A stretch of DNA of 46,997 bases from a virus (taxonomy: Duplodnaviria; Heunggongvirae; Uroviricota; Caudoviricetes), in the IMG/VR virus record IMGVR_UViG_2693429779_000010. The stretch is one strand, 5' to 3'. Both the position numbers and the translations under genes were made by a program. Positions within the stretch are counted from its first letter, which is position 1. Each line of letters starts with the position of its first letter. Below are positions 1-46,997 of the stretch, piece after piece. The notes beneath the pieces were generated by a model. That model had not been told where the DNA came from. It worked only from the letters and a program-made list of their open reading frames with translations, and did no database searches.

Positions 1-50
1 TCACTTATTTAAGTGATACTGGTTGTCTGGAGATTCAGGGGGCCAGTCTA
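1..50. mobile_element. Terminal ~50 bp of an IS2 copy (terminal inverted repeat); element body lies left of the window
   Basis: 1-50 reads TCACTTATTTAAGTGATACTGGTTGTCTGGAGATTCAGGGGGCCAGTCTA, matching the recalled IS2 end (...GGTTGTCTGGAGATTCAGGGGGCCAGTCTA). Orientation cannot be decided from 50 bp. Confidence 0.55.
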
Positions 51-199
51 CCACCCCTGATGTCAGGTAGGAAAACACCATATGTTTCTGCTCTGTTTTT
101 CCTTAGAAATAGGCATCCTTGCTGGAACAAAGCGAGCAGCTATATTGACTCTATGTTGTGAGTGTGTTGATCCGTTCTGAGTTAATACATTTAAGTTGC

Positions 200-1309
200 T
201 CACTCTGTTTCTGCTATCCATTCCGGGATTTTTGCCTCAAGCTCAAGCTGCGTGGTAAAGCCGCTGTTATCAATGGTGTGCTCGGCTTTTGCAATAATCC
301 AGTCCTGATTATCAATCTCGCTTTTAAATCCTGTTACCGTGCCATGCATTTCGGGGTAGAGTTCTGCACGTCCATGCGCCAGTGTGATGGAGAATGATGC
401 GGCTCCGCGTTGTAGCTGCTGCCACTTTGCCGCCGCTGCACGTCTTGCTGCCTGCTCGTTCTGATAAGTTTTGCGTAACACAAACACGTTGCCTTCCGCA
501 CCTTCCATATAGTCGCCTTCCCGGCTGCTGCTTTTCTCCTTTTTTGGTTTTGACGGTTTGCGGCGTTTCACGCTGACTTTTTTCTTTTTCCCGTAATTAA
601 GATCAAGCCAGTAAGCGCGTACCCCCGTATACGCTTCGCGGTCAGCAATGCGGAACTGATGGCGATCGCCGCTGCTGCGTGTGATGGCGAACGAGGGCAA
701 CGGCTGGCCCTGTGCGTTCACGCCACCACCGGGCATGATGAATAACAGATTACCGCTTTTTACCGTGGTGATTGCGCCCAGCATTTCCGCCATGCGCGTA
801 AGGAAGGACATGTCGCTTTCTTCGGTCTGGTCGGCGTGGTCGATTTCGATATCCATCAGCATTTCGCTGATTTGCGGTTTCAGACCATACCGATGAGCGA
901 TGGCGGATACCACACGCTCAACGGTCACATCATGCCAGGACACCTCACGTTTAACGTTAAATTCAGCCCGAAAATCTGCGCTTCTGGCTGAAACAGTCAG
1001 CCTGTCCGGCGGTCCTTCGTGAGCGATTTCATCAACAATGTAAGTGCCTTTTTCTGTCAGCGGTTCTCCCTTCCAGCCAATGAGAACCGTCAGGCGCGCG
1101 CCCCGTGGCGGTAGCTGCAACTGACCATCCGCATCATCCAGCGTGATGGTGAGCTGGTCCGCCTCAAATCCCCGGTTGTCGGTCAGTGACAGGCTCATCA
1201 GGCGCTCTGCCACGCCTGACAGCGTTTTACCCTCCGCGAGAATATCAAAATCCGGCATTTTCACGGGGTCTGTGCCCTGACTGAGCAATTGCATGGTGGT
1301 GTCGGTCAT
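200..1309 (-). CDS. D: P2 gpD-like tail protein (late control gene D family)
   Basis: ORF 200-1441 translation has gpD-family character. Start moved to internal ATG at 1307-1309, preceded by GGAGG on the minus strand with 6-nt spacing; ~370 aa. Confidence 0.8.
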   Translation of the reverse strand: MTDTTMQLLSQGTDPVKMPDFDILAEGKTLSGVAERLMSLSLTDNRGFEADQLTITLDDADGQLQLPPRGARLTVLIGWKGEPLTEKGTYIVDEIAHEGPPDRLTVSARSADFRAEFNVKREVSWHDVTVERVVSAIAHRYGLKPQISEMLMDIEIDHADQTEESDMSFLTRMAEMLGAITTVKSGNLLFIMPGGGVNAQGQPLPSFAITRSSGDRHQFRIADREAYTGVRAYWLDLNYGKKKKVSVKRRKPSKPKKEKSSSREGDYMEGAEGNVFVLRKTYQNEQAARRAAAAKWQQLQRGAASFSITLAHGRAELYPEMHGTVTGFKSEIDNQDWIIAKAEHTIDNSGFTTQLELEAKIPEWIAETE

Positions 1310-1466
1310 CTGCTCCCTCCCTGTGTGGCATGGTCGCATGTGCGTGCGGAGGGGGTTACTGCTTTTTGTTGTCGCCGTGGCGGGAGAATGGCGCAGGGGT
1401 GAGATTACGCGCGTGGTGGGTGATGATTGTTGCCGAATCATTTAACGGATACAAGGGGTTGAAGCT

Positions 1467-2651
1467 ATGAGTGAAACTCGTTTTCATGGTGCCCGTGTTA
1501 CGGAAAATACCGACCTGGTAACAGCGATTAACGATGTTGATTCCAGCGTTATCGGTATCGTGGCAACGGCGGATGATGCGGACGCGGAGCTGTTCCCGCT
1601 GAACAAGCCCACACTGCTGCCCCGCGTCAATGACGTGCTGGGAAAATGCGGAACAACGGGGACGCTTTATCGTGCGCTTAAGGCCATCGCAGACCAGGTG
1701 AGCACAAAGGTGATCGTCGTTCGCGTGGCTGAACACAAAGAAGAAGACGGAAAAACGCAGGATCAACTGGTTATCGGTGGTTCTGAATCTGACGGCAGCT
1801 ATACGGGGATGTATGCGCTGCTTGTTGCAGAGCAGGATGAAAGCATCGGATACCGTCCGCGTATTCTGGCCGCGCCGGAGCTGGACACGGAGGCGGTGAC
1901 AAAATCCCTGTGCGTGATTGCGGGTAAACTGCGCGCGTTTGTGTATGCCTCATGTCATGACTGTAACACGATGGCTGAGGCAATTACCTACCGCCAGAAA
2001 TTCAACGAACGTGAGGTGATGCTCTTATGGCCGGACTTCATCGCCTACAACCCGAAAAGTGGCAAAAACGAAACGTTCCCCGCGCCTGCCTATGCGTGCG
2101 GCCTTCGTGCGTACATTGACCATGAGCAGGGCTGGCACAAATCGCTGTCCAACGTTCCGGTTAAAAATGTGCTGGGGATGTCCAGGCATGTGTTCTGGTC
2201 GTTGCAGGCCGAAGACAGTGATGCCAACAGCCTCAACAACAAAGAAATCACGACCATTATTCGTCGCAACGGGTTCCGCTTCTGGGGCAACCGCACACCG
2301 GAAACGAACGCCTACATCTTTGAGGTGTATACCCGAACCGCACAGGTGCTGGCTGATTCAATTGCGGAAGCGCAGTTTGAAACCATCGACAGTCCACTGA
2401 CGCCTGCGAACGTGAAGGATGTTATCGGTGCCATCAGGGCAAAACTGGATTCACTGGTTACTGCCGGGAAACTGATTGGGGCGTCGTGCTGGTATGACGT
2501 GGTGGATAACGGCACCACGAATTTACGTCAGGGGCGCGTGCGTATTCGCTACAAATATACGCCTGTTCCCCCGCTGGAAGACATGGAGCTTTACCAGTCG
2601 TTTACTGATGAATTCTTTGGTCCCGCATTTGCGGTGCTGGGAGGTGCCTGA
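1467..2651 (+). CDS. FI: Contractile tail sheath protein (P2 FI homolog)
   Basis: 394 aa; motifs shared with recalled P2 FI (ADDADAE.FPLNKP, LRAF, WPDF, GWHK.LSNV, RRNGFRFWGNRT, YTRTAQV, YKYTPVPPLE). AAGGGG RBS upstream. Confidence 0.9.
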   Translation: MSETRFHGARVTENTDLVTAINDVDSSVIGIVATADDADAELFPLNKPTLLPRVNDVLGKCGTTGTLYRALKAIADQVSTKVIVVRVAEHKEEDGKTQDQLVIGGSESDGSYTGMYALLVAEQDESIGYRPRILAAPELDTEAVTKSLCVIAGKLRAFVYASCHDCNTMAEAITYRQKFNEREVMLLWPDFIAYNPKSGKNETFPAPAYACGLRAYIDHEQGWHKSLSNVPVKNVLGMSRHVFWSLQAEDSDANSLNNKEITTIIRRNGFRFWGNRTPETNAYIFEVYTRTAQVLADSIAEAQFETIDSPLTPANVKDVIGAIRAKLDSLVTAGKLIGASCWYDVVDNGTTNLRQGRVRIRYKYTPVPPLEDMELYQSFTDEFFGPAFAVLGGA

Positions 2652-3163
2652 TGGCTGTACCAAAACATCTTCGCTTTTTTACGCTGTTTGTGGATGGTGA
2701 AAACGAAGTGGGTAAGGTGACGTCCGTCACTCTGCCTAAGCTGACGCGCAAAACCGACAGCTACCGGGGTGGTGGCATGATGGGAGCGGTAAGTATTGAT
2801 CTCGGCCTGGATGACTCCGCGCTTGATGCGAGCTTTGTCATGGGGGGCGCAGTTCGTGAGCTGTTCCTTAAGTATGGCGGCACGATTGACGGTACGCTGC
2901 TGCGTTTTGCGGGTGAATACTACACCGACGCTGAAAGCGACCTGTATGAAGTCGAAATGCGCGGACGTGTGACGGAAATTGATATGGGGGAAGCCAAACA
3001 GGGCGAAGCCACATCACACACTTACGCCATTAAAAACACCTACTACAAGCTGAGTGTTAACGATCGCCCGTTGTGGGAGATTGACCTGCTGAACTTCATT
3101 TACCGGAAGGACGGCAGGGACATTGTGCCCGATCGCATCCGTTCCGCGCTCGGGCTTGGCTGA
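2651..3163 (+). CDS. FII: Tail tube protein (P2 FII homolog)
   Basis: 170 aa, directly follows sheath gene with start overlapping FI stop; size and position match P2 FII. Confidence 0.85.
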   Translation: MAVPKHLRFFTLFVDGENEVGKVTSVTLPKLTRKTDSYRGGGMMGAVSIDLGLDDSALDASFVMGGAVRELFLKYGGTIDGTLLRFAGEYYTDAESDLYEVEMRGRVTEIDMGEAKQGEATSHTYAIKNTYYKLSVNDRPLWEIDLLNFIYRKDGRDIVPDRIRSALGLG

Positions 3164-3217
3164 TAAGTAATATGCAGGCGGCGCAGTGCGTCGCCTCTGA
3201 CTGAAAGGAGTTTCCTG

Positions 3218-3583
3218 ATGAAAGAGACGAAAAACATCGATACCGAAAACACGGTCGTTGCTGACACTGTGAAAGAAACCAGTGAGCGTGGCGTAAAACT
3301 TACCCAACCAATTGAGCGAGGCGGCGAAAAAATCACGTATGTGGAGATCACCGGGGCTATTGAGCAGGCTGGATCTCTGCGAGATTTGTCGCTGTCTGAT
3401 GTGCTGAATTTGAAAGCGGAATCCATGTTTACGCTGCTGTCACGCGTGACATCACCGCGACTGGATGAAGTGACGATCAAAAAAATGGCATCCCGTGACT
3501 TTATTCAGTTATGTGTGGTTGCCGTAAATTTTTTGAGCGGTGCGGACTCTGGCGAGAAGAACGAACAGGCGACGGAAGCCTGA
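3218..3583 (+). CDS. E: Tail assembly chaperone E (zero-frame product)
   Basis: 121-aa ORF between tube and tape-measure genes; contains slippery heptamer T_TTT_TTG at 3529-3535. Confidence 0.75.
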   Translation: MKETKNIDTENTVVADTVKETSERGVKLTQPIERGGEKITYVEITGAIEQAGSLRDLSLSDVLNLKAESMFTLLSRVTSPRLDEVTIKKMASRDFIQLCVVAVNFLSGADSGEKNEQATEA

Positions 3584-3747
3584 TCACGGTTGTGTGCTTT
3601 GAGCACATAGAAGACTTTGTGGCGGATATTGCCGCCATTTTTAACTGGTCGCCCGCCGAAATCTTCATGATGACGCCCGGCGAAGTGGTTAGCTGGCGTG
3701 AGCGGGCGGCACTTCGCAGCGGGAATGCAGACAATGAAGACTCTTGA
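3218..3747 (+). CDS. E': E+E' tail chaperone made by programmed -1 frameshift at 3529-3535
   Basis: The -1 frame is open from the slippery site to 3747 and overlaps the start of T, the conserved P2 E/E' (lambda G/GT-like) arrangement. Confidence 0.65.
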
Positions 3748-6541
3748 TATCCGGGTCGCTTTCAGCGCCGTTGACAGGCTGACCCGGCCTGCCGAAAACG
3801 CCCGCCGCCTGATGGGGCAGTTTGGTGACTCCATCCAGCGAACGCAGGGGGCGATCAAAAATCTCGAGCGTCAGGCGCGTTCATTTGAGCGCGCCCGTGA
3901 CGCTGTCAGTAAAGCGGATGCGGGCATCGTGAAAGCACGACGCCAGCTTAACGCCCTTAATCAGTTACAACGCACGGGTACAGTGCTCAGCGAAAAACAA
4001 CAAAAGCTGATGCAGCAGTTAAGCACCCGGCTTGAACGCCTGAATGAATCGCGCACACGGGAAATTCAGAAAATGCGGGAACTTGGCGGAGAGCTGAAAC
4101 GCCACGGCATTTCCCTGACAGGCAGCGATAACACCATCCAGCAGGCCATCAGACGCACCGGACAATACAACAACCAGCTTGAACGCGAACGGCGGGCGCT
4201 TGCGCGTGTAACGCAGGCGCGTGAGCGGTATTCACGCGCGCAGGAAACAGCGGGAAAACTGAAAACAGGTGGTGCGCTGGCAACAGGTGCGGCGGCAGCG
4301 GGCGGCTATGCTGCCGGGCGTTTTTTGCAGCCCGCTATCGGGTTCGGGAAAGAGATGTCCCGTGTTCAGGCACTGACGCGAATCGATAAAAACAGCCCGC
4401 AGTTTAAGGCGCTGCGTGAGCAGGCGTTAAAACTTGGCTCTGAAACGCAGTTCACCGCAGGCGATGCCGCCAGTGGACAGGCATTTCTTGCAATGGCTGG
4501 TTTCACACCGCAGGCCATTCAGGCTGCGCTTCCCGGCGTGCTGAGCATGGCAACGGCTGGCGGTATGGACCTCGGCGAGACGGCGGATATTGGTTCCAAT
4601 ATCCTGACGCAGTTCGGCCTCTCTGCTGACCAGATGGACCGGGTCGGTGACACACTTACCGCAGCGTTTACCCGTACCAACACTGACCTTCGCGCACTGG
4701 GCGAAACCATGAAATATGCAGGTCCGGTGGCGGGTAAGCTGGGAATATCGCTGGAGCAGGCCGCAGCGATGGCGGGCGTGCTGGCGAAGATGGGTATCAG
4801 GGGGAGTGATGCAGGTACAGCGTTGCGTAAAAGCCTGGCCAATCTGTCATCACCGCCAAAGGCAGCGGCAGAAGCACTGAAAGAGCTGGGGGTGTCAGTT
4901 GCTGACGCCAAAGGCAAAATGCGCCCGATGGAGAATGTGCTGGCCGATCTCTATAAAGCCACCCGCAAATACGGGGAGGTTGACCGGGTATCGTTCTTTA
5001 AGGACATTGCCGGAGAAGAGGCTTTCACATCATTTATGGGCCTCGTTGATGCGGCAGGTGACGGCTTCTTAGCCAAACTGAGAAAAGAACTTGAAGGCGC
5101 GCGCGGTGAGGCAGAACGCACGGCAAAGGTTATGGCCAATAACCTTGATGGCAACCTGAAATCACTCGGCAGTGCATGGGAAGGTCTGCGTATTCGCATC
5201 AGTGATCTGGTTGACGGTCCGCTGCGTTCTGTCACGCAGTGGCTCACGCGGGTTGTCTCAAAGGTGACGGCGCTGGCGCAGGCCCACCCGGCACTGACGC
5301 GCCAGTTACTGATAGCGGGAGGCGCACTGCTGGCGACAACAGCAACGGTTGGTTCGTTGTCTCTGGTTATTGGGGTGCTTCACGGGAAGCTGGCTACGTT
5401 GCGTCTCGGTTTTTCTCTCCTGACCGAATCAATGAATGTTGTCAGGGTTCTGCCTGCATTATGGGGAATGGTGACGGGTTCCGTTTCTTTACTTGGTGGC
5501 GCTATCGGGGCGCTGTTCAGTCCGGTTAGTCTTATCGTGGCTGCGCTTGCCGGAGCTGCCGTTCTTATCTGGAAATACTGGGATCCCATCAGGGCATTTT
5601 TTGCCGGGGTGTTCAGCGGGATTATGGAAAGGCTGACCCCGTTGCGCGAAACCTTTGAACGGTTTGGCCCTGTTTTTGATGTCGTGCGCGATGGGATTAT
5701 TCAGGTCTTTAACTGGTTTAAATCGCTGCTGTCACCGATGGAGTCCAGCAAGGAAACGCTGGATAAATGTGCCAGTGCTGGCGAGATATTCGGTAACGTT
5801 CTTGGCGGTGCGTTACAACTTGTTCTGACACCTGCAAAAATGCTACTGGATACGCTGGCGTGGATACTTGAAAAACTTGGCGTCCTTCCGGATGAAGCGG
5901 AAAGGGCGCGCAAGAAAATCGAAGACGCACAGCGTGCGGCCATTCTTCAGGACAAGGTTGCCTTGCTTCAGGGGGACCTGGCGAAAATCAATCCGCCGAA
6001 GCCTGTGGAAAATGGCAATGGCACCGGAGGTGATAAACCCAAAGACAACAAACCGCTCACAGACAGCAATACCGGGACGCTACGCAGACTCAGCAAAATT
6101 GCTGATAACACAGGTAAGCTGGTTGATGAGACGAAAAAACGCATTGGCCCCGGCGATATTGTCTTTAAGAACCTGCCCCGCGCACTTGCTGTTCGTGGGG
6201 AGTGGCAGGAGCGGAAGATTGCGCAGGTCAGTAAGCCTGCCCCCGCAATTAATATCACACCCGTGGTCCCGGCTCCGCTGCCTCCGGCGCTGGTCCCTGT
6301 TGTTGCGGCCAGCTCCCGCCCGGTGGCGGAGGCCATACGCTCTCCAGTGGCATCAGTTCCTGTAACTTCCCGTAACCGGGAGCCTGTTGCCTCCGGATTT
6401 GGTGGTGAAATTCATGTTCATCTGCATAACGTTGTTACGCAGAATCCCCGCGAACTGGCGAAACTGGTCGGTGAAATGGTCAGGGCAGAAATGGAACGGC
6501 GCGCCCGTGCCGGGCGTGGCAGTTTTTACGATAAAGATTGA
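3734..6541 (+). CDS. T: Tail tape measure protein (P2 gpT homolog)
   Basis: Long ORF (track 3698-6541, GTG at 3698; ATG 3734 preferred because GGGAA lies ~9 nt upstream). Coiled-coil N-terminus, Gly/Ala-rich hydrophobic centre, located after E/E'. Confidence 0.85.
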   Translation: MKTLDIRVAFSAVDRLTRPAENARRLMGQFGDSIQRTQGAIKNLERQARSFERARDAVSKADAGIVKARRQLNALNQLQRTGTVLSEKQQKLMQQLSTRLERLNESRTREIQKMRELGGELKRHGISLTGSDNTIQQAIRRTGQYNNQLERERRALARVTQARERYSRAQETAGKLKTGGALATGAAAAGGYAAGRFLQPAIGFGKEMSRVQALTRIDKNSPQFKALREQALKLGSETQFTAGDAASGQAFLAMAGFTPQAIQAALPGVLSMATAGGMDLGETADIGSNILTQFGLSADQMDRVGDTLTAAFTRTNTDLRALGETMKYAGPVAGKLGISLEQAAAMAGVLAKMGIRGSDAGTALRKSLANLSSPPKAAAEALKELGVSVADAKGKMRPMENVLADLYKATRKYGEVDRVSFFKDIAGEEAFTSFMGLVDAAGDGFLAKLRKELEGARGEAERTAKVMANNLDGNLKSLGSAWEGLRIRISDLVDGPLRSVTQWLTRVVSKVTALAQAHPALTRQLLIAGGALLATTATVGSLSLVIGVLHGKLATLRLGFSLLTESMNVVRVLPALWGMVTGSVSLLGGAIGALFSPVSLIVAALAGAAVLIWKYWDPIRAFFAGVFSGIMERLTPLRETFERFGPVFDVVRDGIIQVFNWFKSLLSPMESSKETLDKCASAGEIFGNVLGGALQLVLTPAKMLLDTLAWILEKLGVLPDEAERARKKIEDAQRAAILQDKVALLQGDLAKINPPKPVENGNGTGGDKPKDNKPLTDSNTGTLRRLSKIADNTGKLVDETKKRIGPGDIVFKNLPRALAVRGEWQERKIAQVSKPAPAINITPVVPAPLPPALVPVVAASSRPVAEAIRSPVASVPVTSRNREPVASGFGGEIHVHLHNVVTQNPRELAKLVGEMVRAEMERRARAGRGSFYDKD

Positions 6542-6547
6542 GGAGTC

Positions 6548-7042
6548 ATGGCCATGATGATGATCTACGGCATGTTTGTTTTTGAGCTGCGTACATTGCC
6601 GCATCAGCAGTTACAGCAAAACAAAAGCTGGCGGCATGTGAAAAATGAACGCGTTAACCGTTCGGCAAGCTGGCAGTATATCGGTGCAGGTGATGAGCGC
6701 ATCGTTCTTTCTGGTGTGCTTTATCCTGAAATTACAGGTGGCGAAGTGTCGCTGTCGCTGCTGACCACGCAGGCGTATACAGGACGACCCTGGCCTCTGA
6801 TTGATGGCGTCGGGCAGATTTACGGCATGTATGTCCTGACCGAAACGAATACGACCCGCTCCGAGTTTGATCGCTACGGTAAGGCGAAAAAGATAGAATT
6901 TTCACTGACTCTTGAACGCTGTGATGAGGATTTGCGGGAGCGCCTGCAATCCTCATCGTTCAGCGATATGCTGTCCGGCTTCAAAGATAAGGTAACATCA
7001 TCCCTTAACAGCGCGGCCAGTTCAGTTAAAGGGTTGTTCTGA
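6548..7042 (+). CDS. U: Tail protein U (P2 gpU homolog)
   Basis: 164-aa ORF immediately after the tape-measure gene; size and position match P2 U. Confidence 0.75.
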   Translation: MAMMMIYGMFVFELRTLPHQQLQQNKSWRHVKNERVNRSASWQYIGAGDERIVLSGVLYPEITGGEVSLSLLTTQAYTGRPWPLIDGVGQIYGMYVLTETNTTRSEFDRYGKAKKIEFSLTLERCDEDLRERLQSSSFSDMLSGFKDKVTSSLNSAASSVKGLF

Positions 7043-7050
7043 TTTAACAC

Positions 7051-7088
7051 AAAAACCGCTAATGGTCAGATTAGCGGTTATTTTGTTT
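7051..7088. terminator. Bidirectional rho-independent terminator between convergent U and invertase genes
   Basis: AAAAA-ACCGCTAAT-ggtcag-ATTAGCGGT-TATTTTGTTT: 9-10 bp stem with A-tract on one side and T-tract on the other; pin stop codon lies in the stem. Confidence 0.6.
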
Positions 7089-7665
7089 CCTGACTCTTCT
7101 CTATTGTTCCGATTGATTCTCCTGCGGGGTGGTAACGATAAATCGTCGATATACCAATGCCGTAAATTATTGCCAGTTGTTTTCTGTCGTGCCCGTTTTT
7201 GATCAGCCTTGCTATTTGCTCATGCTGTTCTTTTGTCAGCTTCGGTCGACGTCCGCCTGTGCGCCCCCGTGCGCGTGCTGCCGCCAGTCCGGCCAGTGTA
7301 CGTTCAACAATTAATTCACGTTCCATTTCAGCCAGGGCACCCATCACGTGGAAGAAAAAACGCCCCATTGGAGAAGATGTATCTATGCTGTCGGTCAGAC
7401 TGCGAAAATTAATTCCTCGCTCCCGTAGTTCCCCGACGAGAGAAATCAGATGTTTCATGCTTCGCCCGAGGCGATCCAGTTTCCAGACAACCAGCGTGTC
7501 ACCTTTTTGAAGGCGCTTTAAAGCGCGTTTTAATCCCGGTCGGTCTGTCTTTGTCCCGCTTAATTTATCTTCAAATATTTGTTCACATCCTGCACAAACA
7601 AGAGCGTTTCGTTGCAGGTCTGTATTCTGGTCATTTGTTGATACCCTTACATAGCCAATCAGCAC
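7078..7665 (-). CDS. pin: Serine DNA invertase (Gin/Pin/Cin/Hin family)
   Basis: Translation ...LIGYVRVSTNDQNTDLQRNALVCAGCEQIFEDKLSGTKTDRPGLKRALKRLQKGDTLVVWKLDRLGRSMKHL... is near-identical to recalled Gin/Pin N-terminus. Likely GTG start at 7663-7665 (GGGAGA 6 nt upstream); track ORF extends to a TTG at 7683. Confidence 0.9.
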   Translation of the reverse strand: MLIGYVRVSTNDQNTDLQRNALVCAGCEQIFEDKLSGTKTDRPGLKRALKRLQKGDTLVVWKLDRLGRSMKHLISLVGELRERGINFRSLTDSIDTSSPMGRFFFHVMGALAEMERELIVERTLAGLAAARARGRTGGRRPKLTKEQHEQIARLIKNGHDRKQLAIIYGIGISTIYRYHPAGESIGTIEKSQETK

Positions 7666-7719
7666 GCTGAATCTCCCGTCCAAAAGCGCAAATCATGCCA
7701 TGCAGGCCGGAAACGGCCA

Positions 7720-7745
7720 TTATCTAAAACCTCGGTTTACAGGAA
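7720..7745 (+). other. pix/gix-type 26-bp crossover site 1, adjacent to the invertase
   Basis: TTATCTAAAACC-TC-GGTTTACAGGAA; one mismatch to recalled Mu gix (TTATCCAAAACCTCGGTTTACAGGAA); 12-bp arms around a 2-bp core. Confidence 0.8.
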
Positions 7746-7769
7746 ACGGTAAACAAGGCTGGTAACGCC

Positions 7770-8756
7770 GTGCAAAAAAATGGCGATACGTTGTCCGGTG
7801 GACTTACTTTTGAAAACGACTCAATCCTTGCCTGGATTCGAAATACTGACTGGGCAAAGATTGGGTTTAAAAATAATTCGGATGCAGACACCGATTCCTA
7901 CATGTGGTTTGAAACAGGCAACAACGGCAATGAATATTTCAAATGGAGACACCGCATCATTGGCACCCGGCCTAAAGACCTGATGAATCTTAAATGGAAT
8001 GCTTTGTCTGTTCTTGTTGAAGCCCTTTTCAGCAGTGAAGTGAAAATATCGACAGTCAATGCACTGAGGATATTTAATTCATCTTTTGGTGCCATTTTTC
8101 GTCGTTCTGAAGAATGCCTGCATATCATCCCTACACGAGAGAATGAAGGGGAAAATGGTAATATAGGGCCACTACGCCCCTTTACGCTTAATCTCAGAAC
8201 TGGCCGGATAAGCATGGGGCATGGTCTTGATGTTACAGGGGATATATTTGCAAACCGTTTTGCAATTAACAGTAGTACCGGCATGTGGATTCATATGCGT
8301 GACCAGAATGTTATTTTGGGACGTAATGCGGTATCCACTGATGGTGCTCAGGCTTTGCTCCGTCAGGACCATGCCGACCGCAAATTTATGATTGGCGGTC
8401 TGGGAAATAAGCAATTTGGCATCTACATGATTAATAACTCAAGGACAGCCAATGGCACCGATGGTCAGGCGTACATGGATAATAACGGGAACTGGCTTTG
8501 CGGCTCGCAAGTTATTCCCGGCAACTATGGCAATTTTGATTCCAGATATGTGAAAGATGTTCGACTTGGTTCACAGCAATATTATGGAGTGAACAACTGG
8601 CAAACATGGAATTTTCAGTGCCCGTCAGGCTATGTACTGACGGGGATTAACGTACAGGATACCGGAAAAAACTCTGCCGATAATATTGCAGGCGTTCATT
8701 ACAGGCCAGTGCAAAAGTATATAAATGGCACTTGGTATAATGTGGCGAGTATTTAA
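7770..8756 (+). CDS. Tail-fibre variable C-terminal cassette A (receptor-binding tip), currently not joined to a constant region
   Basis: Begins just after pix-1; ...[36 protein letters not shown]... and C-terminal ...[12 protein letters not shown] resemble the recalled P2 H distal part. In-frame stop inside pix-1 upstream means it needs inversion to be expressed. Confidence 0.75.
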
Positions 8757-8757
8757 T

Positions 8758-9285
8758 ATGATGCACTTAAAGAACATAAAAGCAGGTAATGCTAAAACAG
8801 TGGAGCAGTATGAGTTAACAAAGAAGCACGGAGTCATCTGGCTTTACTCTGAGGACGGAAAAAACTGGTATGAGGAAGTGAAGAACTTTCAGCCAGACAC
8901 AATAAAGATTGTTTACGATGCAAATAATATTATTGTCGCCATCACCAAAGATGCCTCCACGCTTAACCCTGAAGGTTATAGCGTCGTTGAGGTTCCTGAT
9001 ATTACAGCTAATCGTCGTGCTGATGATTCCGGTAAGTGGATGTTTAAGGACGGAGCTGTGGTTAAACGGATTTATACGGCTGACGAACAGCAACAACAGG
9101 CCGAATCACAAAAGGCCGCATTGCTTTCCGAAGCTGAATCAGTCATCCAGCCGCTGGAACGCGCTGTCAGGCTGAATATGGCGACGGACGAGGAACGCAC
9201 ACGACTGGAAGCATGGGAACGCTACAGTGTTCTGGTCAGCCGTGTGGATACGGCAAAGCCAGAATGGCCACAAAAGCCTGAGTAA
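8758..9285 (+). CDS. Tail fibre assembly protein (Tfa/gpG-like), cassette A
   Basis: [11 protein letters not shown]... start at 8758 (ATG overlapping TAATATG after the fibre gene); ~175 aa; conserved Tfa C-terminus shared with the cassette C copy. Confidence 0.8.
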
Positions 9286-9290
9286 AAATT

Positions 9291-9310
9291 AAGGCCCGAT
9301 ATCGGGCCTT
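9291..9310. terminator. Perfect 20-bp palindrome between convergent tfa genes
   Basis: AAGGCCCGAT|ATCGGGCCTT; identical copy at 13355-13374. Confidence 0.55.
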
Positions 9311-9313
9311 GTT

Positions 9314-9847
9314 TCATTCTGGTTGTTCGGGAAACGTTACTGGCAGGCTGGAGGTGTCTGTGGATTCGACCTTCTGCGCATAGAGCATCCACTCGGTTAA
9401 TTTTTGTTTATTCTCGTCGGAAATAATGCCCAGCCGTAGCTGTGAGTCCCATAGCTGGGTTTTATCCCTGACGAGCTGTAGCAGGCTTTGCTTTTCATTT
9501 TCCGCTTGTTGCCTCTGCTCTTCCCCGGTATAAGTTCGCTTTATCACTACGCCATCTTTGAACATCCATTTACCTGAAATATCAGCCCGGCGATTTGCTG
9601 TAATATCAGGAACCTCAACGACGCTTGCGCCTTCCGGATTAATTGCTGAAACATCCTTTTCAATACAAATAATAACGCCGTTGTGGTCATAGACCATTTT
9701 CAACGTATCAGGCTGAAAGTTCTTTTGTTCCTCATACCAGTTTTTCCCATCCTCTGTATAAAGCCATTTGATGTTAAATTGTTTCGTTAGCTGGTATTGC
9801 TCTTTTGTTTCAGGATTACCAGCAGAAATGTTTTTTAAGTGCATCAT
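9314..9847 (-). CDS. Tail fibre assembly protein, cassette B (copy 1)
   Basis: 177 aa, MMHLKNISAGNPETKEQ...; identical copy at 13378-13911. Confidence 0.8.
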   Translation of the reverse strand: MMHLKNISAGNPETKEQYQLTKQFNIKWLYTEDGKNWYEEQKNFQPDTLKMVYDHNGVIICIEKDVSAINPEGASVVEVPDITANRRADISGKWMFKDGVVIKRTYTGEEQRQQAENEKQSLLQLVRDKTQLWDSQLRLGIISDENKQKLTEWMLYAQKVESTDTSSLPVTFPEQPE

Positions 9848-9849
9848 CG

Positions 9850-10116
9850 TTAAATACTCCCCGCGTTATACCACGTCCCATTAATGCAATACTGAATTGG
9901 CCTTGCCTGAGTTGTATCAATTAGTTCATCTCTGTTTGAGTTAACGGAACCGGTAACAACATAACCTGACCTGTCAGACCATCCGGGACCATTCCATGTC
10001 TGAACAGATAACAGACCACCAAGGCGAATACCTGTAATAAACCTTGAGTTACATTCTGCCTGCGTATATGCACCAACATCTCCCGCAGAGGGTTTGCGGG
10101 TTGTGGTGTAAAACTC
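9850..10116 (-). pseudogene. 3' fragment of tail-fibre variable domain B, cut off from its 5' part by IS600 (copy 1)
   Basis: Encodes ...EFYTTTRKPSAGDVGAYTQAECNS...INGTWYNAGSI; the matching upstream codons (...GFEADWSE) lie at 18192 on the other side of IS600 copy 3. Confidence 0.75.
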
Positions 10117-11258
10117 TGAGGTGTACTGGCAATAGCGGACACTACCATTTGTTCTTTTTTTAAGCAGCCATCTGATGATATTTTTCCCTGAAGGCTGCCG
10201 GGGAGATATTCCCCAGACGAGAGTGACGACGCTGACGATTGTAGAAAATCTCAATGTATTCCCGTATTACTGAGATGGCTTCATCCCGGTTATTAAAACG
10301 ATAGTGGCTCAGGCTCTCATTTTTCAGCGTTCCCCAGAAGCTTTCCATCGGAGCGTTGTCGTAACAGTTACCTTTACGCGACATTGATGTTTTCAGACCA
10401 GACTGCTCCTGTATGACCCGGTAATCGTATGCGCAGTACTGTGAACCTCGATCAGAGTGGTGGATTAGCCCGGCAGGTGGGCGCTGGCTCCTGAGCGCCA
10501 TAAACAGGGCTTTACCTGTCAGCTCTTTTGTCATGCGCTCTCCCATGGCGTAGCCGACAATTTCGCACGTATAAACATCTTTGATGCCAGCGAGGTACAA
10601 CCATCCCTCCTGTGTGGCAACATACGTCAGGTCCGCCACCCAGACCTGATTTGGTGCTGTAGGAGCGAACGTCTGGTTCAGCAGATTTGGCGCAACTGGC
10701 AGATTGTGGTTCGAGTTCGTAGTCGCTCTGAACTTGCGTTTCTGCTTACAGCGTAGCCTTAGCTCCTTACGAAGACGTGCCAGTCGGTCACGACCAACGA
10801 TGATGCCATTCTCTGCCAGCTCCGTCTGGAGCCGCCGGGTTCCATATGTTTCGCGAGTGCGGATATGTGCCACCTTAATCTCCAGTTTTAGCCGCTCATC
10901 ACTTTGTTTTCTGTCTGAGGGTTCATGCTGTACCCAGTTGTAATAACCGCTCCTGGATACACCAAATACCTGACACATCGCTTCAATGGGAAATTGTTGT
11001 CGCCATTGTTCGATTAACGCGTATTTTTCAGCGACTCCTGTGCAAAATACGCTGTTGCTTTTTTTAATATATCTCGCTCAAGGCGAGCTTCATTTAACGC
11101 CTTACGCAGTTGCAGAATTTCAGATTCCAGTTCAGCCACCGTGCGGGAACCAGGAGTACCGAGCCCTTTTCTGGCGGCGGTAACCCATTGTCCTAAAGTG
11201 CCTTCAGGAAGAGATAATCGGGAAGCGCCTTCACTGATCGAAAGTTGATTTTCAAGAT
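10117..11258 (-). mobile_element. IS600 (IS3 family) copy 1, truncated at the orfA end
   Basis: Starts with TGAGGTGTACTGGCAATAGCGGACACT inverted repeat at 10117; identical to copies 2 and 3 up to ~11258 (...GATTTTCAAGA), then diverges into unrelated sequence. Confidence 0.85.
10160..10978 (-). CDS. IS600 transposase OrfB (DDE integrase domain)
   Basis: 272-aa ORF identical in all three copies; IS3-family OrfB. Confidence 0.9.
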   Translation of the reverse strand: MCQVFGVSRSGYYNWVQHEPSDRKQSDERLKLEIKVAHIRTRETYGTRRLQTELAENGIIVGRDRLARLRKELRLRCKQKRKFRATTNSNHNLPVAPNLLNQTFAPTAPNQVWVADLTYVATQEGWLYLAGIKDVYTCEIVGYAMGERMTKELTGKALFMALRSQRPPAGLIHHSDRGSQYCAYDYRVIQEQSGLKTSMSRKGNCYDNAPMESFWGTLKNESLSHYRFNNRDEAISVIREYIEIFYNRQRRHSRLGNISPAAFREKYHQMAA

Positions 11259-11645
11259 GGAACTCTATACGGAGCCACAATTCTTGGCGATGGAGTTGTG
11301 CACAATAGCTTCGGTCAAAAACTGATGCGCATTTACAATCAGAAAGGCATCTTTTCAAACACAAAAGATTCCGAAGAAGGCTTAACACATATACTCTCAG
11401 AGCATTTCGAGAATGTTAAAACCAGGGTTCAAGGTACTGTAGTAATGTTTTCCGCTTCAGGGAAAAAATAGCATCCAACCGCAGCACGTTCTTGCTTAAG
11501 ACGTGCTGCGGCATAATCCCAATGATTACTCCCTGACAGGGTTCGTAGGCCACTCAATATCAGGTGCAGTTGATGTATCAACACGGTTCAGCAACACCCG
11601 ATACTTTTTCTAGGCTTCCACCACCAGCACGACAAGATGCCGCAT
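11259..11645. other. ~390-bp segment of unknown origin joining truncated IS600 to the decayed invertase copy
   Basis: No match to IS600, the invertase region or fibre genes; contains hairpin GCAGCACGT-n11-ACGTGCTGC at ~11421-11449. Confidence 0.4.
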
Positions 11646-11870
11646 ACAGTGACCCAGTCAGTCCAGTTTTCAGACAACCAGTGCGTCACCTTTTTGAAGG
11701 CGCTTTAAAGCACGTTTTAATCCAGGTCGGCCTGTCCTTGTTCCGCTTAATTTATCTTCAAATATTTGTTCATATCCTGCACAAACAAGAGCGTTTCGTT
11801 GCAGGTCTGTATTCTGGTCATTTGTTGATACCCTTACATAGCCAATCAGCACGCTGAATCTCCCGTCCAA
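11646..11870 (-). pseudogene. Decayed duplicate of the invertase 5' end (pin')
   Basis: ~95% DNA identity to 7470-7700; TGG to TGA change gives ...GDALVV* where pin has ...GDTLVVWKLD; homology ends at ~11646. Confidence 0.8.
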
Positions 11871-11906
11871 AAGCGCAAATCATGCCATGCAGGCCGGAAA
11901 CGGCCA

Positions 11907-11932
11907 TTATCTAAAACCTCGGTTTACAGGAA
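11907..11932 (+). other. pix-type crossover site 2 (identical to site 1)
   Basis: TTATCTAAAACCTCGGTTTACAGGAA downstream of pin'. Confidence 0.8.
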
Positions 11933-11977
11933 ACGGTAAACAAGGCTGGTAACGCCGTTCAGCGTTCCGGCGATAAA

Positions 11978-12820
11978 ATGACCGGAGAACTGAAAATTGG
12001 CACGGTGAATGCGCTGCGAATTTTCAATGATACCTTCGGTCTAATTTTCCGTCGTTCAGAAGATTTTCTTCATTTCATTCCGACGGCTGAAGGACAAGGC
12101 GAAAACGGTAATATCGGCCCATTAAGGCCATTCGCTATAAATCTGAGAACAGGTGCTATATCTGTCAGCCACGGGGCCAAAATTAAAGGAGGTCTAGCTA
12201 TTGGAGCTACTGATAACGCACTGGGTGAAAACTCCATTGTTCTGGGAGATAACGACACCGGATTTAGGCAAGATGGAGATGGTATTATTAGCTTCTATTC
12301 AAATGGTTCGCGCATCGGACATATTGATGAGTTAGGATTACATCTTTATAAAGATATTGAATCTAATGGCAGCAATTTTAGATTAAAAAGTAATTACCGC
12401 CACCACATTACATTCGCCAACGAAGACGGAAGAATTCGTATGTTTTTGTGGAAAGATAACGGTGGTGATGGTGTTCATATTAATAACGGTTCAGATGGTG
12501 GTGGTGATTTCATTTTTAAAACAGATGGGGGATTTGCGCTGGGAAGTGGTGCGCAAGTTGCGTCTAGTGGCGATATTTATGGTTCAGTGTGGGAAAACAA
12601 CTGGTTAAGCACATGGCTGCATAATCATGTCGTTCGGGATATTCGTCTTGGCAGCATTGAATATAAAAACGTATGGCGCGACTACGGCTTTGGCGATGCG
12701 TCAGGTTATGTTTTAACAGCCGCAATTAACAGCAATGCGGATGATATTGTCGACACTGTTGCCAGAAGGCCAATTCAGAAATTGATTGGGGGAATATGGT
12801 ACAACGTGGGGAGTGTTTAA
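11978..12820 (+). CDS. Tail-fibre variable C-terminal cassette C
   Basis: Open in frame from pix-2 (...[26 protein letters not shown]...), ends ...[13 protein letters not shown]; related to cassette A but lacks its ~90-aa N-proximal segment. Confidence 0.75.
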
Positions 12821-12821
12821 G

Positions 12822-13349
12822 ATGATGCACCTGAAAAATATTAAGGCCGGGAATCCGAAAACACCGGAACAATACCAGCTAACTAAAAAAGCGGGCGTGG
12901 TATGGCTCTTTTGCGAAGATGGCAAAAACTGGTATGAGGAACAAAAGAATTTTCAGCCAGACACCATAAAAATTGCTTACGATGAGAACAACATCATCGT
13001 TGCTGTCAGTAAAGACGTTTCAACTATTAATCCTGAAGGGCTAAGCATAGTTGAAGTTCCTGATATTACGGCAAATCGTCACGCAGACAATAACGGAAAA
13101 TGGATGTTTCTGGATGGTAAAGTAGTAAAGAGGGAATATACAGAACAGGAACTGCAACAACAGGCCGAATCACAAAAGGCCGCATTGCTTTCCGAAGCTG
13201 AATCAGTCATCCAGCCGCTGGAACGCGCTGTCAGGCTGAATATGGCGACGGACGAGGAACGCACACGACTGGAAGCATGGGAACGCTACAGTGTTCTGGT
13301 CAGCCGTGTGGATACGGCAAAGCCAGAATGGCCACAAAAGCCTGAGTAA
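12822..13349 (+). CDS. Tail fibre assembly protein, cassette C
   Basis: [17 protein letters not shown]...; C-terminal ~65 aa identical to tfaA. Confidence 0.8.
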
Positions 13350-13354
13350 AAATT

Positions 13355-13374
13355 AAGGCCCGATATCGGGCCTT
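13355..13374. terminator. Second copy of the 20-bp palindrome
   Basis: Identical to 9291-9310. Confidence 0.5.
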
Positions 13375-13377
13375 GTT

Positions 13378-13911
13378 TCATTCTGGTTGTTCGGGAAACG
13401 TTACTGGCAGGCTGGAGGTGTCTGTGGATTCGACCTTCTGCGCATAGAGCATCCACTCGGTTAATTTTTGTTTATTCTCGTCGGAAATAATGCCCAGCCG
13501 TAGCTGTGAGTCCCATAGCTGGGTTTTATCCCTGACGAGCTGTAGCAGGCTTTGCTTTTCATTTTCCGCTTGTTGCCTCTGCTCTTCCCCGGTATAAGTT
13601 CGCTTTATCACTACGCCATCTTTGAACATCCATTTACCTGAAATATCAGCCCGGCGATTTGCTGTAATATCAGGAACCTCAACGACGCTTGCGCCTTCCG
13701 GATTAATTGCTGAAACATCCTTTTCAATACAAATAATAACGCCGTTGTGGTCATAGACCATTTTCAACGTATCAGGCTGAAAGTTCTTTTGTTCCTCATA
13801 CCAGTTTTTCCCATCCTCTGTATAAAGCCATTTGATGTTAAATTGTTTCGTTAGCTGGTATTGCTCTTTTGTTTCAGGATTACCAGCAGAAATGTTTTTT
13901 AAGTGCATCAT
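13378..13911 (-). CDS. Tail fibre assembly protein, cassette B (copy 2)
   Basis: Identical to 9314-9847. Confidence 0.8.
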   Translation of the reverse strand: MMHLKNISAGNPETKEQYQLTKQFNIKWLYTEDGKNWYEEQKNFQPDTLKMVYDHNGVIICIEKDVSAINPEGASVVEVPDITANRRADISGKWMFKDGVVIKRTYTGEEQRQQAENEKQSLLQLVRDKTQLWDSQLRLGIISDENKQKLTEWMLYAQKVESTDTSSLPVTFPEQPE

Positions 13912-13913
13912 CG

Positions 13914-14180
13914 TTAAATACTCCCCGCGTTATACCACGTCCCATTAATGCAATACTGAATTGGCCTTGCCTGAGTTGTATCAATTAGTTCATCTCTGTT
14001 TGAGTTAACGGAACCGGTAACAACATAACCTGACCTGTCAGACCATCCGGGACCATTCCATGTCTGAACAGATAACAGACCACCAAGGCGAATACCTGTA
14101 ATAAACCTTGAGTTACATTCTGCCTGCGTATATGCACCAACATCTCCCGCAGAGGGTTTGCGGGTTGTGGTGTAAAACTC
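13914..14180 (-). pseudogene. 3' fragment of fibre variable domain B (copy 2), abutting IS600 copy 2
   Basis: Identical to 9850-10116. Confidence 0.75.
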
Positions 14181-14223
14181 TGAGGTGTACTGGCAATAGC
14201 GGACACTACCATTTGTTCTTTTT

Positions 14224-15042
14224 TTAAGCAGCCATCTGATGATATTTTTCCCTGAAGGCTGCCGGGGAGATATTCCCCAGACGAGAGTGACGACGCTGAC
14301 GATTGTAGAAAATCTCAATGTATTCCCGTATTACTGAGATGGCTTCATCCCGGTTATTAAAACGATAGTGGCTCAGGCTCTCATTTTTCAGCGTTCCCCA
14401 GAAGCTTTCCATCGGAGCGTTGTCGTAACAGTTACCTTTACGCGACATTGATGTTTTCAGACCAGACTGCTCCTGTATGACCCGGTAATCGTATGCGCAG
14501 TACTGTGAACCTCGATCAGAGTGGTGGATTAGCCCGGCAGGTGGGCGCTGGCTCCTGAGCGCCATAAACAGGGCTTTACCTGTCAGCTCTTTTGTCATGC
14601 GCTCTCCCATGGCGTAGCCGACAATTTCGCACGTATAAACATCTTTGATGCCAGCGAGGTACAACCATCCCTCCTGTGTGGCAACATACGTCAGGTCCGC
14701 CACCCAGACCTGATTTGGTGCTGTAGGAGCGAACGTCTGGTTCAGCAGATTTGGCGCAACTGGCAGATTGTGGTTCGAGTTCGTAGTCGCTCTGAACTTG
14801 CGTTTCTGCTTACAGCGTAGCCTTAGCTCCTTACGAAGACGTGCCAGTCGGTCACGACCAACGATGATGCCATTCTCTGCCAGCTCCGTCTGGAGCCGCC
14901 GGGTTCCATATGTTTCGCGAGTGCGGATATGTGCCACCTTAATCTCCAGTTTTAGCCGCTCATCACTTTGTTTTCTGTCTGAGGGTTCATGCTGTACCCA
15001 GTTGTAATAACCGCTCCTGGATACACCAAATACCTGACACAT
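14224..15042 (-). CDS. IS600 transposase OrfB
   Basis: 272 aa, identical to other copies. Confidence 0.9.
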   Translation of the reverse strand: MCQVFGVSRSGYYNWVQHEPSDRKQSDERLKLEIKVAHIRTRETYGTRRLQTELAENGIIVGRDRLARLRKELRLRCKQKRKFRATTNSNHNLPVAPNLLNQTFAPTAPNQVWVADLTYVATQEGWLYLAGIKDVYTCEIVGYAMGERMTKELTGKALFMALRSQRPPAGLIHHSDRGSQYCAYDYRVIQEQSGLKTSMSRKGNCYDNAPMESFWGTLKNESLSHYRFNNRDEAISVIREYIEIFYNRQRRHSRLGNISPAAFREKYHQMAA

Positions 15043-15077
15043 CGCTTCAATGGGAAATTGTTGTCGCCATTGTTCGA

Positions 15078-15380
15078 TTAACGCGTATTTTTCAGCGACT
15101 CCTGTGCAAAATACGCTGTTGCTTTTTTTAATATATCTCGCTCAAGGCGAGCTTCATTTAACGCCTTACGCAGTTGCAGAATTTCAGATTCCAGTTCAGC
15201 CACCGTGCGGGAACCAGGAGTACCGAGCCCTTTTCTGGCGGCGGTAACCCATTGTCCTAAAGTGCCTTCAGGAAGAGATAATCGGGAAGCGCCTTCACTG
15301 ATCGAAAGTTGATTTTCAAGAACCGTTCTGACAGCTTCGGCTTTGAACTCTTTAGAGTAACGTTGGGTTTTTCTGCTCAT
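15078..15380 (-). CDS. IS600 OrfA (HTH transposase N-terminal subunit)
   Basis: 100 aa MSRKTQRYSKEFKAEAVRTV...; TTAAAAAAAGC slippery run near the orfA/orfB overlap. Confidence 0.9.
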   Translation of the reverse strand: MSRKTQRYSKEFKAEAVRTVLENQLSISEGASRLSLPEGTLGQWVTAARKGLGTPGSRTVAELESEILQLRKALNEARLERDILKKATAYFAQESLKNTR

Positions 15381-15444
15381 TATTAGCTCCTTCTGATGCC
15401 ATTCTATTTCAGGAAGGAGTGTCCGTTAAACTCAGGCTACCTCA

Positions 15445-15937
15445 AGTCTGTGGATTCAACCTTCTGCGCATAGAGCATCCACTCGGTTAATTTTTGTTTA
15501 TTCTCATCGGAAATGATGCCCAGCTGTAGCTGAGAGTCCCACAGCTGGGTTTTATCCCTGACGAGCTGCAGCAGGCTCTGCTTTTCATTTTCCGCTTGTT
15601 GCCTTTGCTCTTCCTCGGTATAAGTTCGCTTTATCACCGCACCATCTTTGAACATCCAGTTGCCCGAAATATCAGCCCGGCGATTTGCTGTAATATCAGG
15701 CAACTCAACGACACTTAAACCTTCTGGATTAATTGCTGATACATCCTTGTCTATAGCAATAATTATTCCCTCAACTGTGTAAGCCAGTTTTATTGTATCC
15801 TCCTGAAAGTTTTTTAATTCCTCATGCCAATTTTTTCCATCTTCGGACCATAACCAGATAACATCAAAATTCTTTGTTAGCTGGTATTGTTCAACGGTTT
15901 TTGGATTACCTGCGACAATGTTTTTTAAATGCTGCAT
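15445..15937 (-). CDS. Tail fibre assembly protein, cassette D, C-terminus truncated by IS600 copy 2
   Basis: [15 protein letters not shown]...KVESTD then runs into the IS end (LR*); the last ~11 codons seen in tfaB are missing. Confidence 0.75.
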
Positions 15938-15939
15938 GA

Positions 15940-16927
15940 TTATACCTGCGATACGTTATACCATGTTCCGTTAATTAACTTTTGTATTGGTCTGAATACT
16001 GCCGGATCATCACCATCGACTTCACCGATAATACCAAGCCCCGTGATTACATGGCCTGATTTTTCATACATCACGCCTTTCTTCATGGTCTAAACAACTC
16101 GTGTGCCAAGTCTGACATCTCTCACATAGCGGGAATCAAAGTTACCGTAATCCGAGGGATTAACACGTCCCGTAATATTTATGGTTTTATTACTTTGAAT
16201 GCTTCCGGAGACAAAGCGCATAACATGGACGTTATTAGCATAAACATCCAGATTACCATCGCCTTTTTGTTTAAAGCCCGTGTCATTATCACCCAATACA
16301 ATCGAATTACCGCCAAGAGCACTGGATGTTCCGATACCCAGTGCACCATTCAGTTGACCACCAGATAACGGCAGTGCACCAACATCTCCTGCTGAAGGTT
16401 TTCTGGTGGTGTAAAATTCGGACCAGTCGGCTTCAAAACCATAACCATCACGGGCTGAACGATAAAAAATACCGCCATTTTTATAATTAATCCGAAACTG
16501 AGCTGCAGGACAACTTCCTTCTCCCATATAAAAATGAATAATTAACGTTGATGCACCACTAATAGTTGCGTTATAGGCTCCGCTACTCCAGTTCCATCCA
16601 ACTGCTTTATCATTCGCAACGGTGCTTCCTGTTTTCCCTAAGGCAAACGCACCAACATGACTTGCTTTTAATGTGATATCGGAGGAACCATCAAAAGCCA
16701 CATTGCTTATTTTCCTGGCAGTTTTTAATTTTGCAGCTGTAGAAGCATTGCCGGATAGTTCACCAGAAAGGCCACCGCTGAATGTTTGTCGATTAGTCCA
16801 GGTATTCGCTGTACTGAGTAACGGTATTTTCTCCCCGCTTGTGCCGAGTTCTCGTAAACCGAGGTATTCGATAACGGCAGCAACGGTCGATTTCGCAAGA
16901 ATATCCCGCCCGACTTTTGTCAGGGTA
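15940..16927 (-). pseudogene. Tail-fibre 3' portion D (end of constant region, pix-like site, variable domain) with in-frame amber stop; 5' end cut by IS600 copy 3
   Basis: ...TLTKVGRDILAKSTVAAVIEYLGL...DVRLGTRVV-TAG-TMKKGVMYEKSGHVITGL...[11 protein letters not shown]; the TAG at 16090-16092 sits where recalled P2 H has Gln. Confidence 0.7.
16849..16874 (-). other. Degenerate pix-like site inside fibre fragment D (inverted orientation)
   Basis: TTCTCGTAAACC-GA-GGTATTCGATAA; 4 mismatches to the reverse complement of pix-1; encodes VIEYLGL. Confidence 0.55.
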
Positions 16928-16970
16928 TGAGGTGTACTGGCAATAGCGGACACTACCATTTGTTCTTTTT

Positions 16971-17789
16971 TTAAGCAGCCATCTGATGATATTTTTCCCT
17001 GAAGGCTGCCGGGGAGATATTCCCCAGACGAGAGTGACGACGCTGACGATTGTAGAAAATCTCAATGTATTCCCGTATTACTGAGATGGCTTCATCCCGG
17101 TTATTAAAACGATAGTGGCTCAGGCTCTCATTTTTCAGCGTTCCCCAGAAGCTTTCCATCGGAGCGTTGTCGTAACAGTTACCTTTACGCGACATTGATG
17201 TTTTCAGACCAGACTGCTCCTGTATGACCCGGTAATCGTATGCGCAGTACTGTGAACCTCGATCAGAGTGGTGGATTAGCCCGGCAGGTGGGCGCTGGCT
17301 CCTGAGCGCCATAAACAGGGCTTTACCTGTCAGCTCTTTTGTCATGCGCTCTCCCATGGCGTAGCCGACAATTTCGCACGTATAAACATCTTTGATGCCA
17401 GCGAGGTACAACCATCCCTCCTGTGTGGCAACATACGTCAGGTCCGCCACCCAGACCTGATTTGGTGCTGTAGGAGCGAACGTCTGGTTCAGCAGATTTG
17501 GCGCAACTGGCAGATTGTGGTTCGAGTTCGTAGTCGCTCTGAACTTGCGTTTCTGCTTACAGCGTAGCCTTAGCTCCTTACGAAGACGTGCCAGTCGGTC
17601 ACGACCAACGATGATGCCATTCTCTGCCAGCTCCGTCTGGAGCCGCCGGGTTCCATATGTTTCGCGAGTGCGGATATGTGCCACCTTAATCTCCAGTTTT
17701 AGCCGCTCATCACTTTGTTTTCTGTCTGAGGGTTCATGCTGTACCCAGTTGTAATAACCGCTCCTGGATACACCAAATACCTGACACAT
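16971..17789 (-). CDS. IS600 transposase OrfB
   Basis: 272 aa, identical to other copies. Confidence 0.9.
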   Translation of the reverse strand: MCQVFGVSRSGYYNWVQHEPSDRKQSDERLKLEIKVAHIRTRETYGTRRLQTELAENGIIVGRDRLARLRKELRLRCKQKRKFRATTNSNHNLPVAPNLLNQTFAPTAPNQVWVADLTYVATQEGWLYLAGIKDVYTCEIVGYAMGERMTKELTGKALFMALRSQRPPAGLIHHSDRGSQYCAYDYRVIQEQSGLKTSMSRKGNCYDNAPMESFWGTLKNESLSHYRFNNRDEAISVIREYIEIFYNRQRRHSRLGNISPAAFREKYHQMAA

Positions 17790-17824
17790 CGCTTCAATGG
17801 GAAATTGTTGTCGCCATTGTTCGA

Positions 17825-18127
17825 TTAACGCGTATTTTTCAGCGACTCCTGTGCAAAATACGCTGTTGCTTTTTTTAATATATCTCGCTCAAGGCGAGCT
17901 TCATTTAACGCCTTACGCAGTTGCAGAATTTCAGATTCCAGTTCAGCCACCGTGCGGGAACCAGGAGTACCGAGCCCTTTTCTGGCGGCGGTAACCCATT
18001 GTCCTAAAGTGCCTTCAGGAAGAGATAATCGGGAAGCGCCTTCACTGATCGAAAGTTGATTTTCAAGAACCGTTCTGACAGCTTCGGCTTTGAACTCTTT
18101 AGAGTAACGTTGGGTTTTTCTGCTCAT
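17825..18127 (-). CDS. IS600 OrfA
   Basis: 100 aa, identical to copy 2. Confidence 0.9.
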   Translation of the reverse strand: MSRKTQRYSKEFKAEAVRTVLENQLSISEGASRLSLPEGTLGQWVTAARKGLGTPGSRTVAELESEILQLRKALNEARLERDILKKATAYFAQESLKNTR

Positions 18128-18191
18128 TATTAGCTCCTTCTGATGCCATTCTATTTCAGGAAGGAGTGTCCGTTAAACTCAGGCTACCTCA

Positions 18192-20765
18192 CTCTGACCA
18201 GTCAGCTTCAAAGCCATAACCATCACGCGCTGAACGATAAAAAATACCGCCGTTCCTGTAATTCACGCGGAACTGTACAGCAGGGCAGCTCCCCGTATTC
18301 ATATTGAAGTGGAGGATTAATGTCGATGCGCCACCAATGTTTGCGTTATAGACCCCGCTATTCCAGTTCCAGCCAACAGCTTTATCATTTCCGACAGTGC
18401 TTCCTGTTTGCCCTAAAGCAAATGCAGGTTGTTGATTTTTCGTGTTGTAGTCTCGTCGCCAGCCAGGAGCGTAAGCATCACCATGATTAATATAAGTGAA
18501 TTGAGCGTTAGTAATTCCGCCACCGCTGGACGTGCTCGGCGTGGTAACGCGTATGGTCATTGCGCCGCGAGTGCCAATAACTTCCACCACAGCACCTGCA
18601 AGACAAATATTTCCGCAACCTGTATCTGTAATGACCTTATTATTTGCATAAGCCCATGAGCCTTTGCACATCCAGTAAGGATGGTTAAATGCTCCCTGAC
18701 TCTCCAGCCACGAAATAAATTGCGCGGTTGTCCAGACCTGACTATCGCCACCAATATTCAGCCATGAGCTATATGCGCGGCAGGCACCAATATTTTTGGT
18801 GAAGGTATCTTTCCCCGGAATATCTGCGCCGTTCTGGTTTTTCTGTAATGCGCCAGAAGCCTGATTTACCGTTTCCTGTAAACCGAGGTATTCGATAACG
18901 GCGGCAACGGTCGATTTCGCAAGAATATCCCGCCCGACTTTTGTCAGGGTTGCCAGGCTGGCGACATCATTCCCCGTAAAATACGGAAACTTGCCTGCCG
19001 CAGTAGTAAGTCCGGCCAGCGCCGTCAGGGTGGCATCTTTCGGTTGCTTACCCGCAAGCGCGTTAGTCATGGTGGTCGCAAAATTCGGGTCGTTGCCCAG
19101 CGCCGCAGCCAGCTCGTTCAGCGTGTTCAGTGCATCAGGTGACGAATCTACAAGGGCGGCAATCGCAGCCATAACGAAAGCCGTGCTTGCGATTTGGGTA
19201 TTATTCGTTCCCTGTCGCGCAGTTGGTGTTGTTGGCGTTCCGGTCAGTGCAGGACTATTTAAGGGCGCTTTCTTGTTCGTTTCACCCATTACCGCCTTAA
19301 CCGCTTTTGGCGTTGCCGCCAGTGACTCGGAAGTGCTGTTGGTCGCACTGCTGAGCTGTACTATCCCCTTTTTCGTCGTGCTCGCATCCTCCAGCGCCAC
19401 GGCGGATGCAATATCCTCTGCCCGTTTTGCTGCTGTCTCGGCGCGCGTTGCCGCGGATTCAGCAGCAACTTTGCTCTGAGATGCAGCCGTCGCACTGCCT
19501 GCCGCCTCTGATGCTTTCGTTGTTGCTGTCGTGGCACTACCTTTCGCTGCTGACGCTTGTCTGGTCGCCTCATCTTTTGAAGCAGACGCAGATGATGCCG
19601 ATGACGCCGCTGAACTGGCTGACGATGCGGCTGCTGCCTTAGAGGAAGCAGCATTGTCTGCTGAAGTCTTTGCATTTGTTTCAGAGGTTTTTGCTGCAGA
19701 AGCAGACCTCGCTGCTGCAGTGGCTTGCTCAGTGGCTTTGCCAGCCTTCGTTGTGGCTGTTGAAGCGGATGATGCGGCGCTTTCTGCCGATTTTCCGGCG
19801 GCGGTGGCACTGGCTGAGGCCTGCCCGGCACTTGTTGACGCGGCGCTGGCAGACGACGCAGCCGCTGTTTTTGAGCCTGCCGCAGCTGAGGCACTCTGTC
19901 CCGCTGCCGTTTCAGAAGACCTGGCGTTCGTCTCGGACGTTTTGGCCGCCTTCGCAGAATTTGCAGCCGCCGTCGCCGAGGAAGCTGCGCTACTGGCGCT
20001 TGATGATGCGTTCGTTTCTGATGATTTTGCCGCCTCTTTTGAAGCCGACGCATCCCGGGCTGAGGTGGCAGCTTCTGACGCTTTCGTGGTCGCGGTGGAT
20101 GCAGAAGTGGCTGCTGATTGTTGTGACGCTGCCGCATTCGTTTCTAACGTTTTCGCCGCACCGGCACTGGTAGCCGCCGCGCTTTTTGAGGACTCTGCAG
20201 CGGCAGCACTTTTTGAGGCTTCAGTGGCCTTTGTTGATGCCGTTCCTGCGCTGGAAGACGCTGACTGAGCCGACGAAGCGGCCTGTCCGGCTGACGTGCT
20301 GGCTGCACGTGCTGAATCTGCAGCATCAGTCGCATGGGTTGCCGCCTCACGGGCTGATGTGCTGGCATCGCTGGCTGATTTCTTCGCGGCTGCCGTGTTC
20401 TGTGCCACCGCGGACGCGTTACGCGCCACCTCTTCCACCATCAGCTCAAAACGGCGCAGTGCCTCCGGACGGGCATCATCCTCCGTCATGGCACCGAGAA
20501 AATCATTCAGCGTACCGGGTCGGGAATCTTCATACACGGTGATGGTCCCGGCATGTGACGGCGGGAATCCTTCCACCAACAGAATAACGCTGTACTGACC
20601 GTACTCAACGTCCATGCTGTAACGCCCGGCTTCATCCGGATTTTCTGAGGCCAGCGTGTTCACCACCACCGTGGTGCTGTTACGTTTTGCTTTCAGCTGG
20701 ATTGTGCAGTTCTGTACCGGTTTTCCTGTGCCGTCTTTCAGTACACCTGAAATCTTTACTGCCAT
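18192..20765 (-). CDS. stf: Lambda Stf-like side tail fibre (N-terminal anchor, Ala/Ser/Thr-rich shaft, constant region, 5' part of variable domain B); 3' end interrupted by IS600 copy 3
   Basis: MAVKISGVLKDGTGKPVQNCTIQLKAKRNSTTVVVNT...GRYSMDVEYGQYSVIL... matches recalled lambda Stf N-terminus; ORF ends ...GFEADWSE at the IS600 terminal TGA. ATG at 20763-20765. Confidence 0.85.
18873..18898 (-). other. pix-type crossover site inside stf at the constant/variable boundary (inverted relative to sites 1 and 2)
   Basis: TTCCTGTAAACC-GA-GGTATTCGATAA; 2 mismatches to the reverse complement of pix-1, with complementary GA/TC core; encodes ...VIEYLGLQE. Confidence 0.75.
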
Positions 20766-20828
20766 ATTCACCCCACAAAAAAGCCCGCCTGAACCGGCGG
20801 GCTGTCATAACACTGTGTTACCTGGCTA

Positions 20829-21190
20829 ATCAGAATTTATAACCGACACCCACGATGAAACCGTCAGTGCGCCAGAGACGTGTTGCTGTGGCGACCGTCA
20901 TCACTTCCGGTCAGCACATCGTGCGTTTTCCCCTTATTGTCAGTTACGCGGATATAATCCCCGGAAAAAGTCGACACACGGCTGTAAGCCACACCCGCCA
21001 TCGCATACGCGCTGAACCATTCATTCACGCGCACAGACGGCCCCGCCATCACGCTGAACCAGCGGTTACGCACGGAATCTTCATGCCAGCGGGTATCGCT
21101 GTAACGGGTCAGCTGGCGATTCTTGTCTCCTGCATAGCTGAATGACGTCACCAGCCCCAGCGTATCCGTAAACTCATAACGGTATTTCAC
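20829..21190 (-). pseudogene. lom: lom-like (Ail/Lom/OmpX family) outer-membrane protein gene remnant: 5' truncated, internal deletion and frame break
   Basis: ...INVKYRYEFTDTLGLV...VMAGP...AYAMAGVA... parallels recalled lambda Lom; the final ...WRTDGFIVGVGYKF* (ending 20829) is in a different frame from the 108-aa ORF. Confidence 0.75.
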
Positions 21191-21201
21191 GTTAATCCCG
21201 T

Positions 21202-22077
21202 TCAGATAGTGGCATCTTTCGGTTGCTTACCCGCAAGCGCGTTAGTCATGGTGGTCGCAAAATTCGGGTCGTTGCCCAGCGCCGCCGCCAGCTCGTTCAG
21301 TGTGTTCAGTGCATCAGGCGAAGAGTCTACAAGTGCGGCAATCGCAGCCATAACGAAAGCCGTGCTTGCGATTTGGGTATTATTCGTTCCCTGTCGCGCA
21401 GTTGGTGTTGTTGGCGTTCCGGTCAGTGCCGGGCTGTTTAATGGGGCTTTCTTGTTCGTTTCATCCATTACTGCCTTAACGGCTTTTGGTGTCGCTGCCA
21501 GCGTTTCAGACGTGCTGTTGGTGGCGTTGCTGAGCTGGACAAGGCCTTTTGCGGTCAGCGAGGCGTCCGGGTGACGTCGTGACTGTTCATGCTCTTTCAG
21601 TTTGTCATCCACGTAATTCACTGTGGCCATCACCATGGTGTTATCCACGGTAAGCGCCACAGTGGCAGTGCTGGATACGGTCAGAATGGTGCGAAATGTT
21701 TGTGCACGTCCGGATCCTTCGGCAACGGTTGGCTTGTAACTTTCGGCAGTATTGCCTACCGCGATCAAATCGCCGTGCTCATCAAACACACCAATTTCCC
21801 GGATCCAGAATCCGCCCGTTTCAGGAGGAATAACCAGCTCCGCAATAATGTGGTTCTGATGTGTTGCGTCCAGGGTGACGCGATTAACGGTATGTCGCCA
21901 CACCTCATGCACAAGACGGGTCTGCTTACTGTCTGGCGTGGGTAAAGTACCGCCGCCGTCACCCACGGCCATATGTGTCAGGCGGACAGGTTTCCCATCT
22001 GGCGCGGTTGCCTGCGCTAATTTTTTTGCACCCGTATCGGTGATAATGGTTTTAAATTTTCGTGTTGTGGTACTCAT
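21202..22077 (-). pseudogene. H: P2 gpH-type tail fibre N-terminal portion (291 aa), truncated at the junction with the lom'/stf block
   Basis: MSTTTRKFKTIITDTGAKKLAQATAP...HEVWRH...IIAELVIPPE... resembles recalled P2 H N-terminus; ends ...AGKQPKDATI* at 21202, far short of a full H. Confidence 0.8.
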
Positions 22078-22079
22078 GC

Positions 22080-22610
22080 TTAATCGTCCGGATAAATGGT
22101 AATGACTTCACCGTCGTAAGTTGCTGCTGCCGCGAAAATATCTCCCTGAATCTCCTGAATGATATTCAGCCCTGTCATGTGGCGGCTGACCGGGCGGGCA
22201 TCAGCAATCAACCGCTCCATTTCCAGATACATTTCCTCCGTCACGCCACTGTCCAGCGTGCCAACATCAATCTTGAATGTTCCGGGTTCGCCGTTGAACT
22301 CCCACCACTCAGACACGCGAATGAGGTATCCCAGCGGCTCAATGGCCCGTCGCAGGGCGCTGATGGTTCCTTTGTGTCGGTGTATCAGCCATGCATCACG
22401 AATCACCTGTCGCTTTGTCTCTTCCGGCCAGTTGCGATCCCAGCGGTCAACGGAAAACGCCCAGGCGAGATAAGGCAGCAGATGCACCGGGCAGGTGTCC
22501 GGCGACCACAGCGTGTTGAGGTCTGCCGGAATGTCTGTAATGCGTGTTCCGACGGCTTCGGCACAACGCATGAAATTGCTGGCTGATGGTGGTAACAGTG
22601 AATTACTCAT
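22080..22610 (-). CDS. I: Baseplate protein I (P2 gpI homolog)
   Basis: Track ORF 22080-22643; internal ATG at 22608-22610 (MSNSLLPP...) gives ~176 aa and removes overlap with J. Confidence 0.8.
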   Translation of the reverse strand: MSNSLLPPSASNFMRCAEAVGTRITDIPADLNTLWSPDTCPVHLLPYLAWAFSVDRWDRNWPEETKRQVIRDAWLIHRHKGTISALRRAIEPLGYLIRVSEWWEFNGEPGTFKIDVGTLDSGVTEEMYLEMERLIADARPVSRHMTGLNIIQEIQGDIFAAAATYDGEVITIYPDD

Positions 22611-23499
22611 TACGCCCACCTTCGCTGATGGTGAATGACTCACAGCGCGCCGCCTGTATGTCGCTGATGGCCATATTCTGTGTGGGTTCGATTATCTCCA
22701 CGCGTTGCACACCGTGCACATGCAGTGCGGCAGCAATGGCGGACAACGCCACGTCCTGACCGATAAGCCCCTGCTCAGCCAGCCACTTCCTGAACGACGA
22801 TTCAGCCGCAGCCAGAATAGGTTCGGATTCCGGACCGGGGTAAAAGTACAGTTTTGCATTCAGCCGCCATGTCACGATTCTGGCACTCTGTACGGTCAGG
22901 CGGTCGGCCACCGGGCGGGTATCCTCTGCATTCAGAACGGCGCGAACGGTATTAAGCAACGCCTCCGTTGCTGTGCCGTCGCCCTCAGTGGACAGGATGG
23001 AAACCGTCACATTTGCCGGAGACGGACTGATGGCCCGCGCATCGCGCACCAGACCGCTGGCGCTGCGGGCAAAATACTCGTATGCGCCTGACGGGCCTGC
23101 AACACTCAGGCCGTCATACGCCCGCTGCGCCCGCAGTCTCAGCGAGGTGTCGTTCTCCATCACCACGTCGGTGGTATCCGTTGCCGGAGTGATAACCAGG
23201 CGCTTTGTGTTCATATTGCCCGCGAGGTTGTCCAGGTCTGTTCCGGCGCTGTGGCTCAACATGCAGGCGCGTGCGGCCTCATTGACCCGCTGGCGTAACA
23301 GCATTTCACGAAACGACATGGTTTGAGCGATAACGTTCAGGGGTTCCGATTCCAGTTCCAGTGCGGCGGAGACGACTTCACGCTGTTCGGCGGGATAAGC
23401 TGCAATCATCATGGCCTTTGTGTCAGCCAGAATTGCCTCAAAGTCAGGCTCCGCGATGATGGCGGGTTCCGGTAACTGGGAAAGGTCAACGGCAGGCAT
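22603..23499 (-). CDS. J: Baseplate assembly protein J (P2 gpJ homolog)
   Basis: 298 aa; position and size match P2 J. Confidence 0.8.
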   Translation of the reverse strand: MPAVDLSQLPEPAIIAEPDFEAILADTKAMMIAAYPAEQREVVSAALELESEPLNVIAQTMSFREMLLRQRVNEAARACMLSHSAGTDLDNLAGNMNTKRLVITPATDTTDVVMENDTSLRLRAQRAYDGLSVAGPSGAYEYFARSASGLVRDARAISPSPANVTVSILSTEGDGTATEALLNTVRAVLNAEDTRPVADRLTVQSARIVTWRLNAKLYFYPGPESEPILAAAESSFRKWLAEQGLIGQDVALSAIAAALHVHGVQRVEIIEPTQNMAISDIQAARCESFTISEGGRNE

Positions 23500-23502
23500 G
23501 AT

Positions 23503-23853
23503 TTACTCCCTCAGCGTGATGGTTAATTCAACATTCTGCATGGTCTGCATGACAGTGCCCGACAGCGTCACCCCGGCGTGGCCTCCTGCCTTCCAGACAA
23601 CGTCGATGGCGTTCAGGGCAATGCGTGGTTCCCATCGTGTCAGTGCAATCACGGTAGCACTCATGCATTGCAGACGCGTGGTGTTATTCATGGGTTCGTC
23701 AATCAAATCAGGCACAAGGCTGCCATATTCCCGTCGCATAACCCGGCTTGCCAGCGGGGTGGTCAGGATGTCCCTGACTGACTGTTTCAGGTGCGCCATA
23801 TCGTTCAGGTTTCCCGTCCCGTCCGGGTTCATTCCTGTGTAGCGGGTTGTCAC
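23503..23853 (-). CDS. W: Baseplate wedge protein W (gp25-like)
   Basis: 116 aa, position between V and J. Confidence 0.8.
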   Translation of the reverse strand: MTTRYTGMNPDGTGNLNDMAHLKQSVRDILTTPLASRVMRREYGSLVPDLIDEPMNNTTRLQCMSATVIALTRWEPRIALNAIDVVWKAGGHAGVTLSGTVMQTMQNVELTITLRE

Positions 23854-24431
23854 TGCGGGCCTCCTGTCGAATCGCTGCCACCTTTAACGCCACCGTGCTT
23901 ATGCGTATGCACTGTGATGCCGTTTGAGGTGAAATCGCCGCCGCTGTGCGTGATATTGCCGCTCATCGTTCCCCCTTTTGTGACGTCAAGCGTCGCTGTT
24001 CTCAGAAGGTCTGTGCATTCCACGACAGGCGTGTTCAGTGTCACGCTGATGGATGCCTGCAAAGTGGCCGTTTTCATGCCGCTTGCGCTCAGTGCGCCTG
24101 CGTCCGCGTCGTAGCGGAACACCGCGCCGTCCGGCGCGCTGACCACGATTTCTTTCAGGCTTTTGCCGGGTGCCGGAATGGCATCACTCCACAGGCTGCC
24201 GATTATCATGGCGGTTTCCGGGTTGCCGCCGATGCAGGCAATTGCCACCTGTTCGCCTGGTGATGGCGGAAACCACACGTTGAAGTCTCCCGCGCGCGTG
24301 GTGTTCCAGCGCAGCCAGCCTGTTTCCAGTTCGCCGCTGCGAACGCGCACGCACCAGGATTCCTCATCAACTTCAGAGATGATCCCGGTGCGGATGATAT
24401 TGCTCAGCAGTCGCATGAGTTCTGCGCTCAT
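23850..24431 (-). CDS. V: Baseplate spike protein V
   Basis: 193 aa; His-rich C-terminal tip (HTHKHGG), position before W. Confidence 0.75.
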   Translation of the reverse strand: MSAELMRLLSNIIRTGIISEVDEESWCVRVRSGELETGWLRWNTTRAGDFNVWFPPSPGEQVAIACIGGNPETAMIIGSLWSDAIPAPGKSLKEIVVSAPDGAVFRYDADAGALSASGMKTATLQASISVTLNTPVVECTDLLRTATLDVTKGGTMSGNITHSGGDFTSNGITVHTHKHGGVKGGSDSTGGPQ

Positions 24432-25063
24432 CGTACAGCCTCCGCAATCCGGCCCAGCACCGTGTTATAAATCAGGCGCTCATCTGCCTGGCTGATACCC
24501 AGCAGCTCACGTACCGGGTAATCGGTGAAAATGCCCGGCGCAACCTGATCGCGCTCACCGAACTGATGAACGCGTGCAATACGTGCGGCCACGCCGCTGT
24601 AACCCACCGTCACACCGGAAGCATCTGCACGGGCTTTCAGGTAGCGGGCGGTGCGCAGTTTTACGAACATGGAGACGCGCCTGGTGCTGTCCTGGTTGAT
24701 GCGCCGGGTGCGTATTTCCAGAAAACGGTCGATGTCATCCCGGTAAAACGTGCGGATATTGTTTTTATCCTCATCCCACCCGGTGATGGTTCGCCCGTAT
24801 TTCCCCGTGTCGTGATGCCAGTTTTTCAGCGTGCGTGCTTCGTTATTCCAGATAAAGCGAATGCGCTCCTGTATCCGGGTTACGCGGCGTCTGCGTGGTG
24901 TCCATGCGGTCCCGTCCGGCGCTTTCTGTGACCGGATACGCGCCTGCTGGGCGCGGCGTAAATCCTGTGCCAGCTTTCTGGCGATGTTATTAATGGCCTG
25001 CTGATTCAGGCTGTCGCGGATAGCCTCAAAGGTTTCATCCACGCGGGTGAATGCCTTATCCAT
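24428..25063 (-). CDS. S: Tail completion / virion morphogenesis protein (gpS position)
   Basis: 211-aa ORF between R-like gene and V; assignment by synteny. Confidence 0.55.
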   Translation of the reverse strand: MDKAFTRVDETFEAIRDSLNQQAINNIARKLAQDLRRAQQARIRSQKAPDGTAWTPRRRRVTRIQERIRFIWNNEARTLKNWHHDTGKYGRTITGWDEDKNNIRTFYRDDIDRFLEIRTRRINQDSTRRVSMFVKLRTARYLKARADASGVTVGYSGVAARIARVHQFGERDQVAPGIFTDYPVRELLGISQADERLIYNTVLGRIAEAVR

Positions 25064-25523
25064 CGCTTTCCCCCCACGTCACATCCTGGAATACATGCGA
25101 CCAGTCGCCTTCGGAAGAGGGCAGGCGGGGTTTTGGCTCCGGCAGGTGTTCTGCCTGCGGTGTGCCCTGACTGCTGCGCGTGATGCGAACGCGTTCCCGC
25201 AGGGGGAGCGTAAACAGGAGATCGGCGCTGTCATCGTCATTGATAACGGCGGAAAATTTGATGTCCTGATTACGCTCCGGATTGAGCAACAACTGTGGCT
25301 GATTTTCGGATAACCACGCCAGCAGCGGCAGCGTGAGGTCGTCCAGCTCTCCGGCGTAATCCATGACAAACATCACTATCTGATAGCGGTAAACAAACGA
25401 TGGGGTTTCTCCGGTCGTTTCAATGTTGCCGCTCTCCACGAAAATGGTGAATTTTTCCGGGTTGGCATGACACCACCGGCATGAACGGGTCATGGCTTCA
25501 CGCAGGGAATCAGTTTTCAGCAT
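25056..25523 (-). CDS. R: Tail completion protein (gpR position)
   Basis: 155-aa ORF directly after the lysis genes; size matches P2 R. Confidence 0.6.
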   Translation of the reverse strand: MLKTDSLREAMTRSCRWCHANPEKFTIFVESGNIETTGETPSFVYRYQIVMFVMDYAGELDDLTLPLLAWLSENQPQLLLNPERNQDIKFSAVINDDDSADLLFTLPLRERVRITRSSQGTPQAEHLPEPKPRLPSSEGDWSHVFQDVTWGESDG

Positions 25524-25800
25524 GGTTGTTGTCCTCGTTGTTCAGTCGTTGCAGCCTGCGCTGTTCCAGTAATTCAATGGCCCGCTTATCGGCGTTACAG
25601 GTTTCCAGTGCGTCCATGAGGCTGTCGCTCCATATCCCGATGTTTCCCCATGATGGCGTCACCGGAAACGGCGGGGGAAGTACGGGGGCGGTCAGCCCTT
25701 CCGGGATGAAACGGAACGACGGCGGCGGCGCGGACGCGTTCTGCGTGCTGGTGCAACCGCTCAGTAAAGCGAGCGTCAGGAACAGCGCGGGCACATGCAT
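25510..25800 (-). CDS. o-spanin (outer-membrane lipoprotein, LysC/Rz1-like)
   Basis: Internal start MHVPALFLTLALLSGC... gives signal peptide plus lipobox LSGC and a Pro-rich body; overlaps the 3' end of the i-spanin gene in another frame. Confidence 0.6.
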   Translation of the reverse strand: MHVPALFLTLALLSGCTSTQNASAPPPSFRFIPEGLTAPVLPPPFPVTPSWGNIGIWSDSLMDALETCNADKRAIELLEQRRLQRLNNEDNNHAEN

Positions 25801-26068
25801 CTGTCGTGATATCGTTGCGTAGCTGTTCACGTCGGATTTCCCCTTCCTGTTGTCGGTTCTGGCGCGCTGTCATGACGTCACGCAGTACACCGGATGCGGT
25901 GCTGATGATGGTGCCGGCCTCTTTCAGGGTCCGGCTGTAATCGTCCAGTTGCGCCTGTGTATAACGGTTGTGTCCGTCTTCCTGCCCCAGTCTGAATGTC
26001 TGCCAGAGTGTTATGGTCAGCAGCGTGAGGACGGTCAGTGCCATCATCAGGATGTAACGCACTTTCAT
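25595..26068 (-). CDS. i-spanin (LysB/Rz-like) with N-terminal transmembrane anchor
   Basis: MKVRYILMMALTVLTLLTITLW... followed by charged coiled-coil region; located after the endolysin; exact 3' end uncertain. Confidence 0.55.
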   Translation of the reverse strand: MKVRYILMMALTVLTLLTITLWQTFRLGQEDGHNRYTQAQLDDYSRTLKEAGTIISTASGVLRDVMTARQNRQQEGEIRREQLRNDITTDACARAVPDARFTERLHQHAERVRAAAVVPFHPGRADRPRTSPAVSGDAIMGKHRDMERQPHGRTGNL

Positions 26069-26153
26069 GACTGGCCTCCGGTGTCACGTAAGCACCATGC
26101 ACGAAAATCAGTACGACGGTTAACCAGTCCCTGTGAGCGTTCGCCGCCGCTGT

Positions 26154-26609
26154 TCACGAAGTCAGTCTGTTGCACATGTCAGGCCAGTTGTGCGCCTGTG
26201 CATGTTTCCAGATAGTGGTGCGGTGGTAGTTACGGTTCTTATCCCTGAACCACATAAGATTTCTGCATCCAAGATTAAAGGCGGCATCTGTCATTGCCTC
26301 AAACGCGGACTGTGGCATGGCGTTGCCGCTGAAGTTCTGATTTATGCAGTTTTCTGCATGTTGCATATCATTAACCCAGCGCCCGGCGACTTCCGTTTCG
26401 GTGTACAGACGATTTTCCACATGCCCGGTCGAGCCGCACCCCACGGTCATTACCCCGGCAATATCCCGGTAAGGCGTTGCGCGACAGTCCTCCCATGTGG
26501 CAATGCGGATTTGCGCTTCCGGGCTGGTCCGGAGTTTGTGAGGGGCAATGGAGAACCCCAGCGCCACAATGGCGGCTACGGCGTAACGTTTAACGGGCAG
26601 CTTTATCAT
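26154..26609 (-). CDS. K: Endolysin, T4-lysozyme-like (GH24) with N-terminal signal-anchor (SAR-type)
   Basis: EDCRATPYRDIAGVMTVGCGSTGHV resembles the catalytic region of recalled P21-R-type endolysins; weakly hydrophobic N-terminus AVAAIVALGFSIA. Confidence 0.75.
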   Translation of the reverse strand: MIKLPVKRYAVAAIVALGFSIAPHKLRTSPEAQIRIATWEDCRATPYRDIAGVMTVGCGSTGHVENRLYTETEVAGRWVNDMQHAENCINQNFSGNAMPQSAFEAMTDAAFNLGCRNLMWFRDKNRNYHRTTIWKHAQAHNWPDMCNRLTS

Positions 26610-26892
26610 GTGTATCGTTATCCCGCAGAATGTTCAGAGCCTGACGCTCACTGTCGTGAAGTGGCCGTGCGTCTGACTGCGCCAGGATACTGGCGATGAG
26701 TTCATTGCGACGCTGCATGGCGGTTTCCATCAGGCGGCGATGTCGCCAGGCATGTAATGCAGACAGAGAACCGAGTAACAACCCGGCAAGGGCGATTTTT
26801 TCACTGATGGTCATCACGCCTATTGTGGTGGCTGTGACTGATGCCCAGAAGGTGATCCAGTCACTCACCCGCAGAAAAAAACCTGTTACCAT
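26590..26892 (-). CDS. Y: Holin (gpY position)
   Basis: Internal ATG at 26890-26892; ~100 aa with hydrophobic segments (FWASVTATTIGVMTI; ALAGLLLGSLSALHAW) and charged C-terminus; overlaps endolysin start. Confidence 0.6.
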   Translation of the reverse strand: MVTGFFLRVSDWITFWASVTATTIGVMTISEKIALAGLLLGSLSALHAWRHRRLMETAMQRRNELIASILAQSDARPLHDSERQALNILRDNDTHDKAAR

Positions 26893-27083
26893 AGCTGTAT
26901 CATCTCTCGTTGTTTTTTCTTCTCCGGCTCCGGCATTTCCACCTCCTGTCCGGCTTCCAGAAATACCTGTCGGCAGAGTCCGGGGTTGGCATCCAGCACC
27001 TTTTCGGTGACGCCCTGCGTCGTGCCGTAGTACCGGAAACAGAGCGAATCCACGGTGTCGCCTTCCAGTGTCTTCACTTTCAT
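26886..27083 (-). CDS. X: Tail protein X (LysM-like; P2 gpX homolog)
   Basis: MKVKTLEGDTVDSLCFRYYG...VLDANPGL... resembles recalled P2 X; ATGA overlap with L stop. Confidence 0.75.
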   Translation of the reverse strand: MKVKTLEGDTVDSLCFRYYGTTQGVTEKVLDANPGLCRQVFLEAGQEVEMPEPEKKKQREMIQLW

Positions 27084-27586
27084 CAGCACAACTCCGCAAA
27101 GATTCGCGGGCGGCACAGAATGTCAGAGATGGCCCAGCTCACATCGCGCCACAAATCCGATGTCTGTATATCCAGTGCGTCCGCCCGGCGGTCGCCCTTG
27201 TCCGTTGTGTCCGCATCGCGGTAACGCTCCAGAATCAGGGCGCGTGTGGCGGTATAAACAGCATTGCGCCAGTGCCAGAGATTGACGCTTTCTCCGTTAA
27301 TTACAGGTGCCGGAACATCGGCCAGCGTCTGATGGCCAGCCGCCTGCTGTTCCTGCTGCCATGCTTCCAGCTCGCGGGTAACGTGTGCCACGGCCCCGGT
27401 GGCGGTATGCAGCAGGCGGGAGGTGGTCACGCGGCCCGGCAGTCGTACCGCCAGACGCAGCTCGCGCAGCACAATATCCGGCCAGAATGCACCCGCTGAA
27501 ATACGGGTATCGCCATCTTCGGTGTCGGTGATGTCGTCCTCTGCGGGTCCGGGTTCAGTTCTGGCAACCATACTCATGGGGTTCAC
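27083..27586 (-). CDS. L: Head completion/stabilization protein (gpL position)
   Basis: 167-aa ORF between M and X. Confidence 0.65.
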   Translation of the reverse strand: MNPMSMVARTEPGPAEDDITDTEDGDTRISAGAFWPDIVLRELRLAVRLPGRVTTSRLLHTATGAVAHVTRELEAWQQEQQAAGHQTLADVPAPVINGESVNLWHWRNAVYTATRALILERYRDADTTDKGDRRADALDIQTSDLWRDVSWAISDILCRPRIFAELC

Positions 27587-27678
27587 TCCTGAAAAAATCG
27601 GGCGGTGGGTGCGCGGTGTAAACGGTCACGGAGCCAAACCGGAACACCGCGCACGCCGCCCGCTGACGGGGTCAGTCG

Positions 27679-28479
27679 TTAACCGCGCTTCGCCTTCTGC
27701 GTCGCGGTGGTTTTTCGTGTTGCAGGCTTCCGCGTTGTCTTTTTACTTTCGCTGCTTTCGTCCTGCGCCTGCTGTGCGCTGGCGTCTTCTGGTGCGGCTG
27801 CGGAATCGGCTTTTTTCAGGGCGCGGGAAAGGGTTGCAATCTCGCGTTTCACACCTGCGTTCTGGTTCAGATGCATCGCTTCGCGCAGCAGCTTCAGTGA
27901 TGAGGCCATGCTGTCCGCATCGCTCAGGCCACGGCGGGCAAAGGCGCACGCCTTGCATAATTTGGCGCGCACTTCGTCCGGCATATCCTGGTTGGCGACA
28001 ATTTCCCAAAGTGTGTCCAGTGGTTCGATAAAGACGGACAAATCCGCGTCGGCATCCGTCCCGGCCTGCGTCAGTACCGGATTGCAGATTTCTTCGGTCA
28101 GCACTGTGGCAGCAGTACGGCCAAAGTTATCCGGCATGATGAGGTTGTGACGGACCGCATACGCACCAATACGCAGCGCAAGCGGAAGATCGCCGCAGTC
28201 AATCGCCCACACCATCAGCGTGGCAATCACTTCGTCCTGTTGCCCGCCGTCAGCCTCCAGCGTTCCCTCAATCCAGCCGGAAAAGTCCGGCAACAACGCT
28301 TTTTTGATGTCGGCTTTCGCGCTTCTGGCCTGTACGCCCTTAAGCCGGGCCTGTGCCAGACGCAGACGATACAGCACCTCTTCATGCGCGGTACGCGCGG
28401 CGTGGTCCACACCTTCATTCGCCCGGCCTGCGCGCTGTGCCATCACGTTCTGCCAGTGTTGCTGTGCAGGAGTAATCAT
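27679..28479 (-). CDS. M: Terminase small (endonuclease) subunit (gpM position)
   Basis: 266-aa ORF after the capsid gene; basic C-terminus. Confidence 0.65.
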   Translation of the reverse strand: MITPAQQHWQNVMAQRAGRANEGVDHAARTAHEEVLYRLRLAQARLKGVQARSAKADIKKALLPDFSGWIEGTLEADGGQQDEVIATLMVWAIDCGDLPLALRIGAYAVRHNLIMPDNFGRTAATVLTEEICNPVLTQAGTDADADLSVFIEPLDTLWEIVANQDMPDEVRAKLCKACAFARRGLSDADSMASSLKLLREAMHLNQNAGVKREIATLSRALKKADSAAAPEDASAQQAQDESSESKKTTRKPATRKTTATQKAKRG

Positions 28480-28524
28480 TTTTTCTCTCCGTTACAGGCG
28501 GGCATGATGCCCGCCGTGAGTTGA

Positions 28525-29577
28525 TTAGCTGTCGGCGAACTTCAGGCCAGTGACCATCGCGCACTTGCCATAGTCTTCAACGACATAAGCGTCATTGATG
28601 GACTGGTAGGTGGCGATGCGGTTGTATTCCGGTTCGTCTTTCATCAGACGACGCATTGAACCTTTCTGCCAGTAAATCGACAGGTTGTTGAATGAGGTGA
28701 TCAGCATCGTTGCATCCGGGAAGAACGGTGCAAGGAACACACCCAGCCCGCCAATGGTGCGCGATGACAGGATGAGCTGCCCGGCAAGTAATTCCGCATT
28801 GGGATTCTGGCCGCTGATGCTGTTCAGCACTGGCAGACGCAGCGAGTTAAACAGGTTGCGCCCCATAATCACCACGAGGTCGTCAGCTTCCTTGTGCCAT
28901 TCATCCAGCAGAGATGAGCGCGCGTCCTGTACCAGTGCATCAGGGTTCGCGTATTTACCCGCGTGCGCCACGGTGTTGTCCATGTTGCGGGAAGTCAGCG
29001 TCACGTCATTCATTACGCGCTCGCTGGCATTGGTTCTGATGTGCTCCAGCCACCCCACGTTAACGTCCTGAAGCAGCTTGTTGGTGCTGAAGTTGGACTC
29101 ATCCGCGTGAGATGTGCCGTTGAAACCGATCATGATGCGGTCAAGTGCCACCTGTCGGGCAATCTGTGCGCTGATGCGGGACTGAAAATCGCTGTGTGCC
29201 GACCAGGCATCAAGCTGCGGATACGAAATAAACGTGTCGTAGTTCACCTGTTCGCACTGGTATTTGCGGTTTTTCAGATCAACCACGTTATTCGGGTTAC
29301 GGCGTTTTGTTCCGTCATAACTGGTATTTGTGCGTGCAATCGGTCCTGTGGTGTCCAGGAGGATTTTTTCGCCTTTCTGGTCGGTCACGCCGATCACGTT
29401 AATTTTTTTTGTAAGTTCGGTGCTATCCTTTGAGGCGTTTTCAAAACGTTGCTGCACCGCAGGTTCCACGGTAAATCGCGATACCAGTGCAGAAACCGGG
29501 ATATTGTTAAGCGACGCCTGCTGCGCCATATAGCAACCCAGCTTGTTGCGGGTAATATCTGACATCACCAGATTCAT
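28525..29577 (-). CDS. N: Major capsid protein (gpN position)
   Basis: 350-aa ORF after the scaffold gene. Confidence 0.8.
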   Translation of the reverse strand: MNLVMSDITRNKLGCYMAQQASLNNIPVSALVSRFTVEPAVQQRFENASKDSTELTKKINVIGVTDQKGEKILLDTTGPIARTNTSYDGTKRRNPNNVVDLKNRKYQCEQVNYDTFISYPQLDAWSAHSDFQSRISAQIARQVALDRIMIGFNGTSHADESNFSTNKLLQDVNVGWLEHIRTNASERVMNDVTLTSRNMDNTVAHAGKYANPDALVQDARSSLLDEWHKEADDLVVIMGRNLFNSLRLPVLNSISGQNPNAELLAGQLILSSRTIGGLGVFLAPFFPDATMLITSFNNLSIYWQKGSMRRLMKDEPEYNRIATYQSINDAYVVEDYGKCAMVTGLKFADS

Positions 29578-29600
29578 AAAAAATTTGCTCCTTTGTCTTA

Positions 29601-30437
29601 TCAGAAGTCAGCCAGCTGGTCGGAGGCTGCGCCCGTTGCGGTGAACCGGTTCTGCGGATCGCCGTCCTGCGTGCGCAGTTTTTCCTTCAGTGCTGTCAGC
29701 TCCGTGGTCAGTAAAGTGATTTTCTGGCTGTCCTGCTGATGGCGTGTTTCCAGCGCATTAAAACGGTCGATAATGTCGGCCTGTGACGTTGCGACGCTTT
29801 CCACCGCTTCCTGAATACGGGAGAAACTGGCGTCATCCGCTTTGCGGCCACGACCAATAATCCCCATTACGCGGTTAAACCACTGGGTGCCTTCTTCCTG
29901 GCGTTGTTCTGCCATTTCGATGATTTCAGACTCGATGGCTTCGGAGATAAGCGGTGCTTCACCCTGGATACTGTTGAACGTCATCACCGCCTGACGTTGC
30001 TGTGCCGTGAATTTCAGGCGCTCAGTGCCCAGGCTTGCCGGGGTGTCGGTCATCGCCAGCCCGACCAGATAGGCGCGCCCGTTAACGGAGAACTGCGGGT
30101 GCAGTTCGATACTGGAATAGATTTTCTTGCCGTCCGCGACAAGCTGCTTCATGCGCTCGGTCGGTTCGATTTCTGCATACAGCGCAGTACGTCCGGCCAG
30201 CGGACCTTCCGTAATGTCTTCCGTACTCAGTGCGGTGACATCGCCCATTGCGGAAAATTCGCTTGACGGGCATGGCGAGAGATAGTGCTCAACGTTCACG
30301 CGGGCAGCGTAAACATCCGGGTTGAAGTTCTCGGCGGCTTCACGCAGATGCACCGGACTGATTTCACGGCCATCAACAGTTGATCCGGAGACAGCCACGC
30401 GAAACTTTTTGCGGGATGTCTTTTTTTCATTAGCCAT
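29601..30437 (-). CDS. O: Capsid scaffolding protein (P2 gpO homolog)
   Basis: Start at internal ATG 30435-30437 (MANEKKTSRKKFRVAVSGSTVDGREIS...) aligns with recalled P2 O N-terminus; GAGGGG RBS; track ORF extends to 30470. Confidence 0.75.
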   Translation of the reverse strand: MANEKKTSRKKFRVAVSGSTVDGREISPVHLREAAENFNPDVYAARVNVEHYLSPCPSSEFSAMGDVTALSTEDITEGPLAGRTALYAEIEPTERMKQLVADGKKIYSSIELHPQFSVNGRAYLVGLAMTDTPASLGTERLKFTAQQRQAVMTFNSIQGEAPLISEAIESEIIEMAEQRQEEGTQWFNRVMGIIGRGRKADDASFSRIQEAVESVATSQADIIDRFNALETRHQQDSQKITLLTTELTALKEKLRTQDGDPQNRFTATGAASDQLADF

Positions 30438-30591
30438 AGTTTTTGCCCCTCTGACTGGTTCTTCAGTCATGATGGCAAAGCGTAACAGGCTGATACAAAG
30501 GGCTTTTGTTGTAAGAAAACGGCCAGAACAGGGGGTTAAGGAGAACGGTTTCGCGCGCGGGTAATCTTCCTGTAATTACTCAGGGGGAGCA
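30438..30591. promoter_or_regulatory. Divergent late promoter region between O and P (putative)
   Basis: 154-bp gap between divergent late operons; contains TGT...ACA dyads but not at the N12 spacing recalled for P2 late promoters. Confidence 0.3.
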
Positions 30592-32343
30592 ATGATTCAG
30601 GACGCTTTTGTGCGCCAGCGTGCGCGGCAACTTTACTGGCAGGGTTATCCGCCCGCAGAAATATCACGTCTGATGGGAATAAACCCGAACACGATTTATG
30701 CGTGGAAAAAACGCGACCAGTGGGATGAAACGCCACCCGTGCAGCGTGTCACGCAGTCCATCGATGCGCGCCTCATCCAGCTTACTGAAAAACAGAATAA
30801 AACAGGTGGTGACTTTAAGGAAATAGACCTGCTGACCCGGCAGCTTAAAAAACTGCATGATGGCCAGCCGGATGCGACGGCCACAGGAAAGAAAGGCCGG
30901 GCGAAAAAACTCAAAAATCATTTCACGCCGGAACAGATTGCCGCACTGCGGGAAAAAATCATCAGCAGGCTGGAGTGGCATCAGCGGGGCTGGTTTGACT
31001 CCCTGACGCTTTGCAGGGAAGCCGGGATACGTAACAGGATGATCCTGAAATCCCGACAGATTGGGGCGACCTGGTATTTTGCACAGGAAGCACTGCTGAT
31101 GGCGCTGCGTGACGATGTGGCACAACCTTACCAGCGTAACCAGATTTTTTTGTCTGCGTCGCGTCGTCAGGCGTTCCAGTTTAAAAGCATTATTCAGAAG
31201 GCCGCGGCTGAAGTCGATGTGGAGCTGAAAGGGGGCGATAAAATCATCCTCTCCAACGGCGCAGAGATGCATTTTCTCGGCACTTCTGCTGCGACGGCGC
31301 AATCTTACACGGGCAATTTTTATTTTGATGAATTTTTCTGGGTCAGTCGCTTTGCTGAACTGCGCAAGGTGGCTGGCGCTATGGCAACCCTCAGCGGACT
31401 GCGGCGCACCTGCTTCTCCACGCCATCCACCGAAACGCACGAGGCATACGCCTACTGGAACGGCGACCGCTGGAACGAGAAAAAGGCCGCGCATAAACGC
31501 CAGCGTTTTTCTGTGGACTGGAAAACGCTGCATAACGGGCTTATCTGCCCTGACCGGACGTGGCGGCAAATTGTCACGCTGGAAGATGTGGTTAATCACG
31601 GCTGGAAACACACCGATATTGATGAAATTCGTGATGAAAACACCGAAGACGAGTTCCGCAATCTCTATATGTGTGAGTTTGTCCGCGAAGGGGAATCGGC
31701 ATTTAACCTGAATATCCTGATTGGCTGCGGTGTTGACGGATACGACGACTGGAAAGACTGGAAACCCTTTGCCCCCCGCCCGATGGGGAATCGTCCGGTA
31801 TGGATTGGGTATGACGCAAACGGCAGCAGTGGTAACGGCGACAGCGGCGCTGTGTCCGTGGTGGTTCCTCCGGCTGTTCCTGGTGGTCGTTTCAGAACGG
31901 TGGAGACGCGACGCGTTCAGGGGCTGGAATTTGAAGAGCAGGCCAGAGTTATTGAAGAGTTCACGTATCGCTACAACGTGGAACACATCGGCATTGATGC
32001 GACGGGAGGGCACGGGGATGCCGTCTATCAGATAGTGAAACGGTTTTTTCCCGCCGCCATCCCTTACACCTTCACGCTGTCATCAAAACGGTCGCTGGTA
32101 CTGAAAATGCTGCAAATAATGCGTGCCGGGCGGTGGGAATACGATCGCGCCGAACGCGAGCTGGTTGCGGCCTTTAACGCCGTGCGTAAGGTGAAAACAC
32201 CGGGCGGTTTTATCACTTACGAAACGGACCGCGCGAGGGGGATCAGCCACGGCGACCTTGCGTGGGCAACCATGCTTGCTGTCATTAACGAACCGATTGG
32301 CGGCGAAGGAGAAAACGAGCGTTTCACGGTTATGGAGTTCTGA
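30592..32343 (+). CDS. P: Terminase large (ATPase) subunit (P2 gpP homolog)
   Basis: 583 aa; divergent from O and followed by portal gene as in P2. Confidence 0.85.
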   Translation: MIQDAFVRQRARQLYWQGYPPAEISRLMGINPNTIYAWKKRDQWDETPPVQRVTQSIDARLIQLTEKQNKTGGDFKEIDLLTRQLKKLHDGQPDATATGKKGRAKKLKNHFTPEQIAALREKIISRLEWHQRGWFDSLTLCREAGIRNRMILKSRQIGATWYFAQEALLMALRDDVAQPYQRNQIFLSASRRQAFQFKSIIQKAAAEVDVELKGGDKIILSNGAEMHFLGTSAATAQSYTGNFYFDEFFWVSRFAELRKVAGAMATLSGLRRTCFSTPSTETHEAYAYWNGDRWNEKKAAHKRQRFSVDWKTLHNGLICPDRTWRQIVTLEDVVNHGWKHTDIDEIRDENTEDEFRNLYMCEFVREGESAFNLNILIGCGVDGYDDWKDWKPFAPRPMGNRPVWIGYDANGSSGNGDSGAVSVVVPPAVPGGRFRTVETRRVQGLEFEEQARVIEEFTYRYNVEHIGIDATGGHGDAVYQIVKRFFPAAIPYTFTLSSKRSLVLKMLQIMRAGRWEYDRAERELVAAFNAVRKVKTPGGFITYETDRARGISHGDLAWATMLAVINEPIGGEGENERFTVMEF

Positions 32344-33389
32344 TGAGCAGAAAAAATAAAAAAGTGCGCATGAGTTCACGCATTGATCTCGCTGATGCGC
32401 TCAGGAAAGAATCGTCGCTCAGTGCATTCACATTTGATGGTCCTTACCGCCTGACCGGGCATGACCTGCTGGACAATATGTACTGTGCTGATAACGGGCG
32501 GTGGTATGAAACCCCGGTGGACTGGTACGGTCTGGCAAGAGCTGCCCGGCAAACGTCCTGGCATCAGTCTGCGCTTTACTTTAAGCGCAATGTATTGCTC
32601 GGCTGCTATATTCCGCACCCGCTGCTTTCCCGGCAGGATTTCTCGGCGCTGGCGCTGGACTGGTTTGTGTTCGGTAACGCATTCCTTGAGCTTCGGAGCA
32701 ATATGCTCGGCGAACCGCTTAAATTACGGCACGCCCTGGCGAAATACATGCGACGCGGAAGCGATCTTGAATCATGGTGGTATGTGCAGGATGGCAAGGA
32801 TGCGTTTCAGTTTCGTCCTGGCAAAGTGTGCCACCTGATGAATCCGGATATTAACCAGGAAATCTACGGCATGCCGGAATATCTTGGCGCATTACTCTCG
32901 GCCAGCCTTTCTCATTCGGCGGACATGTTCAGAAAACTGTACTACGACAACGGATCCCACGCCGGGTGCATCATCTACATCGGTGCAGCGCAGGTAAACC
33001 GCGAAAGCATGGACTCCCTGAAAGAAACGCTACAGGGGGCACGTGGTGGTGGTGCGTTTAAAAACGTGCTCATTCATGCGCCCAACGGGGGCAAAGAGGG
33101 GGTGCAAATTTTGCCGTTCCAGCAGATCACCGCAAAGGATGAGTTCATGAATGTTAAGGCGGCATCCCGTGATGATGTGCTGGCTGCGCACCGCGTTCCG
33201 CCGCAACTGATGGGGGCGATGCCGGGCGAAAAAAGTGCGTTTGGTGATGTGGAGAAGGCCGCGCGGGTTTACGCAATTAACGAGCTGATGCCCGTCATGG
33301 AGGCCATGAAGCACATCAATGACTGGCTTGGCGAAGAGGTGATCCGCTTTAACCCTTACGCACTGTTAGACACCCAGCCCACATCCTGA
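32343..33389 (+). CDS. Q: Portal protein (P2 gpQ homolog)
   Basis: 348 aa; start overlaps P stop. Confidence 0.85.
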   Translation: MSRKNKKVRMSSRIDLADALRKESSLSAFTFDGPYRLTGHDLLDNMYCADNGRWYETPVDWYGLARAARQTSWHQSALYFKRNVLLGCYIPHPLLSRQDFSALALDWFVFGNAFLELRSNMLGEPLKLRHALAKYMRRGSDLESWWYVQDGKDAFQFRPGKVCHLMNPDINQEIYGMPEYLGALLSASLSHSADMFRKLYYDNGSHAGCIIYIGAAQVNRESMDSLKETLQGARGGGAFKNVLIHAPNGGKEGVQILPFQQITAKDEFMNVKAASRDDVLAAHRVPPQLMGAMPGEKSAFGDVEKAARVYAINELMPVMEAMKHINDWLGEEVIRFNPYALLDTQPTS

Positions 33390-33860
33390 CGCGCTTCGCT
33401 TGTCTGCTGCTTCGCCGGGGCATAAAAAATTTATGCCCCGACTCTCCAGCTCCTGTATCAGTCAGATAATTTCACGACGCTTTCCTGCTGATTGCCATCA
33501 TCGACAGTCAGACTCTTACGCAATCCCACCTCGTTGACTGCATATTCTCGCCGTCTCAGTGCGATTTTGACGGCCTTACCTTTCACCCCATCAAATCAAA
33601 AGCCCTCACGTCTTTTTCACGCTCAGCGTGAGAAATACAGCCATTCTGTTGTATCTCTGCGACATCGTTCAGGGAATGCTATTTACCCCCTGAAACGCGG
33701 GCTGTTCCCCCGTCACCTGCGCGCAGAAAAAACGCGTTTTTTTGTGCATGCACGGATCCTTGACGGATCCAGCCGCCACGCGGGCCGGAAGGGCAAAAAG
33801 TCGTTCAAAAAAATTGTGCAAATTTGTGCACTATTGTGCATTTATAAAATCAACTAAAAA
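33390..33860. other. Non-coding region after the portal gene; candidate cos/packaging region
   Basis: No credible ORF; hairpin GGGGCATAAA-aaa-TTTATGCCCC (33417-33439), palindrome A6CGCGT7 (33725-33740), direct repeat CGGATCC x2, TTGTGCA x4 (three at 10-bp phasing, 33814-33840), GC-rich GCCGCCACGCGGGCCGGAAGGGC. P2 places cos next to Q. Confidence 0.35.
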
Positions 33861-33880
33861 ACACCTAGTGTGACTTACCT

Positions 33881-34066
33881 CTACCACTCGATCGGCACGT
33901 AGTCATTAAGTTCCGGAGACCAATTGCACTTTTCACATCTGTGTTTTCCATTCTGGCAGATACATAAACGATAACGGCCACAATGCGGGCACCCATTTTC
34001 ACCATTATCATAATCACCGAGCGACCATTCCTGCATAAGCAGCTCTTCTTCATCATCATTTAGCAT
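33881..34066 (-). CDS. Small Cys-rich (zinc-ribbon-like) protein, unknown function
   Basis: 61 aa with CPHC-x5-CIC-x6-CEKC; AAGGGGG RBS 5 nt before ATG; last gene of the parM-led cluster. Confidence 0.5.
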   Translation of the reverse strand: MLNDDEEELLMQEWSLGDYDNGENGCPHCGRYRLCICQNGKHRCEKCNWSPELNDYVPIEW

Positions 34067-34080
34067 TAATCCCCCTTGAG

Positions 34081-34320
34081 CTATTTACTCTTCTCGGCCC
34101 TCAAAATCATACGAGAACCATCATCCAGCTCCCAATTAATTTCACCGCCTTCTGCCATGACTAGATGCCAAACGAGTTGAGCGGCCTCGTTGGTTACATC
34201 GCGACCGCGATCATTTCCTACGCGGCGTTTTGTTCCGTCTCCTAAGTCACGCATTTTTGCCAATACGATGGTTTTTGATAGCGGTGAAAAACCAAGCTGT
34301 AGTCGTGCTGAATTACTCAC
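34081..34320 (-). CDS. Hypothetical protein (79 aa)
   Basis: GTG start overlaps the stop of the upstream 174-aa ORF (GTGA), suggesting translational coupling. Confidence 0.45.
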   Translation of the reverse strand: MSNSARLQLGFSPLSKTIVLAKMRDLGDGTKRRVGNDRGRDVTNEAAQLVWHLVMAEGGEINWELDDGSRMILRAEKSK

Positions 34321-34841
34321 TGGCTGCCCCCTTTGTACTGTGTTAACTCTTCCTGCTCCTGCATCATGCGATTGACCTGAACGCGTGTGCGTCGAACGGC
34401 AAAATTAAATTGAAACATGAGCCGGAACATTTCTGATGCTTCCGTGTGAGCATCACGGATAGGTGACAGGCGGTACAGTTCTGCCTCCGTAGCTTGTTGA
34501 ATCAATGACAGATCAAATTGAAGTGCGGGTCTGGTACATTTTGCACATCTGGCAGCAAGCTCCGGTATTAGTCTCTTAACGAAGGTGTTTTGCACCGCTT
34601 TGTTGATTTGTGTCTGCATCCAAATCGCAAATTTCAGCGAACGCATAAGTTTGATAGCCTCGGGCAGCGGCAGATAGATCATGCTGGTAGATTTGGGTGG
34701 TTGGTGAACCATCTTCACGGATACGCGATTTCGCAGCGTTCGGAAAATCGTGTTCCCAACAACAGCTTCTACGGATACAGGACAGGGAGCCAGACCAGCC
34801 CGCAGTGCTTCTTTCATTAGCATGTATTCGTATTTTTTCAT
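34317..34841 (-). CDS. Hypothetical protein (174 aa)
   Basis: GAGGAA RBS 6-7 nt before ATG; no recognisable motif. Confidence 0.5.
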   Translation of the reverse strand: MKKYEYMLMKEALRAGLAPCPVSVEAVVGNTIFRTLRNRVSVKMVHQPPKSTSMIYLPLPEAIKLMRSLKFAIWMQTQINKAVQNTFVKRLIPELAARCAKCTRPALQFDLSLIQQATEAELYRLSPIRDAHTEASEMFRLMFQFNFAVRRTRVQVNRMMQEQEELTQYKGGSQ

Positions 34842-34901
34842 CGTGTTTTCCTCGTGCGGGGCGACAGTGCACCCCGATAAAATTAAAAGCCGTCAAATTC
34901 G

Positions 34902-35213
34902 TCATTCAGGAAATAATGCCCGGATATTCCCTGCTATCTGACTGGTTATCTGTGCGGTTGGTACTGGCTGTGGCACGGGGCGTTCTGTCCTGGTTTGTGT
35001 CACCGATAACGCCTCATCGTCAGCCCATGCAGCCAGTCGGTAAGCCTCTGCTGGATTCATTTTCAGAAGTGCCAGCCCGGCCAGAAAAGCCACGCGTTGG
35101 CCGCTTTTGCGGGCTTCTGGTGTAAGGCTGCCCAGCCAGGCGCATGCTTCGCTTTCGTTCTTGACGGCCGCAGGCTTCAGATAGAAACTTATCCGTCTGG
35201 TTGGTGTCGTCAT
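34902..35213 (-). CDS. parR: ParR/StbB-like centromere-binding protein (putative)
   Basis: Internal ATG at 35211-35213 with AAGGAG RBS, 4 nt after parM stop; MTTPTRRISFYLKP...RVAFLAGLAL... parallels recalled R1 ParR (RRTIAFKLNP...ALTAGLAL). Confidence 0.55.
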   Translation of the reverse strand: MTTPTRRISFYLKPAAVKNESEACAWLGSLTPEARKSGQRVAFLAGLALLKMNPAEAYRLAAWADDEALSVTQTRTERPVPQPVPTAQITSQIAGNIRALFPE

Positions 35214-35217
35214 TGGT

Positions 35218-36177
35218 TTACTCCTTGTCCATTGCGTACAGCCCATTAACCAGAGCAAACTGTGGCACCCCGTCCGCGATGAAAGTCGCATTAACTCCGC
35301 AGGCTTCGCGGATAGCGGGTGCCACAATCTCCGCCCCTCCACCGACAACCATCACCCGCCCGTAACCCGAAAAACCCGCCAGCGCGCGGATCACGCGTTG
35401 TTTCAGTGTTTCTTCCTTTTCACGAATAACCGCCATCAGGCTGGCGTAATGCGCGTCATTGTGGATGTGCTGGCGCAGCCAGGCTTCATCATGGCGATGT
35501 TCGATAATGGTATTGGCGATGTGGTGACTGGTGCGCATACCGTTAGTGGCCATCACCGACAGTACGGCATCGGCCATCAGAGAAACGCCTACGTGTGGAT
35601 CGCAAAACACCTGGCTGATACCTGCCAGTTGCCCCTGAACCTTTGCCACATCCAGCGTGGTTCCGCCCAAATCCACAATCAGCAGGGATTCAAACGGACT
35701 CATGTCAGCCAGTGCCTTAAAGCCAGCCGGAATGGATTCAGGCATAACCCGCACGTTACGGATAGTGAATGCTTCGCCGTTCTGGTACTCCACCGGGCGC
35801 ATAACGTTCGCTTTTTTGCGGTTGATGTTGGCCATGTCCGGCTGTGCGTTTGTGTCGAAATACTCGCTCAGTGGCAGGGGGACAACCACATCCACCTCCT
35901 GTGGCGTGATGCCTGATTTGACCAGCGCGTGATGAATGGCAATGACATTTACATCGCTGTACTGGTATTGCGTGTCGGTTGTCTGGACAAAGCGATCGCT
36001 GACCGGATCAAAACCATAGCGCACGCCATCAAGCATGTAGTTCGCGGGCTGCATGCCACCGAACGGCGCAGACCATTCCGACTTGAAGCTGTTCGGGCTG
36101 ATGGCGTTGCGGCGTTCGCCGTTCTCAGTCCATGCCAGCTTGATGTTGGTGGAGCCGTCGTCGATACAAATTTTCAT
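35218..36177 (-). CDS. parM: ParM/StbA-like actin-type ATPase
   Basis: MKICIDDGSTNIKLAW...ISPNSFK...YQYSDVNVIAIHHAL...VMPESIPAGF...LLIVDLGGTTLDV...GISQV...VMVVGGGAEIV...LVNGLYAM matches recalled R1 ParM along its full length. Confidence 0.8.
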   Translation of the reverse strand: MKICIDDGSTNIKLAWTENGERRNAISPNSFKSEWSAPFGGMQPANYMLDGVRYGFDPVSDRFVQTTDTQYQYSDVNVIAIHHALVKSGITPQEVDVVVPLPLSEYFDTNAQPDMANINRKKANVMRPVEYQNGEAFTIRNVRVMPESIPAGFKALADMSPFESLLIVDLGGTTLDVAKVQGQLAGISQVFCDPHVGVSLMADAVLSVMATNGMRTSHHIANTIIEHRHDEAWLRQHIHNDAHYASLMAVIREKEETLKQRVIRALAGFSGYGRVMVVGGGAEIVAPAIREACGVNATFIADGVPQFALVNGLYAMDKE

Positions 36178-36210
36178 GTCGCTTTTCCTTATGTTGATTA
36201 ATTAATCGTT

Positions 36211-36325
36211 TACGGGATTCTGAAATCCCGTTTTTGCCTGTTTTGTGCGCGCTTCATATATCGCTGCGCGTTTTTTGCTCATTTACGGGATTCGTGAGTC
36301 CCGTTTCTGTCTGTTTTTTGTTTCC
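36211..36325. repeat. Two ~40-bp direct repeats (70-bp period), each with a dyad ACGGGAnTC...TCCCGT and a T-run; candidate parC-like site or regulatory hairpins
   Basis: 36211-36249 TTTACGGGATTCTGAAATCCCGTTTTTGCCTGTTTTGTG and 36281-36325 ATTTACGGGATTCGTGAGTCCCGTTTCTGTCTGTTTTTTGTTTCC; first is between A stop and parM start, second is inside the last codons of A. Confidence 0.6.
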
Positions 36326-39076
36326 ACTGGTCAGGCCACCCCGCAGCAGGTCTGCTTTGCGGCGGGCGCGTTCAGTGGTTTCACTGATTCTCTGTGCGTG
36401 CTCTGCGTCGCGGATGGCGCGCAGCATGTCAGAAAGCACGGTAACGGGTGTTTTCATGGTGTTCTGGTCCTGCTGAAGTGTGGATGCCAGGCGTGCGGCG
36501 GCTTCAGGGTCTGATGCCCCCAGCTGTGTCAGATAGCTGGCGACCGGGTTATGGCGGATCTCCGTGCTGCTTACGCCATGATTACGGCTCAGGCGCTGCC
36601 AGAGCTGCGTGATTCGGCTGTCCGGGCGGGTATCCGGTTTGCGTACAATTTCAAATCCCTGCGGTGCAATGATGCTGCCGTCAACGTACAGACTGCCGCC
36701 CCGTAACAGGTGCTGCATCTGTTGTTCACCGATATGCAGGCCGAGAGATTCAGCAGACTCCCGCCATTCTTTAGCGAGTAATTCGTGGTTATCAGGCAAA
36801 GGCCGCTGCTGTTTGCGGCTCTGTGTCCAGCTCTGCATTTCATCACTGCTGTTTTTTGCCTGTTTGTCACGAAGCGAACGCATCAGCGCCCGGCGTTCGT
36901 GCCGTTTCAGTGAGCGCATCCATTCATCCACATCAACGCCGTCAGGGAGCTGCGGCCACGGTGCTGGCCGTTCTTCCGGCTGTTCTGTCCCGTTGTTGTC
37001 CGTTTCCTGTACACGGGGACAGTTATTGCCACGAGTCCAAGGGGCGGCAGGGCCGCCCTGAAGGTCAAAACCATTTTCGCGGGCGCTGTCTTCCGCTTCC
37101 GGTTTGCGTCTTACCAGCTTCCAGTTATCCGGATGCGTGCACACACGGGAGGATTCCCCGATGAGTGGTGACCAGATCCCGTAAATCTGTACGCTCTGTT
37201 CGCCGTAATCGTTCAGCTCATCGGCGAGGTCGTAGGCGGTGCGAATCAGGTAGTCTTTGCGTGGAACAAGTACGCCGCCCTGTTTCTCTATGTAGGTGGC
37301 AAAACATCCGGCATCAGCGGCGGCAAGAACCGCATCCATTGCGTCATCCTTCAGCCGTTGCGGGCCTTCCGGGTTGCGTGCCATCTGGCTGGCAAGGCGG
37401 CGCAGTTCACGCCATACCTGGCGGGAGGGGATGCCAAAGAACTGGAACTGGCGGACCCGGTGAAGGCGCGCCCAGCCGATGGCGCGTTCCACGCTCTCGG
37501 CCATTGATTTTCCGGTTTCGTGGTCAACGCGTGGCTTGCCCGTTTTCGGGTCGATGCCATCCACGGCGCGGCTGTCCAGGTTTTTCCCGATGTAGGTGGC
37601 GATGTAGCTGGTTGGCGTGCCTTTTGAGCCGTCTACATACTCCGCCTTAAAGCGCGGAGTTATGTCATCGCCCAGCTCGTGACGATCTTCCTGAATGGCA
37701 ATATCGCGGGTGTGGGACACAATGGTGTCGATTTCTTCCGGATGAGCAAAGACCATCATATGCCAGTGCACGGTGCCGTCATGGTGAGGCTCCGCCGTGC
37801 GGATGCCATACCAGCGCAGGCCGTCGCGGTTCAGTTTTTTGCGGACCGTCGCAAAAAACGTGTTAACCAGGTAATCGCTGGAGTCGCGCATTGTGGCCCC
37901 GTTCCATTTGGGATTCGGATGACCGTTCTCCGTTGTGGCGTGGTATTTTGACGGGCAGGTGACAGTCAGAAACACCGCTTTGTCGCCACGGGCTTCGGCC
38001 AGAAGTTCCAGCCCCTTCATGGTGGCCATCATTTCTGCCTTACGGTGAACCGGGTTACTTACTCCCGCGTAATACACCGTCTCGAGATCAATCGTGAACC
38101 CGTCTTCATTTTCCAGCATGAAACTTTTCAGGAAATCGCGTGTTTTCTCGCGCTGTGCGCGAAACTCGCTTAACGCGTCCTGGCTCAGATAGGGCGATGT
38201 TTTTCTGGAAACCAGACAGGCGGCGCGAAGTTGTTCTTCTCTCCACTCGCAACGTAACAGCCACAGTTTGCGTTTCCACCATTCCGCACAGGTCAGGCGA
38301 AGGATTGCGCCCGGCAGCAGTTCTGTGTCCGGTTCGTGCCTCCGGTCTTTGTCTGTTGTCAGTGCGTCATAATGCGGAGGCATGGCGTGTAAGTGTAACG
38401 CCATGCGGGCCAGCATCTGATACGCCTTCAGCGTTACATCCATGGTCAGCTCGCCATCAGTCGCGCCAAAACCATCGCAGAGTTTTTCGAAGGTGCTGCT
38501 GAACATCGCCGCCGTCATGGTGGCCAGCGTCTGTATCTGGTGTTTGTTGAGTTGCGGCAGGTAAAGCAAATCGTCCAGGCGTTCACGTCCGGCAAGGGAG
38601 CGATAACCCGGTGTCAGCCAGTGTCCGTCAGTGCGATCCAGACGTTCGAATATTTTGCGCAGGGTTCCGCGTGCATAGCGTTCCGCCTGCCAGCTCTTTT
38701 TGCCTTTCCGGCGATCGGCTTCCTGTTTTTTGCGCAGGAAGGAGAGGTGGCGAATAAGCGGATCGCGCAGATAGGACGGCAGCAGGCGCAGCGAGGCCAT
38801 GGCTTCATCCACCGCGCCGCGTGCCTGTTTTCTGGCGTCTCCTGCCAGTGTGATGGTTTTGTCCTGTTTTTCCTGTGCGTCCAGGCTTTTATTAATCAGG
38901 TTGCCCAGTGGCGTGGCGGAGAACGCCGCATCAGCCATTTCCTGGCGGCGCTCGTTCTCTGCCCGGTGGGCATCCAGCCAGGAGGAAAGCGCGGATTCAG
39001 GAGCGGGGATCCCCGTTCCTTCACGCCCCACTGCGTGGCGCGGTTGTTGCCAGTCCCTGATGTACTCTGCCGTCAT
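36254..39076 (-). CDS. A: Replication initiation protein (P2 gpA-type rolling-circle endonuclease)
   Basis: 940-aa ORF with HUH-like motif TVHWHMMVF and nearby Tyr-rich region; located between early genes and the variable locus as in P2; longer than recalled P2 A (761 aa). Confidence 0.85.
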   Translation of the reverse strand: MTAEYIRDWQQPRHAVGREGTGIPAPESALSSWLDAHRAENERRQEMADAAFSATPLGNLINKSLDAQEKQDKTITLAGDARKQARGAVDEAMASLRLLPSYLRDPLIRHLSFLRKKQEADRRKGKKSWQAERYARGTLRKIFERLDRTDGHWLTPGYRSLAGRERLDDLLYLPQLNKHQIQTLATMTAAMFSSTFEKLCDGFGATDGELTMDVTLKAYQMLARMALHLHAMPPHYDALTTDKDRRHEPDTELLPGAILRLTCAEWWKRKLWLLRCEWREEQLRAACLVSRKTSPYLSQDALSEFRAQREKTRDFLKSFMLENEDGFTIDLETVYYAGVSNPVHRKAEMMATMKGLELLAEARGDKAVFLTVTCPSKYHATTENGHPNPKWNGATMRDSSDYLVNTFFATVRKKLNRDGLRWYGIRTAEPHHDGTVHWHMMVFAHPEEIDTIVSHTRDIAIQEDRHELGDDITPRFKAEYVDGSKGTPTSYIATYIGKNLDSRAVDGIDPKTGKPRVDHETGKSMAESVERAIGWARLHRVRQFQFFGIPSRQVWRELRRLASQMARNPEGPQRLKDDAMDAVLAAADAGCFATYIEKQGGVLVPRKDYLIRTAYDLADELNDYGEQSVQIYGIWSPLIGESSRVCTHPDNWKLVRRKPEAEDSARENGFDLQGGPAAPWTRGNNCPRVQETDNNGTEQPEERPAPWPQLPDGVDVDEWMRSLKRHERRALMRSLRDKQAKNSSDEMQSWTQSRKQQRPLPDNHELLAKEWRESAESLGLHIGEQQMQHLLRGGSLYVDGSIIAPQGFEIVRKPDTRPDSRITQLWQRLSRNHGVSSTEIRHNPVASYLTQLGASDPEAAARLASTLQQDQNTMKTPVTVLSDMLRAIRDAEHAQRISETTERARRKADLLRGGLTSGNKKQTETGLTNPVNEQKTRSDI

Positions 39077-39082
39077 AGTGAT

Positions 39083-39448
39083 TTACTTCGTCATGCCATT
39101 CAGGGTGTCGCGGCAGACTGTAGCCAGCCGCTGAATTTCCAGCACGGTGTCTTCTGTGTCGGCATGGCGATGTGTGATGCGGATGCTGTCGGCAATCACA
39201 TCGACGATTGCAGAGGATGGGCGCTGGTAAATGCCAATAACGGACGGGGTGCCACCTTCAATGCGGTAAAGCCTGTAATTTCCCTCGTGGCTGTCAATCA
39301 TGTAGCGACCATCAATAACAATCTTTCCGTCAGCGAGCTGCGGTACAGGCAGGGATTTCAGGTACATGTCATAACGATCACGCACGCGAGCGGCAAGATC
39401 ACGCTCTGTGTTGAGCAGGTATTCAAGAAAGTCGTTGGCGAGAATCAT
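39083..39448 (-). CDS. Hypothetical early-region protein (121 aa)
   Basis: AAGAGGA RBS; immediately upstream of A. Confidence 0.45.
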   Translation of the reverse strand: MILANDFLEYLLNTERDLAARVRDRYDMYLKSLPVPQLADGKIVIDGRYMIDSHEGNYRLYRIEGGTPSVIGIYQRPSSAIVDVIADSIRITHRHADTEDTVLEIQRLATVCRDTLNGMTK

Positions 39449-39589
39449 TGCGGCAATCCTCTTGTTACAGATGTGCGAAGGCCTCCCGCCGCAAGGTGCA
39501 GGAAAGGCCCGGAACAGGAATTAATGGAGTTTGTTTTGCTGCCGGATGAGCTGCTGAAGCCCGACGTGGTTTCCGGCAGTTGGAGGTGC

Positions 39590-39835
39590 TCATGCTCTGA
39601 TTTCCCTCAGTAGCTGGTTGAACATCTGGGTTAGTGGGTTGCTACACCCAAACGGCATCAGGTTTACCTGATAAGAAAAGCGACCGCCTGTTTTGCGCTC
39701 TTTTCTTGTGACTAAACCGCTGCGCCAGAGACGGCGTAGCTCCGCATTAATGGTTGTGGTTGGTGTATTCAGTGCTGCGGCGATTTCTCCACTGCTACAA
39801 CCCGGATTGGCAGCGATGTAGTCCAGAATGGTCAT
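39590..39835 (-). CDS. Small winged-helix-like DNA-binding protein (putative)
   Basis: 81 aa; ...SSGEIAAALNTPTTTINAELRRLWRSGLVTRKERKTGG... resembles an HTH/wing. Confidence 0.4.
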   Translation of the reverse strand: MTILDYIAANPGCSSGEIAAALNTPTTTINAELRRLWRSGLVTRKERKTGGRFSYQVNLMPFGCSNPLTQMFNQLLREIRA

Positions 39836-40035
39836 CTGCGTGACTCCTGTACCTGTCTGATAAGATTCACCTGCACCACGTTGGTGGCGCAGAAGTAAGT
39901 GCCGTCAGTGAGATAGATATGATGTGCATCCTTTTCTGAACGGTGTTTGTCGATTGTGGTAATCAGGCGTTCGTCAACTTCGTATTCACGTCCTCTGGAG
40001 GTGAAACGAACGACAGGAAAATGCTTAATTGCCAT
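39832..40035 (-). CDS. Hypothetical early protein (67 aa)
   Basis: Internal ATG 40033-40035 preceded by AGGAGG at 5-nt spacing. Confidence 0.45.
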   Translation of the reverse strand: MAIKHFPVVRFTSRGREYEVDERLITTIDKHRSEKDAHHIYLTDGTYFCATNVVQVNLIRQVQESRR

Positions 40036-40231
40036 TACGCCTCCTTGGCGTGTGCGAATACCTCCGCGAATGCGGATTGTTTTCACATTTTCTTATTTAA
40101 CCTGGGGTCTTATTTGCGCGGTTATTCTTCAGTGAAAAAGCGTTCAATCTTTTTTACTGAATTAATAATTCGCATAATCCCAATGGCGCAGACCACCGAA
40201 ATAATCAGAACAAGCCATGAAATAAATATAC

Positions 40232-40477
40232 TCATGCGATATTTCCCAGCTTATACGGTTCAATATGTTCCCCGCATTCTGCGGCACAGATCAGCTCGGA
40301 AAGTTCGTTAAGTGCATCCAGATCATCAGCGTAAAAAGCCACGTCATACAGACTTCGGATTGCTCTGGTCAATGAGTCACGGGCCGCACGTTCAGCATGA
40401 GCGCCTGATGCACTTAAGCGAAAATAAAAACGCTCAAGTGCTTTGTTAATGAGAGTTTTATATTCTTTGCCCATCAC
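40232..40477 (-). CDS. Hypothetical early protein (81 aa)
   Basis: ORF with AAAGGG upstream. Confidence 0.4.
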   Translation of the reverse strand: MMGKEYKTLINKALERFYFRLSASGAHAERAARDSLTRAIRSLYDVAFYADDLDALNELSELICAAECGEHIEPYKLGNIA

Positions 40478-40485
40478 AACGCCCT

Positions 40486-40773
40486 TTAATCTGCTTTCTG
40501 TATTTCAGCTTCTGAATCCATACAAATAATTTCGATATAGGGTTCATCGCCATTAACCTGGCGTGCCTTTTCATCTTCGCTGATGATTTCTCGTACGGTC
40601 TGGTACGGAAGTTCCACAAGCAGTCGCGTGCCGTTCAGATAAACGTAAGTGGCTTCGTCGGCTCCGTTTTTACCCGCCGGAGTCACTCCGTCAATAGCGG
40701 ATGCACGTAATAACAGTTCACCGCGAAAATCAATAAAACGGATAAATACACCTTGTGCATTGTCTTTGGTCAT
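40486..40773 (-). CDS. Hypothetical early protein (~95 aa)
   Basis: Internal ATG 40771-40773 chosen to remove overlap with upstream gene (AGGTG upstream). Confidence 0.4.
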   Translation of the reverse strand: MTKDNAQGVFIRFIDFRGELLLRASAIDGVTPAGKNGADEATYVYLNGTRLLVELPYQTVREIISEDEKARQVNGDEPYIEIICMDSEAEIQKAD

Positions 40774-40783
40774 AAAGCACCTG

Positions 40784-41122
40784 TTATAAATCAGCCTGTT
40801 TAATAAAACTTTGCCCGCGAAGCAGACGATCAACCGTGCGAAGTGCTTCGTATAATGTGAAATCCTGCCCGAACTGATTGTCGCCACAGCTCAGTGCAAA
40901 AATGCGGTTTCCGGTAAACGGATTGCGTGGGCATTTGTGGATCACGATTCCAGCTTTCTCAATCAGCCAGGCGTGCTCGCCGATTTGTTTTACTGGGTAG
41001 CCATCCGGCGTTGCGTGTGTATCACTCAGGCTGTAGCGGATGTTGCTGCGTGATGCACTGGTAGTGAAACGGTTAGCGTGGCGTTCTGTTCCGGTACAAA
41101 AATTACGGCGTTGCTTCAGCAT
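40784..41122 (-). CDS. Hypothetical early protein (112 aa)
   Basis: ORF in the early operon downstream of the cox-position gene. Confidence 0.4.
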   Translation of the reverse strand: MLKQRRNFCTGTERHANRFTTSASRSNIRYSLSDTHATPDGYPVKQIGEHAWLIEKAGIVIHKCPRNPFTGNRIFALSCGDNQFGQDFTLYEALRTVDRLLRGQSFIKQADL

Positions 41123-41136
41123 AAAATGACACCTCG

Positions 41137-41415
41137 TTATTTTGTCATCTGCACGTATTTCTCTGCGTTTCTGATGGTTTTCAGGAAAATTGCGAAGAGA
41201 TTTACTTTGCGTTTTGTGTTTCTTCCTTCTTGAGTAACGGGAATTACCGATCTATCAGCCTGCCTTCTTACAGCGAGAATGCTTTGATTTGTGCGTTTCG
41301 CATAATCCTCTAGGCTTTCTTCAAGTACCGGTAGCCCATGTTCATTACGGTATGGGTAGAACGCCGCCAAACGCTCAAAATCCGCTTGTTCGTATGTGTT
41401 AAGGACTTTTGCCAT
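41137..41415 (-). CDS. Cox/Apl-position small protein (putative excisionase/early regulator)
   Basis: 92 aa, divergent from the repressor gene as P2 cox is from C; only weak resemblance to recalled P2 Cox. Confidence 0.4.
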   Translation of the reverse strand: MAKVLNTYEQADFERLAAFYPYRNEHGLPVLEESLEDYAKRTNQSILAVRRQADRSVIPVTQEGRNTKRKVNLFAIFLKTIRNAEKYVQMTK

Positions 41416-41510
41416 GGTGTGATAACCTATTCAATCTGGTGCTATTTGTGGCTCTTTGTAGCGTCAAGTGGTACTCAACTGATAACCAATATAGTATTCA
41501 GGTGCACACC
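41416..41510. promoter_or_regulatory. Divergent early promoter/operator region between cox-position gene and repressor
   Basis: Direct repeats TGATAACC at 41420-41427 and 41480-41487 (60-bp spacing), AT-rich. Confidence 0.4.
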
Positions 41511-41822
41511 ATGTCAATAGAGATATCAAAGAAGCTAAAAGCAATTCGAGAATCTGAGGGGCTTAGTCAGGCAAAGTTCGCGGATTCAATAGGTATTGCG
41601 GTTGGTACGGTTAAGCAATACGAGACTGGTATTCGAGGTGTGGGAACGGAGGTTTTACTGAAAATCACAATGCACCCGGAATTTAAAAAATACACTACGT
41701 GGTTGATGAGTAACGAAACAAATGAGGCTGCTGGGCAGATCAGTCCTTCTCTCTCCCCTGATGGGCCAGAAAACACATCGTCTTCTCAAAAATCCCGCAA
41801 GACTGGCACACAGCCCGGCTAA
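41511..41822 (+). CDS. C: Immunity repressor (P2 C-type HTH protein)
   Basis: Internal ATG 41511 (AGGTG upstream); ~103 aa; HTH ...LSQAKFADSIGIAVGTVKQYETG...; directly upstream of int. Confidence 0.7.
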   Translation: MSIEISKKLKAIRESEGLSQAKFADSIGIAVGTVKQYETGIRGVGTEVLLKITMHPEFKKYTTWLMSNETNEAAGQISPSLSPDGPENTSSSQKSRKTGTQPG

Positions 41823-41871
41823 TCATGGAACGCTGGGGGCATGGTGGTCTTGTAACGCTGGGGCTTCACGA

Positions 41872-42849
41872 ATGAGCATAAAATCAATTCCGGGAGGGTA
41901 TCTTCTTGACATGCGTCCTGAGGGGCGTAAAGGCAAACGCATTCGCAAAAAATTTAAAACGAAATCGGATGCAGTTTTATATGAGCGGTGGGTGCTGGCG
42001 CAACAGCATAACAATGAGTGGAAAGGAAACTCCATTGATCGCCGTCCGCTGTCAGTGCTTATTGACTTGTGGTGGAAATACCACGGCCAGCTAATGAAGT
42101 CAGGGCATAACACGCGCCTTAAATTGCTGCGCTTGAGTGAGGCAATGGATGACCCGTGCGTGCATAAACTTAATACAACGATGCTCACCGAGCTACGTGT
42201 GTCCAGGATAGAGCAGGGGATACAGCCCAGCACCATAAATCGAGAGATTGGGGCGTTAAGCGCGATGTTTACCGCACTCATCTCATCCGGCCATTTTCTT
42301 AACGATAACCCCGTTCAAGGCCTTAAAGGAATGAAGGTTAACGAGCGTGAAATGGGATATCTGAGTAAGTCTGAATGTGTTCAGTTGCTGGATGCACTGG
42401 CTGAAAATCCCGATGAACGGCTGGCCGTCGAAATCCTTCTGTCGACCGGGGCGCGATGGGGCGAGGTAGCGGCACTGGAGCAGCGCCGTGTTCTTCATTG
42501 TCGAATCACTTTTTCAAAAACGAAGAACAGCAAAAACCGTACCGTTCCTATTTCTGAAAGCCTGTTTGAAAAGATCAAAAAACGGGGCGGGAAACTGGTG
42601 TTTCCGACGCTGGATTATTCATTGGTTCGCGATGTCATCAAAACGGTCGCACCTGATGTTCCTGACGGCCAGGCTGTTCATGCGCTGCGCCACACCTTCG
42701 CCAGTCATTTCATGATGAACGGCGGCAATATTCTGACGCTCCAGAAAATTCTGGGGCACGCAAAGATTCAGACAACGATGATTTATGCCCATCTTGCGCC
42801 GGATTACTTGCAGGATGCGGTGAGGTTTAATCCCTTGGGAGGAATGTAA
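41872..42849 (+). CDS. int: Tyrosine integrase
   Basis: Start at ATG 41872 after repressor stop; C-terminal catalytic signature ...HALRHTFASHFMMNGGNILTLQKILGHAKIQTTMIYAHL. Confidence 0.9.
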   Translation: MSIKSIPGGYLLDMRPEGRKGKRIRKKFKTKSDAVLYERWVLAQQHNNEWKGNSIDRRPLSVLIDLWWKYHGQLMKSGHNTRLKLLRLSEAMDDPCVHKLNTTMLTELRVSRIEQGIQPSTINREIGALSAMFTALISSGHFLNDNPVQGLKGMKVNEREMGYLSKSECVQLLDALAENPDERLAVEILLSTGARWGEVAALEQRRVLHCRITFSKTKNSKNRTVPISESLFEKIKKRGGKLVFPTLDYSLVRDVIKTVAPDVPDGQAVHALRHTFASHFMMNGGNILTLQKILGHAKIQTTMIYAHLAPDYLQDAVRFNPLGGM

Positions 42850-42851
42850 CT

Positions 42852-43352
42852 ATGGAAATAAAAAAACCTACAAAAAAAGAGTTATATGACTATTTACTAT
42901 CGAAATATATAGAAGATAAATGCAAAGAAGAAGCTGATGAAATCAATAAGAAGTCGATGAGTCGTGTCAAAAAACATAAAGAGCGGCTGATGGAGATTAC
43001 GCCAGAAATCTTCTTCCGTTTCTTGTCTGAGAAGGGGGTCTCCAGTGTCTGCCCTTCATGTGGATCGTCGCGATTATCTGTTCCAGAAAGTATGGATCTT
43101 TGCTGGGATAAAAATAAGAAACCAGAAAATTTTAACAATCTACCCCTGGAGGAACAGAGTGAGTTAATTAAAGAGAACATAAAGCATTATGTATCTTATG
43201 CTTTTTTGGGTGATGTTAAGAGCATACCTGATATGCGCAAAACTTATTACACGCTGCATTGCCTGAATTGTGGTTACCTGAGCCTTTATCGTACGTCTGC
43301 GGTGCTGAAGTGGTTGGAGAAAGACAAAGCGCAGGATGGTGATAATGGGTAA
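42852..43352 (+). CDS. AT-rich moron: zinc-ribbon protein of unknown function
   Basis: 166 aa, Lys/Glu-rich, CPSCGS and HCLNCGY motifs ~70 aa apart; markedly lower GC than neighbours; starts 3 nt after int stop. Confidence 0.55.
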   Translation: MEIKKPTKKELYDYLLSKYIEDKCKEEADEINKKSMSRVKKHKERLMEITPEIFFRFLSEKGVSSVCPSCGSSRLSVPESMDLCWDKNKKPENFNNLPLEEQSELIKENIKHYVSYAFLGDVKSIPDMRKTYYTLHCLNCGYLSLYRTSAVLKWLEKDKAQDGDNG

Positions 43353-43890
43353 TGTAGCAAGAAATCTTTTCGGTAATTCAGCAGGTAGTGTGTCGCATTC
43401 TGAGCGTGATGTGCTTTATCATGGTGGCGATGGCGGCAGTAGTGGAGGCGGAATGTCAGATAAACTTGAAAGGCGAATTGAGCGGCTCGAAGGTGATTTA
43501 TCGCTAACAAGAAACGACCTTGCGACGCTTGCTGAACGCACTACAAACCTCTCAACTAAAGCCGATGTTGGTGAGGTGAAAGGTGAACTCAAAGCAGACA
43601 TAGCACATCTGAAAGGTGATCTTGAATGCGATATTGCGAATCTGAAAGGTGAGCTTAAATCTGATACAGCTAACCTGAAAGAGCAGCTCAAATCAGACAT
43701 TAACAGCCTGAAGGGTGAGCTTACCGAAGCGATGGATAAACGCTTTGACAAGATTATGGATGAGATGAATCGGCGGTTTGACAAGGTTGATGATAATACG
43801 AAGTGGCGTTGGAGTGGCATTATTGTGCCAGTGTGCACAACCATTTTCACAGCGGCGGTTGCTGTATTTGTTGCTAAATTTGTTGGCTGA
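43336..43890 (+). CDS. AT-rich moron: coiled-coil repeat protein with C-terminal transmembrane anchor
   Basis: Gly/Ser-rich N-terminus, ~11-residue repeats (LKGELKADIAHLKGDLECDIANLKGELKSDTANLKEQLKSDINSLKGEL), C-terminal hydrophobic WSGIIVPVCTTIFTAAVAVFVAKFVG; overlaps upstream gene; start uncertain. Confidence 0.55.
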   Translation: MVIMGNVARNLFGNSAGSVSHSERDVLYHGGDGGSSGGGMSDKLERRIERLEGDLSLTRNDLATLAERTTNLSTKADVGEVKGELKADIAHLKGDLECDIANLKGELKSDTANLKEQLKSDINSLKGELTEAMDKRFDKIMDEMNRRFDKVDDNTKWRWSGIIVPVCTTIFTAAVAVFVAKFVG

Positions 43891-43999
43891 TGATCCACAA
43901 ATTGACCACATCTCTGTTATTTGTTGTGGTTGGCTGTGTTTTTGTGTGTCTGTAAGTCTTTGATAATTACCTAACTTATTGATTTTTGTTTGTGTTTAT

Positions 44000-44025
44000 G
44001 GCCGCTCTGCGGCCTTTTTTCTTTT
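44000..44025 (+). terminator. Rho-independent terminator upstream of btuC
   Basis: GGCCGC-tct-GCGGCC followed by TTTTTTCTTTT. Confidence 0.6.
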
Positions 44026-44082
44026 CACTGTCGAAGAGTCACCGTAAAATCAACGCCATGACACTTCAGCAGAACGGATACC

Positions 44083-45063
44083 ATGCTGACACTTGCCCGC
44101 CAACAACAGCGACAAAATATTCGCTGGTTATTATGCCTGTCAGTTTTGATGCTGCTGGCGCTTCTCTTAAGCCTTTGCGCCGGTGAACAATGGATTTCGC
44201 CAGGTGACTGGTTTACTCCTCGTGGCGAACTGTTCGTCTGGCAAATTCGCCTGCCACGTACGCTGGCTGTATTGCTGGTTGGTGCGGCGCTGGCTATATC
44301 CGGCGCTGTAATGCAGGCGTTGTTTGAAAATCCTCTGGCAGAACCTGGACTACTTGGCGTCTCTAACGGCGCAGGCGTGGGGCTTATCGCCGCGGTATTG
44401 CTTGGGCAAGGGCAACTCCCCAACTGGGCGCTAGGGCTGTGTGCGATTGCTGGCGCGCTTATCATCACTTTAATACTCTTACGTTTCGCCCGTCGTCATC
44501 TTTCGACCAGTCGGTTATTGCTGGCTGGCGTTGCATTAGGGATTATCTGTAGCGCACTAATGACGTGGGCTATCTACTTTTCCACCTCTGTTGATTTACG
44601 TCAGCTGATGTACTGGATGATGGGCGGTTTTGGCGGCGTAGACTGGCGGCAAAGCTGGCTGATGCTGGCATTGATCCCCGTGTTGTTGTGGATCTGTTGT
44701 CAGTCCAGGCCGATGAATATGTTAGCACTTGGCGAGATCTCGGCGCGGCAACTGGGTTTACCCCTGTGGTTCTGGCGCAATGTGCTGGTGGCAGCGACCG
44801 GCTGGATGGTTGGCGTCAGTGTGGCGCTGGCGGGTGCTATCGGCTTTATTGGTCTGGTGATCCCACATATTCTTCGGTTGTGTGGTTTAACCGATCATCG
44901 CGTATTACTTCCCGGCTGCGCGCTGGCAGGGGCGAGCGCAGTGCTGCTGGCCGATATTGTAGCGCGCCTGGCATTAGCTGCCGCAGAGCTGCCTATTGGC
45001 GTGGTCACCGCAACGTTGGGTGCGCCGGTGTTTATCTGGTTATTGTTAAAAGCAGGACGTTAG
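44083..45063 (+). CDS. btuC: Vitamin B12 ABC transporter permease
   Basis: 326 aa, [44 protein letters not shown]... matches recalled E. coli BtuC. Confidence 0.95.
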
Positions 45064-45125
45064 CCGCAAAAAGACGGTCTATGATTAAAAGCTAAGATTT
45101 TTACTGACCACACCCAGGAGAAACG

Positions 45126-45677
45126 ATGCAAGATTCCATTCTGACGACCGTAGTGAAAGATATCGACGGTGAAGTGACCACGCTGGAGAAGTACGCCGGT
45201 AATGTGCTGTTGATTGTCAATGTCGCCTCAAAGTGTGGCTTAACGCCGCAATATGAGCAGTTGGAGAATATTCAGAAAGCCTGGGCCGATCGAGGTTTTG
45301 TGGTGCTGGGATTCCCGTGCAACCAGTTTCTGGAACAAGAACCGGGCAGCGATGAAGAGATTAAAACTTACTGTACCACCACATGGGGGGTGACGTTCCC
45401 GATGTTCAGTAAGATTGAAGTTAACGGCGAAGGACGCCATCCGCTGTATCAAAAATTGATTGCCGCAGCGCCGACCGCAGTCGCGCCGGAAGAGAGCGGA
45501 TTCTATGCCCGTATGGTCAGCAAAGGTCGTGCACCGCTGTACCCTGATGATATTTTATGGAATTTTGAGAAATTTTTAGTTGGCAGGGACGGATTGGTCA
45601 TCCAGCGTTTTTCCCCGGATATGACGCCGGAAGACCCCATTGTGATGGAAAGCATTAAACTGGCGTTGGCAAAATAA
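45126..45677 (+). CDS. btuE: Glutathione peroxidase-family protein
   Basis: 183 aa between btuC and btuD; GPx motifs (NVASKCG, WNFEKFL). Confidence 0.9.
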
Positions 45678-46426
45678 TGTCTATTGTGATGCAGTTACAG
45701 GATGTTGCGGAATCTACCCGCCTGGGGCCACTTTCTGGCGAGGTTCGGGCTGGGGAGATCCTGCACCTGGTGGGGCCGAATGGCGCGGGTAAGAGTACCT
45801 TACTGGCACGAATGGCCGGAATGACCAGCGGTAAGGGAAGTATTCAGTTCGCGGGGCAACCACTGGAAGCATGGTCCGCAACAAAACTCGCGCTGCATCG
45901 CGCCTATCTTTCACAACAGCAGACGCCGCCGTTTGCAATGCCGGTCTGGCACTATCTGACACTGCATCAGCACGATAAAACGCGTACCGAACTACTGAAT
46001 GATGTCGCAGGGGCGCTGGCTCTTGATGACAAACTCGGACGTAGCACCAATCAACTTTCCGGCGGTGAATGGCAACGCGTACGTCTTGCTGCGGTGGTGC
46101 TGCAAATCACACCACAAGCCAATCCCGCAGGCCAATTGCTGCTTCTTGATGAGCCGATGAACAGTCTTGATGTTGCGCAACAAAGTGCGTTAGACAAAAT
46201 TCTGAGCGCTCTGTGTCAGCAAGGACTGGCGATTGTGATGAGCAGTCACGATCTCAACCACACATTGCGTCATGCGCATCGGGCGTGGTTGCTAAAAGGT
46301 GGAAAAATGCTGGCCAGTGGACGCAGAGAAGAGGTGCTCACGCCGCCAAATCTGGCGCAGGCCTATGGGATGAATTTTCGCCGTCTGGATATCGAAGGTC
46401 ACAGAATGCTGATTTCGACCATCTGA
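45677..46426 (+). CDS. btuD: Vitamin B12 ABC transporter ATP-binding protein
   Basis: 249 aa; Walker [13 protein letters not shown] signature LSGGEWQR, Walker B LLLDEP. Confidence 0.95.
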
Positions 46427-46503
46427 TTTCATTAGTATCTTGAAAATCGGGTAATTACGACGCTAAATTAATGCAAGAATAAAAAACAGAGGAACCGTAC
46501 GGA

Positions 46504-46968
46504 ATGCGTTTCTGCCTTATTTTGATCACAGCACTGTTTCTGGCCGGGTGTAGCCACCATAAAGCACCGCTGCCAAATGCCAGACTTTCTGATTCGATTA
46601 CCGTTATTGCCGGTTTGAACGACCAGCTACAAAGCTGGCATGGCACGCCGTATCGTTATGGTGGCATGACGCGGCGCGGTGTGGACTGTTCGGGATTTGT
46701 GGTTGTAACGATGCGCGATCGTTTCGATTTGCAGCTGCCCCGAGAAACCAAAGAACAAGCCTCTATCGGCACGCAAATTGATAAAGACGAGTTGCTGCCT
46801 GGTGACCTGGTCTTTTTCAAAACGGGTTCCGGACAAAATGGTTTGCATGTAGGTATTTACGATACCAACAACCAATTTATCCACGCCTCTACCAGCAAGG
46901 GAGTGATGCGTTCCTCACTTGATAATGTCTATTGGCAGAAAAATTTCTGGCAGGCGAGACGAATCTAA
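46504..46968 (+). CDS. nlpC: NlpC/P60-family lipoprotein (peptidoglycan endopeptidase)
   Basis: 154 aa; lipobox LAGC; catalytic-type DCSGF...H motifs; follows btuD as in E. coli. Confidence 0.9.
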   Translation: MRFCLILITALFLAGCSHHKAPLPNARLSDSITVIAGLNDQLQSWHGTPYRYGGMTRRGVDCSGFVVVTMRDRFDLQLPRETKEQASIGTQIDKDELLPGDLVFFKTGSGQNGLHVGIYDTNNQFIHASTSKGVMRSSLDNVYWQKNFWQARRI

Positions 46969-46997
46969 ATAGCTGCGCGGAATAGTAGATCACTTTG

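Follow-up and report, generated by a model that had tools for sequence, protein, structure and literature searches.

P2, 186, Fels-2, and phiCTX carry their late tail genes in a canonical order, FI-FII-E-T-U-D on one strand with V-W-J-I-H. P88 and phiSM, which are far more similar to the locus studied here, are viable phages (PMC5285337, PMC6456863). In the searchable literature on P88, phiSM, xenorhabdicin, Xuanwuvirus, and Senquatrovirus, we found no explicit description of an inversion of these genes.

Here, we analyzed the late region of a 46,997-nucleotide stretch of viral DNA (the window), in which FI-U lies on the plus strand and D and V-H lie on the minus strand. We are confident that this is the late region of a P88-like prophage (Xuanwuvirus, Peduoviridae) with a single ancestral and fixed inversion of FI-U, with a gap between D and FI that most likely functions as a bidirectional late promoter, and with a terminator shared between U and the invertase gene.

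Results

Gene content and strand order of the late region

Pfam searches and tblastn with P2 proteins yielded the same gene identities, strands, and coordinates for D, FI-U, and the invertase gene as an earlier note on this DNA (Table 1). Homologs of FI, FII, T, U, and gpD are all present, with 32 to 48% identity to the P2 proteins, and together represent a contractile-tail module of the Peduoviridae type; gpD is 98 to 99% identical to gpD of P88 and phiSM. A P2-type slippery site, T TTT TTG at 3529-3535, identifies E and E' as a -1 frameshift pair, and GpE' (3592-3747) matches Pfam Phage_P2_GpE. The T reading frame opens at GTG 3698, and alignment to the P88 annotation suggests ATG 3734 as the likely start. 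The invertase DNA is 92 to 96% identical to the gin regions of Mu, D108, and SfMu.

Table 1. Features of the late region, with positions in the window
Feature	Position	Strand	Basis or remark
gpD (baseplate hub/late control D)	200-1309	minus	Pfam Phage_GPD, E=3.7e-17
D|FI divergent control region	1310-1466		157 bp; proposed bidirectional Ogr-type late promoter
-10-like hexamer GACCAT for D	1330-1335	minus	mirror of FI hexamer; predicted start near 1323
Ogr/B-type activator dyad TGT-N12-AGA	1370-1387		centre 1378.5; sequence match
-10-like hexamer GATGAT for FI operon	1422-1427	plus	predicted transcription start near 1434
FI tail sheath	1467-2651	plus	Pfam Phage_sheath_1, Gp18_domIII_N, sheath_1C
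FII tail tube	2651-3163	plus	Pfam Phage_tube, E=1.9e-46
E tail assembly chaperone	3218-3583	plus	weak Pfam match, E-type chaperone
E+E' tail assembly chaperone	3218-3747	plus	-1 frameshift into frame ending at 3747
T tape measure protein	3698-6541	plus	Pfam PhageMin_Tail, E=1.4e-57
gpU, final gene of inverted operon	6548-7042	plus	Pfam Phage_P2_GpU, E=7.7e-39
Bidirectional intrinsic terminator	7054-7079		10-bp stem, A-tract before, T-tract after; detected on both strands
Gin/Pin-type serine DNA invertase	7078-7683	minus	Pfam Resolvase + HTH_7
gix-like crossover site nearest operon	7720-7745	plus	site search

According to tblastn, Q and P as well as FI, FII, E, T, and U lie on the plus strand, and O, N, M, L, X, R, S, V, W, J, I, H, and D on the minus strand, with transcription of D leading away from the sheath operon. 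FI-U is the only part that is flipped in comparison with P2 and 186, and it is delimited by the D|FI gap and by a gap of 35 bp (7043-7077) between U and the invertase gene. The comparison of gene order bore out that FI-U is inverted with respect to the synteny of P2, 186, and Fels-2, and that D is detached from the operon that it normally ends.

The inverted order is native to a branch of the P2 family

P88, phiSM, P884B11, and further phage records are collinear with the window at 94 to 96% identity, and the same collinear layout occurs in 1,103 of 5,426 complete E. coli genomes. Bases 1-8000 aligned to P88 in one collinear piece, with 96.5% identity over 95% of these bases, so that by P88 identity and gene order this part belongs to Xuanwuvirus; the fiber region differs. 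Among the best-scoring 80 gpD loci, all 51 genome loci with at least 61% gpD identity, distributed over about 25 genera of Enterobacterales, were inverted, and all 29 loci with gpD identity of 54% or less were canonical. The inverted order was also present in SEN5 (Senquatrovirus) and Kp4871-3 (Reginaelenavirus).

Thus, the inverted layout is the normal, fixed, and ancient order of a P2-family branch including P88, phiSM, SEN5, and their relatives, and, being shared by a whole branch, the layout in the window is ordinary; it results neither from rearrangement nor from misassembly. The earlier note described the inversion correctly but implied an anomaly, which it considered untenable if related invertase-carrying P2-like phages had the same arrangement; since related P2-like phages, including carriers of an invertase, natively share it, the anomaly is not supported.

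Inversion or replacement of the sheath-tube-tape-measure module

Inverted loci were monophyletic in neighbor-joining trees of D, FI, FII, and U rooted with phiCTX, all without support values; the J tree was unrooted (the phiCTX locus has no J). Identity to P2 stays at a uniform level on either side of the breakpoints, with 45% for FI (tblastn), 42% for FII, 47% for U, 48% over 370 amino acids for D, 46% for V, and 54% for J. These observations point to a single ancient inversion and argue against a foreign module.

Alternatively, the sheath-tube-tape-measure module might have been acquired horizontally in the opposite orientation from a different contractile-tail lineage, in which case the ancestral genes were replaced rather than inverted. 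Such an event would be in keeping with the mosaic nature of phage genomes and with the divergence of T, which at 32% identity to P2 exceeds that of its neighbors. However, low tape-measure identity is also found between canonical phages, FI, FII, and U are as P2-like as their neighbors D, V, and J (42 to 48% versus 46 to 54%), the four rooted trees recover the same inverted clade, and the pF dyad and the FI ATG are spaced as in P2 (82.5 to 88.5 nt). We therefore regard a replacement as improbable.

We favor a scenario in which a segment comprising the pF promoter and FI-FII-E/E'-T-U was inverted once, in the phage ancestral to a large enterobacterial branch of the P2 family, and was then fixed. 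One breakpoint would have been located between the tail-fiber module, with the invertase gene where present, and pF, and the other where U meets D. Together with the operon, the activator site of pF would have traveled to its present place 70 nt upstream of D.

The adjoining invertase does not switch FI-U

Sites of 26 bp resembling gix were detected in the window at 7720, 11907, 16849, and 18873 only. None was located at 1310-1466 or 7043-7077, and all four are in the fiber region, past the invertase gene. The site at 7720 is already beyond the invertase gene, which leaves the FI-U block outside every invertible segment. An inverted-repeat search of bases 1-8200 returned only pairs at chance level and the terminator hairpin, without meaningful repeats flanking FI-U. 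Both searches agree with the absence of recombination sites and inverted repeats at the junctions reported in the earlier note. Queried with a synthetic P2-type U|D junction, 1,412 E. coli genomes gave matches, and the two halves were joined in none of them. Hence, FI-U has neither 26-bp sites at its borders nor alternative orientations in near-identical genomes, as would characterize a programmed invertible segment. The FI-U segment does not switch.

The fiber region itself (7.7 to 22 kb) looks rearranged; it is rich in repeats and in insertion sequence (IS) copies, and no complete E. coli genome matches it over its full length.

The position of the invertase gene directly next to FI-U and the active-looking gix-like sites in the window might suggest that FI-U is flipped by the Gin/Pin-type invertase and represents one of two states. 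Considering the location of these sites, the lack of flanking repeats, and the single orientation among the E. coli genomes, we judge this very improbable. Moreover, the invertase is absent from most of the 51 inverted loci and from most phages with the inverted order (e.g., SEN5), and Fels-2 possesses an invertase but has the canonical order. The native inverted order in relatives, together with the order in Fels-2, shows that orientation tracks the phage lineage and is independent of the invertase, which belongs to the tail-fiber module and not to the flipped segment.

That the order arose by misassembly, or by a recent rearrangement of a P2-ordered prophage in this strain, as might be suspected from the state of the neighboring fiber region, is refuted to near certainty by single collinear alignments of about 96% identity that span each junction in independently sequenced phages and in the 1,103 E. 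coli genomes, and by the same order in about 25 other genera.

The D|FI gap as a candidate bidirectional late promoter

Promoters activated by Ogr/Delta(B) were defined by a dyad whose center precedes the transcription start by about 55 nt and by a -10-like hexamer, with no -35 element. An exact search for TGT-N12-ACA produced 2 matches in the window versus 12 expected by chance, none of them in a late intergenic region. A 9-mer common to the D|FI and O|P gaps led to the variant TGT-N12-AGA: the D|FI gap shares TTTTGTTGT-N12-AGAA with the divergent O|P region at 30504-30528. Sites of P2 and 186 read TGTTGT..N..CCA/ACA, and the right half-site of the dyad in the window is AGA instead of ACA or CCA. 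The dyad is centered at a distance of 88.5 nt from the start codon of FI and 69.5 nt from that of D. The architecture of the gap is conserved across the inverted clade. In 52 of 56 inverted-type loci, TGT-N12-A[CG]A is situated 74.5 to 88.5 nt upstream of FI, with fixed half-sites and variable spacers, and in most loci the D ATG follows on the other side at about 68 to 80 nt.

On the FI side, the distance from the dyad center to the start of a NANNAT hexamer is exactly 44 nt in 47 of the 50 unique sequences from the clade, which are related and not independent samples; canonical pF regions have this spacing in 17 of 18 cases. On the D side, the motif is present at 44 nt in 38 of the same 50 related sequences and at 45 nt in 3 more, compared with 2 of 18 on the noncoding side of canonical pF. 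The predicted leader of D is only about 14 nt long. The D-side hexamer was also considered as an alternative start codon of D and rejected, its ATG being in frame with D in a minority of loci. Open reading frames annotated in the gap of P88 (gp50) and SEN5 (SEN5_27) were treated as spurious, since no frame is open across the gap in 13 aligned relatives.

Judged by sequence, the gap qualifies as an Ogr/Delta(B)-activated promoter with a TGT-N12-ACA-type dyad and a -10-like hexamer, and the mirror-image hexamers together with the dyad suggest that it is most likely a bidirectional late promoter. An Ogr-type site, being a dyad, can serve both directions. The dyad probably binds an Ogr homolog and activates both promoters, the one on the D side being predicted from its geometry. 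In the window, neither tblastn with relaxed thresholds nor a scan for the Cys motif detected an ogr homolog. Homology to P88 ends at base 192, which accounts for the absence of ogr from the window, and close relatives encode the gene downstream of D, at a place beyond the left end of the window. The gap would then be organized like P2 pO/pP, driving FI-U rightward and D, with ogr downstream of it in relatives, leftward. At the other end, the FI-U transcript would terminate at the predicted terminator common to the convergent invertase gene (folding energies of -16.1 and -15.7 kcal/mol, with z of about -4 on both strands).

Discussion

It is tempting to speculate that the inversion was tolerated because the Ogr site carried along with the operon is dyad symmetric and could at once activate the orphaned D gene, and that a mirror -10 element was fixed afterwards, converting a unidirectional pF into a bidirectional pF/pD. 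We lean slightly toward this explanation, in which the layout would be a clade-defining trait shared by at least three ICTV genera (Xuanwuvirus, Senquatrovirus, and Reginaelenavirus). The conserved mirror geometry predicts a bidirectional Ogr-dependent promoter, which, if true, would constitute a tidy regulatory rewiring after operon inversion and is testable in the viable phages P88 and phiSM.

In practical terms, the finding concerns annotation and quality control: since this layout marks the P88/SEN4/3LV2017 branch of Peduoviridae, a P2-like prophage whose sheath operon opposes D should be suspected neither of misassembly nor of having been flipped by an invertase. As a rare genomic change, the layout is convenient for the classification of these phages and of related tailocin loci in Xenorhabdus, Photorhabdus, Pectobacterium, and Pantoea.

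Escherichia phage P88, Xuanwuvirus P884B11, and Citrobacter phage phiSM are identical to the window in order and strands, with D on the minus strand, FI-FII-E-E'-T-U on the plus strand, and the invertase gene, a fiber cassette, and H to O following, of which the invertase gene and H to O are on the minus strand. They share 94 to 96.5% DNA identity over bases 189-7760, the same 157-bp D|FI gap, and the same dyad. In contrast, the window has about 8 kb more sequence in its fiber region, which is degenerate and contains IS copies as well as a lambdoid stf/lom segment, and the sequence downstream of D differs, with ogr not directly following D. SEN5/SEN4 of Salmonella and Kp4871-3 of Klebsiella likewise have an inverted FI-U divergent from D and a dyad at the same distance, but their gpD identity is only 63 to 70%; in SEN5, which has no invertase, the fiber assembly gene G meets U directly.

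Like the window, Mu with its G segment and Gin, P1 with Cin, and e14 with Pin have a serine invertase and 26-bp gix-like sites. Unlike in these systems, the elements in the window govern only the fiber cassettes at 7.7 to 18.9 kb, and FI-U is free of sites and never varies in orientation.

P2, 186, Fels-2, and phiCTX share with the window the gene families, the E/E' frameshift site, and an Ogr-type pF about 80 nt upstream of FI with the -10-like hexamer 44 nt from the dyad center. They differ in that FI-FII-E-T-U-D forms one operon on the H strand, with U overlapping D, and in that the far side of pF has no -10-like element. In P2 pO/pP and 186 pV/p12, a single dyad is positioned between divergent late genes, and in the P2 annotation transcription starts about 55 nt to either side of it. 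The D|FI region has the same mirror geometry, and its predicted promoter pair would serve FI and D, a pairing that is absent from P2.

Inversion of the FI-U block in the window and its relatives

ORF listing, Pfam searches and tblastn with P2 proteins bear out the claim of the earlier note that the genes from sheath FI to gpU are inverted relative to P2 synteny. FI-U is the sole flipped block, and all other blocks have the canonical relative orientation seen in the annotated genomes of P2 and 186. The operon read from the late promoter pF ends in P2 with D, which overlaps U, whereas in the window D is divergent from FI and needs a promoter of its own.

Features of the late region and its junctions in the window
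Feature	Position	Strand	Basis or remark
gpD	200-1309	-	ORF listing, Pfam, tblastn with P2 proteins
D|FI junction	1310-1466		157 bp
-10-like GACCAT	1335-1330	-	D side
Dyad	1370-1387		in D|FI gap
-10-like GATGAT	1422-1427	+	FI side
Sheath FI	1467-2651	+	ORF listing, Pfam, tblastn with P2 proteins
Tube FII	2651-3163	+	ORF listing, Pfam, tblastn with P2 proteins
E	3218-3583	+	ORF listing, Pfam, tblastn with P2 proteins
E' extension	frame end at 3747	+	entered via P2-type slippery heptamer T TTT TTG, 3529-3535
Tape measure T	3698/3734-6541	+	ORF listing, Pfam, tblastn with P2 proteins
gpU	6548-7042	+	ORF listing, Pfam, tblastn with P2 proteins
U|invertase junction	7043-7077		35 bp
Terminator hairpin	7054-7079	both	10-bp stem; A-tract before, T-tract after
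Gin/Pin-type serine invertase	7078-7683	-	ORF listing, Pfam
gix-like 26-bp sites	7720, 11907, 16849, 18873	+, +, -, -	all in fibre region past invertase gene
H', I, J, W, V, S, R, X, L, M, N, O (remaining late region)		-	tblastn with P2 proteins
P, Q		+	tblastn with P2 proteins
A		-	tblastn with P2 proteins
C, int		+	tblastn with P2 proteins

The suspicion that this arrangement is anomalous did not hold, so that the earlier interpretation stands only in part. Window 189-7760 aligns collinearly with Escherichia phage P88 in a single alignment (96.5% identity), and with Xuanwuvirus P884B11, Citrobacter phage phiSM, and several other E. coli phages at ~95% identity; the annotated strands of these phages are those of the window, with D(-), sheath to U(+), and invertase(-). 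The same order is shared by 1,103 of 5,426 complete E. coli genomes, each with 80% or more of bases 1-8000 at a single collinear location. Because P88 is inducible and lytic and phiSM shows spontaneous activity (PMC5285337, PMC6456863), the inverted order is compatible with functional virions. In the phiSM record OR565851 (Shae_phiSM), product labels at 2294-4745 look displaced, with the gpD gene labeled "ogr/Delta-like zinc finger" and the sheath gene "late control gene D protein." Two phage-plasmid survey papers mention P88, and its annotation places a partition protein and a plasmid segregation protein of ParM-like type between the replication and portal genes (25684-26959); a 319-aa ORF occupies the equivalent position in the window (35218-36177, -).

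Extent and origin of the inverted order

To follow the order further, gpD alignments were scanned in one genome per bacterial species, and D, U, T, FII, FI, invertase, I, J, V, and ogr were placed in the best 80 loci. Among these, all 51 loci with a gpD at least 61% identical to that of the window had FI-FII-T-U opposite D and FI divergent from D, and all 29 loci at or below 54% identity had the canonical FI..U-D order, related sequences in such clade counts being non-independent samples. The inverted loci span ~25 genera, including Salmonella, Serratia, Erwinia, Pantoea, Pectobacterium, Brenneria, Klebsiella, Kosakonia, Enterobacter, Citrobacter, Edwardsiella, Xenorhabdus, Photorhabdus, Providencia, Morganella, Hafnia, Rouxiella, and Yersinia. 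In the phage collection, gpD identity reached at least 60% in 48 of the 526 records having a gpD match. SEN5 (Senquatrovirus) and Klebsiella phage Kp4871-3 (Reginaelenavirus) share the inversion of the window, whereas Fels-2, despite carrying an invertase, and the Pseudomonas outgroup phiCTX have the canonical order.

In phiCTX-rooted neighbour-joining trees without support values, built for D, FI, FII, and U, the inverted loci each time formed one clade of 52 to 55 taxa. The simplest reading is that one ancient inversion took place in this branch's ancestor, P2 order being ancestral. FI-U does not look like an imported foreign tail module: besides the recovery of one clade in every tree, identity to P2 is flat over the breakpoints, FI (45%), FII (42%), and U (47%) being level with the flanking D (48%), V (46%), and J (54%).

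FI-U is not a switch

The FI-U segment is not a switch. No site comparable to the gix-like sites of the fibre region was found at either FI-U border, nor any other inverted repeat flanking the block, which agrees with the earlier note, where no obvious inverted repeats or pix-like sites were seen at the two junctions. A synthetic 800-nt query in which the U end adjoins the D start in the P2 manner matched 1,412 E. coli genomes, none of which showed the P2-type U|D adjacency. The invertase is absent from most inverted-clade loci, as from SEN5; where present in either clade, it ends the fibre module, reads in the same direction as H, and is therefore part of that module. The hairpin following U, which scores as a terminator on both strands (~-16 kcal/mol, z ~-4), is common to the end of the FI-U operon and the convergent invertase gene.

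The tail-fibre region (7720-22077) is an enlarged, degenerate chimera. After a truncated P2-type H (21202-22077, 291 aa) come a frameshifted Ail/Lom fragment (20864-21190) and a lambdoid fibre of Stf type (18189-20771, PF08400). The fibre shufflon contains an IS3-family insertion sequence with an rve integrase-core OrfB in three copies (10160-10978, 14224-15042, and 16971-17789), each with an upstream ORF of 100 to 124 aa. Block 9314-10978 recurs at 13378-15042; this duplication could be a real IS-mediated event or an assembly error in an invertible region rich in repeats. Among complete E. coli genomes, none had 80% or more of 7000-22100 at a single site, and the best-matching sequences were lom-stf-tfa-pin regions of e14/lambdoid type.

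A putative divergent promoter between D and FI

The D|FI gap and the divergent O|P gap have the 9-mer TTTTGTTGT in common, and both contain TTGTTGT-N12-AGAA (1367-1388 and 30507-30528); in P2 and 186, the activator sites are annotated as TGTTGT...CCA or ACA. The geometry of the D|FI dyad is conserved across the clade. TGT-N12-A[CG]A was centred 74.5 to 88.5 nt upstream of the FI ATG in 52 of 56 inverted-clade loci, compared with 79.5 nt by scan and ~82 nt by annotated coordinates for P2 pF, and in most of these 52 the first in-frame D ATG lay ~68 to 80 nt beyond the dyad centre on the other side. The half-sites are fixed and the 12-nt spacers vary widely. Of 50 unique clade sequences, 47 had a NANNAT -10-like hexamer starting exactly 44 nt from the dyad centre on the FI side and 38 had one on the D side (3 more at 45 nt), whereas canonical pF controls had it in 17 of 18 on the FI side and only 2 of 18 on the other. 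Predicted transcription starts at ~1434 (FI side) and ~1323 (D side) would place the dyad at ~-55 for both and leave D a short leader of ~14 nt. From these sequence features, we infer that Ogr binds and activates at this gap, which would then act as a bidirectional Ogr-dependent pF/pD promoter.

CGCGCG-rich blocks lie directly upstream of the -10-like hexamers (1337-1350 and 1406-1415), the D-side block being kept across genera as CA(C/T)GCGCGCGCG; in the O|P gap, a comparable block (30551-30560) precedes TAATCT. There, the P ATG lies 73.5 nt downstream of the TTTTGTTGT-N12-AGAA element (30504-30528). On the far side, the geometry is at odds with an O start at 30470, and alignment with P2 gpO suggests a start further downstream, near 30431-30437.

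No ogr gene was found within the window. Homology to P88 ends at base 192, just past the D stop codon, and P88 carries an ogr homologue directly downstream of D (1181-1339), left unannotated in its record. E. coli O111 RM9322 matches window bases 49-420 at 100% and has a PIN-domain gene (500 aa), possibly defence cargo, between D and ogr (our locus L090, 1089-3426). Given the position of ogr downstream of D in both, the activator gene of the window is presumably located beyond its left edge. Further out in RM9322 are hok/gef and ihfA. A Cys-rich zinc-ribbon-like motif (CPHC...CEKC) is encoded by a small ORF (~33840-33991, -) that lies downstream of the portal gene and gave no BLAST match as an Ogr homologue.

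Comparison with known systems

No explicit discussion of the inversion or of a divergent D/FI promoter was found in the literature searched; describing them makes small additions and no new kind of system. The arrangement is already known, being visible in deposited annotations, and is the standard layout of a well-populated group, Xuanwuvirus and the branch with Senquatrovirus and Reginaelenavirus. The geometry of the D|FI gap is like that of P2 pO/pP and 186 pV/p12, where a single annotated activator site serves two divergent late promoters.

Follow-up and report, generated by a model that had tools for sequence, protein, structure and literature searches.

Whether DNA inversion can restore a functional tail fibre to a prophage whose expressed fibre arm has been interrupted by an insertion sequence is the question raised by this locus, for which such a rescue had been proposed in the initial annotation. 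The window (46,997 nucleotides) is the whole of contig CXBH01000022.1 in assembly GCA_001253915.1, and carries a P2-family prophage from an IS600-rich E. coli/Shigella draft genome. The nearest relative is a prophage of E. coli FDAARGOS_943 (NZ_CP065615), which is 99.8% identical and in which this segment lies the other way round. Most of the P2 structural genes are intact and 99–100% identical to those of this relative. The phage lysozyme gene (complement of 26068–26609) is frameshifted by a 4-bp deletion of one AGTC unit, and its truncated product covers positions 2–104 of the 125 in PF00959. Within the P2 cargo region (33.4–35.2 kb) Pfam recognized no defence genes. We consider it likely that the locus is a Gin/Pin-type invertible tail-fibre region that has become heavily degraded, and that inversion alone does not rescue the phage.

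The gene for the serine DNA invertase of the Gin/Pin family (complement of 7081–7665; 195 residues) is intact, and its product is 100% identical to the FDAARGOS_943 invertase. As in small serine recombinases generally, the N-terminal catalytic domain, carrying the Ser9/10 nucleophile, is followed by a C-terminal helix-turn-helix. Residues 1–113 differ from Mu Gin at a single position (K39R), Ser9 is present, and the protein matches the Gin structures 4m6f and 3uj3 with an E-value of 3.7e-101. The first approximately 330 nucleotides of the gene, its 5′ third, are approximately 99% identical to Mu gin, and it is in this part of gin that the Fis-dependent recombinational enhancer of Mu lies. A truncated invertase stub (11565–11870) is 73% identical to residues 1–99 of the intact enzyme and contains three stops.

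Four 26-bp crossover sites of the Gin/Pin type were identified in the window. Two of these, pix-a (7720–7745, core TC on the plus strand at 7732–7733) and pix-b (11907–11932, identical in sequence to pix-a), lie on the minus strand, and pix-c (16849–16874) and pix-d (18873–18898, inside stf, core GA at 18885–18886) have the opposite orientation. Compared to the Mu gix consensus TTCCTGTAAACCGAGGTTTTGGATAA, pix-a and pix-b have one mismatch each and pix-d has two; 100 shuffles of the window gave no matches, with none expected by chance. The fourth site, pix-c, which was not used in the initial annotation, has four mismatches. All four sites share the core dinucleotide GA when each is read in its own orientation. 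Imperfectly symmetric 26-bp sites in inverted orientation with a common 2-bp core are what is expected for the Din family. The number of sites exceeds two, and the C-termini A, C and D are each in frame with one constant region. By enumeration, 12 isomers can be reached by inversion, four with cassette A, two with C, two with D and four with the N-terminal piece of cassette B; the present orientation is the one with B on.

The stf constant region was said to run into cassette B and to be split there by the third copy of IS600, and this description is correct. The N-terminal piece of cassette B, now joined to stf (complement of 18192–18884), matches the silent cassette B of FDAARGOS_943 with 100% identity. 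IS600 copy 3 (complement of 16928–18191) is a full-length element of 1264 bp that is 99.9% identical to annotated IS600 elements, and terminates the stf reading frame at ...GFEADWSE, splitting the cassette as ...ADWSE|(E)FYTT and duplicating the target triplet CTC. The remainder (EFYTT...) lies apart, as had been noted, beside IS600 copies 1 and 2 at 9850–10116 and 13914–14180. The first of these pieces, on the complement, abuts IS600 with the flank CTC and is 100% identical to residues 159–247 of the FDAARGOS_943 B protein. When the pieces are aligned to the intact B of a near-identical E. coli prophage, they cover residues 1–160 and 159–247 at 100% identity, and therefore nothing else has been lost from B.

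IS600 copy 2 (complement of 14181–15444) is full length with the hybrid flanks CTC and AGT, and copy 3 has the hybrid flanks GTA and CTC. Copy 1 (complement of 10117–11257) is truncated, lacking 123 bp, among them one of its terminal repeats and the first part of orfA, so that it is identical to copy 3 only over 16928–18068; the N-terminus of its orfA reading frame has been replaced. The triplet CTC is common to the right flank of copy 3 and the left flanks of copies 1 and 2, and we therefore trace these ends to one original IS600 insertion. The region also contains an exact duplication of 2168 bp (9090–11257 and 13154–15321, an offset of 4064). Within it lies tfaB (complement of 9314–9847; 177 residues, 100% identical to the FDAARGOS_943 protein), and a second exact copy of tfaB with the C-terminal piece of B is found on the complement of 13378–14180.

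Cassette A (7734–8756) is intact and has 99.8% DNA identity to the expressed C-terminus of gene H in FDAARGOS_943. It is followed by tfaA (8758–9285), which encodes a fibre assembly chaperone of 175 residues that is 100% identical to the FDAARGOS_943 protein. Cassette C (11921–12820) is likewise intact, and its chaperone gene tfaC (12822–13349; 175 residues) has no stops and a product 85.7% identical to TfaA of FDAARGOS_943; both chaperones match PF02413 from end to end. In silico exchange of the site at 18873 with that at 7720 yields an uninterrupted open reading frame of 969 residues ending at 8756, and exchange with the site at 11907 yields one of 928 residues ending at 12820. The predicted fusions to A and C thus hold, with junction peptides exactly as quoted in the initial annotation, and each is followed by a full-length tfa as claimed. 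In four E. coli genomes, constant region, pix and C are contiguous, at 96–97% identity, within a fibre gene that is annotated as full length, and the junctions of the invertase with pix and A or with pix and B are both common in E. coli, occurring in 227 and 136 genomes, respectively.

Immediately before pix-b, the complement of 11258–11906 is what remains of one end of a lambdoid prophage, with remnants of a methyltransferase and a tfa gene and the invertase stub; it shows 96% identity to locus L002 of E. coli E66 from position 6001 onward. Cassette D (complement of 15940–16860) is a pseudogene, in which a CAA codon has become the nonsense codon TAA at 16090–16092 (RVVQTMKK of E. coli NCTC86 reads RVV*TMKK). 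Its chaperone gene tfaD' (complement of 15445–15937) is cut by IS600 copy 2, aligns to residues 1–164 of 177 and has lost approximately 13 C-terminal residues. On the other side of D, the complement of 16875–16927 is an orphan stub of a second fibre constant region (TLTKVGRDILAKSTVAAVIEY), a 96% direct repeat of 18873–18950 that is cut by IS600 copy 3 at the unmatched flank GTA. We considered deletion between the direct sites at 18873 and 16849 as a third route of rescue; the product would be in frame, but it was rejected on account of the nonsense codon in D and the truncation of tfaD'. Deletion between direct sites is disfavoured by Din-family invertases. A working shufflon would have all cassettes intact and the constant region of a working structural gene; the array departs from this because B is split by IS600, D carries a nonsense codon, tfaD' is truncated and the constant region is an orphan stf.

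The constant region is that of a lambdoid side-tail-fibre gene. The stf reading frame (complement of 18189–20771; 860 residues, ended by IS600) contains PF08400 at residues 3–136 and shares 95% identity with its counterpart in an E. coli lambdoid prophage, where the gene adjoins J and lom. Approximately 10 nucleotides upstream of the stf start lies a terminator-like hairpin (complement of 20782–20803) with an 8-bp stem of which 7 pairs are GC, followed by a T-run. Its exact sequence is also present in two lambdoid relatives (L001 and L002), and it represents a consensus match only, with 0.8 such sites expected by chance in an 800-bp stretch. Next comes lom' (complement of 20864–21207), a fragment that lacks both ends (positions 53–159 of the 199 in PF06316) and shows an internal break in the alignment with the lom of a lambdoid relative. 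A functional lambdoid Stf combines the PF08400 head with a place in the late operon beside J and lom, under Q antitermination. Here the head is present, but lom is fragmentary, the lambdoid J is absent and the neighbours are the P2 genes I, J, W and V; no lambdoid tail genes were found in the 47-kb contig.

The resident P2-type tail-fibre gene is H' (complement of 21202–22077), which contains PF12571, the domain that binds the P2 baseplate, and PF03406 and is truncated at residue 291 (...KDATI*). These residues are 99.7% identical to the 678-residue H of FDAARGOS_943. In a functional gene H, PF12571 is continuous with the receptor-binding C-terminus; here the frame stops at residue 291 of 678. 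H' and lom' meet at an illegitimate junction (21207/21208) with CAGA microhomology. It was absent from 5,426 complete E. coli genomes and was not found among the GTDB species representatives, and therefore no sister genome is available for comparison; the junction is apparently unique to this lineage.

From the domain families, we infer that a PF08400-headed fibre would be unable to dock on a P2-type baseplate. It is mechanistically plausible that inversion fuses stf in frame with A or C, and the fusions Stf::A and Stf::C would be orphan lambdoid-headed fibres, because they would not dock on the P2 baseplate, no lambdoid tail is encoded here and a terminator-like hairpin precedes stf. As the product would be an orphan, inversion alone would not rescue the phage. 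A lambdoid prophage elsewhere in the genome could in principle use the fibre.

A direct repeat in the collar region common to stf and H (19030–19388 and 21209–21567) lies on the complement in the same reading phase and is 89% identical along its 359 bp, which include perfectly matching stretches of 95 and 77 bp. When a 2179-bp deletion between these repeats was combined in silico with inversion of the segment, a 678-residue H was obtained that differs from that of FDAARGOS_943 at three residues. A P2-type fibre would thus be regained only if both the inversion and this homologous deletion took place, and the frameshifted lysozyme gene still remains after both. We dropped the idea that the change from P2-type to lambdoid sequence lies exactly at the pix core, through exchange between prophages by the invertase, as P2-identical sequence runs on to 18990. 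Lambdoid relatives differ very little from it up to this position. The crossover can be placed only between the pix core and 18990, and therefore site-specific and homologous exchange are indistinguishable.

A history can be reconstructed from these remains, in which the order of events is itself part of the reconstruction. The original unit would have been invertase, pix, A, tfaA, tfaB, B, pix and the H constant region, as in FDAARGOS_943. IS600 would then have inserted into cassette B. Recombination among IS600 copies, combined with illegitimate joining, may subsequently have imported fibre modules that stem from two or more lambdoid prophages, the first consisting of the invertase stub, pix, C and tfaC and the second of the constant-region stub, pix, D and tfaD', with the 2168-bp block duplicated alongside. 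Finally, a lambdoid lom'-stf fragment would have been spliced into gene H, with one end at or near a pix site and the other an illegitimate join at H codon 291. The outcome would be an accidental four-site, three-segment inversion system beside one intact invertase.

Several other readings of the locus were weighed. In that of the initial annotation, the switch is a working rescue that swaps the IS600-broken arm for an intact cassette and provides induced particles with a functional fibre. The mechanical part of this proposal stands: the frames are continuous, the tfa genes and the invertase are intact, the sites have the right orientation and cores, constant region, pix and C occur together elsewhere, the relative is flipped and most P2 structural genes are intact. 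The functional part is not supported, as H is cut at codon 291, the completed reading frame is headed by PF08400 and not PF12571, lambdoid tail genes are missing from the contig, a hairpin lies upstream of stf and the lysozyme gene is frameshifted. Inactive tail genes had been named in the proposal as what would speak against it, and the truncation of H together with the lambdoid head of the completed frame is such a case. We regard a working rescue as very improbable. A fossil locus in which no inversion takes place, for instance through lack of invertase expression or inefficient synapsis over 7–11 kb with competing sites, is unlikely, even though the segments are far longer than the approximately 3-kb unit of the relative, the prophage has several inactivating lesions and many E. 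coli lambdoid prophages have frozen segments and truncated invertases. Against it, the invertase has been conserved at 100% identity and the 5′ part of its gene, where the enhancer is predicted to lie, is approximately 99% identical to Mu gin. The relative, although 99.8% identical, shows the opposite orientation, and flipping was therefore recent in the lineage. In published work, enhancers of this family also operate from a distance, and Pin enzymes reach other prophages in trans (PMC12529663).

The three IS600 copies and the exact duplication could also reflect misassembly of inversion isomers or of two prophage loci, given that the window is an entire contig of a draft assembly with 100%-identical repeats of 1.1–2.2 kb. 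This is distinctly improbable, since the odd joins (IS600 interior to methyltransferase remnant at 11257/11258; lom' to H' at 21207/21208 with CAGA) lie at non-repeat positions, as is typical of real illegitimate events, the IS flanks give a coherent account of target-site duplication, and the contig was reported from two samples. It is a remote prospect that the array is a live four-site shufflon, built from fibre modules of three prophages by IS600-mediated and illegitimate recombination, in which Stf::A and Stf::C might serve the cell, e.g., by receptor masking like StfE2, and not the virion; if true, the locus would show a multi-site inversion system in the making. Domestication by the host, with the orphan Stf chimeras made by inversion serving the cell, for instance in receptor masking against incoming phages, has a precedent in PinQ and StfE2 of E. 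coli K-12 (PMC12529663) and would fit an orphan stf with intact alternative tips, chaperones and invertase inside a phage unable to use them. The product of the current isomer is truncated, however, and the decay of cassette D and tfaD' argues against selection on the whole array, making this a very remote prospect.

The degraded invertible fibre region is ordinary prophage decay, and changes little for the field, as invertible fibre cassettes, multi-site P2-like variants and the IS-driven decay of prophages in Shigella-like genomes are already known. It illustrates that a common collar region and pix sites in modular fibre genes allow parts to be exchanged between P2-type and lambdoid prophages, that an in-frame junction is insufficient as evidence of a working fibre, and that an intact invertase may persist beside a phage no longer able to use it. 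More significance would follow only if inversion proved to be active and the orphan chimeras to serve the host.

Among known systems, the Mu G segment with Gin, the P1 C segment with Cin and the e14 P segment with Pin are similar in a catalytic domain near-identical to Gin, in sites within one or two mismatches of gix that have a GA core and lie inside the fibre gene, in alternative C-termini swapped together with their own chaperone genes, and in an invertase gene beside one site. In contrast to these systems, the present locus has four sites instead of two, segments of 7–11 kb with three IS600 copies, and a constant region that is a misplaced lambdoid stf and not the fibre gene of the resident phage. 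In the Min system of plasmid p15B, a single Din-family invertase acts on multiple crossover sites and gives a choice among several fibre C-termini. The Min array is compact and coherent, whereas the one described here would be a by-product of IS-mediated scrambling, with two of its four cassettes intact. A limited literature search on the Shigella pinB invertible segment gave nothing useful. A P2-like prophage of EPEC E2348/69 carries a three-site shufflon, a case in which more than two sites can lead to several coexisting isomers (PMC4272514). The P2-family segment of FDAARGOS_943 shares the backbone (99.8%), cassettes A and B, the chaperone genes and the invertase; unlike in both of these P2-family segments, H is truncated here, IS600 interrupts cassette B and the additional cassettes are lambdoid imports and not native. 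Finally, PinQ, a Pin-family enzyme encoded by one prophage, recombines fibre cassettes of the e14 P segment in another, defective one to give the chimeric StfE2, whose demonstrated anti-phage phenotype sets that system apart (PMC12529663); our locus would resemble it in having a Pin-family enzyme and, in a defective prophage, fibre cassettes that are predicted from sequence to recombine into a chimeric Stf.

The P2-family prophage occupies positions 200–42800 of the window, which corresponds to the entire 46,997-bp contig CXBH01000022.1 of assembly GCA_001253915.1. On the plus strand it carries the P2-family genes D, FI, FII, E, T and U, and on the minus strand H, I, J, W, V, S, R, the lysis genes, L, M, N and O; the terminase and portal genes P and Q are back on the plus strand, and after them come ParM and the replication gene A, both encoded by the minus strand. 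At its right end the window reaches the chromosomal btuCED-nlpC region of E. coli/Shigella, which the prophage adjoins. The contig ends on the left approximately 190 bp past gene D, so that the left boundary of the prophage and any late activator gene fall outside it. The closest complete relative is the prophage of E. coli FDAARGOS_943 (99.8% identity over 13 kb). The immunity and integration module (39585–42849) diverges from this otherwise near-identical relative, with 43% identity for the repressor and 48% for the integrase, and a short replacement relative to it is present near the portal-side cargo region (34341–34901); the 174-aa ORF inside this replacement (34317–34841, minus strand) has no Pfam match.

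FDAARGOS_943 shows the canonical layout, in which U is followed by the invertase, a crossover site (pix), a silent cassette, two tfa chaperone genes, H (678 aa), I, J and further genes. Positions 6501–7760 of the window are collinear with this relative, whereas 7716–10119 match it in reverse (99.83%) and 18191–18902 are a reverse match to its silent cassette (99.6%). The window thus carries the invertible unit of FDAARGOS_943 in flipped orientation: of the alternative fibre C-termini, cassette A is expressed and B silent in the relative, while the window has B attached to the constant region (the part of stf upstream of the site at 18873) and leaves A silent. Of the evidence available, this flipped unit is the strongest sign that the segment may invert in the lineage. 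Among complete E. coli genomes, the invertase-pix-A junction occurs in 227 and the invertase-pix-B junction in 136.

The fibre switch is mechanistically of the Gin/Pin/Cin type. Four 26-bp sites resembling Mu gix are present in the window. Those at 7720–7745 and 11907–11932 are mutually identical, share the same orientation and each have a single mismatch to TTCCTGTAAACCGAGGTTTTGGATAA; those at 18873–18898 (two mismatches) and 16849–16874 (four mismatches) have the opposite orientation. With at most three mismatches allowed, three sites were found, where shuffling the window gave an expectation of 0.00, and GA is the central dinucleotide in all four when each is read in its own orientation. 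The invertase (7081–7665, minus strand, 195 aa) is 100% identical to the FDAARGOS_943 protein, matches Mu Gin structures with an E-value of approximately 1e-100, is nearly identical to Gin in its catalytic domain and contains the Ser9 nucleophile. Over its first ~330 nt the gene, like the adjacent pix site, shares ~99% identity with Mu gin and gixR; this part of gin harbours the Fis-dependent enhancer of Mu.

The initial annotation proposed that exchange between the site at 18873 and that at 7720 or 11907 would join the constant region in frame to cassette A or C. Reconstruction of the junctions in silico bears this out: both predicted junction peptides are correct and the frames are uninterrupted. 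Exchange at the core of 18873 and 7720 yields a 969-aa ORF ending in cassette A (stop at 8756) and exchange between 18873 and 11907 a 928-aa ORF ending in cassette C (stop at 12820), each with a complete 175-aa chaperone gene downstream. Four E. coli genomes contain the constant-pix-C junction naturally, within a fibre gene annotated as full length (96–97% identity). In a simple four-site model 12 isomers are accessible via inversion, placing A beside stf in four, C in two, D in two and the broken B in the remaining four.

The element that breaks the fibre gene is IS600 (1264 bp, 99.9% identity to annotated IS600 elements). Copies 2 (14181–15444) and 3 (16928–18191) are full length, and copy 1 (10117–11257) lacks 123 bp at one end. 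The stf ORF (18189–20771, minus strand, 860 aa) terminates in GFEADWSE at copy 3, and the continuation of cassette B, starting with EFYTT, adjoins copies 1 and 2; the intact homologous cassette B of the relative is 100% identical over residues 1–160 and 159–247. A CTC triplet forms the right flank of copy 3 and the left flank of copies 1 and 2, which fits a target duplication from one original insertion. Judged by their flanks, copies 2 and 3 are hybrids: GTA (left of copy 3) and AGT (right of copy 2) have no partner within the window, so that the pattern calls for three or more independent insertions with subsequent IS-IS exchanges. An exact 2168-bp duplication (9090–11257 and 13154–15321) contains tfaB together with the 3′ end of a tfa gene, the C-terminal part of B and 1141 bp from IS600; the contig stems from a draft assembly and exact repeats are present. 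The right boundary of this duplication coincides with the truncation point of copy 1, where the interior of the element is fused to a methyltransferase remnant.

Between the halves of cassette B lie imported modules as well as the 2168-bp duplicate. One module is a lambdoid prophage end (11258–13153, 96% identity to E. coli E66), made up of the methyltransferase remnant, an invertase stub that is truncated and carries stops, pix, cassette C and tfaC. Another holds tfaD′, which IS600 interrupts, along with cassette D, pix and 53 bp that remain of a further constant region. Cassette D differs from an intact fibre gene of E. coli NCTC86 by a single nonsense change of CAA to TAA (16090–16092) and is otherwise 98.9% identical to it; an in-frame 3-nt deletion is found near 16412.

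What the initial annotation overlooked is that the constant region to be completed is foreign to the prophage's own fibre gene H. The P2-type H starts at 22077 and its residues 1–291 are 99.7% identical to H of the relative, after which the protein ends in KDATI, with the stop at 21202. In a three-way alignment P2-type H gives way at 21207/21208 to internal sequence of a lambdoid lom, with CAGA as microhomology. The lom fragment spans only profile positions 53–159 of 199, and downstream of it the 5′ end of a lambdoid stf is present in full, 95% identical to its counterpart in E. coli lambdoid prophages, where stf comes after J and lom. The junction between truncated H and the lom fragment was not found in 5,426 complete E. 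coli genomes or in GTDB representatives. The Pfam heads of the two proteins differ: stf carries PF08400 (prophage tail fibre N-terminal), whereas truncated H has PF12571 and PF03406. Baseplate genes I, J, W and V share 99.5–100% identity with those of FDAARGOS_943, so the PF12571 head should be needed, and a PF08400-headed protein would probably be unable to substitute for it.

Expression of the arm is a further consideration. On the minus strand at 20782–20803, which is the coding strand of stf, a strong hairpin precedes the stf start by approximately 10 nt, with an 8-bp stem (seven GC pairs) and a T-run (centroid energy −13 kcal/mol, minimum free energy −18.6 kcal/mol). The exact 27 nt of hairpin and T-run are kept between lom and stf in E. 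coli lambdoid relatives. In lambdoid phages, Q-modified polymerase passes terminator-like signals; late operons of P2 are not known to rely on antitermination. In the hybrid context, the terminator-like hairpin lies within the would-be P2 late transcript. No sigma-70-like promoter was found in 20600–21400. In the lysozyme gene (26068–26609), an AGTC tandem repeat is reduced from three units to two relative to FDAARGOS_943 (deletion at ~26159), shifting the frame after residue 150 of 182; slipped-strand variation or a sequencing error may account for this. Together, the hairpin, the lack of a promoter match and the frameshift would make expression of the arm or formation of particles less likely.

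Inversion had been proposed to rescue the IS600-broken fibre. The recombination geometry and the frames of this proposal are right, but the restoration of a functional fibre is unsupported, because the essential tail gene H is inactive, being cut after residue 291; the initial annotation had itself named inactive essential tail genes as speaking against its proposal. A route back to a P2-type fibre can nevertheless be reconstructed. Two directly repeated copies of the shared collar region exist (19030–19388 and 21209–21567, 89% identity, same reading phase), which match perfectly over blocks of 95 and 77 bp. A 2179-bp deletion between these repeats followed by inversion between 18873 and 7720 yields, in silico, a 678-aa protein that differs from the intact H of the relative at three residues. 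Rescue thus requires a homologous deletion besides the inversion, and even then the lysozyme defect remains.

Comparable systems have been described. In P2-like prophages of EPEC, fibre inversion occurs with two and with three sites, and all isomers coexist in culture (PMC4272514). In K-12, a Pin enzyme works on the fibre cassettes of another, defective prophage, with an anti-phage effect (PMC12529663). The locus described here adds a degraded, composite example to these rather than a new kind of system.

Follow-up and report, generated by a model that had tools for sequence, protein, structure and literature searches.

The segment from position 34902 to about 36325 of the DNA analyzed here (46,997 nucleotides; IMG/VR virus record IMGVR_UViG_2693429779_000010; hereafter the window) probably represents a complete type II (ParMRC-like) segregation module that acts on circular phage genomes. 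It lies in an integrated P2-like (P88-type) prophage of E. coli, in which parM and parR adjoin the replication gene gpA. In P88-like phages (Xuanwuvirus) and related temperate phages of the P2 type, this gene pair is part of the conserved backbone; it is not cargo of the neighboring hotspot.

The ORF check of the window confirmed the five-gene cluster described in a first-pass annotation, including the product sizes and the Cys-rich nature of the smallest one (61 aa), with all five ORFs located on the minus strand. The gene for ParM (35218..36177, minus strand; 319 aa) is flanked by gpA (36254-39076; PF05840, E = 7e-131) and followed after 4 nt by parR (34902..35213, minus strand). A gap of 60 nt separates parR from orf174 (34317..34841, minus strand), which overlaps orf79 (34081..34320, minus strand) by 4 nt, and another 14 nt lie between orf79 and orf61 (33881..34066, minus strand). 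The flank on the cos side is the portal gene (32343-33389), with the terminase upstream. After orf61, the minus-strand unit ends in a terminator-like hairpin with a T-run (33816..33831, minus strand), beyond which the cos-proximal spacer follows, and late plus-strand transcription encounters a bidirectional hairpin (33416-33440) right after the portal gene. A consensus scan of the stretch from the gpA stop to the parM start found no terminator-like site on the minus strand, so co-expression of parMR with the early replication operon is possible. The prophage is integrated, as host btuC/btuE/btuD are located beyond an intact tyrosine integrase gene (41722-42849) and two small ORFs (42852-43890) in between.

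The assignment of the two proteins as ParM-like and ParR-like, which had been made by reading the sequence, was borne out by Pfam, PHROG, and structure-profile matches. ParM, an actin-fold partition ATPase, matched PF06406 (E = 5e-81) and PF21523 (E = 1e-68), clearing the curated cut-off in each case, as well as phrog_691 ("partition protein"). It aligned with the structure of ParM from plasmid R1 (PDB 1mwk) over residues 2-316, with about half of the residues identical (E = 6e-92), and the phosphate-1 motif, E147/148, DLGGTTLD, and GGGAE line up residue for residue. The nucleotide-binding and catalytic motifs (DDGSTNxK, PES, DLGGTTLD, and GGGAE) are intact and also invariant in 14 ParMs of the phage clade, down to 53% identity. 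The pN/pS of parM, 0.054 over 69 alleles, indicates strong purifying selection. The databases also contain occasional ParM fragments that are truncated or fused.

ParR is a centromere-binding adaptor by family match (PF10784, E = 5e-23; phrog_2515, E = 7e-56). The program-made ORF begins with TTG (34902-35348); the annotations of relatives start at the ATG at position 35213, 4 nt past the parM stop, which results in a protein of 103 aa. The best solved-structure match of a profile of ParR relatives was ParR of pB171 ("StbB", PDB 2jd3), albeit a weak one (E = 1.3e-3, residues 9-74), in which the conserved N-terminal TRRISFYLKP strand aligns to the N-terminal domain of 2jd3. The AlphaFold model of ParR (pLDDT 54.6), which draws this strand as a helix and did not confirm a ribbon-helix-helix DNA-binding fold, was too poor for a fold search, and BLAST with ParR found no true plasmid ParR, the sequence being too diverged. 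The C-terminal tail, (K)NIxxxFP(E/D), is kept across alleles, and ParR from Hafnia, Enterobacter, and Plesiomonas ends in an NAxxLFP tail despite the hypervariable linker. This adaptor pattern of an invariant N-terminal strand, a variable linker, and a conserved tail persists in relatives with 37-52% ParR identity. Overall, ParR alleles are strikingly diverse, whereas ParM is nearly invariant.

As centromere (parC) we propose, from the sequence, two 20-bp palindromes of the form CGGGA-N8-TCCCG, which are 73 bp apart and lie within two copies of a 42-nt direct repeat. The distal one (ACGGGACTCACGAATCCCGT on the gene strand; 36285..36304, minus strand) is located inside the last ~24 codons of gpA, and the proximal one (ACGGGATTTCAGAATCCCGT; 36212..36231, minus strand) in the 76-bp spacer between gpA and parM. 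The window contains three exact CGGGA-N8-TCCCG sites, two of which are this candidate pair. The palindromes are conserved in all P88-like loci, with the arms varying less than the centers. A geometry like that of the window is also found in Hafnia (L007) and Plesiomonas (L006), where two GGGA-N8-(T/A)CCC sites are 72 bp apart; in the relatives from Serratia and Enterobacter, the repeats are arranged differently. That the palindromes are part of gpA or its origin was considered and rejected, as they are intergenic behind a different upstream gene in one P88-like locus (L094), where homology to the window begins just upstream of the distal one, at ~36325. Because this locus keeps the palindromes even though its gpA 3′ end differs, they appear to accompany parMR. 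R1-type iteron arrays are absent upstream of parM in the window; plasmid and ICE relatives of ParM/ParR carry R1-like ATCTC iteron arrays. When co-variation of ParR alleles and palindromes was assessed, the two allele groups turned out to share one and the same N-terminal strand, and their palindromes likewise did not differ.

A putative ParR-controlled promoter of parM (36197..36224, minus strand) was recognized by inspection: its −35 element (TTCAGA) lies inside the proximal palindrome, separated by a 16-nt spacer from the −10 element (ATTAAT), and a Shine-Dalgarno motif (AAGGAA; 36190-36185, minus strand) can be read in front of parM. The consensus promoter scan did not call this promoter. 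The loci from Hafnia and Plesiomonas retain the ATTAATCAA block.

The cluster as a whole had been framed as variable cargo, which is correct for orf174, orf79, and orf61 but not for parMR, which is constant across 80 loci and syntenic in four other genera. Comparison of the A-Q interval across P88-like loci showed parMR to be fixed, the stretch from parR to cos being the sole part that varies. Both proteins are 98-100% conserved in all 80 IMG/VR P88-like loci, the viral-contig scan being limited to loci in this range; diverged contexts were taken from single-protein look-ups, and a scan of genome contigs with ParM yielded three relatives (97-99%). The order gpA-parM-parR-cargo-portal is kept in prophages of Hafnia, Plesiomonas, Serratia, and Enterobacter at 54-62% ParM identity. 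P2 itself and most P2-like phages do not carry parMR. Among complete E. coli genomes, 1308/5426 (24%) contain the pair, including O157:H7 and ST131, and 1454 of its 1456 places there are chromosomal. A finished E. coli assembly includes one complete circular P88-like genome (34,461 bp, with integrase) that is labeled a "plasmid", and the only other isolated phage with the same ParM type (47.5% identity) is D6, a P1-like phage-plasmid.

The presence of such a pair in a P2-like prophage, initially regarded as unexpected, is thus already known: it is common, annotated as ParM/partition protein in the records of phages P88 and PhiSM, and noted in the literature, where about one quarter of E. coli P2-like phages were reported to carry a putative partition system, together with speculation about plasmid maintenance (Rousset et al, 2022; PMC9122126). 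A literature search did not find an experimental study of parMR in any P2-like phage, and the partition genes are not discussed in the EHEC literature mentioning CP-933T.

What follows parR is indeed variable. In P2, the gpA-gpQ interval by cos is a variable defense hotspot containing old and tin (Rousset et al, 2022, PMC9122126; NAR 2026, PMC13586616), and the A-to-cos interval of the window is the same interval, which agrees with its earlier reading as a variable defense locus. Over about 68 loci, the length of the parR-portal interval varies between 995 and 4174 bp and its content between many gene sets unrelated to each other, and cargo after parR in sister loci matches the defense proteins IetA (E = 4e-89), IetS, AbiLi, PDC-M04A, RmrA-like, and PDC-M11A. 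Surveys of this hotspot count parMR as part of its content, whereas here it behaves as a fixed flank. The exact orf174-orf79-orf61 cassette occurs in only three of the 80 IMG/VR loci (L012, L014, and L015). The GC content of parMR (53-57%) matches that of the backbone, and that of the three small ORFs is 46-48%. Since variation starts only past parR, and GC content agrees with this boundary, the cluster is best described as a conserved module plus three unrelated genes; the latter are horizontally acquired cargo, separate from parMR. A single five-gene operon system, as the initial description of the cluster implied, was rejected because the cargo is exchanged while parMR stays in place, and because the two differ in GC content.

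Profile searches gave an uneven picture of the three cargo genes. The orphan orf174 had no match in Pfam, PHROG, NCBIfam, or PADLOC; its family is tiny (eight clusters at 90% identity and three at 50% in two large protein libraries), and an exhaustive profile search returned three clusters only, without any gain in remote homology. Its relatives are always located in the gpA-portal interval of P2-like prophages, and its AlphaFold model (pLDDT 49.5) was unusable for a fold search. Translation of orf79 is coupled to that of orf174, as its GTG start overlaps the orf174 stop by 4 nt; the product belongs to DUF7446 (PF24233, E = 1e-16; phrog_1578, E = 2e-32), and at the DNA level, segments of lambdoid phages and of ~48-93-kb plasmids match it with 80-92% identity. 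The zinc-ribbon-like orf61 product, with six Cys, matched a PHROG of unknown function (phrog_24897, E = 3e-46) and, below the Pfam cut-off, Zn_ribbon_IS1595 (E = 5e-3). PADLOC found no match for any of the five proteins of the cluster, and it is only by location that the three small ORFs are defense candidates.

Among the closest known systems is ParMRC of R1/NR1 (StbA/StbB/parC), the paradigm of type II partition, with which the phage system shares a ParM aligning over its full length with catalytic motifs kept, a parR directly downstream of parM and belonging to the same Pfam family (PF10784), and repeats upstream of parM around the likely promoter. It differs in its carrier, an integrating, rolling-circle P2-like phage instead of a low-copy plasmid, and in its candidate centromere, two palindromes in place of the R1 parC layout of two blocks of five 11-bp iterons; two sites are far fewer than the ten iterons of R1. 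The resemblance to pB171 ParR, top solved-structure match of the phage ParR family, is over the DNA-binding domain and weak (E = 1.3e-3). A centromere of only four short direct and inverted repeats is known from srpMRC of SXT/R391, a type II partition locus that stabilizes the transient circular replicating form of these elements (Carraro et al, 2015; PMC4489591). Like phage parMR, srpMRC resides in a normally integrated element, and it has a few-repeat centromere, as is proposed for parMR, but that element is an ICE, and SrpM/SrpR are distant from R1 ParMR, to which phage ParM is closely related. The functional model favored for parMR is that of AlpAC/alpS from the Corynebacterium prophage CGP3, in which an actin-like filament protein is co-transcribed with an adaptor whose DNA target is its own upstream region; induction of these genes comes early after excision, and efficient replication of the phage DNA depends on them (Donovan et al, 2015; PMC4446434). 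In both cases an integrated prophage encodes an actin-like protein and an adaptor, although the actin-like family, the gene order, the host, and the type of phage differ.

We infer how ParR could bind the centromere, how filaments could form, on which substrate they would act, and when the genes would be expressed. ParR dimers would bind both palindromes upstream of parM, thereby repressing the embedded promoter and building the centromere complex. The conserved ParR C-terminal tail would then capture the ends of ATP-dependent ParM filaments, which, as they grow, would push apart ParR-bound phage circles. Replication of P2 by the rolling-circle mechanism, driven by gpA, yields monomeric circles. 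The substrate would be the extrachromosomal circle, after infection or excision and during gpA-driven replication, and parMR would spread or position genomes that are replicating or have yet to integrate, as do AlpAC of CGP3 and srpMRC of SXT/R391. Why a lytic genome that is circular only transiently would need partition is not obvious. Still, moving extrachromosomal phage circles is the likeliest role of parMR.

Alternatively, parMR could maintain P88-like phages stably in the form of low-copy plasmid prophages, for instance if attB is missing or already taken, as speculated by Rousset et al (2022; PMC9122126). The bona fide plasmid-type nature of ParM/ParR, the circular "plasmid" record, and the related ParM of phage-plasmid D6 are in line with such facultative plasmid lysogeny. 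However, almost all E. coli copies are chromosomal, the one in the window is integrated beside btuC with its integrase intact, and the lone circular record could be induced phage DNA. Furthermore, the proteins scanned, which cover part of the prophage, include no plasmid-type Rep, only gpA, which belongs to the lytic early operon and initiates rolling-circle replication in cis. Maintenance as a plasmid is therefore considered unlikely to be what parMR serves. The doubt concerning the palindromes is of similar, minor weight: they might be structural elements, either tandem plus-strand terminators against antisense transcription into gpA or mRNA 3′-end hairpins, with the true parC elsewhere or absent. 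In the consensus scan, each palindrome with its T-run was indeed called terminator-like on the plus strand (8-bp stem, 4-nt loop, and T-rich tail), and on the gene strand an A-tract precedes each copy. Yet late plus-strand transcription already meets the hairpin at 33416-33440, variants such as L091 alter the arms without compensation, and the Plesiomonas sites form weak stems, although their GGGA-N8-CCC spacing and 72-bp phasing are retained. On the other hand, the pairing of the sites, seven helical turns apart and across the likely promoter, is typical of ParR operators. A purely structural role is thus rather improbable.

Repurposing of the filament system for exclusion or defense, which had been suggested initially, would have parMR interfere with incoming plasmids or related phages, either alone or as one five-gene system with the small ORFs. 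Although it adjoins a proven defense hotspot, and diverse ParR opposite a near-invariant ParM could in principle reflect diversifying interactions, the variability of ParR sits in the linker, not in the putative DNA-binding strand or the putative ParM-binding tail. The hallmarks of partition appear to be retained, PADLOC recognized none of the proteins, and parMR is constant whatever cargo follows; the small ORFs, of different GC content, accompany it in only 3/80 IMG/VR loci. It is thus very unlikely that parMR functions in defense. That parMR is a decaying, functionless relic of recombination with a plasmid, as its absence from most P2-like phages and the occasional ParM fragments might suggest, can practically be dismissed in view of selection and synteny: pN/pS is 0.054, ORFs and motifs are intact across genera, and synteny holds down to 54% ParM identity.

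Thus, an integrating phage retains a plasmid partition machine, under strong selection, in about one quarter of complete E. coli genomes. In annotation, parMR should be treated as the fixed border of the P2-type defense hotspot and not be counted among its cargo. If parMR acts on phage circles, actin-like genome positioning, as known from CGP3 and ICEs, would extend to a tractable coliphage. More tentatively, a plasmid-derived ParMRC with a minimal two-palindrome centromere may move monomeric circles throughout a widespread P2-like lineage, where it would either organize lytic replication and packaging or permit a facultative plasmid state before integration. If so, these phages would provide an accessible E. 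coli model for cytoskeleton-driven positioning of phage genomes, and the alleles of the hypervariable ParR linker would indicate to which incompatibility or specificity group each of several co-resident prophages belongs.

The window is a P88-type P2-like prophage (genus Xuanwuvirus, Peduoviridae), the integration site of which adjoins the host btuCED genes. Five co-oriented minus-strand ORFs were confirmed between the replication gene gpA (36254-39076; PF05840, E 7e-131) and the portal gene (32343-33389), at the interval where the first-pass annotation had placed them: parM (35218-36177), parR (34902-35213), orf174 (34317-34841), orf79 (34081-34320), and orf61 (33881-34066). parM and parR are separated by 4 nt, parR and orf174 by 60 nt, and orf79 and orf61 by 14 nt; orf174 and orf79 overlap by 4 nt. 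A terminator-like hairpin (33831-33816) lies just past orf61. For parR, the ATG used in the annotations of relatives was adopted (103 aa); the mechanical ORF begins at a TTG and is longer. Past the tyrosine integrase (41722-42849), two small ORFs of 166 and 184 aa (42852-43890) are followed by btuC, btuE, and btuD. This integrase-to-host-junction interval is a minor P2 hotspot (2026 NAR survey, PMC13586616); the 166-aa ORF gave a single weak PADLOC match (DUF3800_VII, E 5e-3) and the 184-aa ORF only weak coiled-coil-type matches. The tail-fibre region (7000-19000) carries direct repeats that are 100% identical over at least 300 nt (at 10117/14181/16928 and 9356/13420), inverted repeats bearing a Gin/Cin-type crossover sequence, TTCCTGTAAACCGAGGT, and a serine invertase (7078-7683; PF00239, E 2e-50, plus HTH_7). 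It has the appearance of an invertible, multi-cassette shufflon for host range in which cassettes are duplicated.

The proposed ParM/ParR identity of the first two genes held in profile and structure-database searches. For ParM, the E-values were 5e-81 against StbA_N and 1e-68 against the ParM C-terminal domain. Its alignment to R1 ParM structures (E 6e-92) covers the full length and shows conserved phosphate-binding, catalytic, and adenosine motifs. ParR was assigned to PF10784 (“plasmid stability protein”) at E 5e-23, and it also matched PHROG 2515 (“partition protein”); the best solved-structure match for a profile of its relatives was pB171 ParR (PDB 2jd3, E 1.3e-3). A ribbon-helix-helix fold could not be confirmed from the AlphaFold model of ParR, the quality of which was too low.

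The pair had been read as part of a variable cargo locus between A and cos. For parMR, this reading did not hold, as ParM is 98-100% identical in 80 IMG/VR loci, gene order is kept across genera, and GC content is backbone-like (53-57%, compared with 46-48% for orf174, orf79, and orf61). Prophages of Plesiomonas and Hafnia (ParM 62% identical in both), Serratia (58%), and Enterobacter (54%) show the arrangement gpA-parM-parR-[variable genes]-(ogr)-portal, and pN/pS of parM was 0.054 (69 alleles). The stretch from the candidate centromere parC through parR was found in 1308 of 5426 complete E. coli genomes at 90-99% nucleotide identity. Among isolates, phages P88, PhiSM, and others contain parMR, annotated there as ParM or partition protein; the sole other isolated phage carrying this ParM type is the P1-like phage-plasmid D6 (47.5% identity). 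Where ParMs of 50% identity or less were looked up, they resided in an integrated plasmid and an ICE. Most simply, a P2-like lineage acquired the pair once, long ago, and has since passed it on vertically under selection. A 97%-identical parM in a P88-like context also occurs on a contig of 226 kb (NZ_JBQPOM010000071.1) attributed to the Firmicute Vagococcus sp., most likely through assembly contamination or mislabelling.

What does vary is the parR-to-portal interval (995-4174 bp, with many unrelated gene sets across loci), and to this part the cargo description applies. It is the known P2 cos-proximal (gpA-gpQ) defence hotspot (Rousset et al, 2022, PMC9122126; NAR 2026, PMC13586616). Sister loci carry IetA/IetS, AbiLi/AbiLii, PDC-M04A, RmrA-like, and PDC-M11A proteins; in the relatives from Serratia and Enterobacter, HicAB and a KAP NTPase are encoded at this place. 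The exact orf174-orf79-orf61 cassette is present in only three of the 80 IMG/VR loci. Orf174 matched no family in Pfam, PHROG, NCBIfam, or PADLOC, its structure model was unusable, and its family forms only three clusters at 50% identity among 1.84 billion proteins, always within the gpA-portal interval of P2-like prophages and once without parMR. Orf79 is DUF7446; its DNA is 80-92% identical to lambdoid phages and to plasmids of roughly 48-93 kb, and it behaves like a small moron that moves between temperate elements of unrelated kinds. This DNA (34090-34335) recurs at the same identity in a Yersinia phage, too, its neighbours usually being ead/Ea22-like genes. Orf61 contains six cysteines; its zinc-ribbon match is below threshold, and its PHROG has no assigned function. 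None of the three matched in PADLOC; their location alone hints at defence or counter-defence.

Upstream of parM, a 42-nt repeat occurs in two copies 73 bp apart, each centred on a palindrome, CGGGA-N8-TCCCG (36212-36231 and 36285-36304); the window holds only three exact matches to this motif, including these two. Judged from sequence, the palindromes are a candidate parC unlike the R1 type. Caution is warranted, as R1-like arrays of ATCTC iterons stand in their place in the plasmid and ICE relatives, and the Serratia and Enterobacter relatives show another repeat layout. In Hafnia and Plesiomonas loci, a pair of GGGA-N8-CCC sites with 72-bp spacing sits at the corresponding place, and among 52 distinct P88-like upstream sequences, the palindrome centres vary more than the arms. 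In one related locus (L094), where another gene stands before the module, the two palindromes lie between genes, and the DNA becomes homologous to that of the window just upstream of the distal one (∼36325). This indicates that the palindromes belong to the par module and that the gpA frame merely extends into it. The last ∼24 gpA codons (36254-36325) encode the distal palindrome; since in L094 (2483-2665) the same DNA lies between genes, after an additional ORF of 151 aa, this C-terminal tail is mosaic and probably dispensable. Small centromeres have a precedent, as that of SXT/R391 consists of only four short repeats. A putative weak promoter (36224-36197; −35 TTCAGA, 16-nt spacer, −10 ATTAAT) spans the proximal palindrome and would give R1-like ParR autoregulation. 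A further caution is that both palindromes are called as intrinsic terminators on the plus strand.

From the loci, 48 distinct ParR sequences were obtained. In P88-like phages, the N-terminal strand MTTPTRRISFYLKP (with few exceptions) and the C-terminal tail NIxxxFP(E/D/K/Q) are conserved, and the linker between them is hypervariable; distant genera follow the same pattern (xRR(I/V)SFYLxP and NAxxLFP). This is what an adaptor should look like, with a putative DNA-binding head, flexible linker, and ParM-binding tail. Across the 80 IMG/VR P88-like loci, ParR falls into two allele groups (84-100% and ∼50-55% identical to that of the window), while ParM stays ∼99% identical. The second group (parR at ∼5965-6276 in L003, L019, L021, L023, L034, L044, L048, L050, L051, L058, L062, L069-L072, L075, L077, L080, L082, L085, and L091) adjoins 99%-identical ParM and unchanged palindromes, and its divergence is concentrated in surface residues of helices 1-2 and the linker. 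The dimorphism might mark incompatibility groups among P88-like phages.

The favoured interpretation is a working ParMRC machine acting on the circular extrachromosomal phage genome. P2 replication yields monomeric circles that resemble plasmids and serve as the packaging substrate. ParR bound to the palindromes would link such circles to growing ParM filaments, which would push them apart. A terminator consensus scan found no sense-strand terminator between gpA and parM, which makes it plausible that the module is co-expressed with the early replication operon. Precedents are AlpAC of prophage CGP3, needed for efficient phage DNA replication (Donovan et al, 2015, PMC4446434), and srpMRC, which stabilises the circular form of SXT/R391 ICEs (Carraro et al, 2015, PMC4489591).

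The main rival is stable plasmid lysogeny. A circular P88-like “plasmid” record with an integrase does exist (NZ_CP148288.1; 34.4 kb), but 1454 of the 1456 places at which parC-parM-parR occurs in complete E. coli genomes are chromosomal, and a plasmid-type replicon was not seen among the proteins scanned. That record is a complete genome of 34,461 bp with integrase, cox, gpA, and parMR, which a finished E. coli assembly lists as plasmid pZ1323PEC0009-2; it may represent an episomal or induced form. Repurposing of the filament system for exclusion or defence, as initially floated, is poorly supported, and so is the notion that parMR is a relic.

That P88-like phages contain parMR is already known, as GenBank and RefSeq records annotate the pair and Rousset et al reported this putative partition system in about a quarter of E. 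coli P2-like phages, likewise speculating on a role in plasmid maintenance; a literature search retrieved no functional study of the module. Added here are the distinction between backbone and cargo, the evidence from selection and synteny, the anatomy of the ParR alleles, and a specific centromere candidate unlike the R1 type.

Follow-up and report, generated by a model that had tools for sequence, protein, structure and literature searches.

Two copies of a palindrome-bearing repeat lie between a replication gene and a partition gene of an integrating phage, which raises the question whether they serve genome partition, transcription termination, control of the mRNA or replication. The stretch of DNA analyzed here (the window, 46,997 nucleotides) is a P88-like prophage (Xuanwuvirus, Peduoviridae, P2 family), and over the 2 kb around the repeats phage P88 and thirteen related phage records match it at 96.7-98.9% identity. 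Gene A comes first on the minus strand, followed by the repeats, parM and parR. Gene A (36254..39076, minus strand) encodes a P2-type replication endonuclease of 940 aa (PF05840, 6.6e-131) with 30% identity to P2 A. The parM gene (35218..36177, minus strand, ATG at 36177) encodes an actin-like partition ATPase of 319 aa (PF06406, 4.9e-81; PF21523, 1.3e-68), which is about 50% identical to R1 ParM (PDB 1mwk; E-value 5.9e-92); among plasmid ParM genes the highest identity to it is about 52%. The product of parR (34902..35213, minus strand; 103 aa; PF10784, 5e-23) is a ribbon-helix-helix centromere-binding adaptor whose family profile finds pB171 ParR (StbB, PDB 2jd3) at an E-value of 8e-10, with the match falling in the N-terminal ribbon-helix-helix region.

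The two 42-bp units are probably the cis-acting, parC-type centromere of a type II ParMRC cassette carried by this prophage, and the candidate centromere is possibly also an operator. A centromere or operator of the parC type had been suggested for this site in the first-pass annotation, and it has become the best-supported reading through position, co-inheritance with parMR, conservation independent of reading frame, helical phasing and analogy to plasmid systems. The argument is built on sequence comparison, from which ParR binding, the geometry of the segrosome, an effect on regulation and the timing of the system within the phage life cycle are inferred.

Layout of the repeats between gene A and parM

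A single direct-repeat family (D1) was found near parM. It comprises two 42-nt copies that are 81% identical, which confirms the two palindrome-bearing repeats of the first-pass annotation; their start-to-start distance was measured at 73 bp and not at 70 bp as given there. Read in the sense of parM (minus strand), the whole candidate parC-like element of 115 bp (36206..36320) consists of unit 2 (36279..36320), a spacer of 31 bp (36248..36278) and unit 1 (36206..36247). The stop codon of gene A (36254-36256, minus strand) is located inside the spacer, so that unit 1 is intergenic and unit 2 falls within the last 22 codons of A, whose C-terminal tail ...KKQTETGLTNPVNEQKTRSDI is encoded across it. 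In the promoter scans no convincing promoter was seen in the spacer. The element ends 29 nt from the ATG of parM, and the leader in between (36178..36205, minus strand) contains a Shine-Dalgarno sequence AAGGA (36190-36186), a weak -10-like ATTAAT (36202-36197) and the block CATAAGGA. The parR gene follows parM, and a search of the window for a third motif copy beyond parR, at the position of parC2 in pB171, found none.

Each unit contains a palindrome of 20 nt with the general form ACGGGATT-N4-AATCCCGT, which gives a stem of 8 pairs and a loop of 4 nt. Palindrome 1 (ACGGGATT-TCAG-AATCCCGT; 36212..36231, ACGGGATTCTGAAATCCCGT) carries a -35-like TTCAGA in its loop. Palindrome 2 (ACGGGAyTC-N2-GrrTCCCGT; 36285..36304, ACGGGATTCGTGAGTCCCGT) has one G.T pair on the plus strand. 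A search of both strands of the 47 kb for the palindrome pattern with up to three mismatches returned only these two sites and one match with three mismatches at 16154. Dinucleotide-shuffled sequences averaged 0.33 matches, with five matches reached by none of the 100. The additional match (16154-16173, plus strand, GAGGGATTAACACGTCCCGT) is most likely due to chance. Outside the P88-like lineage, DNA similarity to the element was found neither in phages nor in plasmids, and a literature search on a partition site of P88 or Xuanwuvirus returned no paper in the library searched.

Two features of the neighboring genes were noted in passing. At 36456 gene A of the window contains an ATG in frame (acc ATG aaa aca), which could mark a once-separate ORF that is now fused to A. 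Two plus-strand ORFs run antisense to parM, at 35398-35916 and at 35929-36201 (the latter ending just 5' of hairpin 1), and were judged spurious, since the parM frame on the opposite strand has overwhelming family support.

T-rich runs come after both palindromes on the plus strand, where the two score as terminator-like; on the minus strand, which is that of the mRNA, the palindromes are followed by AAATGA and AAACGA, with no U-run. The resemblance to tandem terminators described in the first-pass annotation is thus real as far as the hairpins and the T-rich runs on the plus strand are concerned. Tandem intrinsic terminators of plus-strand (antisense) transcription would keep transcripts that start at antisense promoters, or that run on past the convergent late terminase/portal operon, from entering gene A. 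Between 33500 and 39500 the palindromes are the two best terminator-like sites of the plus strand, with GC-containing stems (four GC pairs among the eight), T-rich tails and hairpins that fold at about -10 kcal/mol, as is known from rho-independent terminators. However, there is no gene for them to end: the late operon stops at 33389, 2.8 kb away, and candidate hairpins follow it directly, although a strong terminator immediately after the portal gene was not detected. In the relatives, moreover, the T-run of hairpin 1 is degraded to CTTTTGCC or CTTTCGCC in 20-40% of the unique sequences, and the frequent variant ATCCTGT introduces an A.C mismatch into the plus-strand stem; the tail of hairpin 2 is only UUCUGUCU. 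Termination would also leave unexplained why the repeats are strictly linked to parMR and why helical phasing extends over 115 bp. Therefore, a terminator role is disfavored and appears quite improbable to us.

The palindromes that follow the portal stop at 33389 are located at 33417-33439 (GGGGCATAAAAAATTTATGCCCC, no T-run) and 33727-33743 (AAAAAACGCGTTTTTTT). They are possible late-operon terminators or elements close to cos.

Linkage to parMR and conservation of the palindromic core

The repeats belong to the parMR module and not to gene A, as judged from their distribution and position in related sequences. A motif scan of viral contigs yielded 118 new loci, 110 of which have parM directly downstream; four end before parM, and the other four are unrelated single chance matches. 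Among complete E. coli genomes, 1302 carry the element (1441 places) and 1303 carry parM (1443 places). Unchanged repeats in P2-like phages devoid of parMR, which the first-pass annotation had named as the observation that would speak against a partition site, were not observed, and all phage records with the repeats (14/14) also carry parMR.

Further evidence comes from loci in which the end of gene A differs. In one viral contig (L051) gene A is 89% identical over 852 residues and ends at 871 aa, shorter than A of the window. There, a separate ORF of 155 aa runs into repeat 2 and has the tail ...KQTKTGFTNPVNEQKTRSDI, the same tail and stop codon as in A of the window. In Hafnia loci such as L098 (ParM 94% identical) A reads palindrome 2 in another frame and stops at a TGA in its loop (...KQKRDS, then stop), and both palindromes are kept, as is their register relative to parM. 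Since repeat 2 is found in two frames and in two ORFs, protein coding does not explain the conservation of unit 2. The statement of the first-pass annotation that the second repeat encodes the last residues of A is therefore correct, but a meaningful coding constraint on it is not supported.

The separate ORF of L051 lies between A and parM (L051:3457-3924, IMG/VR contig IMGVR_UViG_2547132279_000014), is Cys-rich (CRQCG...CCRCRG) and has a 20-residue tail in common with A of the window.

The same loci bear on the idea that the repeats are part of a P2-type replication origin or another replication element linked to gene A. The P2 origin lies inside gene A, as does repeat 2. However, the annotated P2 nick site GCCGCGCC/TCGGAGTCCTGTCAATAACTGTGG (codon ~619/761) aligns to residues ~672-686 of A, which correspond to ~37010-37050 of the window (GCCGCCCCTTGGACTCGTGGCAATAACTGTCC, minus strand), where similarity to P2 can also be recognized in the DNA, and this places the origin about 750 bp from the repeats. 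Where the end of gene A is replaced, the repeats follow parMR. Moreover, Klebsiella and Salmonella P2-like phages share a DNA island at 36999-37060 with the window and are without the repeats. An origin function of the repeats is therefore extremely improbable. The island itself is the only one in common with these phages (85-90% identity), and it holds the predicted nick site of the origin inside gene A.

With the repeats thus assigned to parMR, we compared their divergence with that of the surrounding genes. Between E. coli and Hafnia the 153-nt region upstream of parM is 78% identical, and the repeat units are 81-86% identical by our own count on the alignment (unit 1, 86%). By comparison, the neighboring 600 nt of gene A reach 60%, and 4-fold sites reach 64% in parM and 55% in parR. 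A binomial estimate for 78% versus 64% over 153 sites gives z ~3.5. Over the distance from E. coli to Hafnia the repeats have hence changed less than synonymous sites. Inside the clade of close E. coli relatives an excess of conservation was not detected for unit 1 (pi 0.084 versus 0.066 at the 4-fold sites of parM), and unit 2 has a pi of 0.034. Due to the shallow depth of this clade nothing can be concluded on selection there, and it is the Hafnia comparison that is informative.

Conservation is unevenly distributed within the palindromes. The core GGGAT...ATCCC is invariant in the relatives, and positions of the loop and the outer stem vary; in the Hafnia, Salmonella and Cronobacter loci the outer stem pairs are lost and GGGAT/ATCCC is unchanged. 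The one-sided changes often seen in palindrome 1 leave G.U pairs on the minus strand; those common in palindrome 2 leave G.U on the plus strand and hence A.C on the mRNA, as in the window itself. Besides, several relatives have plain mismatches in the stems. In a set of about 60 unique sequences, no stem pair had changed on both sides in a compensatory way. As the direction of wobble conflicts between the two copies, no single strand accounts for both palindromes.

This pattern is relevant to a further possibility, namely that the palindromes form RNA hairpins in the early-operon mRNA (minus strand) and act between A and parM as a stabilizer or processing site or in translational control. As minus-strand RNA both palindromes do fold (-9 to -11 kcal/mol, z -2.4 to -3.2), the common substitutions of hairpin 1 keep G.U pairs on that strand, and conservation independent of frame together with linkage to parM would fit an mRNA element equally well. 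The A.C mismatches of hairpin 2, the loss of outer pairs around a fixed core and the lack of compensatory changes all stand against a conserved RNA helix. Moreover, an Rfam search of the element returned no family at E<=1, and the Shine-Dalgarno sequence of parM is not sequestered. We therefore regard an RNA hairpin function as unlikely. An invariant core with decaying edges and without covariation fits a palindrome bound by protein better than an RNA helix or a terminator.

For a centromere, the protein in question would be ParR. Its middle third is hypervariable in loci L088-L093, with 54-57% identity in three loci and 42% in L093; the latter locus has a fragmented gene A, and its ParR may be a frameshifted copy. 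The four loci with ParR variants have ParM proteins that are 98-99% identical and nearly unchanged upstream repeats. In the ParR variants the N-terminal MTTPTRRISFYLKPAAVK, which includes the presumed DNA-reading strand TRRISFYLKP, and the C-terminal NIRALFPE are invariant. The latter peptide we take to be the ParM-binding part, as in the structure of R1 ParM with a ParR peptide. That the DNA-reading strand and the repeats both stay fixed, with the rest of ParR diverging, is an indirect hint of ParR binding at the repeats. The variability of the middle part suggests recombination or diversifying selection on a linker. Two ParR variants (P0029 and P0031) are on contigs that end inside parM, and regions upstream of parM are absent from them.

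Helical phasing, promoters and comparison with known centromeres

The element stands out in the window by its helical phasing. The AA-dinucleotide periodicity at 10-11 bp is 1.76 for 36200-36330, a value reached by 0.02% of windows and 0.05% of shuffles, and the strongest periodicity of the 47-kb window (2.12) is found at 36187-36317. AAAC motifs lie on a grid of about 10.5 bp across 112 bp and include the sub-motifs AAAC(A/G)GG. By the same score R1 parC reaches 2.54, the parC of an IncL/M plasmid 2.11 and a third plasmid 1.3. The second-strongest periodicity of the window (1.56-1.70) is located at 5587-5727 on the minus strand, antisense within a 947-aa plus-strand ORF (3698-6541), and probably arises as a side effect of coding.

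A sigma70 consensus scan detected no promoter at the element. The best relaxed sigma70-like match (8/12) combines TTCAGA (36224-36219, minus strand) with ATTAAT (36202-36197) over a 16-nt spacer and lacks the A at -10 position 2. The overlap of the repeats with a minus-strand -35, as proposed in the first-pass annotation, is thus found in the loop of palindrome 1, but the promoter it would belong to is weak, whereas plasmid homologues have matches of 9-10/12. No minus-strand terminator was found between gene A and parM, so that parMR probably owes most of its expression to its place at the end of the early operon. The position of the element over the stop of gene A and the weakness of the sole promoter-like match likewise make transcripts that continue from gene A the probable main source of parMR mRNA.

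Among the known systems, R1 parC is the closest point of comparison. It comprises 159 bp with two sets of five 11-bp iterons around a promoter region of 39 bp (PMC2241845), is strongly curved and binds about one ParR dimer per iteron (PMC2241845; Dam & Gerdes 1994). This layout was recovered in an IncF plasmid. The prophage element resembles R1 parC in its position directly upstream of parM-parR, in a homologous ParM and a ParR of the same Pfam family, in two repeat blocks separated by a spacer, in an A-rich strand that is the sense strand of parM and in strong A-tract phasing at 10-11 bp. In addition, the block CATAAGGA of the prophage leader has a similar counterpart in the R1 parM leader. 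In contrast to the direct iterons of R1, the prophage has two 42-bp units with a 31-bp spacer in 115 bp, each unit with a 20-bp palindromic core, and a good promoter is absent from the spacer. Furthermore, the element overlaps the last codons and the stop of the upstream gene, and the replicon is an integrating P2-like phage.

Similar arrangements were seen in the putative parC regions of enterobacterial plasmid ParMR loci with about 50% ParM identity (IncL/M, IncF and metagenomic loci; L084-L087 and L278-L315), since all of those examined have two repeat clusters upstream of parM. In one of them (L085) a repeat copy of one cluster is 73 bp from a copy of the other cluster, as in the prophage, and two others (L086 and L087) also have inverted or palindromic copies of their own motif. 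The iteron sequence differs with the type of the ParR beta-strand. However, the plasmid loci have clear sigma70 promoters between the clusters (9-10/12 with both key bases present) and short iterons of 10-11 bp in many copies, and GGGAT...ATCCC occurs in none of them. The centromeres of pB171 and pSK41 are tandem direct repeats; that of pSK41 has 20-bp units, similar in length to the prophage palindromes, and pB171 has its second site downstream of parR. With two long palindromic-core units and no clear promoter between them, the prophage element differs from every characterized type II centromere.

Relatives intermediate between the prophage clade and the plasmid systems with about 50% ParM identity were not found. 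A scan of genome contigs gave only three near-identical loci, and a metagenome scan gave either ParM proteins of at least 87% identity with unchanged repeats or plasmid types at about 50%. In the 200 nt upstream of parM the metagenomic loci L278-L315 contain at least four iteron classes (e.g. GTTCTCAAATA, ATTTGAGA and TATTTTTCT), each of which pairs with its own N-terminal ParR strand (RRKITFYLNP, RRKIQFYINP, NRKCSFYIYP). These loci are a ready data set for a ParR recognition code.

If the element is a centromere, ribbon-helix-helix dimers of ParR would bind each unit cooperatively. A unit would then consist of the palindrome GGGATT-N4-AATCCC and flanking sub-sites similar to AAAAC(A/G)GG at intervals of roughly a helical turn. 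With phased A-tracts and a spacing of 73 bp, about seven turns, both units would lie on one face of the helix, and the DNA may wrap into a U- or ring-shaped segrosome like that of R1. The conserved C-terminal peptide NIRALFPE of ParR would cap growing ParM filaments, by which circular phage genomes would be pushed apart. As the element spans the stop of gene A at the end of the early operon, bound ParR may in addition damp read-through or a weak promoter.

Prevalence and possible use by the phage

The element is widespread in E. coli, being present in 1302 of 5426 complete RefSeq genomes (~24%), including O157:H7, with up to three copies per genome. The sole annotation beneath it in these genomes is 'replication endonuclease'; parM and parR are routinely annotated and the cis site is not. 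Nearly all of the places in E. coli (1439/1441) are chromosomal. Partition is thus not needed to keep the integrated prophage, a point that we counted against the centromere reading. One circular record of 34,461 bp (NZ_CP148288.1), deposited as a non-mobilizable 'plasmid' from E. coli, comprises an entire P88-like genome (integrase, Cox, A, parMR and the structural genes) and may represent an excised or episomal state.

A use of actin-like filaments by an integrated prophage has been described in Corynebacterium. The AlpAC/alpS system of prophage CGP3 comprises an actin-like filament protein and a DNA-binding adaptor and moves and replicates the viral DNA after induction (PMC5539076). Like the P88-like element it belongs to an integrated prophage and has repeated adaptor sites upstream of the operon (PMC5539076). 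The phage family and the host are different, however, the alpS motif TTAAnnG is short, and AlpA, its adaptor, shares no homology with AlfB, the adaptor of a plasmid system (PMC5539076). As a tentative and rather doubtful proposal, P88-like phages may carry a working actin-type segregation machine that is used after excision, with a compact palindromic-core centromere fused to the 3' end of the replication gene. By analogy to CGP3, one possible use would be to position or segregate replicating circular genomes; another would be a transient state as a low-copy plasmid. ParR bound over the stop of gene A would couple read-through of the replication gene to the dosage of the partition genes.

Should the repeats not be a centromere, the parMR cassette would be without any recognizable centromere, which would be the more surprising result. 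If they are, the P88-like phages would have a minimal type II centromere of about 115 bp with two palindromic-core units, unlike the direct-iteron arrays studied so far. Such a site would be a possible source of partition incompatibility between prophages or between a prophage and a plasmid. Moreover, it would give a handle on why an integrating phage keeps a plasmid partition system, for which AlpAC of CGP3, an actin-like system put to use by an integrated prophage once it is induced, provides a precedent (PMC5539076).

Follow-up and report, generated by a model that had tools for sequence, protein, structure and literature searches.

A two-gene cassette between the integrase gene and attP of a P2-like Escherichia coli prophage, encoding a predicted zinc-ribbon protein and a tail-anchored DUF1640/Bdr-type coiled-coil protein

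The P2-like prophage in the DNA that we analyzed (46,997 nt of IMG/VR record IMGVR_UViG_2693429779_000010, hereafter the window) carries two overlapping genes, g1 and g2, between its integrase gene and the attP-derived arm of attR. Comparison with other E. coli genomes shows that this slot is an allelic cassette rather than a presence/absence insertion. Sequence features suggest that g1 encodes an orphan four-cysteine zinc-ribbon protein, and place g2 in the DUF1640/CCDC90/Bdr group of tail-anchored coiled-coil proteins. Both genes are under purifying selection, with pN/pS values against a 97.5%-identical relative of 0.08 for g1 and 0.12 for the core of g2. Judging from this context, our best guess for the function of the pair is exclusion or abortive infection expressed by the lysogen, a tentative assignment that we hold at somewhat less than even.

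Position of g1 and g2 and diversity of the int-attP slot

The initial annotation, made from the sequence alone, described two overlapping genes directly downstream of int with a GC content much lower than that of their flanks. Both open reading frames are present on the + strand (Table 1). The GC content in the g1-g2 region (42852-43890) is 0.385 for g1 and 0.452 for g2. The prophage and host parts of the window have values of 0.518 and 0.520, respectively, and int has 0.494. Because only 1.1% of the 500-bp segments of the prophage have a GC content of 0.40 or less, g1 is a clear outlier, whereas g2 is only mildly low. Two antisense open reading frames (42890-43180 and 43419-43898) were set aside as by-products of the repetitive coding frame.

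Table 1. Features of the lysogeny region and of the int-attP cassette (window coordinates)
Feature	Position	Strand	Description
C-type immunity repressor (HTH)	41511..41822	+	first gene, presumed lysogeny operon
int, P2-type tyrosine integrase	41872..42849	+	PF24624 Int_N E 1.5e-28; PF00589 E 1e-19
g1	42852-43352	+	166 aa; predicted cytosolic zinc-ribbon protein, long Lys/Glu-rich N-terminal helix
g1 CxxC motifs (four Cys)	C67xxC70 at 43050-43061; C137xxC140 at 43260-43271	+	
g2	43336/43345-43890	+	184/181 aa; DUF1640/CCDC90/Bdr-type tail-anchored coiled-coil protein
g2 N-terminal extension	43345..43452	+	variable peptide and Gly/Ser/Asp linker, predicted disordered
Internal RBS GGAGG (43444-43448) and ATG 43453 (Met37)	43444..43455	+	candidate second start, 145-aa short form
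g2 beta-layer motif, L69-S-T-K-A-D74	43549..43566	+	head/stalk junction
g2 five 11-residue (hendecad) repeats	43558..43722	+	consensus K-x-D-[IV]-x-x-L-K-G-E-L
g2 C-terminal transmembrane anchor, I159-A177	43819..43875	+	mean Kyte-Doolittle 2.43 over 19 residues
attP-derived arm of attR	43891..43999	.	GC 0.32
att core GGCCGCTCTGCGGCCTTTTTTCTTT, ihfA intrinsic terminator	44000..44024	+	common to attR, attL of RM8426 and attB of K-12

The host is E. coli, and the prophage is inserted in the terminator of ihfA. Host sequence resumes at position 44000 with the 25-bp att core, which lies 109 bp past the g2 stop codon, so that g1 and g2 are inside attR. The pair had been read as phage cargo rather than as chromosomal genes, with its occurrence in prophage-free relatives named beforehand as the deciding observation. 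In prophage-free K-12, the ihfA-btuC interval is ∼100 bp long and contains neither gene. In addition, the C-int-g1-g2 order is found in a 32-kb excised Klebsiella P2-like genome record, and Klebsiella has the same gene order at another site in its chromosome. Together, the absence from K-12, the att core and the Klebsiella and excised-phage occurrences refute the idea that g1 and g2 are ordinary chromosomal genes next to btuC, or the remnant of another element outside the prophage, which we consider practically dismissed. That neither gene resembles a P2 gene was borne out by tblastn against 50,697 phage records, which returned no match for g1 (nor did plasmid collections) and, for g2, a single P2-like record from Klebsiella besides distant DUF1640 genes of Liberibacter and APSE phages.

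Several features of the region bear on its transcription. The C gene was called by mapping the RefSeq annotation of a 99.9%-identical relative onto the window, and orthologues of the C repressor match the HTH_3/HTH_19 families. The junctions are tight, with +49 nt between C and int, +2 nt between the int stop and the start of g1, which is preceded by a strong Shine-Dalgarno (SD) sequence, and −8 nt between g1 and g2. A consensus scan of the + strand from 41000 to the end of g2, which a weak promoter could escape, detected no sigma-70-like promoter, and a divergent Pe-like promoter was found on the − strand (41517-41488). In a terminator scan, the att core, with six G-C pairs and a T run, was the first strong terminator after g2. 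With tight junctions, no detectable promoter and no strong terminator other than the att core, g1 and g2 seem to form the distal end of the C-int lysogeny operon. On the strength of these missing consensus signals and of what is known of P2, the two genes look co-transcribed with C and int from Pc. An Rfam scan of 41000-44200 revealed no RNA element within g1-g2.

Of 5426 E. coli genomes, 299 contain the integrase gene, mostly with at least 99% identity, and 296 contain the attP arm, with 93-100% identity whichever cargo allele is present; the arm is absent from K-12. Between these two landmarks, five unrelated or very divergent alleles of 0.4-1.0 kb alternate (in 158, 86, 23, 19 and 14 genomes), and the slot is never empty in the ∼300 E. 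coli genomes with the same integrase and attP arm. Four of the five alleles (142 genomes) are highly divergent versions of the g1-g2 pair, with hhalign probabilities between alleles of 99.4-99.8% for g1 and of 99.2% for the g2 of E956, and the fifth consists of one unrelated gene. No Pfam, NCBIfam or PADLOC model scored above threshold with the alternative alleles, and one g1 allele lacks any RefSeq annotation. The pair or its divergent alleles are thus found in ∼2.6% of complete E. coli genomes (142/5426), among them many Shiga-toxin-producing lineages. A check for the pair in relatives, which had been proposed at the outset, showed that it also follows int in Salmonella and Klebsiella. The term "moron" that had been applied to the pair therefore fits in part: its composition is deviant and its genes are unlike those of the P2 core, but we found no promoter of its own and the slot is never vacant.

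Architecture of the two proteins

The product of g1 had been described as a Lys/Glu-rich protein with two CxxC motifs, which agrees with a Lys plus Glu content of 24% and with the alignment of 43 diverse homologues, in which C67, C70, C137, C140, G141 and W154 are invariant and F54 is nearly so. These homologues share a signature consisting of CxxC...CxxCG...W after a (V/I)TPxxFxxFL helix, which is also present in g1. Although g1 matches phrog_4293 (E 8e-23), an unnamed family, Pfam, NCBIfam and PADLOC scans gave nothing above threshold, a g1 profile yielded only chance matches among PDB sequences, and no match to Ogr/Delta (PF04606) was seen at E values up to 1. The family is small, with ∼90 clusters at E ≤1e-3 among 1.84 billion representatives. 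A search for related loci with a narrow g1 alignment returned two loci only. Since the neighbours of distant homologues are another small membrane protein and a csy1-4 operon, the association of g1 with g2 is not strict; no CRISPR arrays were found near these csy1-4 loci within the DNA examined.

For g2, tandem repeats of ∼11 residues and a C-terminal membrane anchor had been noted, and both were recovered. Five repeats span K72-L126 of the 181-aa form, and Tandem Repeats Finder (TRF) reports a period of 33 repeated 3.2 times at 43577-43681. The number of repeats varies, since the lengths of g2 homologues step by 11 aa (112/123/134/145/156 and 170/181/192). The protein has one strongly hydrophobic segment, the predicted anchor, with only four residues (KFVG) beyond it, and W154 directly ahead of it is invariant. 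In 23 homologues, the T, K and D of the beta-layer motif are invariant as well. The LSTKAD motif fits the consensus described for the beta-layer of DUF1640 proteins, [aliphatic]-A-T-K-[polar]-[DE] (PMC4786415), with Ser replacing Ala. A monomer model of the 184-aa form (pLDDT 60), otherwise featureless, displays a helix over residues 40-150, a break and a C-terminal helix over residues 156-183. A trimeric assembly would agree with the hendecad a/d-e/h pattern.

Several searches connect g2 with the DUF1640/CCDC90 group (PF07798). The g2 protein itself scores 24.1 bits (E 3.7e-5), under the gathering cut-off of 33.5. Close homologues carry precomputed PF07798 matches, and RefSeq lists g2 as "DUF1640 domain-containing" or "CCDC90 family protein". 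A profile of g2 homologues matches PDB 6h9l_A over 91 profile positions (E 3.9e-5), covering the 11-residue repeats of ATKEDIEALRK type in that structure, and g2 matches phrog_9415 (E 6.5e-15). No Pfam or NCBIfam model was matched above threshold, and XhlA (PF10779) was not matched at all. Other matches are weak, namely holin and hemolysin families in PHROG (E 0.004-0.02, the holin at 0.004) and partial coiled-coil matches to LmuB/ZorA in PADLOC-DB 2.0 (E 1e-4 to 4e-5), a database in which g1 and the other alleles have no match. Like MCUR1, CCDC90B and 6h9l, g2 has a C-terminal anchor and a coiled-coil stalk that opens with a beta-layer motif. It differs from them by an additional disordered N-terminal peptide with a Gly linker, by what looks like a second start and by its obligatory partner gene for a zinc-ribbon protein.

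The Bdr proteins of Borrelia, encoded by cp32 prophage-plasmids and linear plasmids, offer a second comparison. They likewise have 11-residue repeats (LKSDI..VKSDL type) in numbers that vary between paralogues and a conserved K-W ahead of a hydrophobic anchor at the C-terminus; g2 would share their association with the inner membrane, and Bdr genes too reside on prophage-derived replicons. The Borrelia protein that aligns with g2 in BLASTP (E 2e-13) passes PF07798 with 41.1 bits. This alignment covers the repeats and anchor only, without the Bdr N-terminal domain, and g2 belongs to an enterobacterial P2-like phage rather than to the paralogues of Borrelia plasmids. The two thus come from different phyla and replicon types, and Bdr genes are transcribed from promoters of their own, with no zinc-ribbon partner reported.

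Start sites of g2 and reassortment with g1

RefSeq/PGAP places the start of g2 at ATG 43453, which yields a protein of 145 aa and no overlap with g1. The ATG of the 181-aa form, at 43345, overlaps the g1 stop codon (ATGGGTAA). In 10/10 diverged alleles the frame is open back to the g1 stop, with a start codon overlapping or abutting that stop. Between 43345 and 43452, the substitutions, four changes only, are 3 synonymous to 1 non-synonymous in the g2 frame, versus 1:3 and 0:4 in the other frames. The conserved open frame and start in ten alleles, together with this substitution pattern, support the long reading and the overlap of the initial annotation. We therefore rejected the PGAP model, in which the 100 nt before ATG 43453 are a non-coding spacer. 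In the model of the 184-aa form, residues 1-38, largely corresponding to the extension, have pLDDT <50.

The downstream ATG is nevertheless likely to matter. GGAGG or GGAG is found 4-7 nt ahead of the internal Met in 9/10 diverged alleles, and anti-SD pairing energies of −9.3 to −10.6 kcal/mol are predicted for eight of nine alleles, values in the top 1-2% for ATGs of the window. This conserved, strong internal SD led us to reject the long start as the sole start of g2, and it suggests that the gene makes two isoforms, a long one and a short one. Two in-frame starts in the gene for a small membrane protein are reminiscent of lambda S105/S107 holin-antiholin, and the internal start of g2 has its own conserved SD. 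The putative g2 starts are 36 codons apart, versus 1-3 in lambda, and neither its family nor its topology makes g2 a holin.

The cassette is also mosaic within g2. Compared with strain 2D, the window is 30% identical in g1 and 99% in the g2 core, with a breakpoint at ∼43440, in the Gly linker. The g1 type of the window is found with a g2 core of 56% identity as well, and the g1 type of 2D with g2 cores of 49% and 59%. Across three different g2 cores, the type of g1 tracks the type of the g2 N-terminal extension, which shows that the extension is inherited together with g1. The overlapping or abutting g1 stop and g2 start in every allele, and the co-segregation of g1 and the extension while the g2 core reassorts, point to a physical coupling of the two products.

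Possible functions of the pair

How such a pair might act can be outlined from these features. The C-terminal helix of g2 would insert in the inner membrane, and its hendecad coiled coil, probably trimeric, would project into the cytoplasm, with a flexible Gly-rich linker at the membrane-distal end bearing the short variable peptide. g1, presumably made by translational coupling with g2, would dock on this peptide, and the internal SD and ATG would probably also give a short g2 devoid of it. Made continuously in lysogens from the distal genes of the lysogeny operon, the membrane-tethered complex could protect the cell from other phages by membrane exclusion or abortive infection, with g1 as the variable part that senses or regulates and g2 as the effector or scaffold in the membrane. 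In its most specific form, this scheme makes g1-g2 an undescribed two-component anti-phage system, in which a fast-diversifying zinc-ribbon sensor sits on the disordered peptide of a dual-start tail-anchored DUF1640 trimer and infection switches the membrane protein to an excluding or killing state; this version is possible but doubtful.

An argument for an anti-phage role is the slot itself, since alleles that are swapped between near-constant int and att flanks, with a low-GC g1, are typical of arms-race cargo. In a 2026 survey, the int-att interval was a minor defence hotspot of P2-like phages, with 3% of their systems (PMC13586616). K139-like P2 relatives have a hotspot between repressor and integrase, where glo has been described as an immunity/exclusion gene. 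Lambda rexA-rexB and glo of Vibrio phage K139 share with g1-g2 a placement downstream of the immunity repressor in the lysogeny operon, as far as the operon of g1-g2 can be predicted. The Rex system combines the action of a cytosolic component with that of a membrane one. There is no similarity in sequence or fold, RexB is polytopic and Glo periplasmic, and g2 would be a single-pass tail-anchored coiled coil. The P2 genes old, tin and Z/fun and the P2/P4 defence hotspots likewise consist of non-essential low-GC cargo in a fixed slot with many alternative occupants. Here, the cargo lies between int and attP, as opposed to gpA-gpQ or the tail region, the proteins are unrelated and no PADLOC model is matched. 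Indeed, neither gene is linked to defence by homology, the PADLOC matches being coiled-coil noise. The characterized relatives of g2, mitochondrial MCUR1/CCDC90B and Borrelia Bdr, are not defence proteins, and the DUF1640 genes of Liberibacter SC1 and APSE-1 and one chromosomal gene stand alone without g1, all of which speaks against an anti-phage role. A full-text literature search found no mention of either protein's accession and no DUF1640 in a phage-defence context, and a search on tail-anchored or coiled-coil prophage superinfection exclusion returned nothing on the pair.

The pair might instead change the physiology of the host without any anti-phage role, with g2 as an inner-membrane scaffold that recruits g1 or host factors and alters stress tolerance, membrane function or colonization, on the model of the scaffold proposed for MCUR1/CCDC90B in mitochondria or of the tail-anchored E. 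coli proteins ElaB/YqjD. [quoted passage not shown] It would also suit the expression in the lysogen expected from the operon placement, and the enrichment of the pair in STEC/EPEC-type strain records among the matches listed. We nevertheless consider it unlikely, because the alleles of g1 and of the g2 peptide, extremely divergent between near-identical int and att flanks, fit antagonistic co-evolution better, and Pfam-type scans detected no host-interaction domain. The co-segregation of g1 with its cognate g2 peptide, together with the antitoxin-first order and the overlapping genes, could be that of an addiction or toxin-antitoxin-like module stabilizing the prophage. A small tail-anchored membrane protein is plausible as a membrane-damaging toxin, with g1 as the antidote binding its N-terminal peptide, and stabilization functions are at home in this lineage, as the relative of the prophage in RM8426 carries hok and a parM locus. 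This is quite unlikely, given that DUF1640 proteins stand alone in other phages and chromosomes and are therefore not inherently lethal, that the strong internal start would make a g2 without the peptide that g1 should neutralize, and that no toxin-antitoxin family was matched.

A function in the phage life cycle, i.e. in integration/excision, in lysis-lysogeny control or as a lysis accessory like XhlA of PBSX, is very unlikely. The pair does adjoin int and attP, in what looks like the same operon as C, and g1 would be a zinc-ribbon protein as are the Ogr/Delta regulators, but its lack of an Ogr_Delta match argues against such a kinship. A lysis role could be read into the weak XhlA match of the g2 of the ETEC1748 allele (PF10779, E 0.0024, below the cut-off) and the weak holin/hemolysin matches of the g2 in the window. 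However, the P2-type lysis genes of the prophage are located elsewhere, and a lysogeny operon is the wrong place for a lysis gene. Moreover, because int and the att arm remain 93-100% identical while the cassette swaps among five alleles, one of them an unrelated single gene, the cassette evolves separately from the recombination machinery, which can do without it.

Should the reading as a two-component anti-phage system be true, it would assign a first function to a prokaryotic member of the DUF1640/Bdr type, in a host amenable to genetics; the Bdr family of this group was described around 2000. Because this E. coli member comes with a partner, natural allele swaps and repeat-number variants, the function and topology of g2 and its partner binding are testable by standard genetics. 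As a defence system, the pair would represent a new architecture and make the int-attP interval a firmer cargo slot of P2-like phages. Even with another role, it would still be a clean example of a lysogeny-operon cassette that undergoes modular exchange, with a breakpoint inside a gene.

Location and phage origin of the g1-g2 pair

The greater part of a P2-like prophage lies in the window, with the E. coli genes btuC-btuE-btuD-nlpC after it. Two genes, g1 and g2, occupy the interval between the gene for the P2-type tyrosine integrase (int) and the arm of the attachment site, hereafter the slot. The low GC content of this pair, reported in the initial annotation, is real, with values of 0.385 for g1 and 0.452 for g2 vs 0.518 for the prophage and 0.520 for the host part of the window (int, 0.494). 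When the prophage is scanned in 500-bp windows, only ∼1% have a GC as low as that of g1.

The att core is common to attL of RM8426, a near-identical lysogen, and to the empty site of prophage-free K-12. There it coincides with the ihfA terminator, and only ∼100 bp separate ihfA from btuC. This identifies the pair as cargo of the phage rather than a chromosomal gene set of prophage-free relatives. In an excised P2-like genome (a Klebsiella record of 32,368 bp), the order is C-int-g1-g2, where C is the immunity repressor gene, followed by the tail/D/ogr end. The pair is also found directly after int in two other genera: its chromosomal site is that of the window in Salmonella but another one in Klebsiella. 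In Providencia it adjoins ogr/gpD, and two additional unannotated genes lie between the pair and ogr. One encodes a 309-aa protein that starts with a TM segment, the other a protein of 216 aa. Some lineages may thus have a larger cassette. The pair is indeed unlike P2 genes: when 50,697 phage records were searched by tblastn, g1 had no match, and the matches of g2 were limited to a single P2-like record from Klebsiella and remote DUF1640 genes. Comparison with a relative of 97.5% identity shows purifying selection on both genes (pN/pS 0.08 for g1, 0.12 for the g2 core, which excludes a variable N-terminal peptide, and 0.03 for int). The sRNA STnc540 (Rfam) is matched above threshold at the K-12 empty site and only as a 22-bit remnant at attR of the lysogen, indicating that the prophage integrates within the STnc540 locus (ihfA 3' end/btuC leader).

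No promoter-like site was found on the plus strand from C to the end of g2, the C-int-g1-g2 junctions measure +49, +2, and -8 nt, and the first strong terminator after these genes is the att core. In P2, int is co-transcribed with C from Pc. By analogy, g1 and g2 would be expressed in lysogens.

Elsewhere in the prophage, the tail-fibre region contains an IS3-family element in three identical copies, each with a 272-aa rve transposase, and the tail-fibre-assembly genes show a 4064-bp direct duplication beside a Hin/Cin-type serine invertase. This expansion, which is absent from RM8426, may mean that the region is rearranged or that the prophage is defective there. The sheath-tube-E-T-U block is inverted relative to gpD and H-I-J-W-V (minus strand), differing from P2. 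Since RM8426 and a Providencia element (L009) have the same order, this looks like a lineage feature rather than an assembly error. The gpA-gpQ hotspot encodes a ParM actin-like segregation ATPase and a partition partner, a plasmid-type system that is unusual in an integrating P2-like phage. RM8426 also has hok and a gene for a 500-aa PIN protein near ogr.

Coordinates of features in the window and, where a locus is named, in other sequences
Feature	Position	Strand	Details
gpD	203-1441	-	
Sheath-tube-E-T-U block	1467-7042	+	
Serine invertase	7081-7683	-	PF00239, E 1.5e-50
Tail-fibre region	9314-18127		IS3-family repeats start near 10117, 14181, 16928
ParM and partition partner (in gpA-gpQ hotspot)	34902-36177	-	ParM PF06406, E 5e-81
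C-type repressor	41511-41822	+	
Integrase	41872-42849	+	Int_N E 1.5e-28; Phage_integrase E 1e-19
g1	42852-43352	+	166 aa
g2	43345-43890	+	181 aa; ORF open from 43336
AT-rich arm	43891-43999		109 bp
att core	44000-44024		25 bp, GGCCGCTCTGCGGCCTTTTTTCTTT
STnc540 remnant, attR	43959-44082		
STnc540, K-12 empty site (L004)	1654-1812	-	67.4 bits, cut-off 38
2D-type g1 (L002)	5522-5920		132 aa, four Cys; hhalign probability 99.8% to g1 family
Uncalled 2D-type g1, Salmonella (L027)	~2600-3000		
131-aa slot protein (L015)	2108-2503		
Additional Providencia genes (L009)	6869-8472		
g1-like/csy1-csy4 cluster (L020)	2537-7240		
g1-like/csy1-csy4 cluster (L022)	1803-6479		
g1-like/csy1-csy4 cluster (L023)	5001-10037		
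g1-like/csy1-csy4 cluster (L025)	5001-9654		downstream of P2-type repressor + integrase

Sequence features of g1 and g2

As described initially, g1 is rich in Lys and Glu (24% together) and has two CxxC motifs, CPSC (67-70) and CLNC (137-140). It matches phrog_4293, of unknown function, at E 8e-23; Pfam, NCBIfam, and PADLOC gave no match. Only 90 clusters were recovered when 1.84 billion representatives were searched exhaustively by profile, and the family is without a name or a characterised member. All of 43 diverse members retain the four Cys as well as G141 and W154. The AF2 model (pLDDT 82.8) consists of a 39-residue N-terminal helix and a small α/β core in which each CxxC lies at a hairpin, like in zinc ribbons, with no convincing match among solved or viral predicted structures. 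Distant homologues, in Morganella and metagenomic relatives, lead a conserved cluster of a g1-like gene, genes for a 55-60-aa two-TM protein and a secreted DUF305 protein, and csy1-csy4; cas1, cas2-3, and a CRISPR array are all absent within the fetched DNA.

The coiled-coil repeats and C-terminal membrane anchor ascribed to g2 correspond to five 11-residue repeats (KADVGEVKGEL, KADIAHLKGDL, ECDIANLKGEL, KSDTANLKEQL, and KSDINSLKGEL; period 33 by TRF) and a single C-terminal hydrophobic helix (residues 159-177). The monomer model has a disordered N terminus (1-38), a single helix (40-150), and a C-terminal helix (156-183). Homologue lengths increase in 11-residue steps (112/123/134/145/156 and 170/181/192), so stalk length varies by whole hendecads. 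Since g2 lacks a signal peptide and is anchored by its end, its stalk is presumably cytoplasmic. A profile of g2 homologues matches PDB 6h9l (E 3.9e-5), an uncharacterised prokaryotic protein with ATKEDIEALRK repeats. Within L-S-T-K-A-D of g2, T-K-x-D is invariant, in agreement with the β-layer motif of DUF1640, which Hartmann et al. described at the stalk start in DUF1640 membrane proteins (PMC4786415). Borrelia Bdr proteins were recovered with g2 (tblastn, plasmids), one of which aligns over the repeats and K-W-anchor (BLASTP E 2e-13) and passes PF07798, the window g2 being under the Pfam cut-off (24.1 vs 33.5 bits).

RefSeq starts g2 at ATG 43453, giving 145 aa and a 100-nt gap after g1. 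In ten alleles, with cores as little as 33% identical, no stop interrupts the g2 frame between this ATG and the end of g1, and in each the g1 stop is overlapped or directly adjoined by a start codon (ATGGGTAA, ATGAGTAA, TGAGTG, TAAGTG, and similar). The 36 codons upstream of ATG 43453 finish in a conserved Gly/Asp/Ser run, and their substitutions, although small in number, are 3 synonymous to 1 non-synonymous in the g2 frame vs 1:3 and 0:4 in the others. These findings support a start at 43345 and hence the overlap of the two genes noted originally. At Met 43453, GGAGG or GGAG lies 4-7 nt upstream in 9/10 alleles, the first Gly codon is always the rare GGA though neighbouring third positions vary, and 8/9 alleles have an anti-SD pairing energy of -9.3 to -10.6 kcal/mol (top 1-2% of window ATGs). 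Taken together, this suggests that both starts are probably used, so that only the longer of two products would carry the N-terminal peptide. By its sequence, g2 is a new member of the DUF1640/CCDC90/Bdr group that scores below threshold and has a putative docking peptide and an apparent dual start in addition.

Alleles and mosaicism of the slot

Among 5426 E. coli genomes, the integrase is found in 299 and the 109-bp arm in 296, both nearly invariant. Five slot alleles, named after strains, sum to 300 and account for essentially all carriers, just 23 of which have the window's own pair.

Slot alleles in E. coli
Allele	Genomes	Content
TK3046-type	158	single unrelated 131-aa gene
E956-type	86	110-aa zinc-ribbon protein + 145-aa anchored coiled coil
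Window-type	23	g1 + g2
ETEC1748-type	19	127 aa + 99 aa
2D-type	14	RefSeq-unannotated g1 + g2 core 99% identical to window's

The g1 proteins of the E956, ETEC1748, and 2D alleles belong to the g1 family (hhalign probability 99.4-99.8%) and E956 g2 to the g2 family (99.2%); ETEC1748 g2 has only the architecture and a short motif in common with the latter. This homology, the census, and the occurrence of the pair after int in Salmonella and Klebsiella show that the cassette is conserved and diversifying, not a one-off insertion. The 2D-type g1 is unannotated in 14/14 E. coli carriers and uncalled in a Salmonella assembly. The commonest occupant, the 131-aa protein (158 genomes, O55:H7 CB9615 among them), had no match in Pfam, NCBIfam, or PADLOC and is another uncharacterised candidate cargo gene.

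Identities of all three parts were determined for the window and 2D-type alleles, and the remaining cores were scored against window g2 only. The former two share 30% identity in g1, 34% in the peptide (mostly the Gly run), and 99% in the core, with a breakpoint at ∼43440 within the Gly-linker codons. A 2D-type g1 and peptide accompany cores of 59% (Klebsiella) and 49% (Salmonella) identity, and a window-type g1 and peptide accompany a core of 56% in another E. coli locus (L026). The peptide motif is (E/R)RD(V/I) in window-type and G(V/I/M)T(P/L)(I/L) in 2D-type partners. Because g1 and peptide types match while cores differ, g1 and the first ∼35 residues of g2 behave as a single heritable unit, shuffled onto different stalks, the simplest reading of which would be that g1 binds the g2 peptide.

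Possible functions of the pair

The initial annotation called integrase-proximal morons a typical site of exclusion or lysogenic-conversion functions. Of the functions weighed here, we tentatively consider exclusion or abortive infection the leading candidate, though at less than even odds, based on placement in the presumed lysogeny operon, low GC, the exchange of highly divergent alleles within a slot whose flanks are almost the same, and published hotspots. The int-att interval of P2-like phages holds 3% of P2 defence systems (PMC13586616), and in K139-like relatives the repressor-integrase interval is a hotspot with the exclusion/immunity gene glo. Against exclusion, no homology of the pair to any known defence system was detected (PADLOC), known g2 relatives are not defence proteins, DUF1640 genes of other phages stand alone, and a different membrane protein accompanies distant g1 homologues. 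Physiological conversion or a scaffold role is unlikely, an addiction module is improbable, and control of the life cycle is slightly more so; part of the probability is assigned to none of these. A role of the cassette in recombination is unlikely, since int and att do not co-vary with it.

The location of the pair is unsurprising, prophage accessory cargo in a known hotspot being of a familiar kind; its architecture matches no described system, and a literature search returned no description of the pair. The g1-g2 pair makes tractable a protein family in which no bacterial member has yet been assigned a function.
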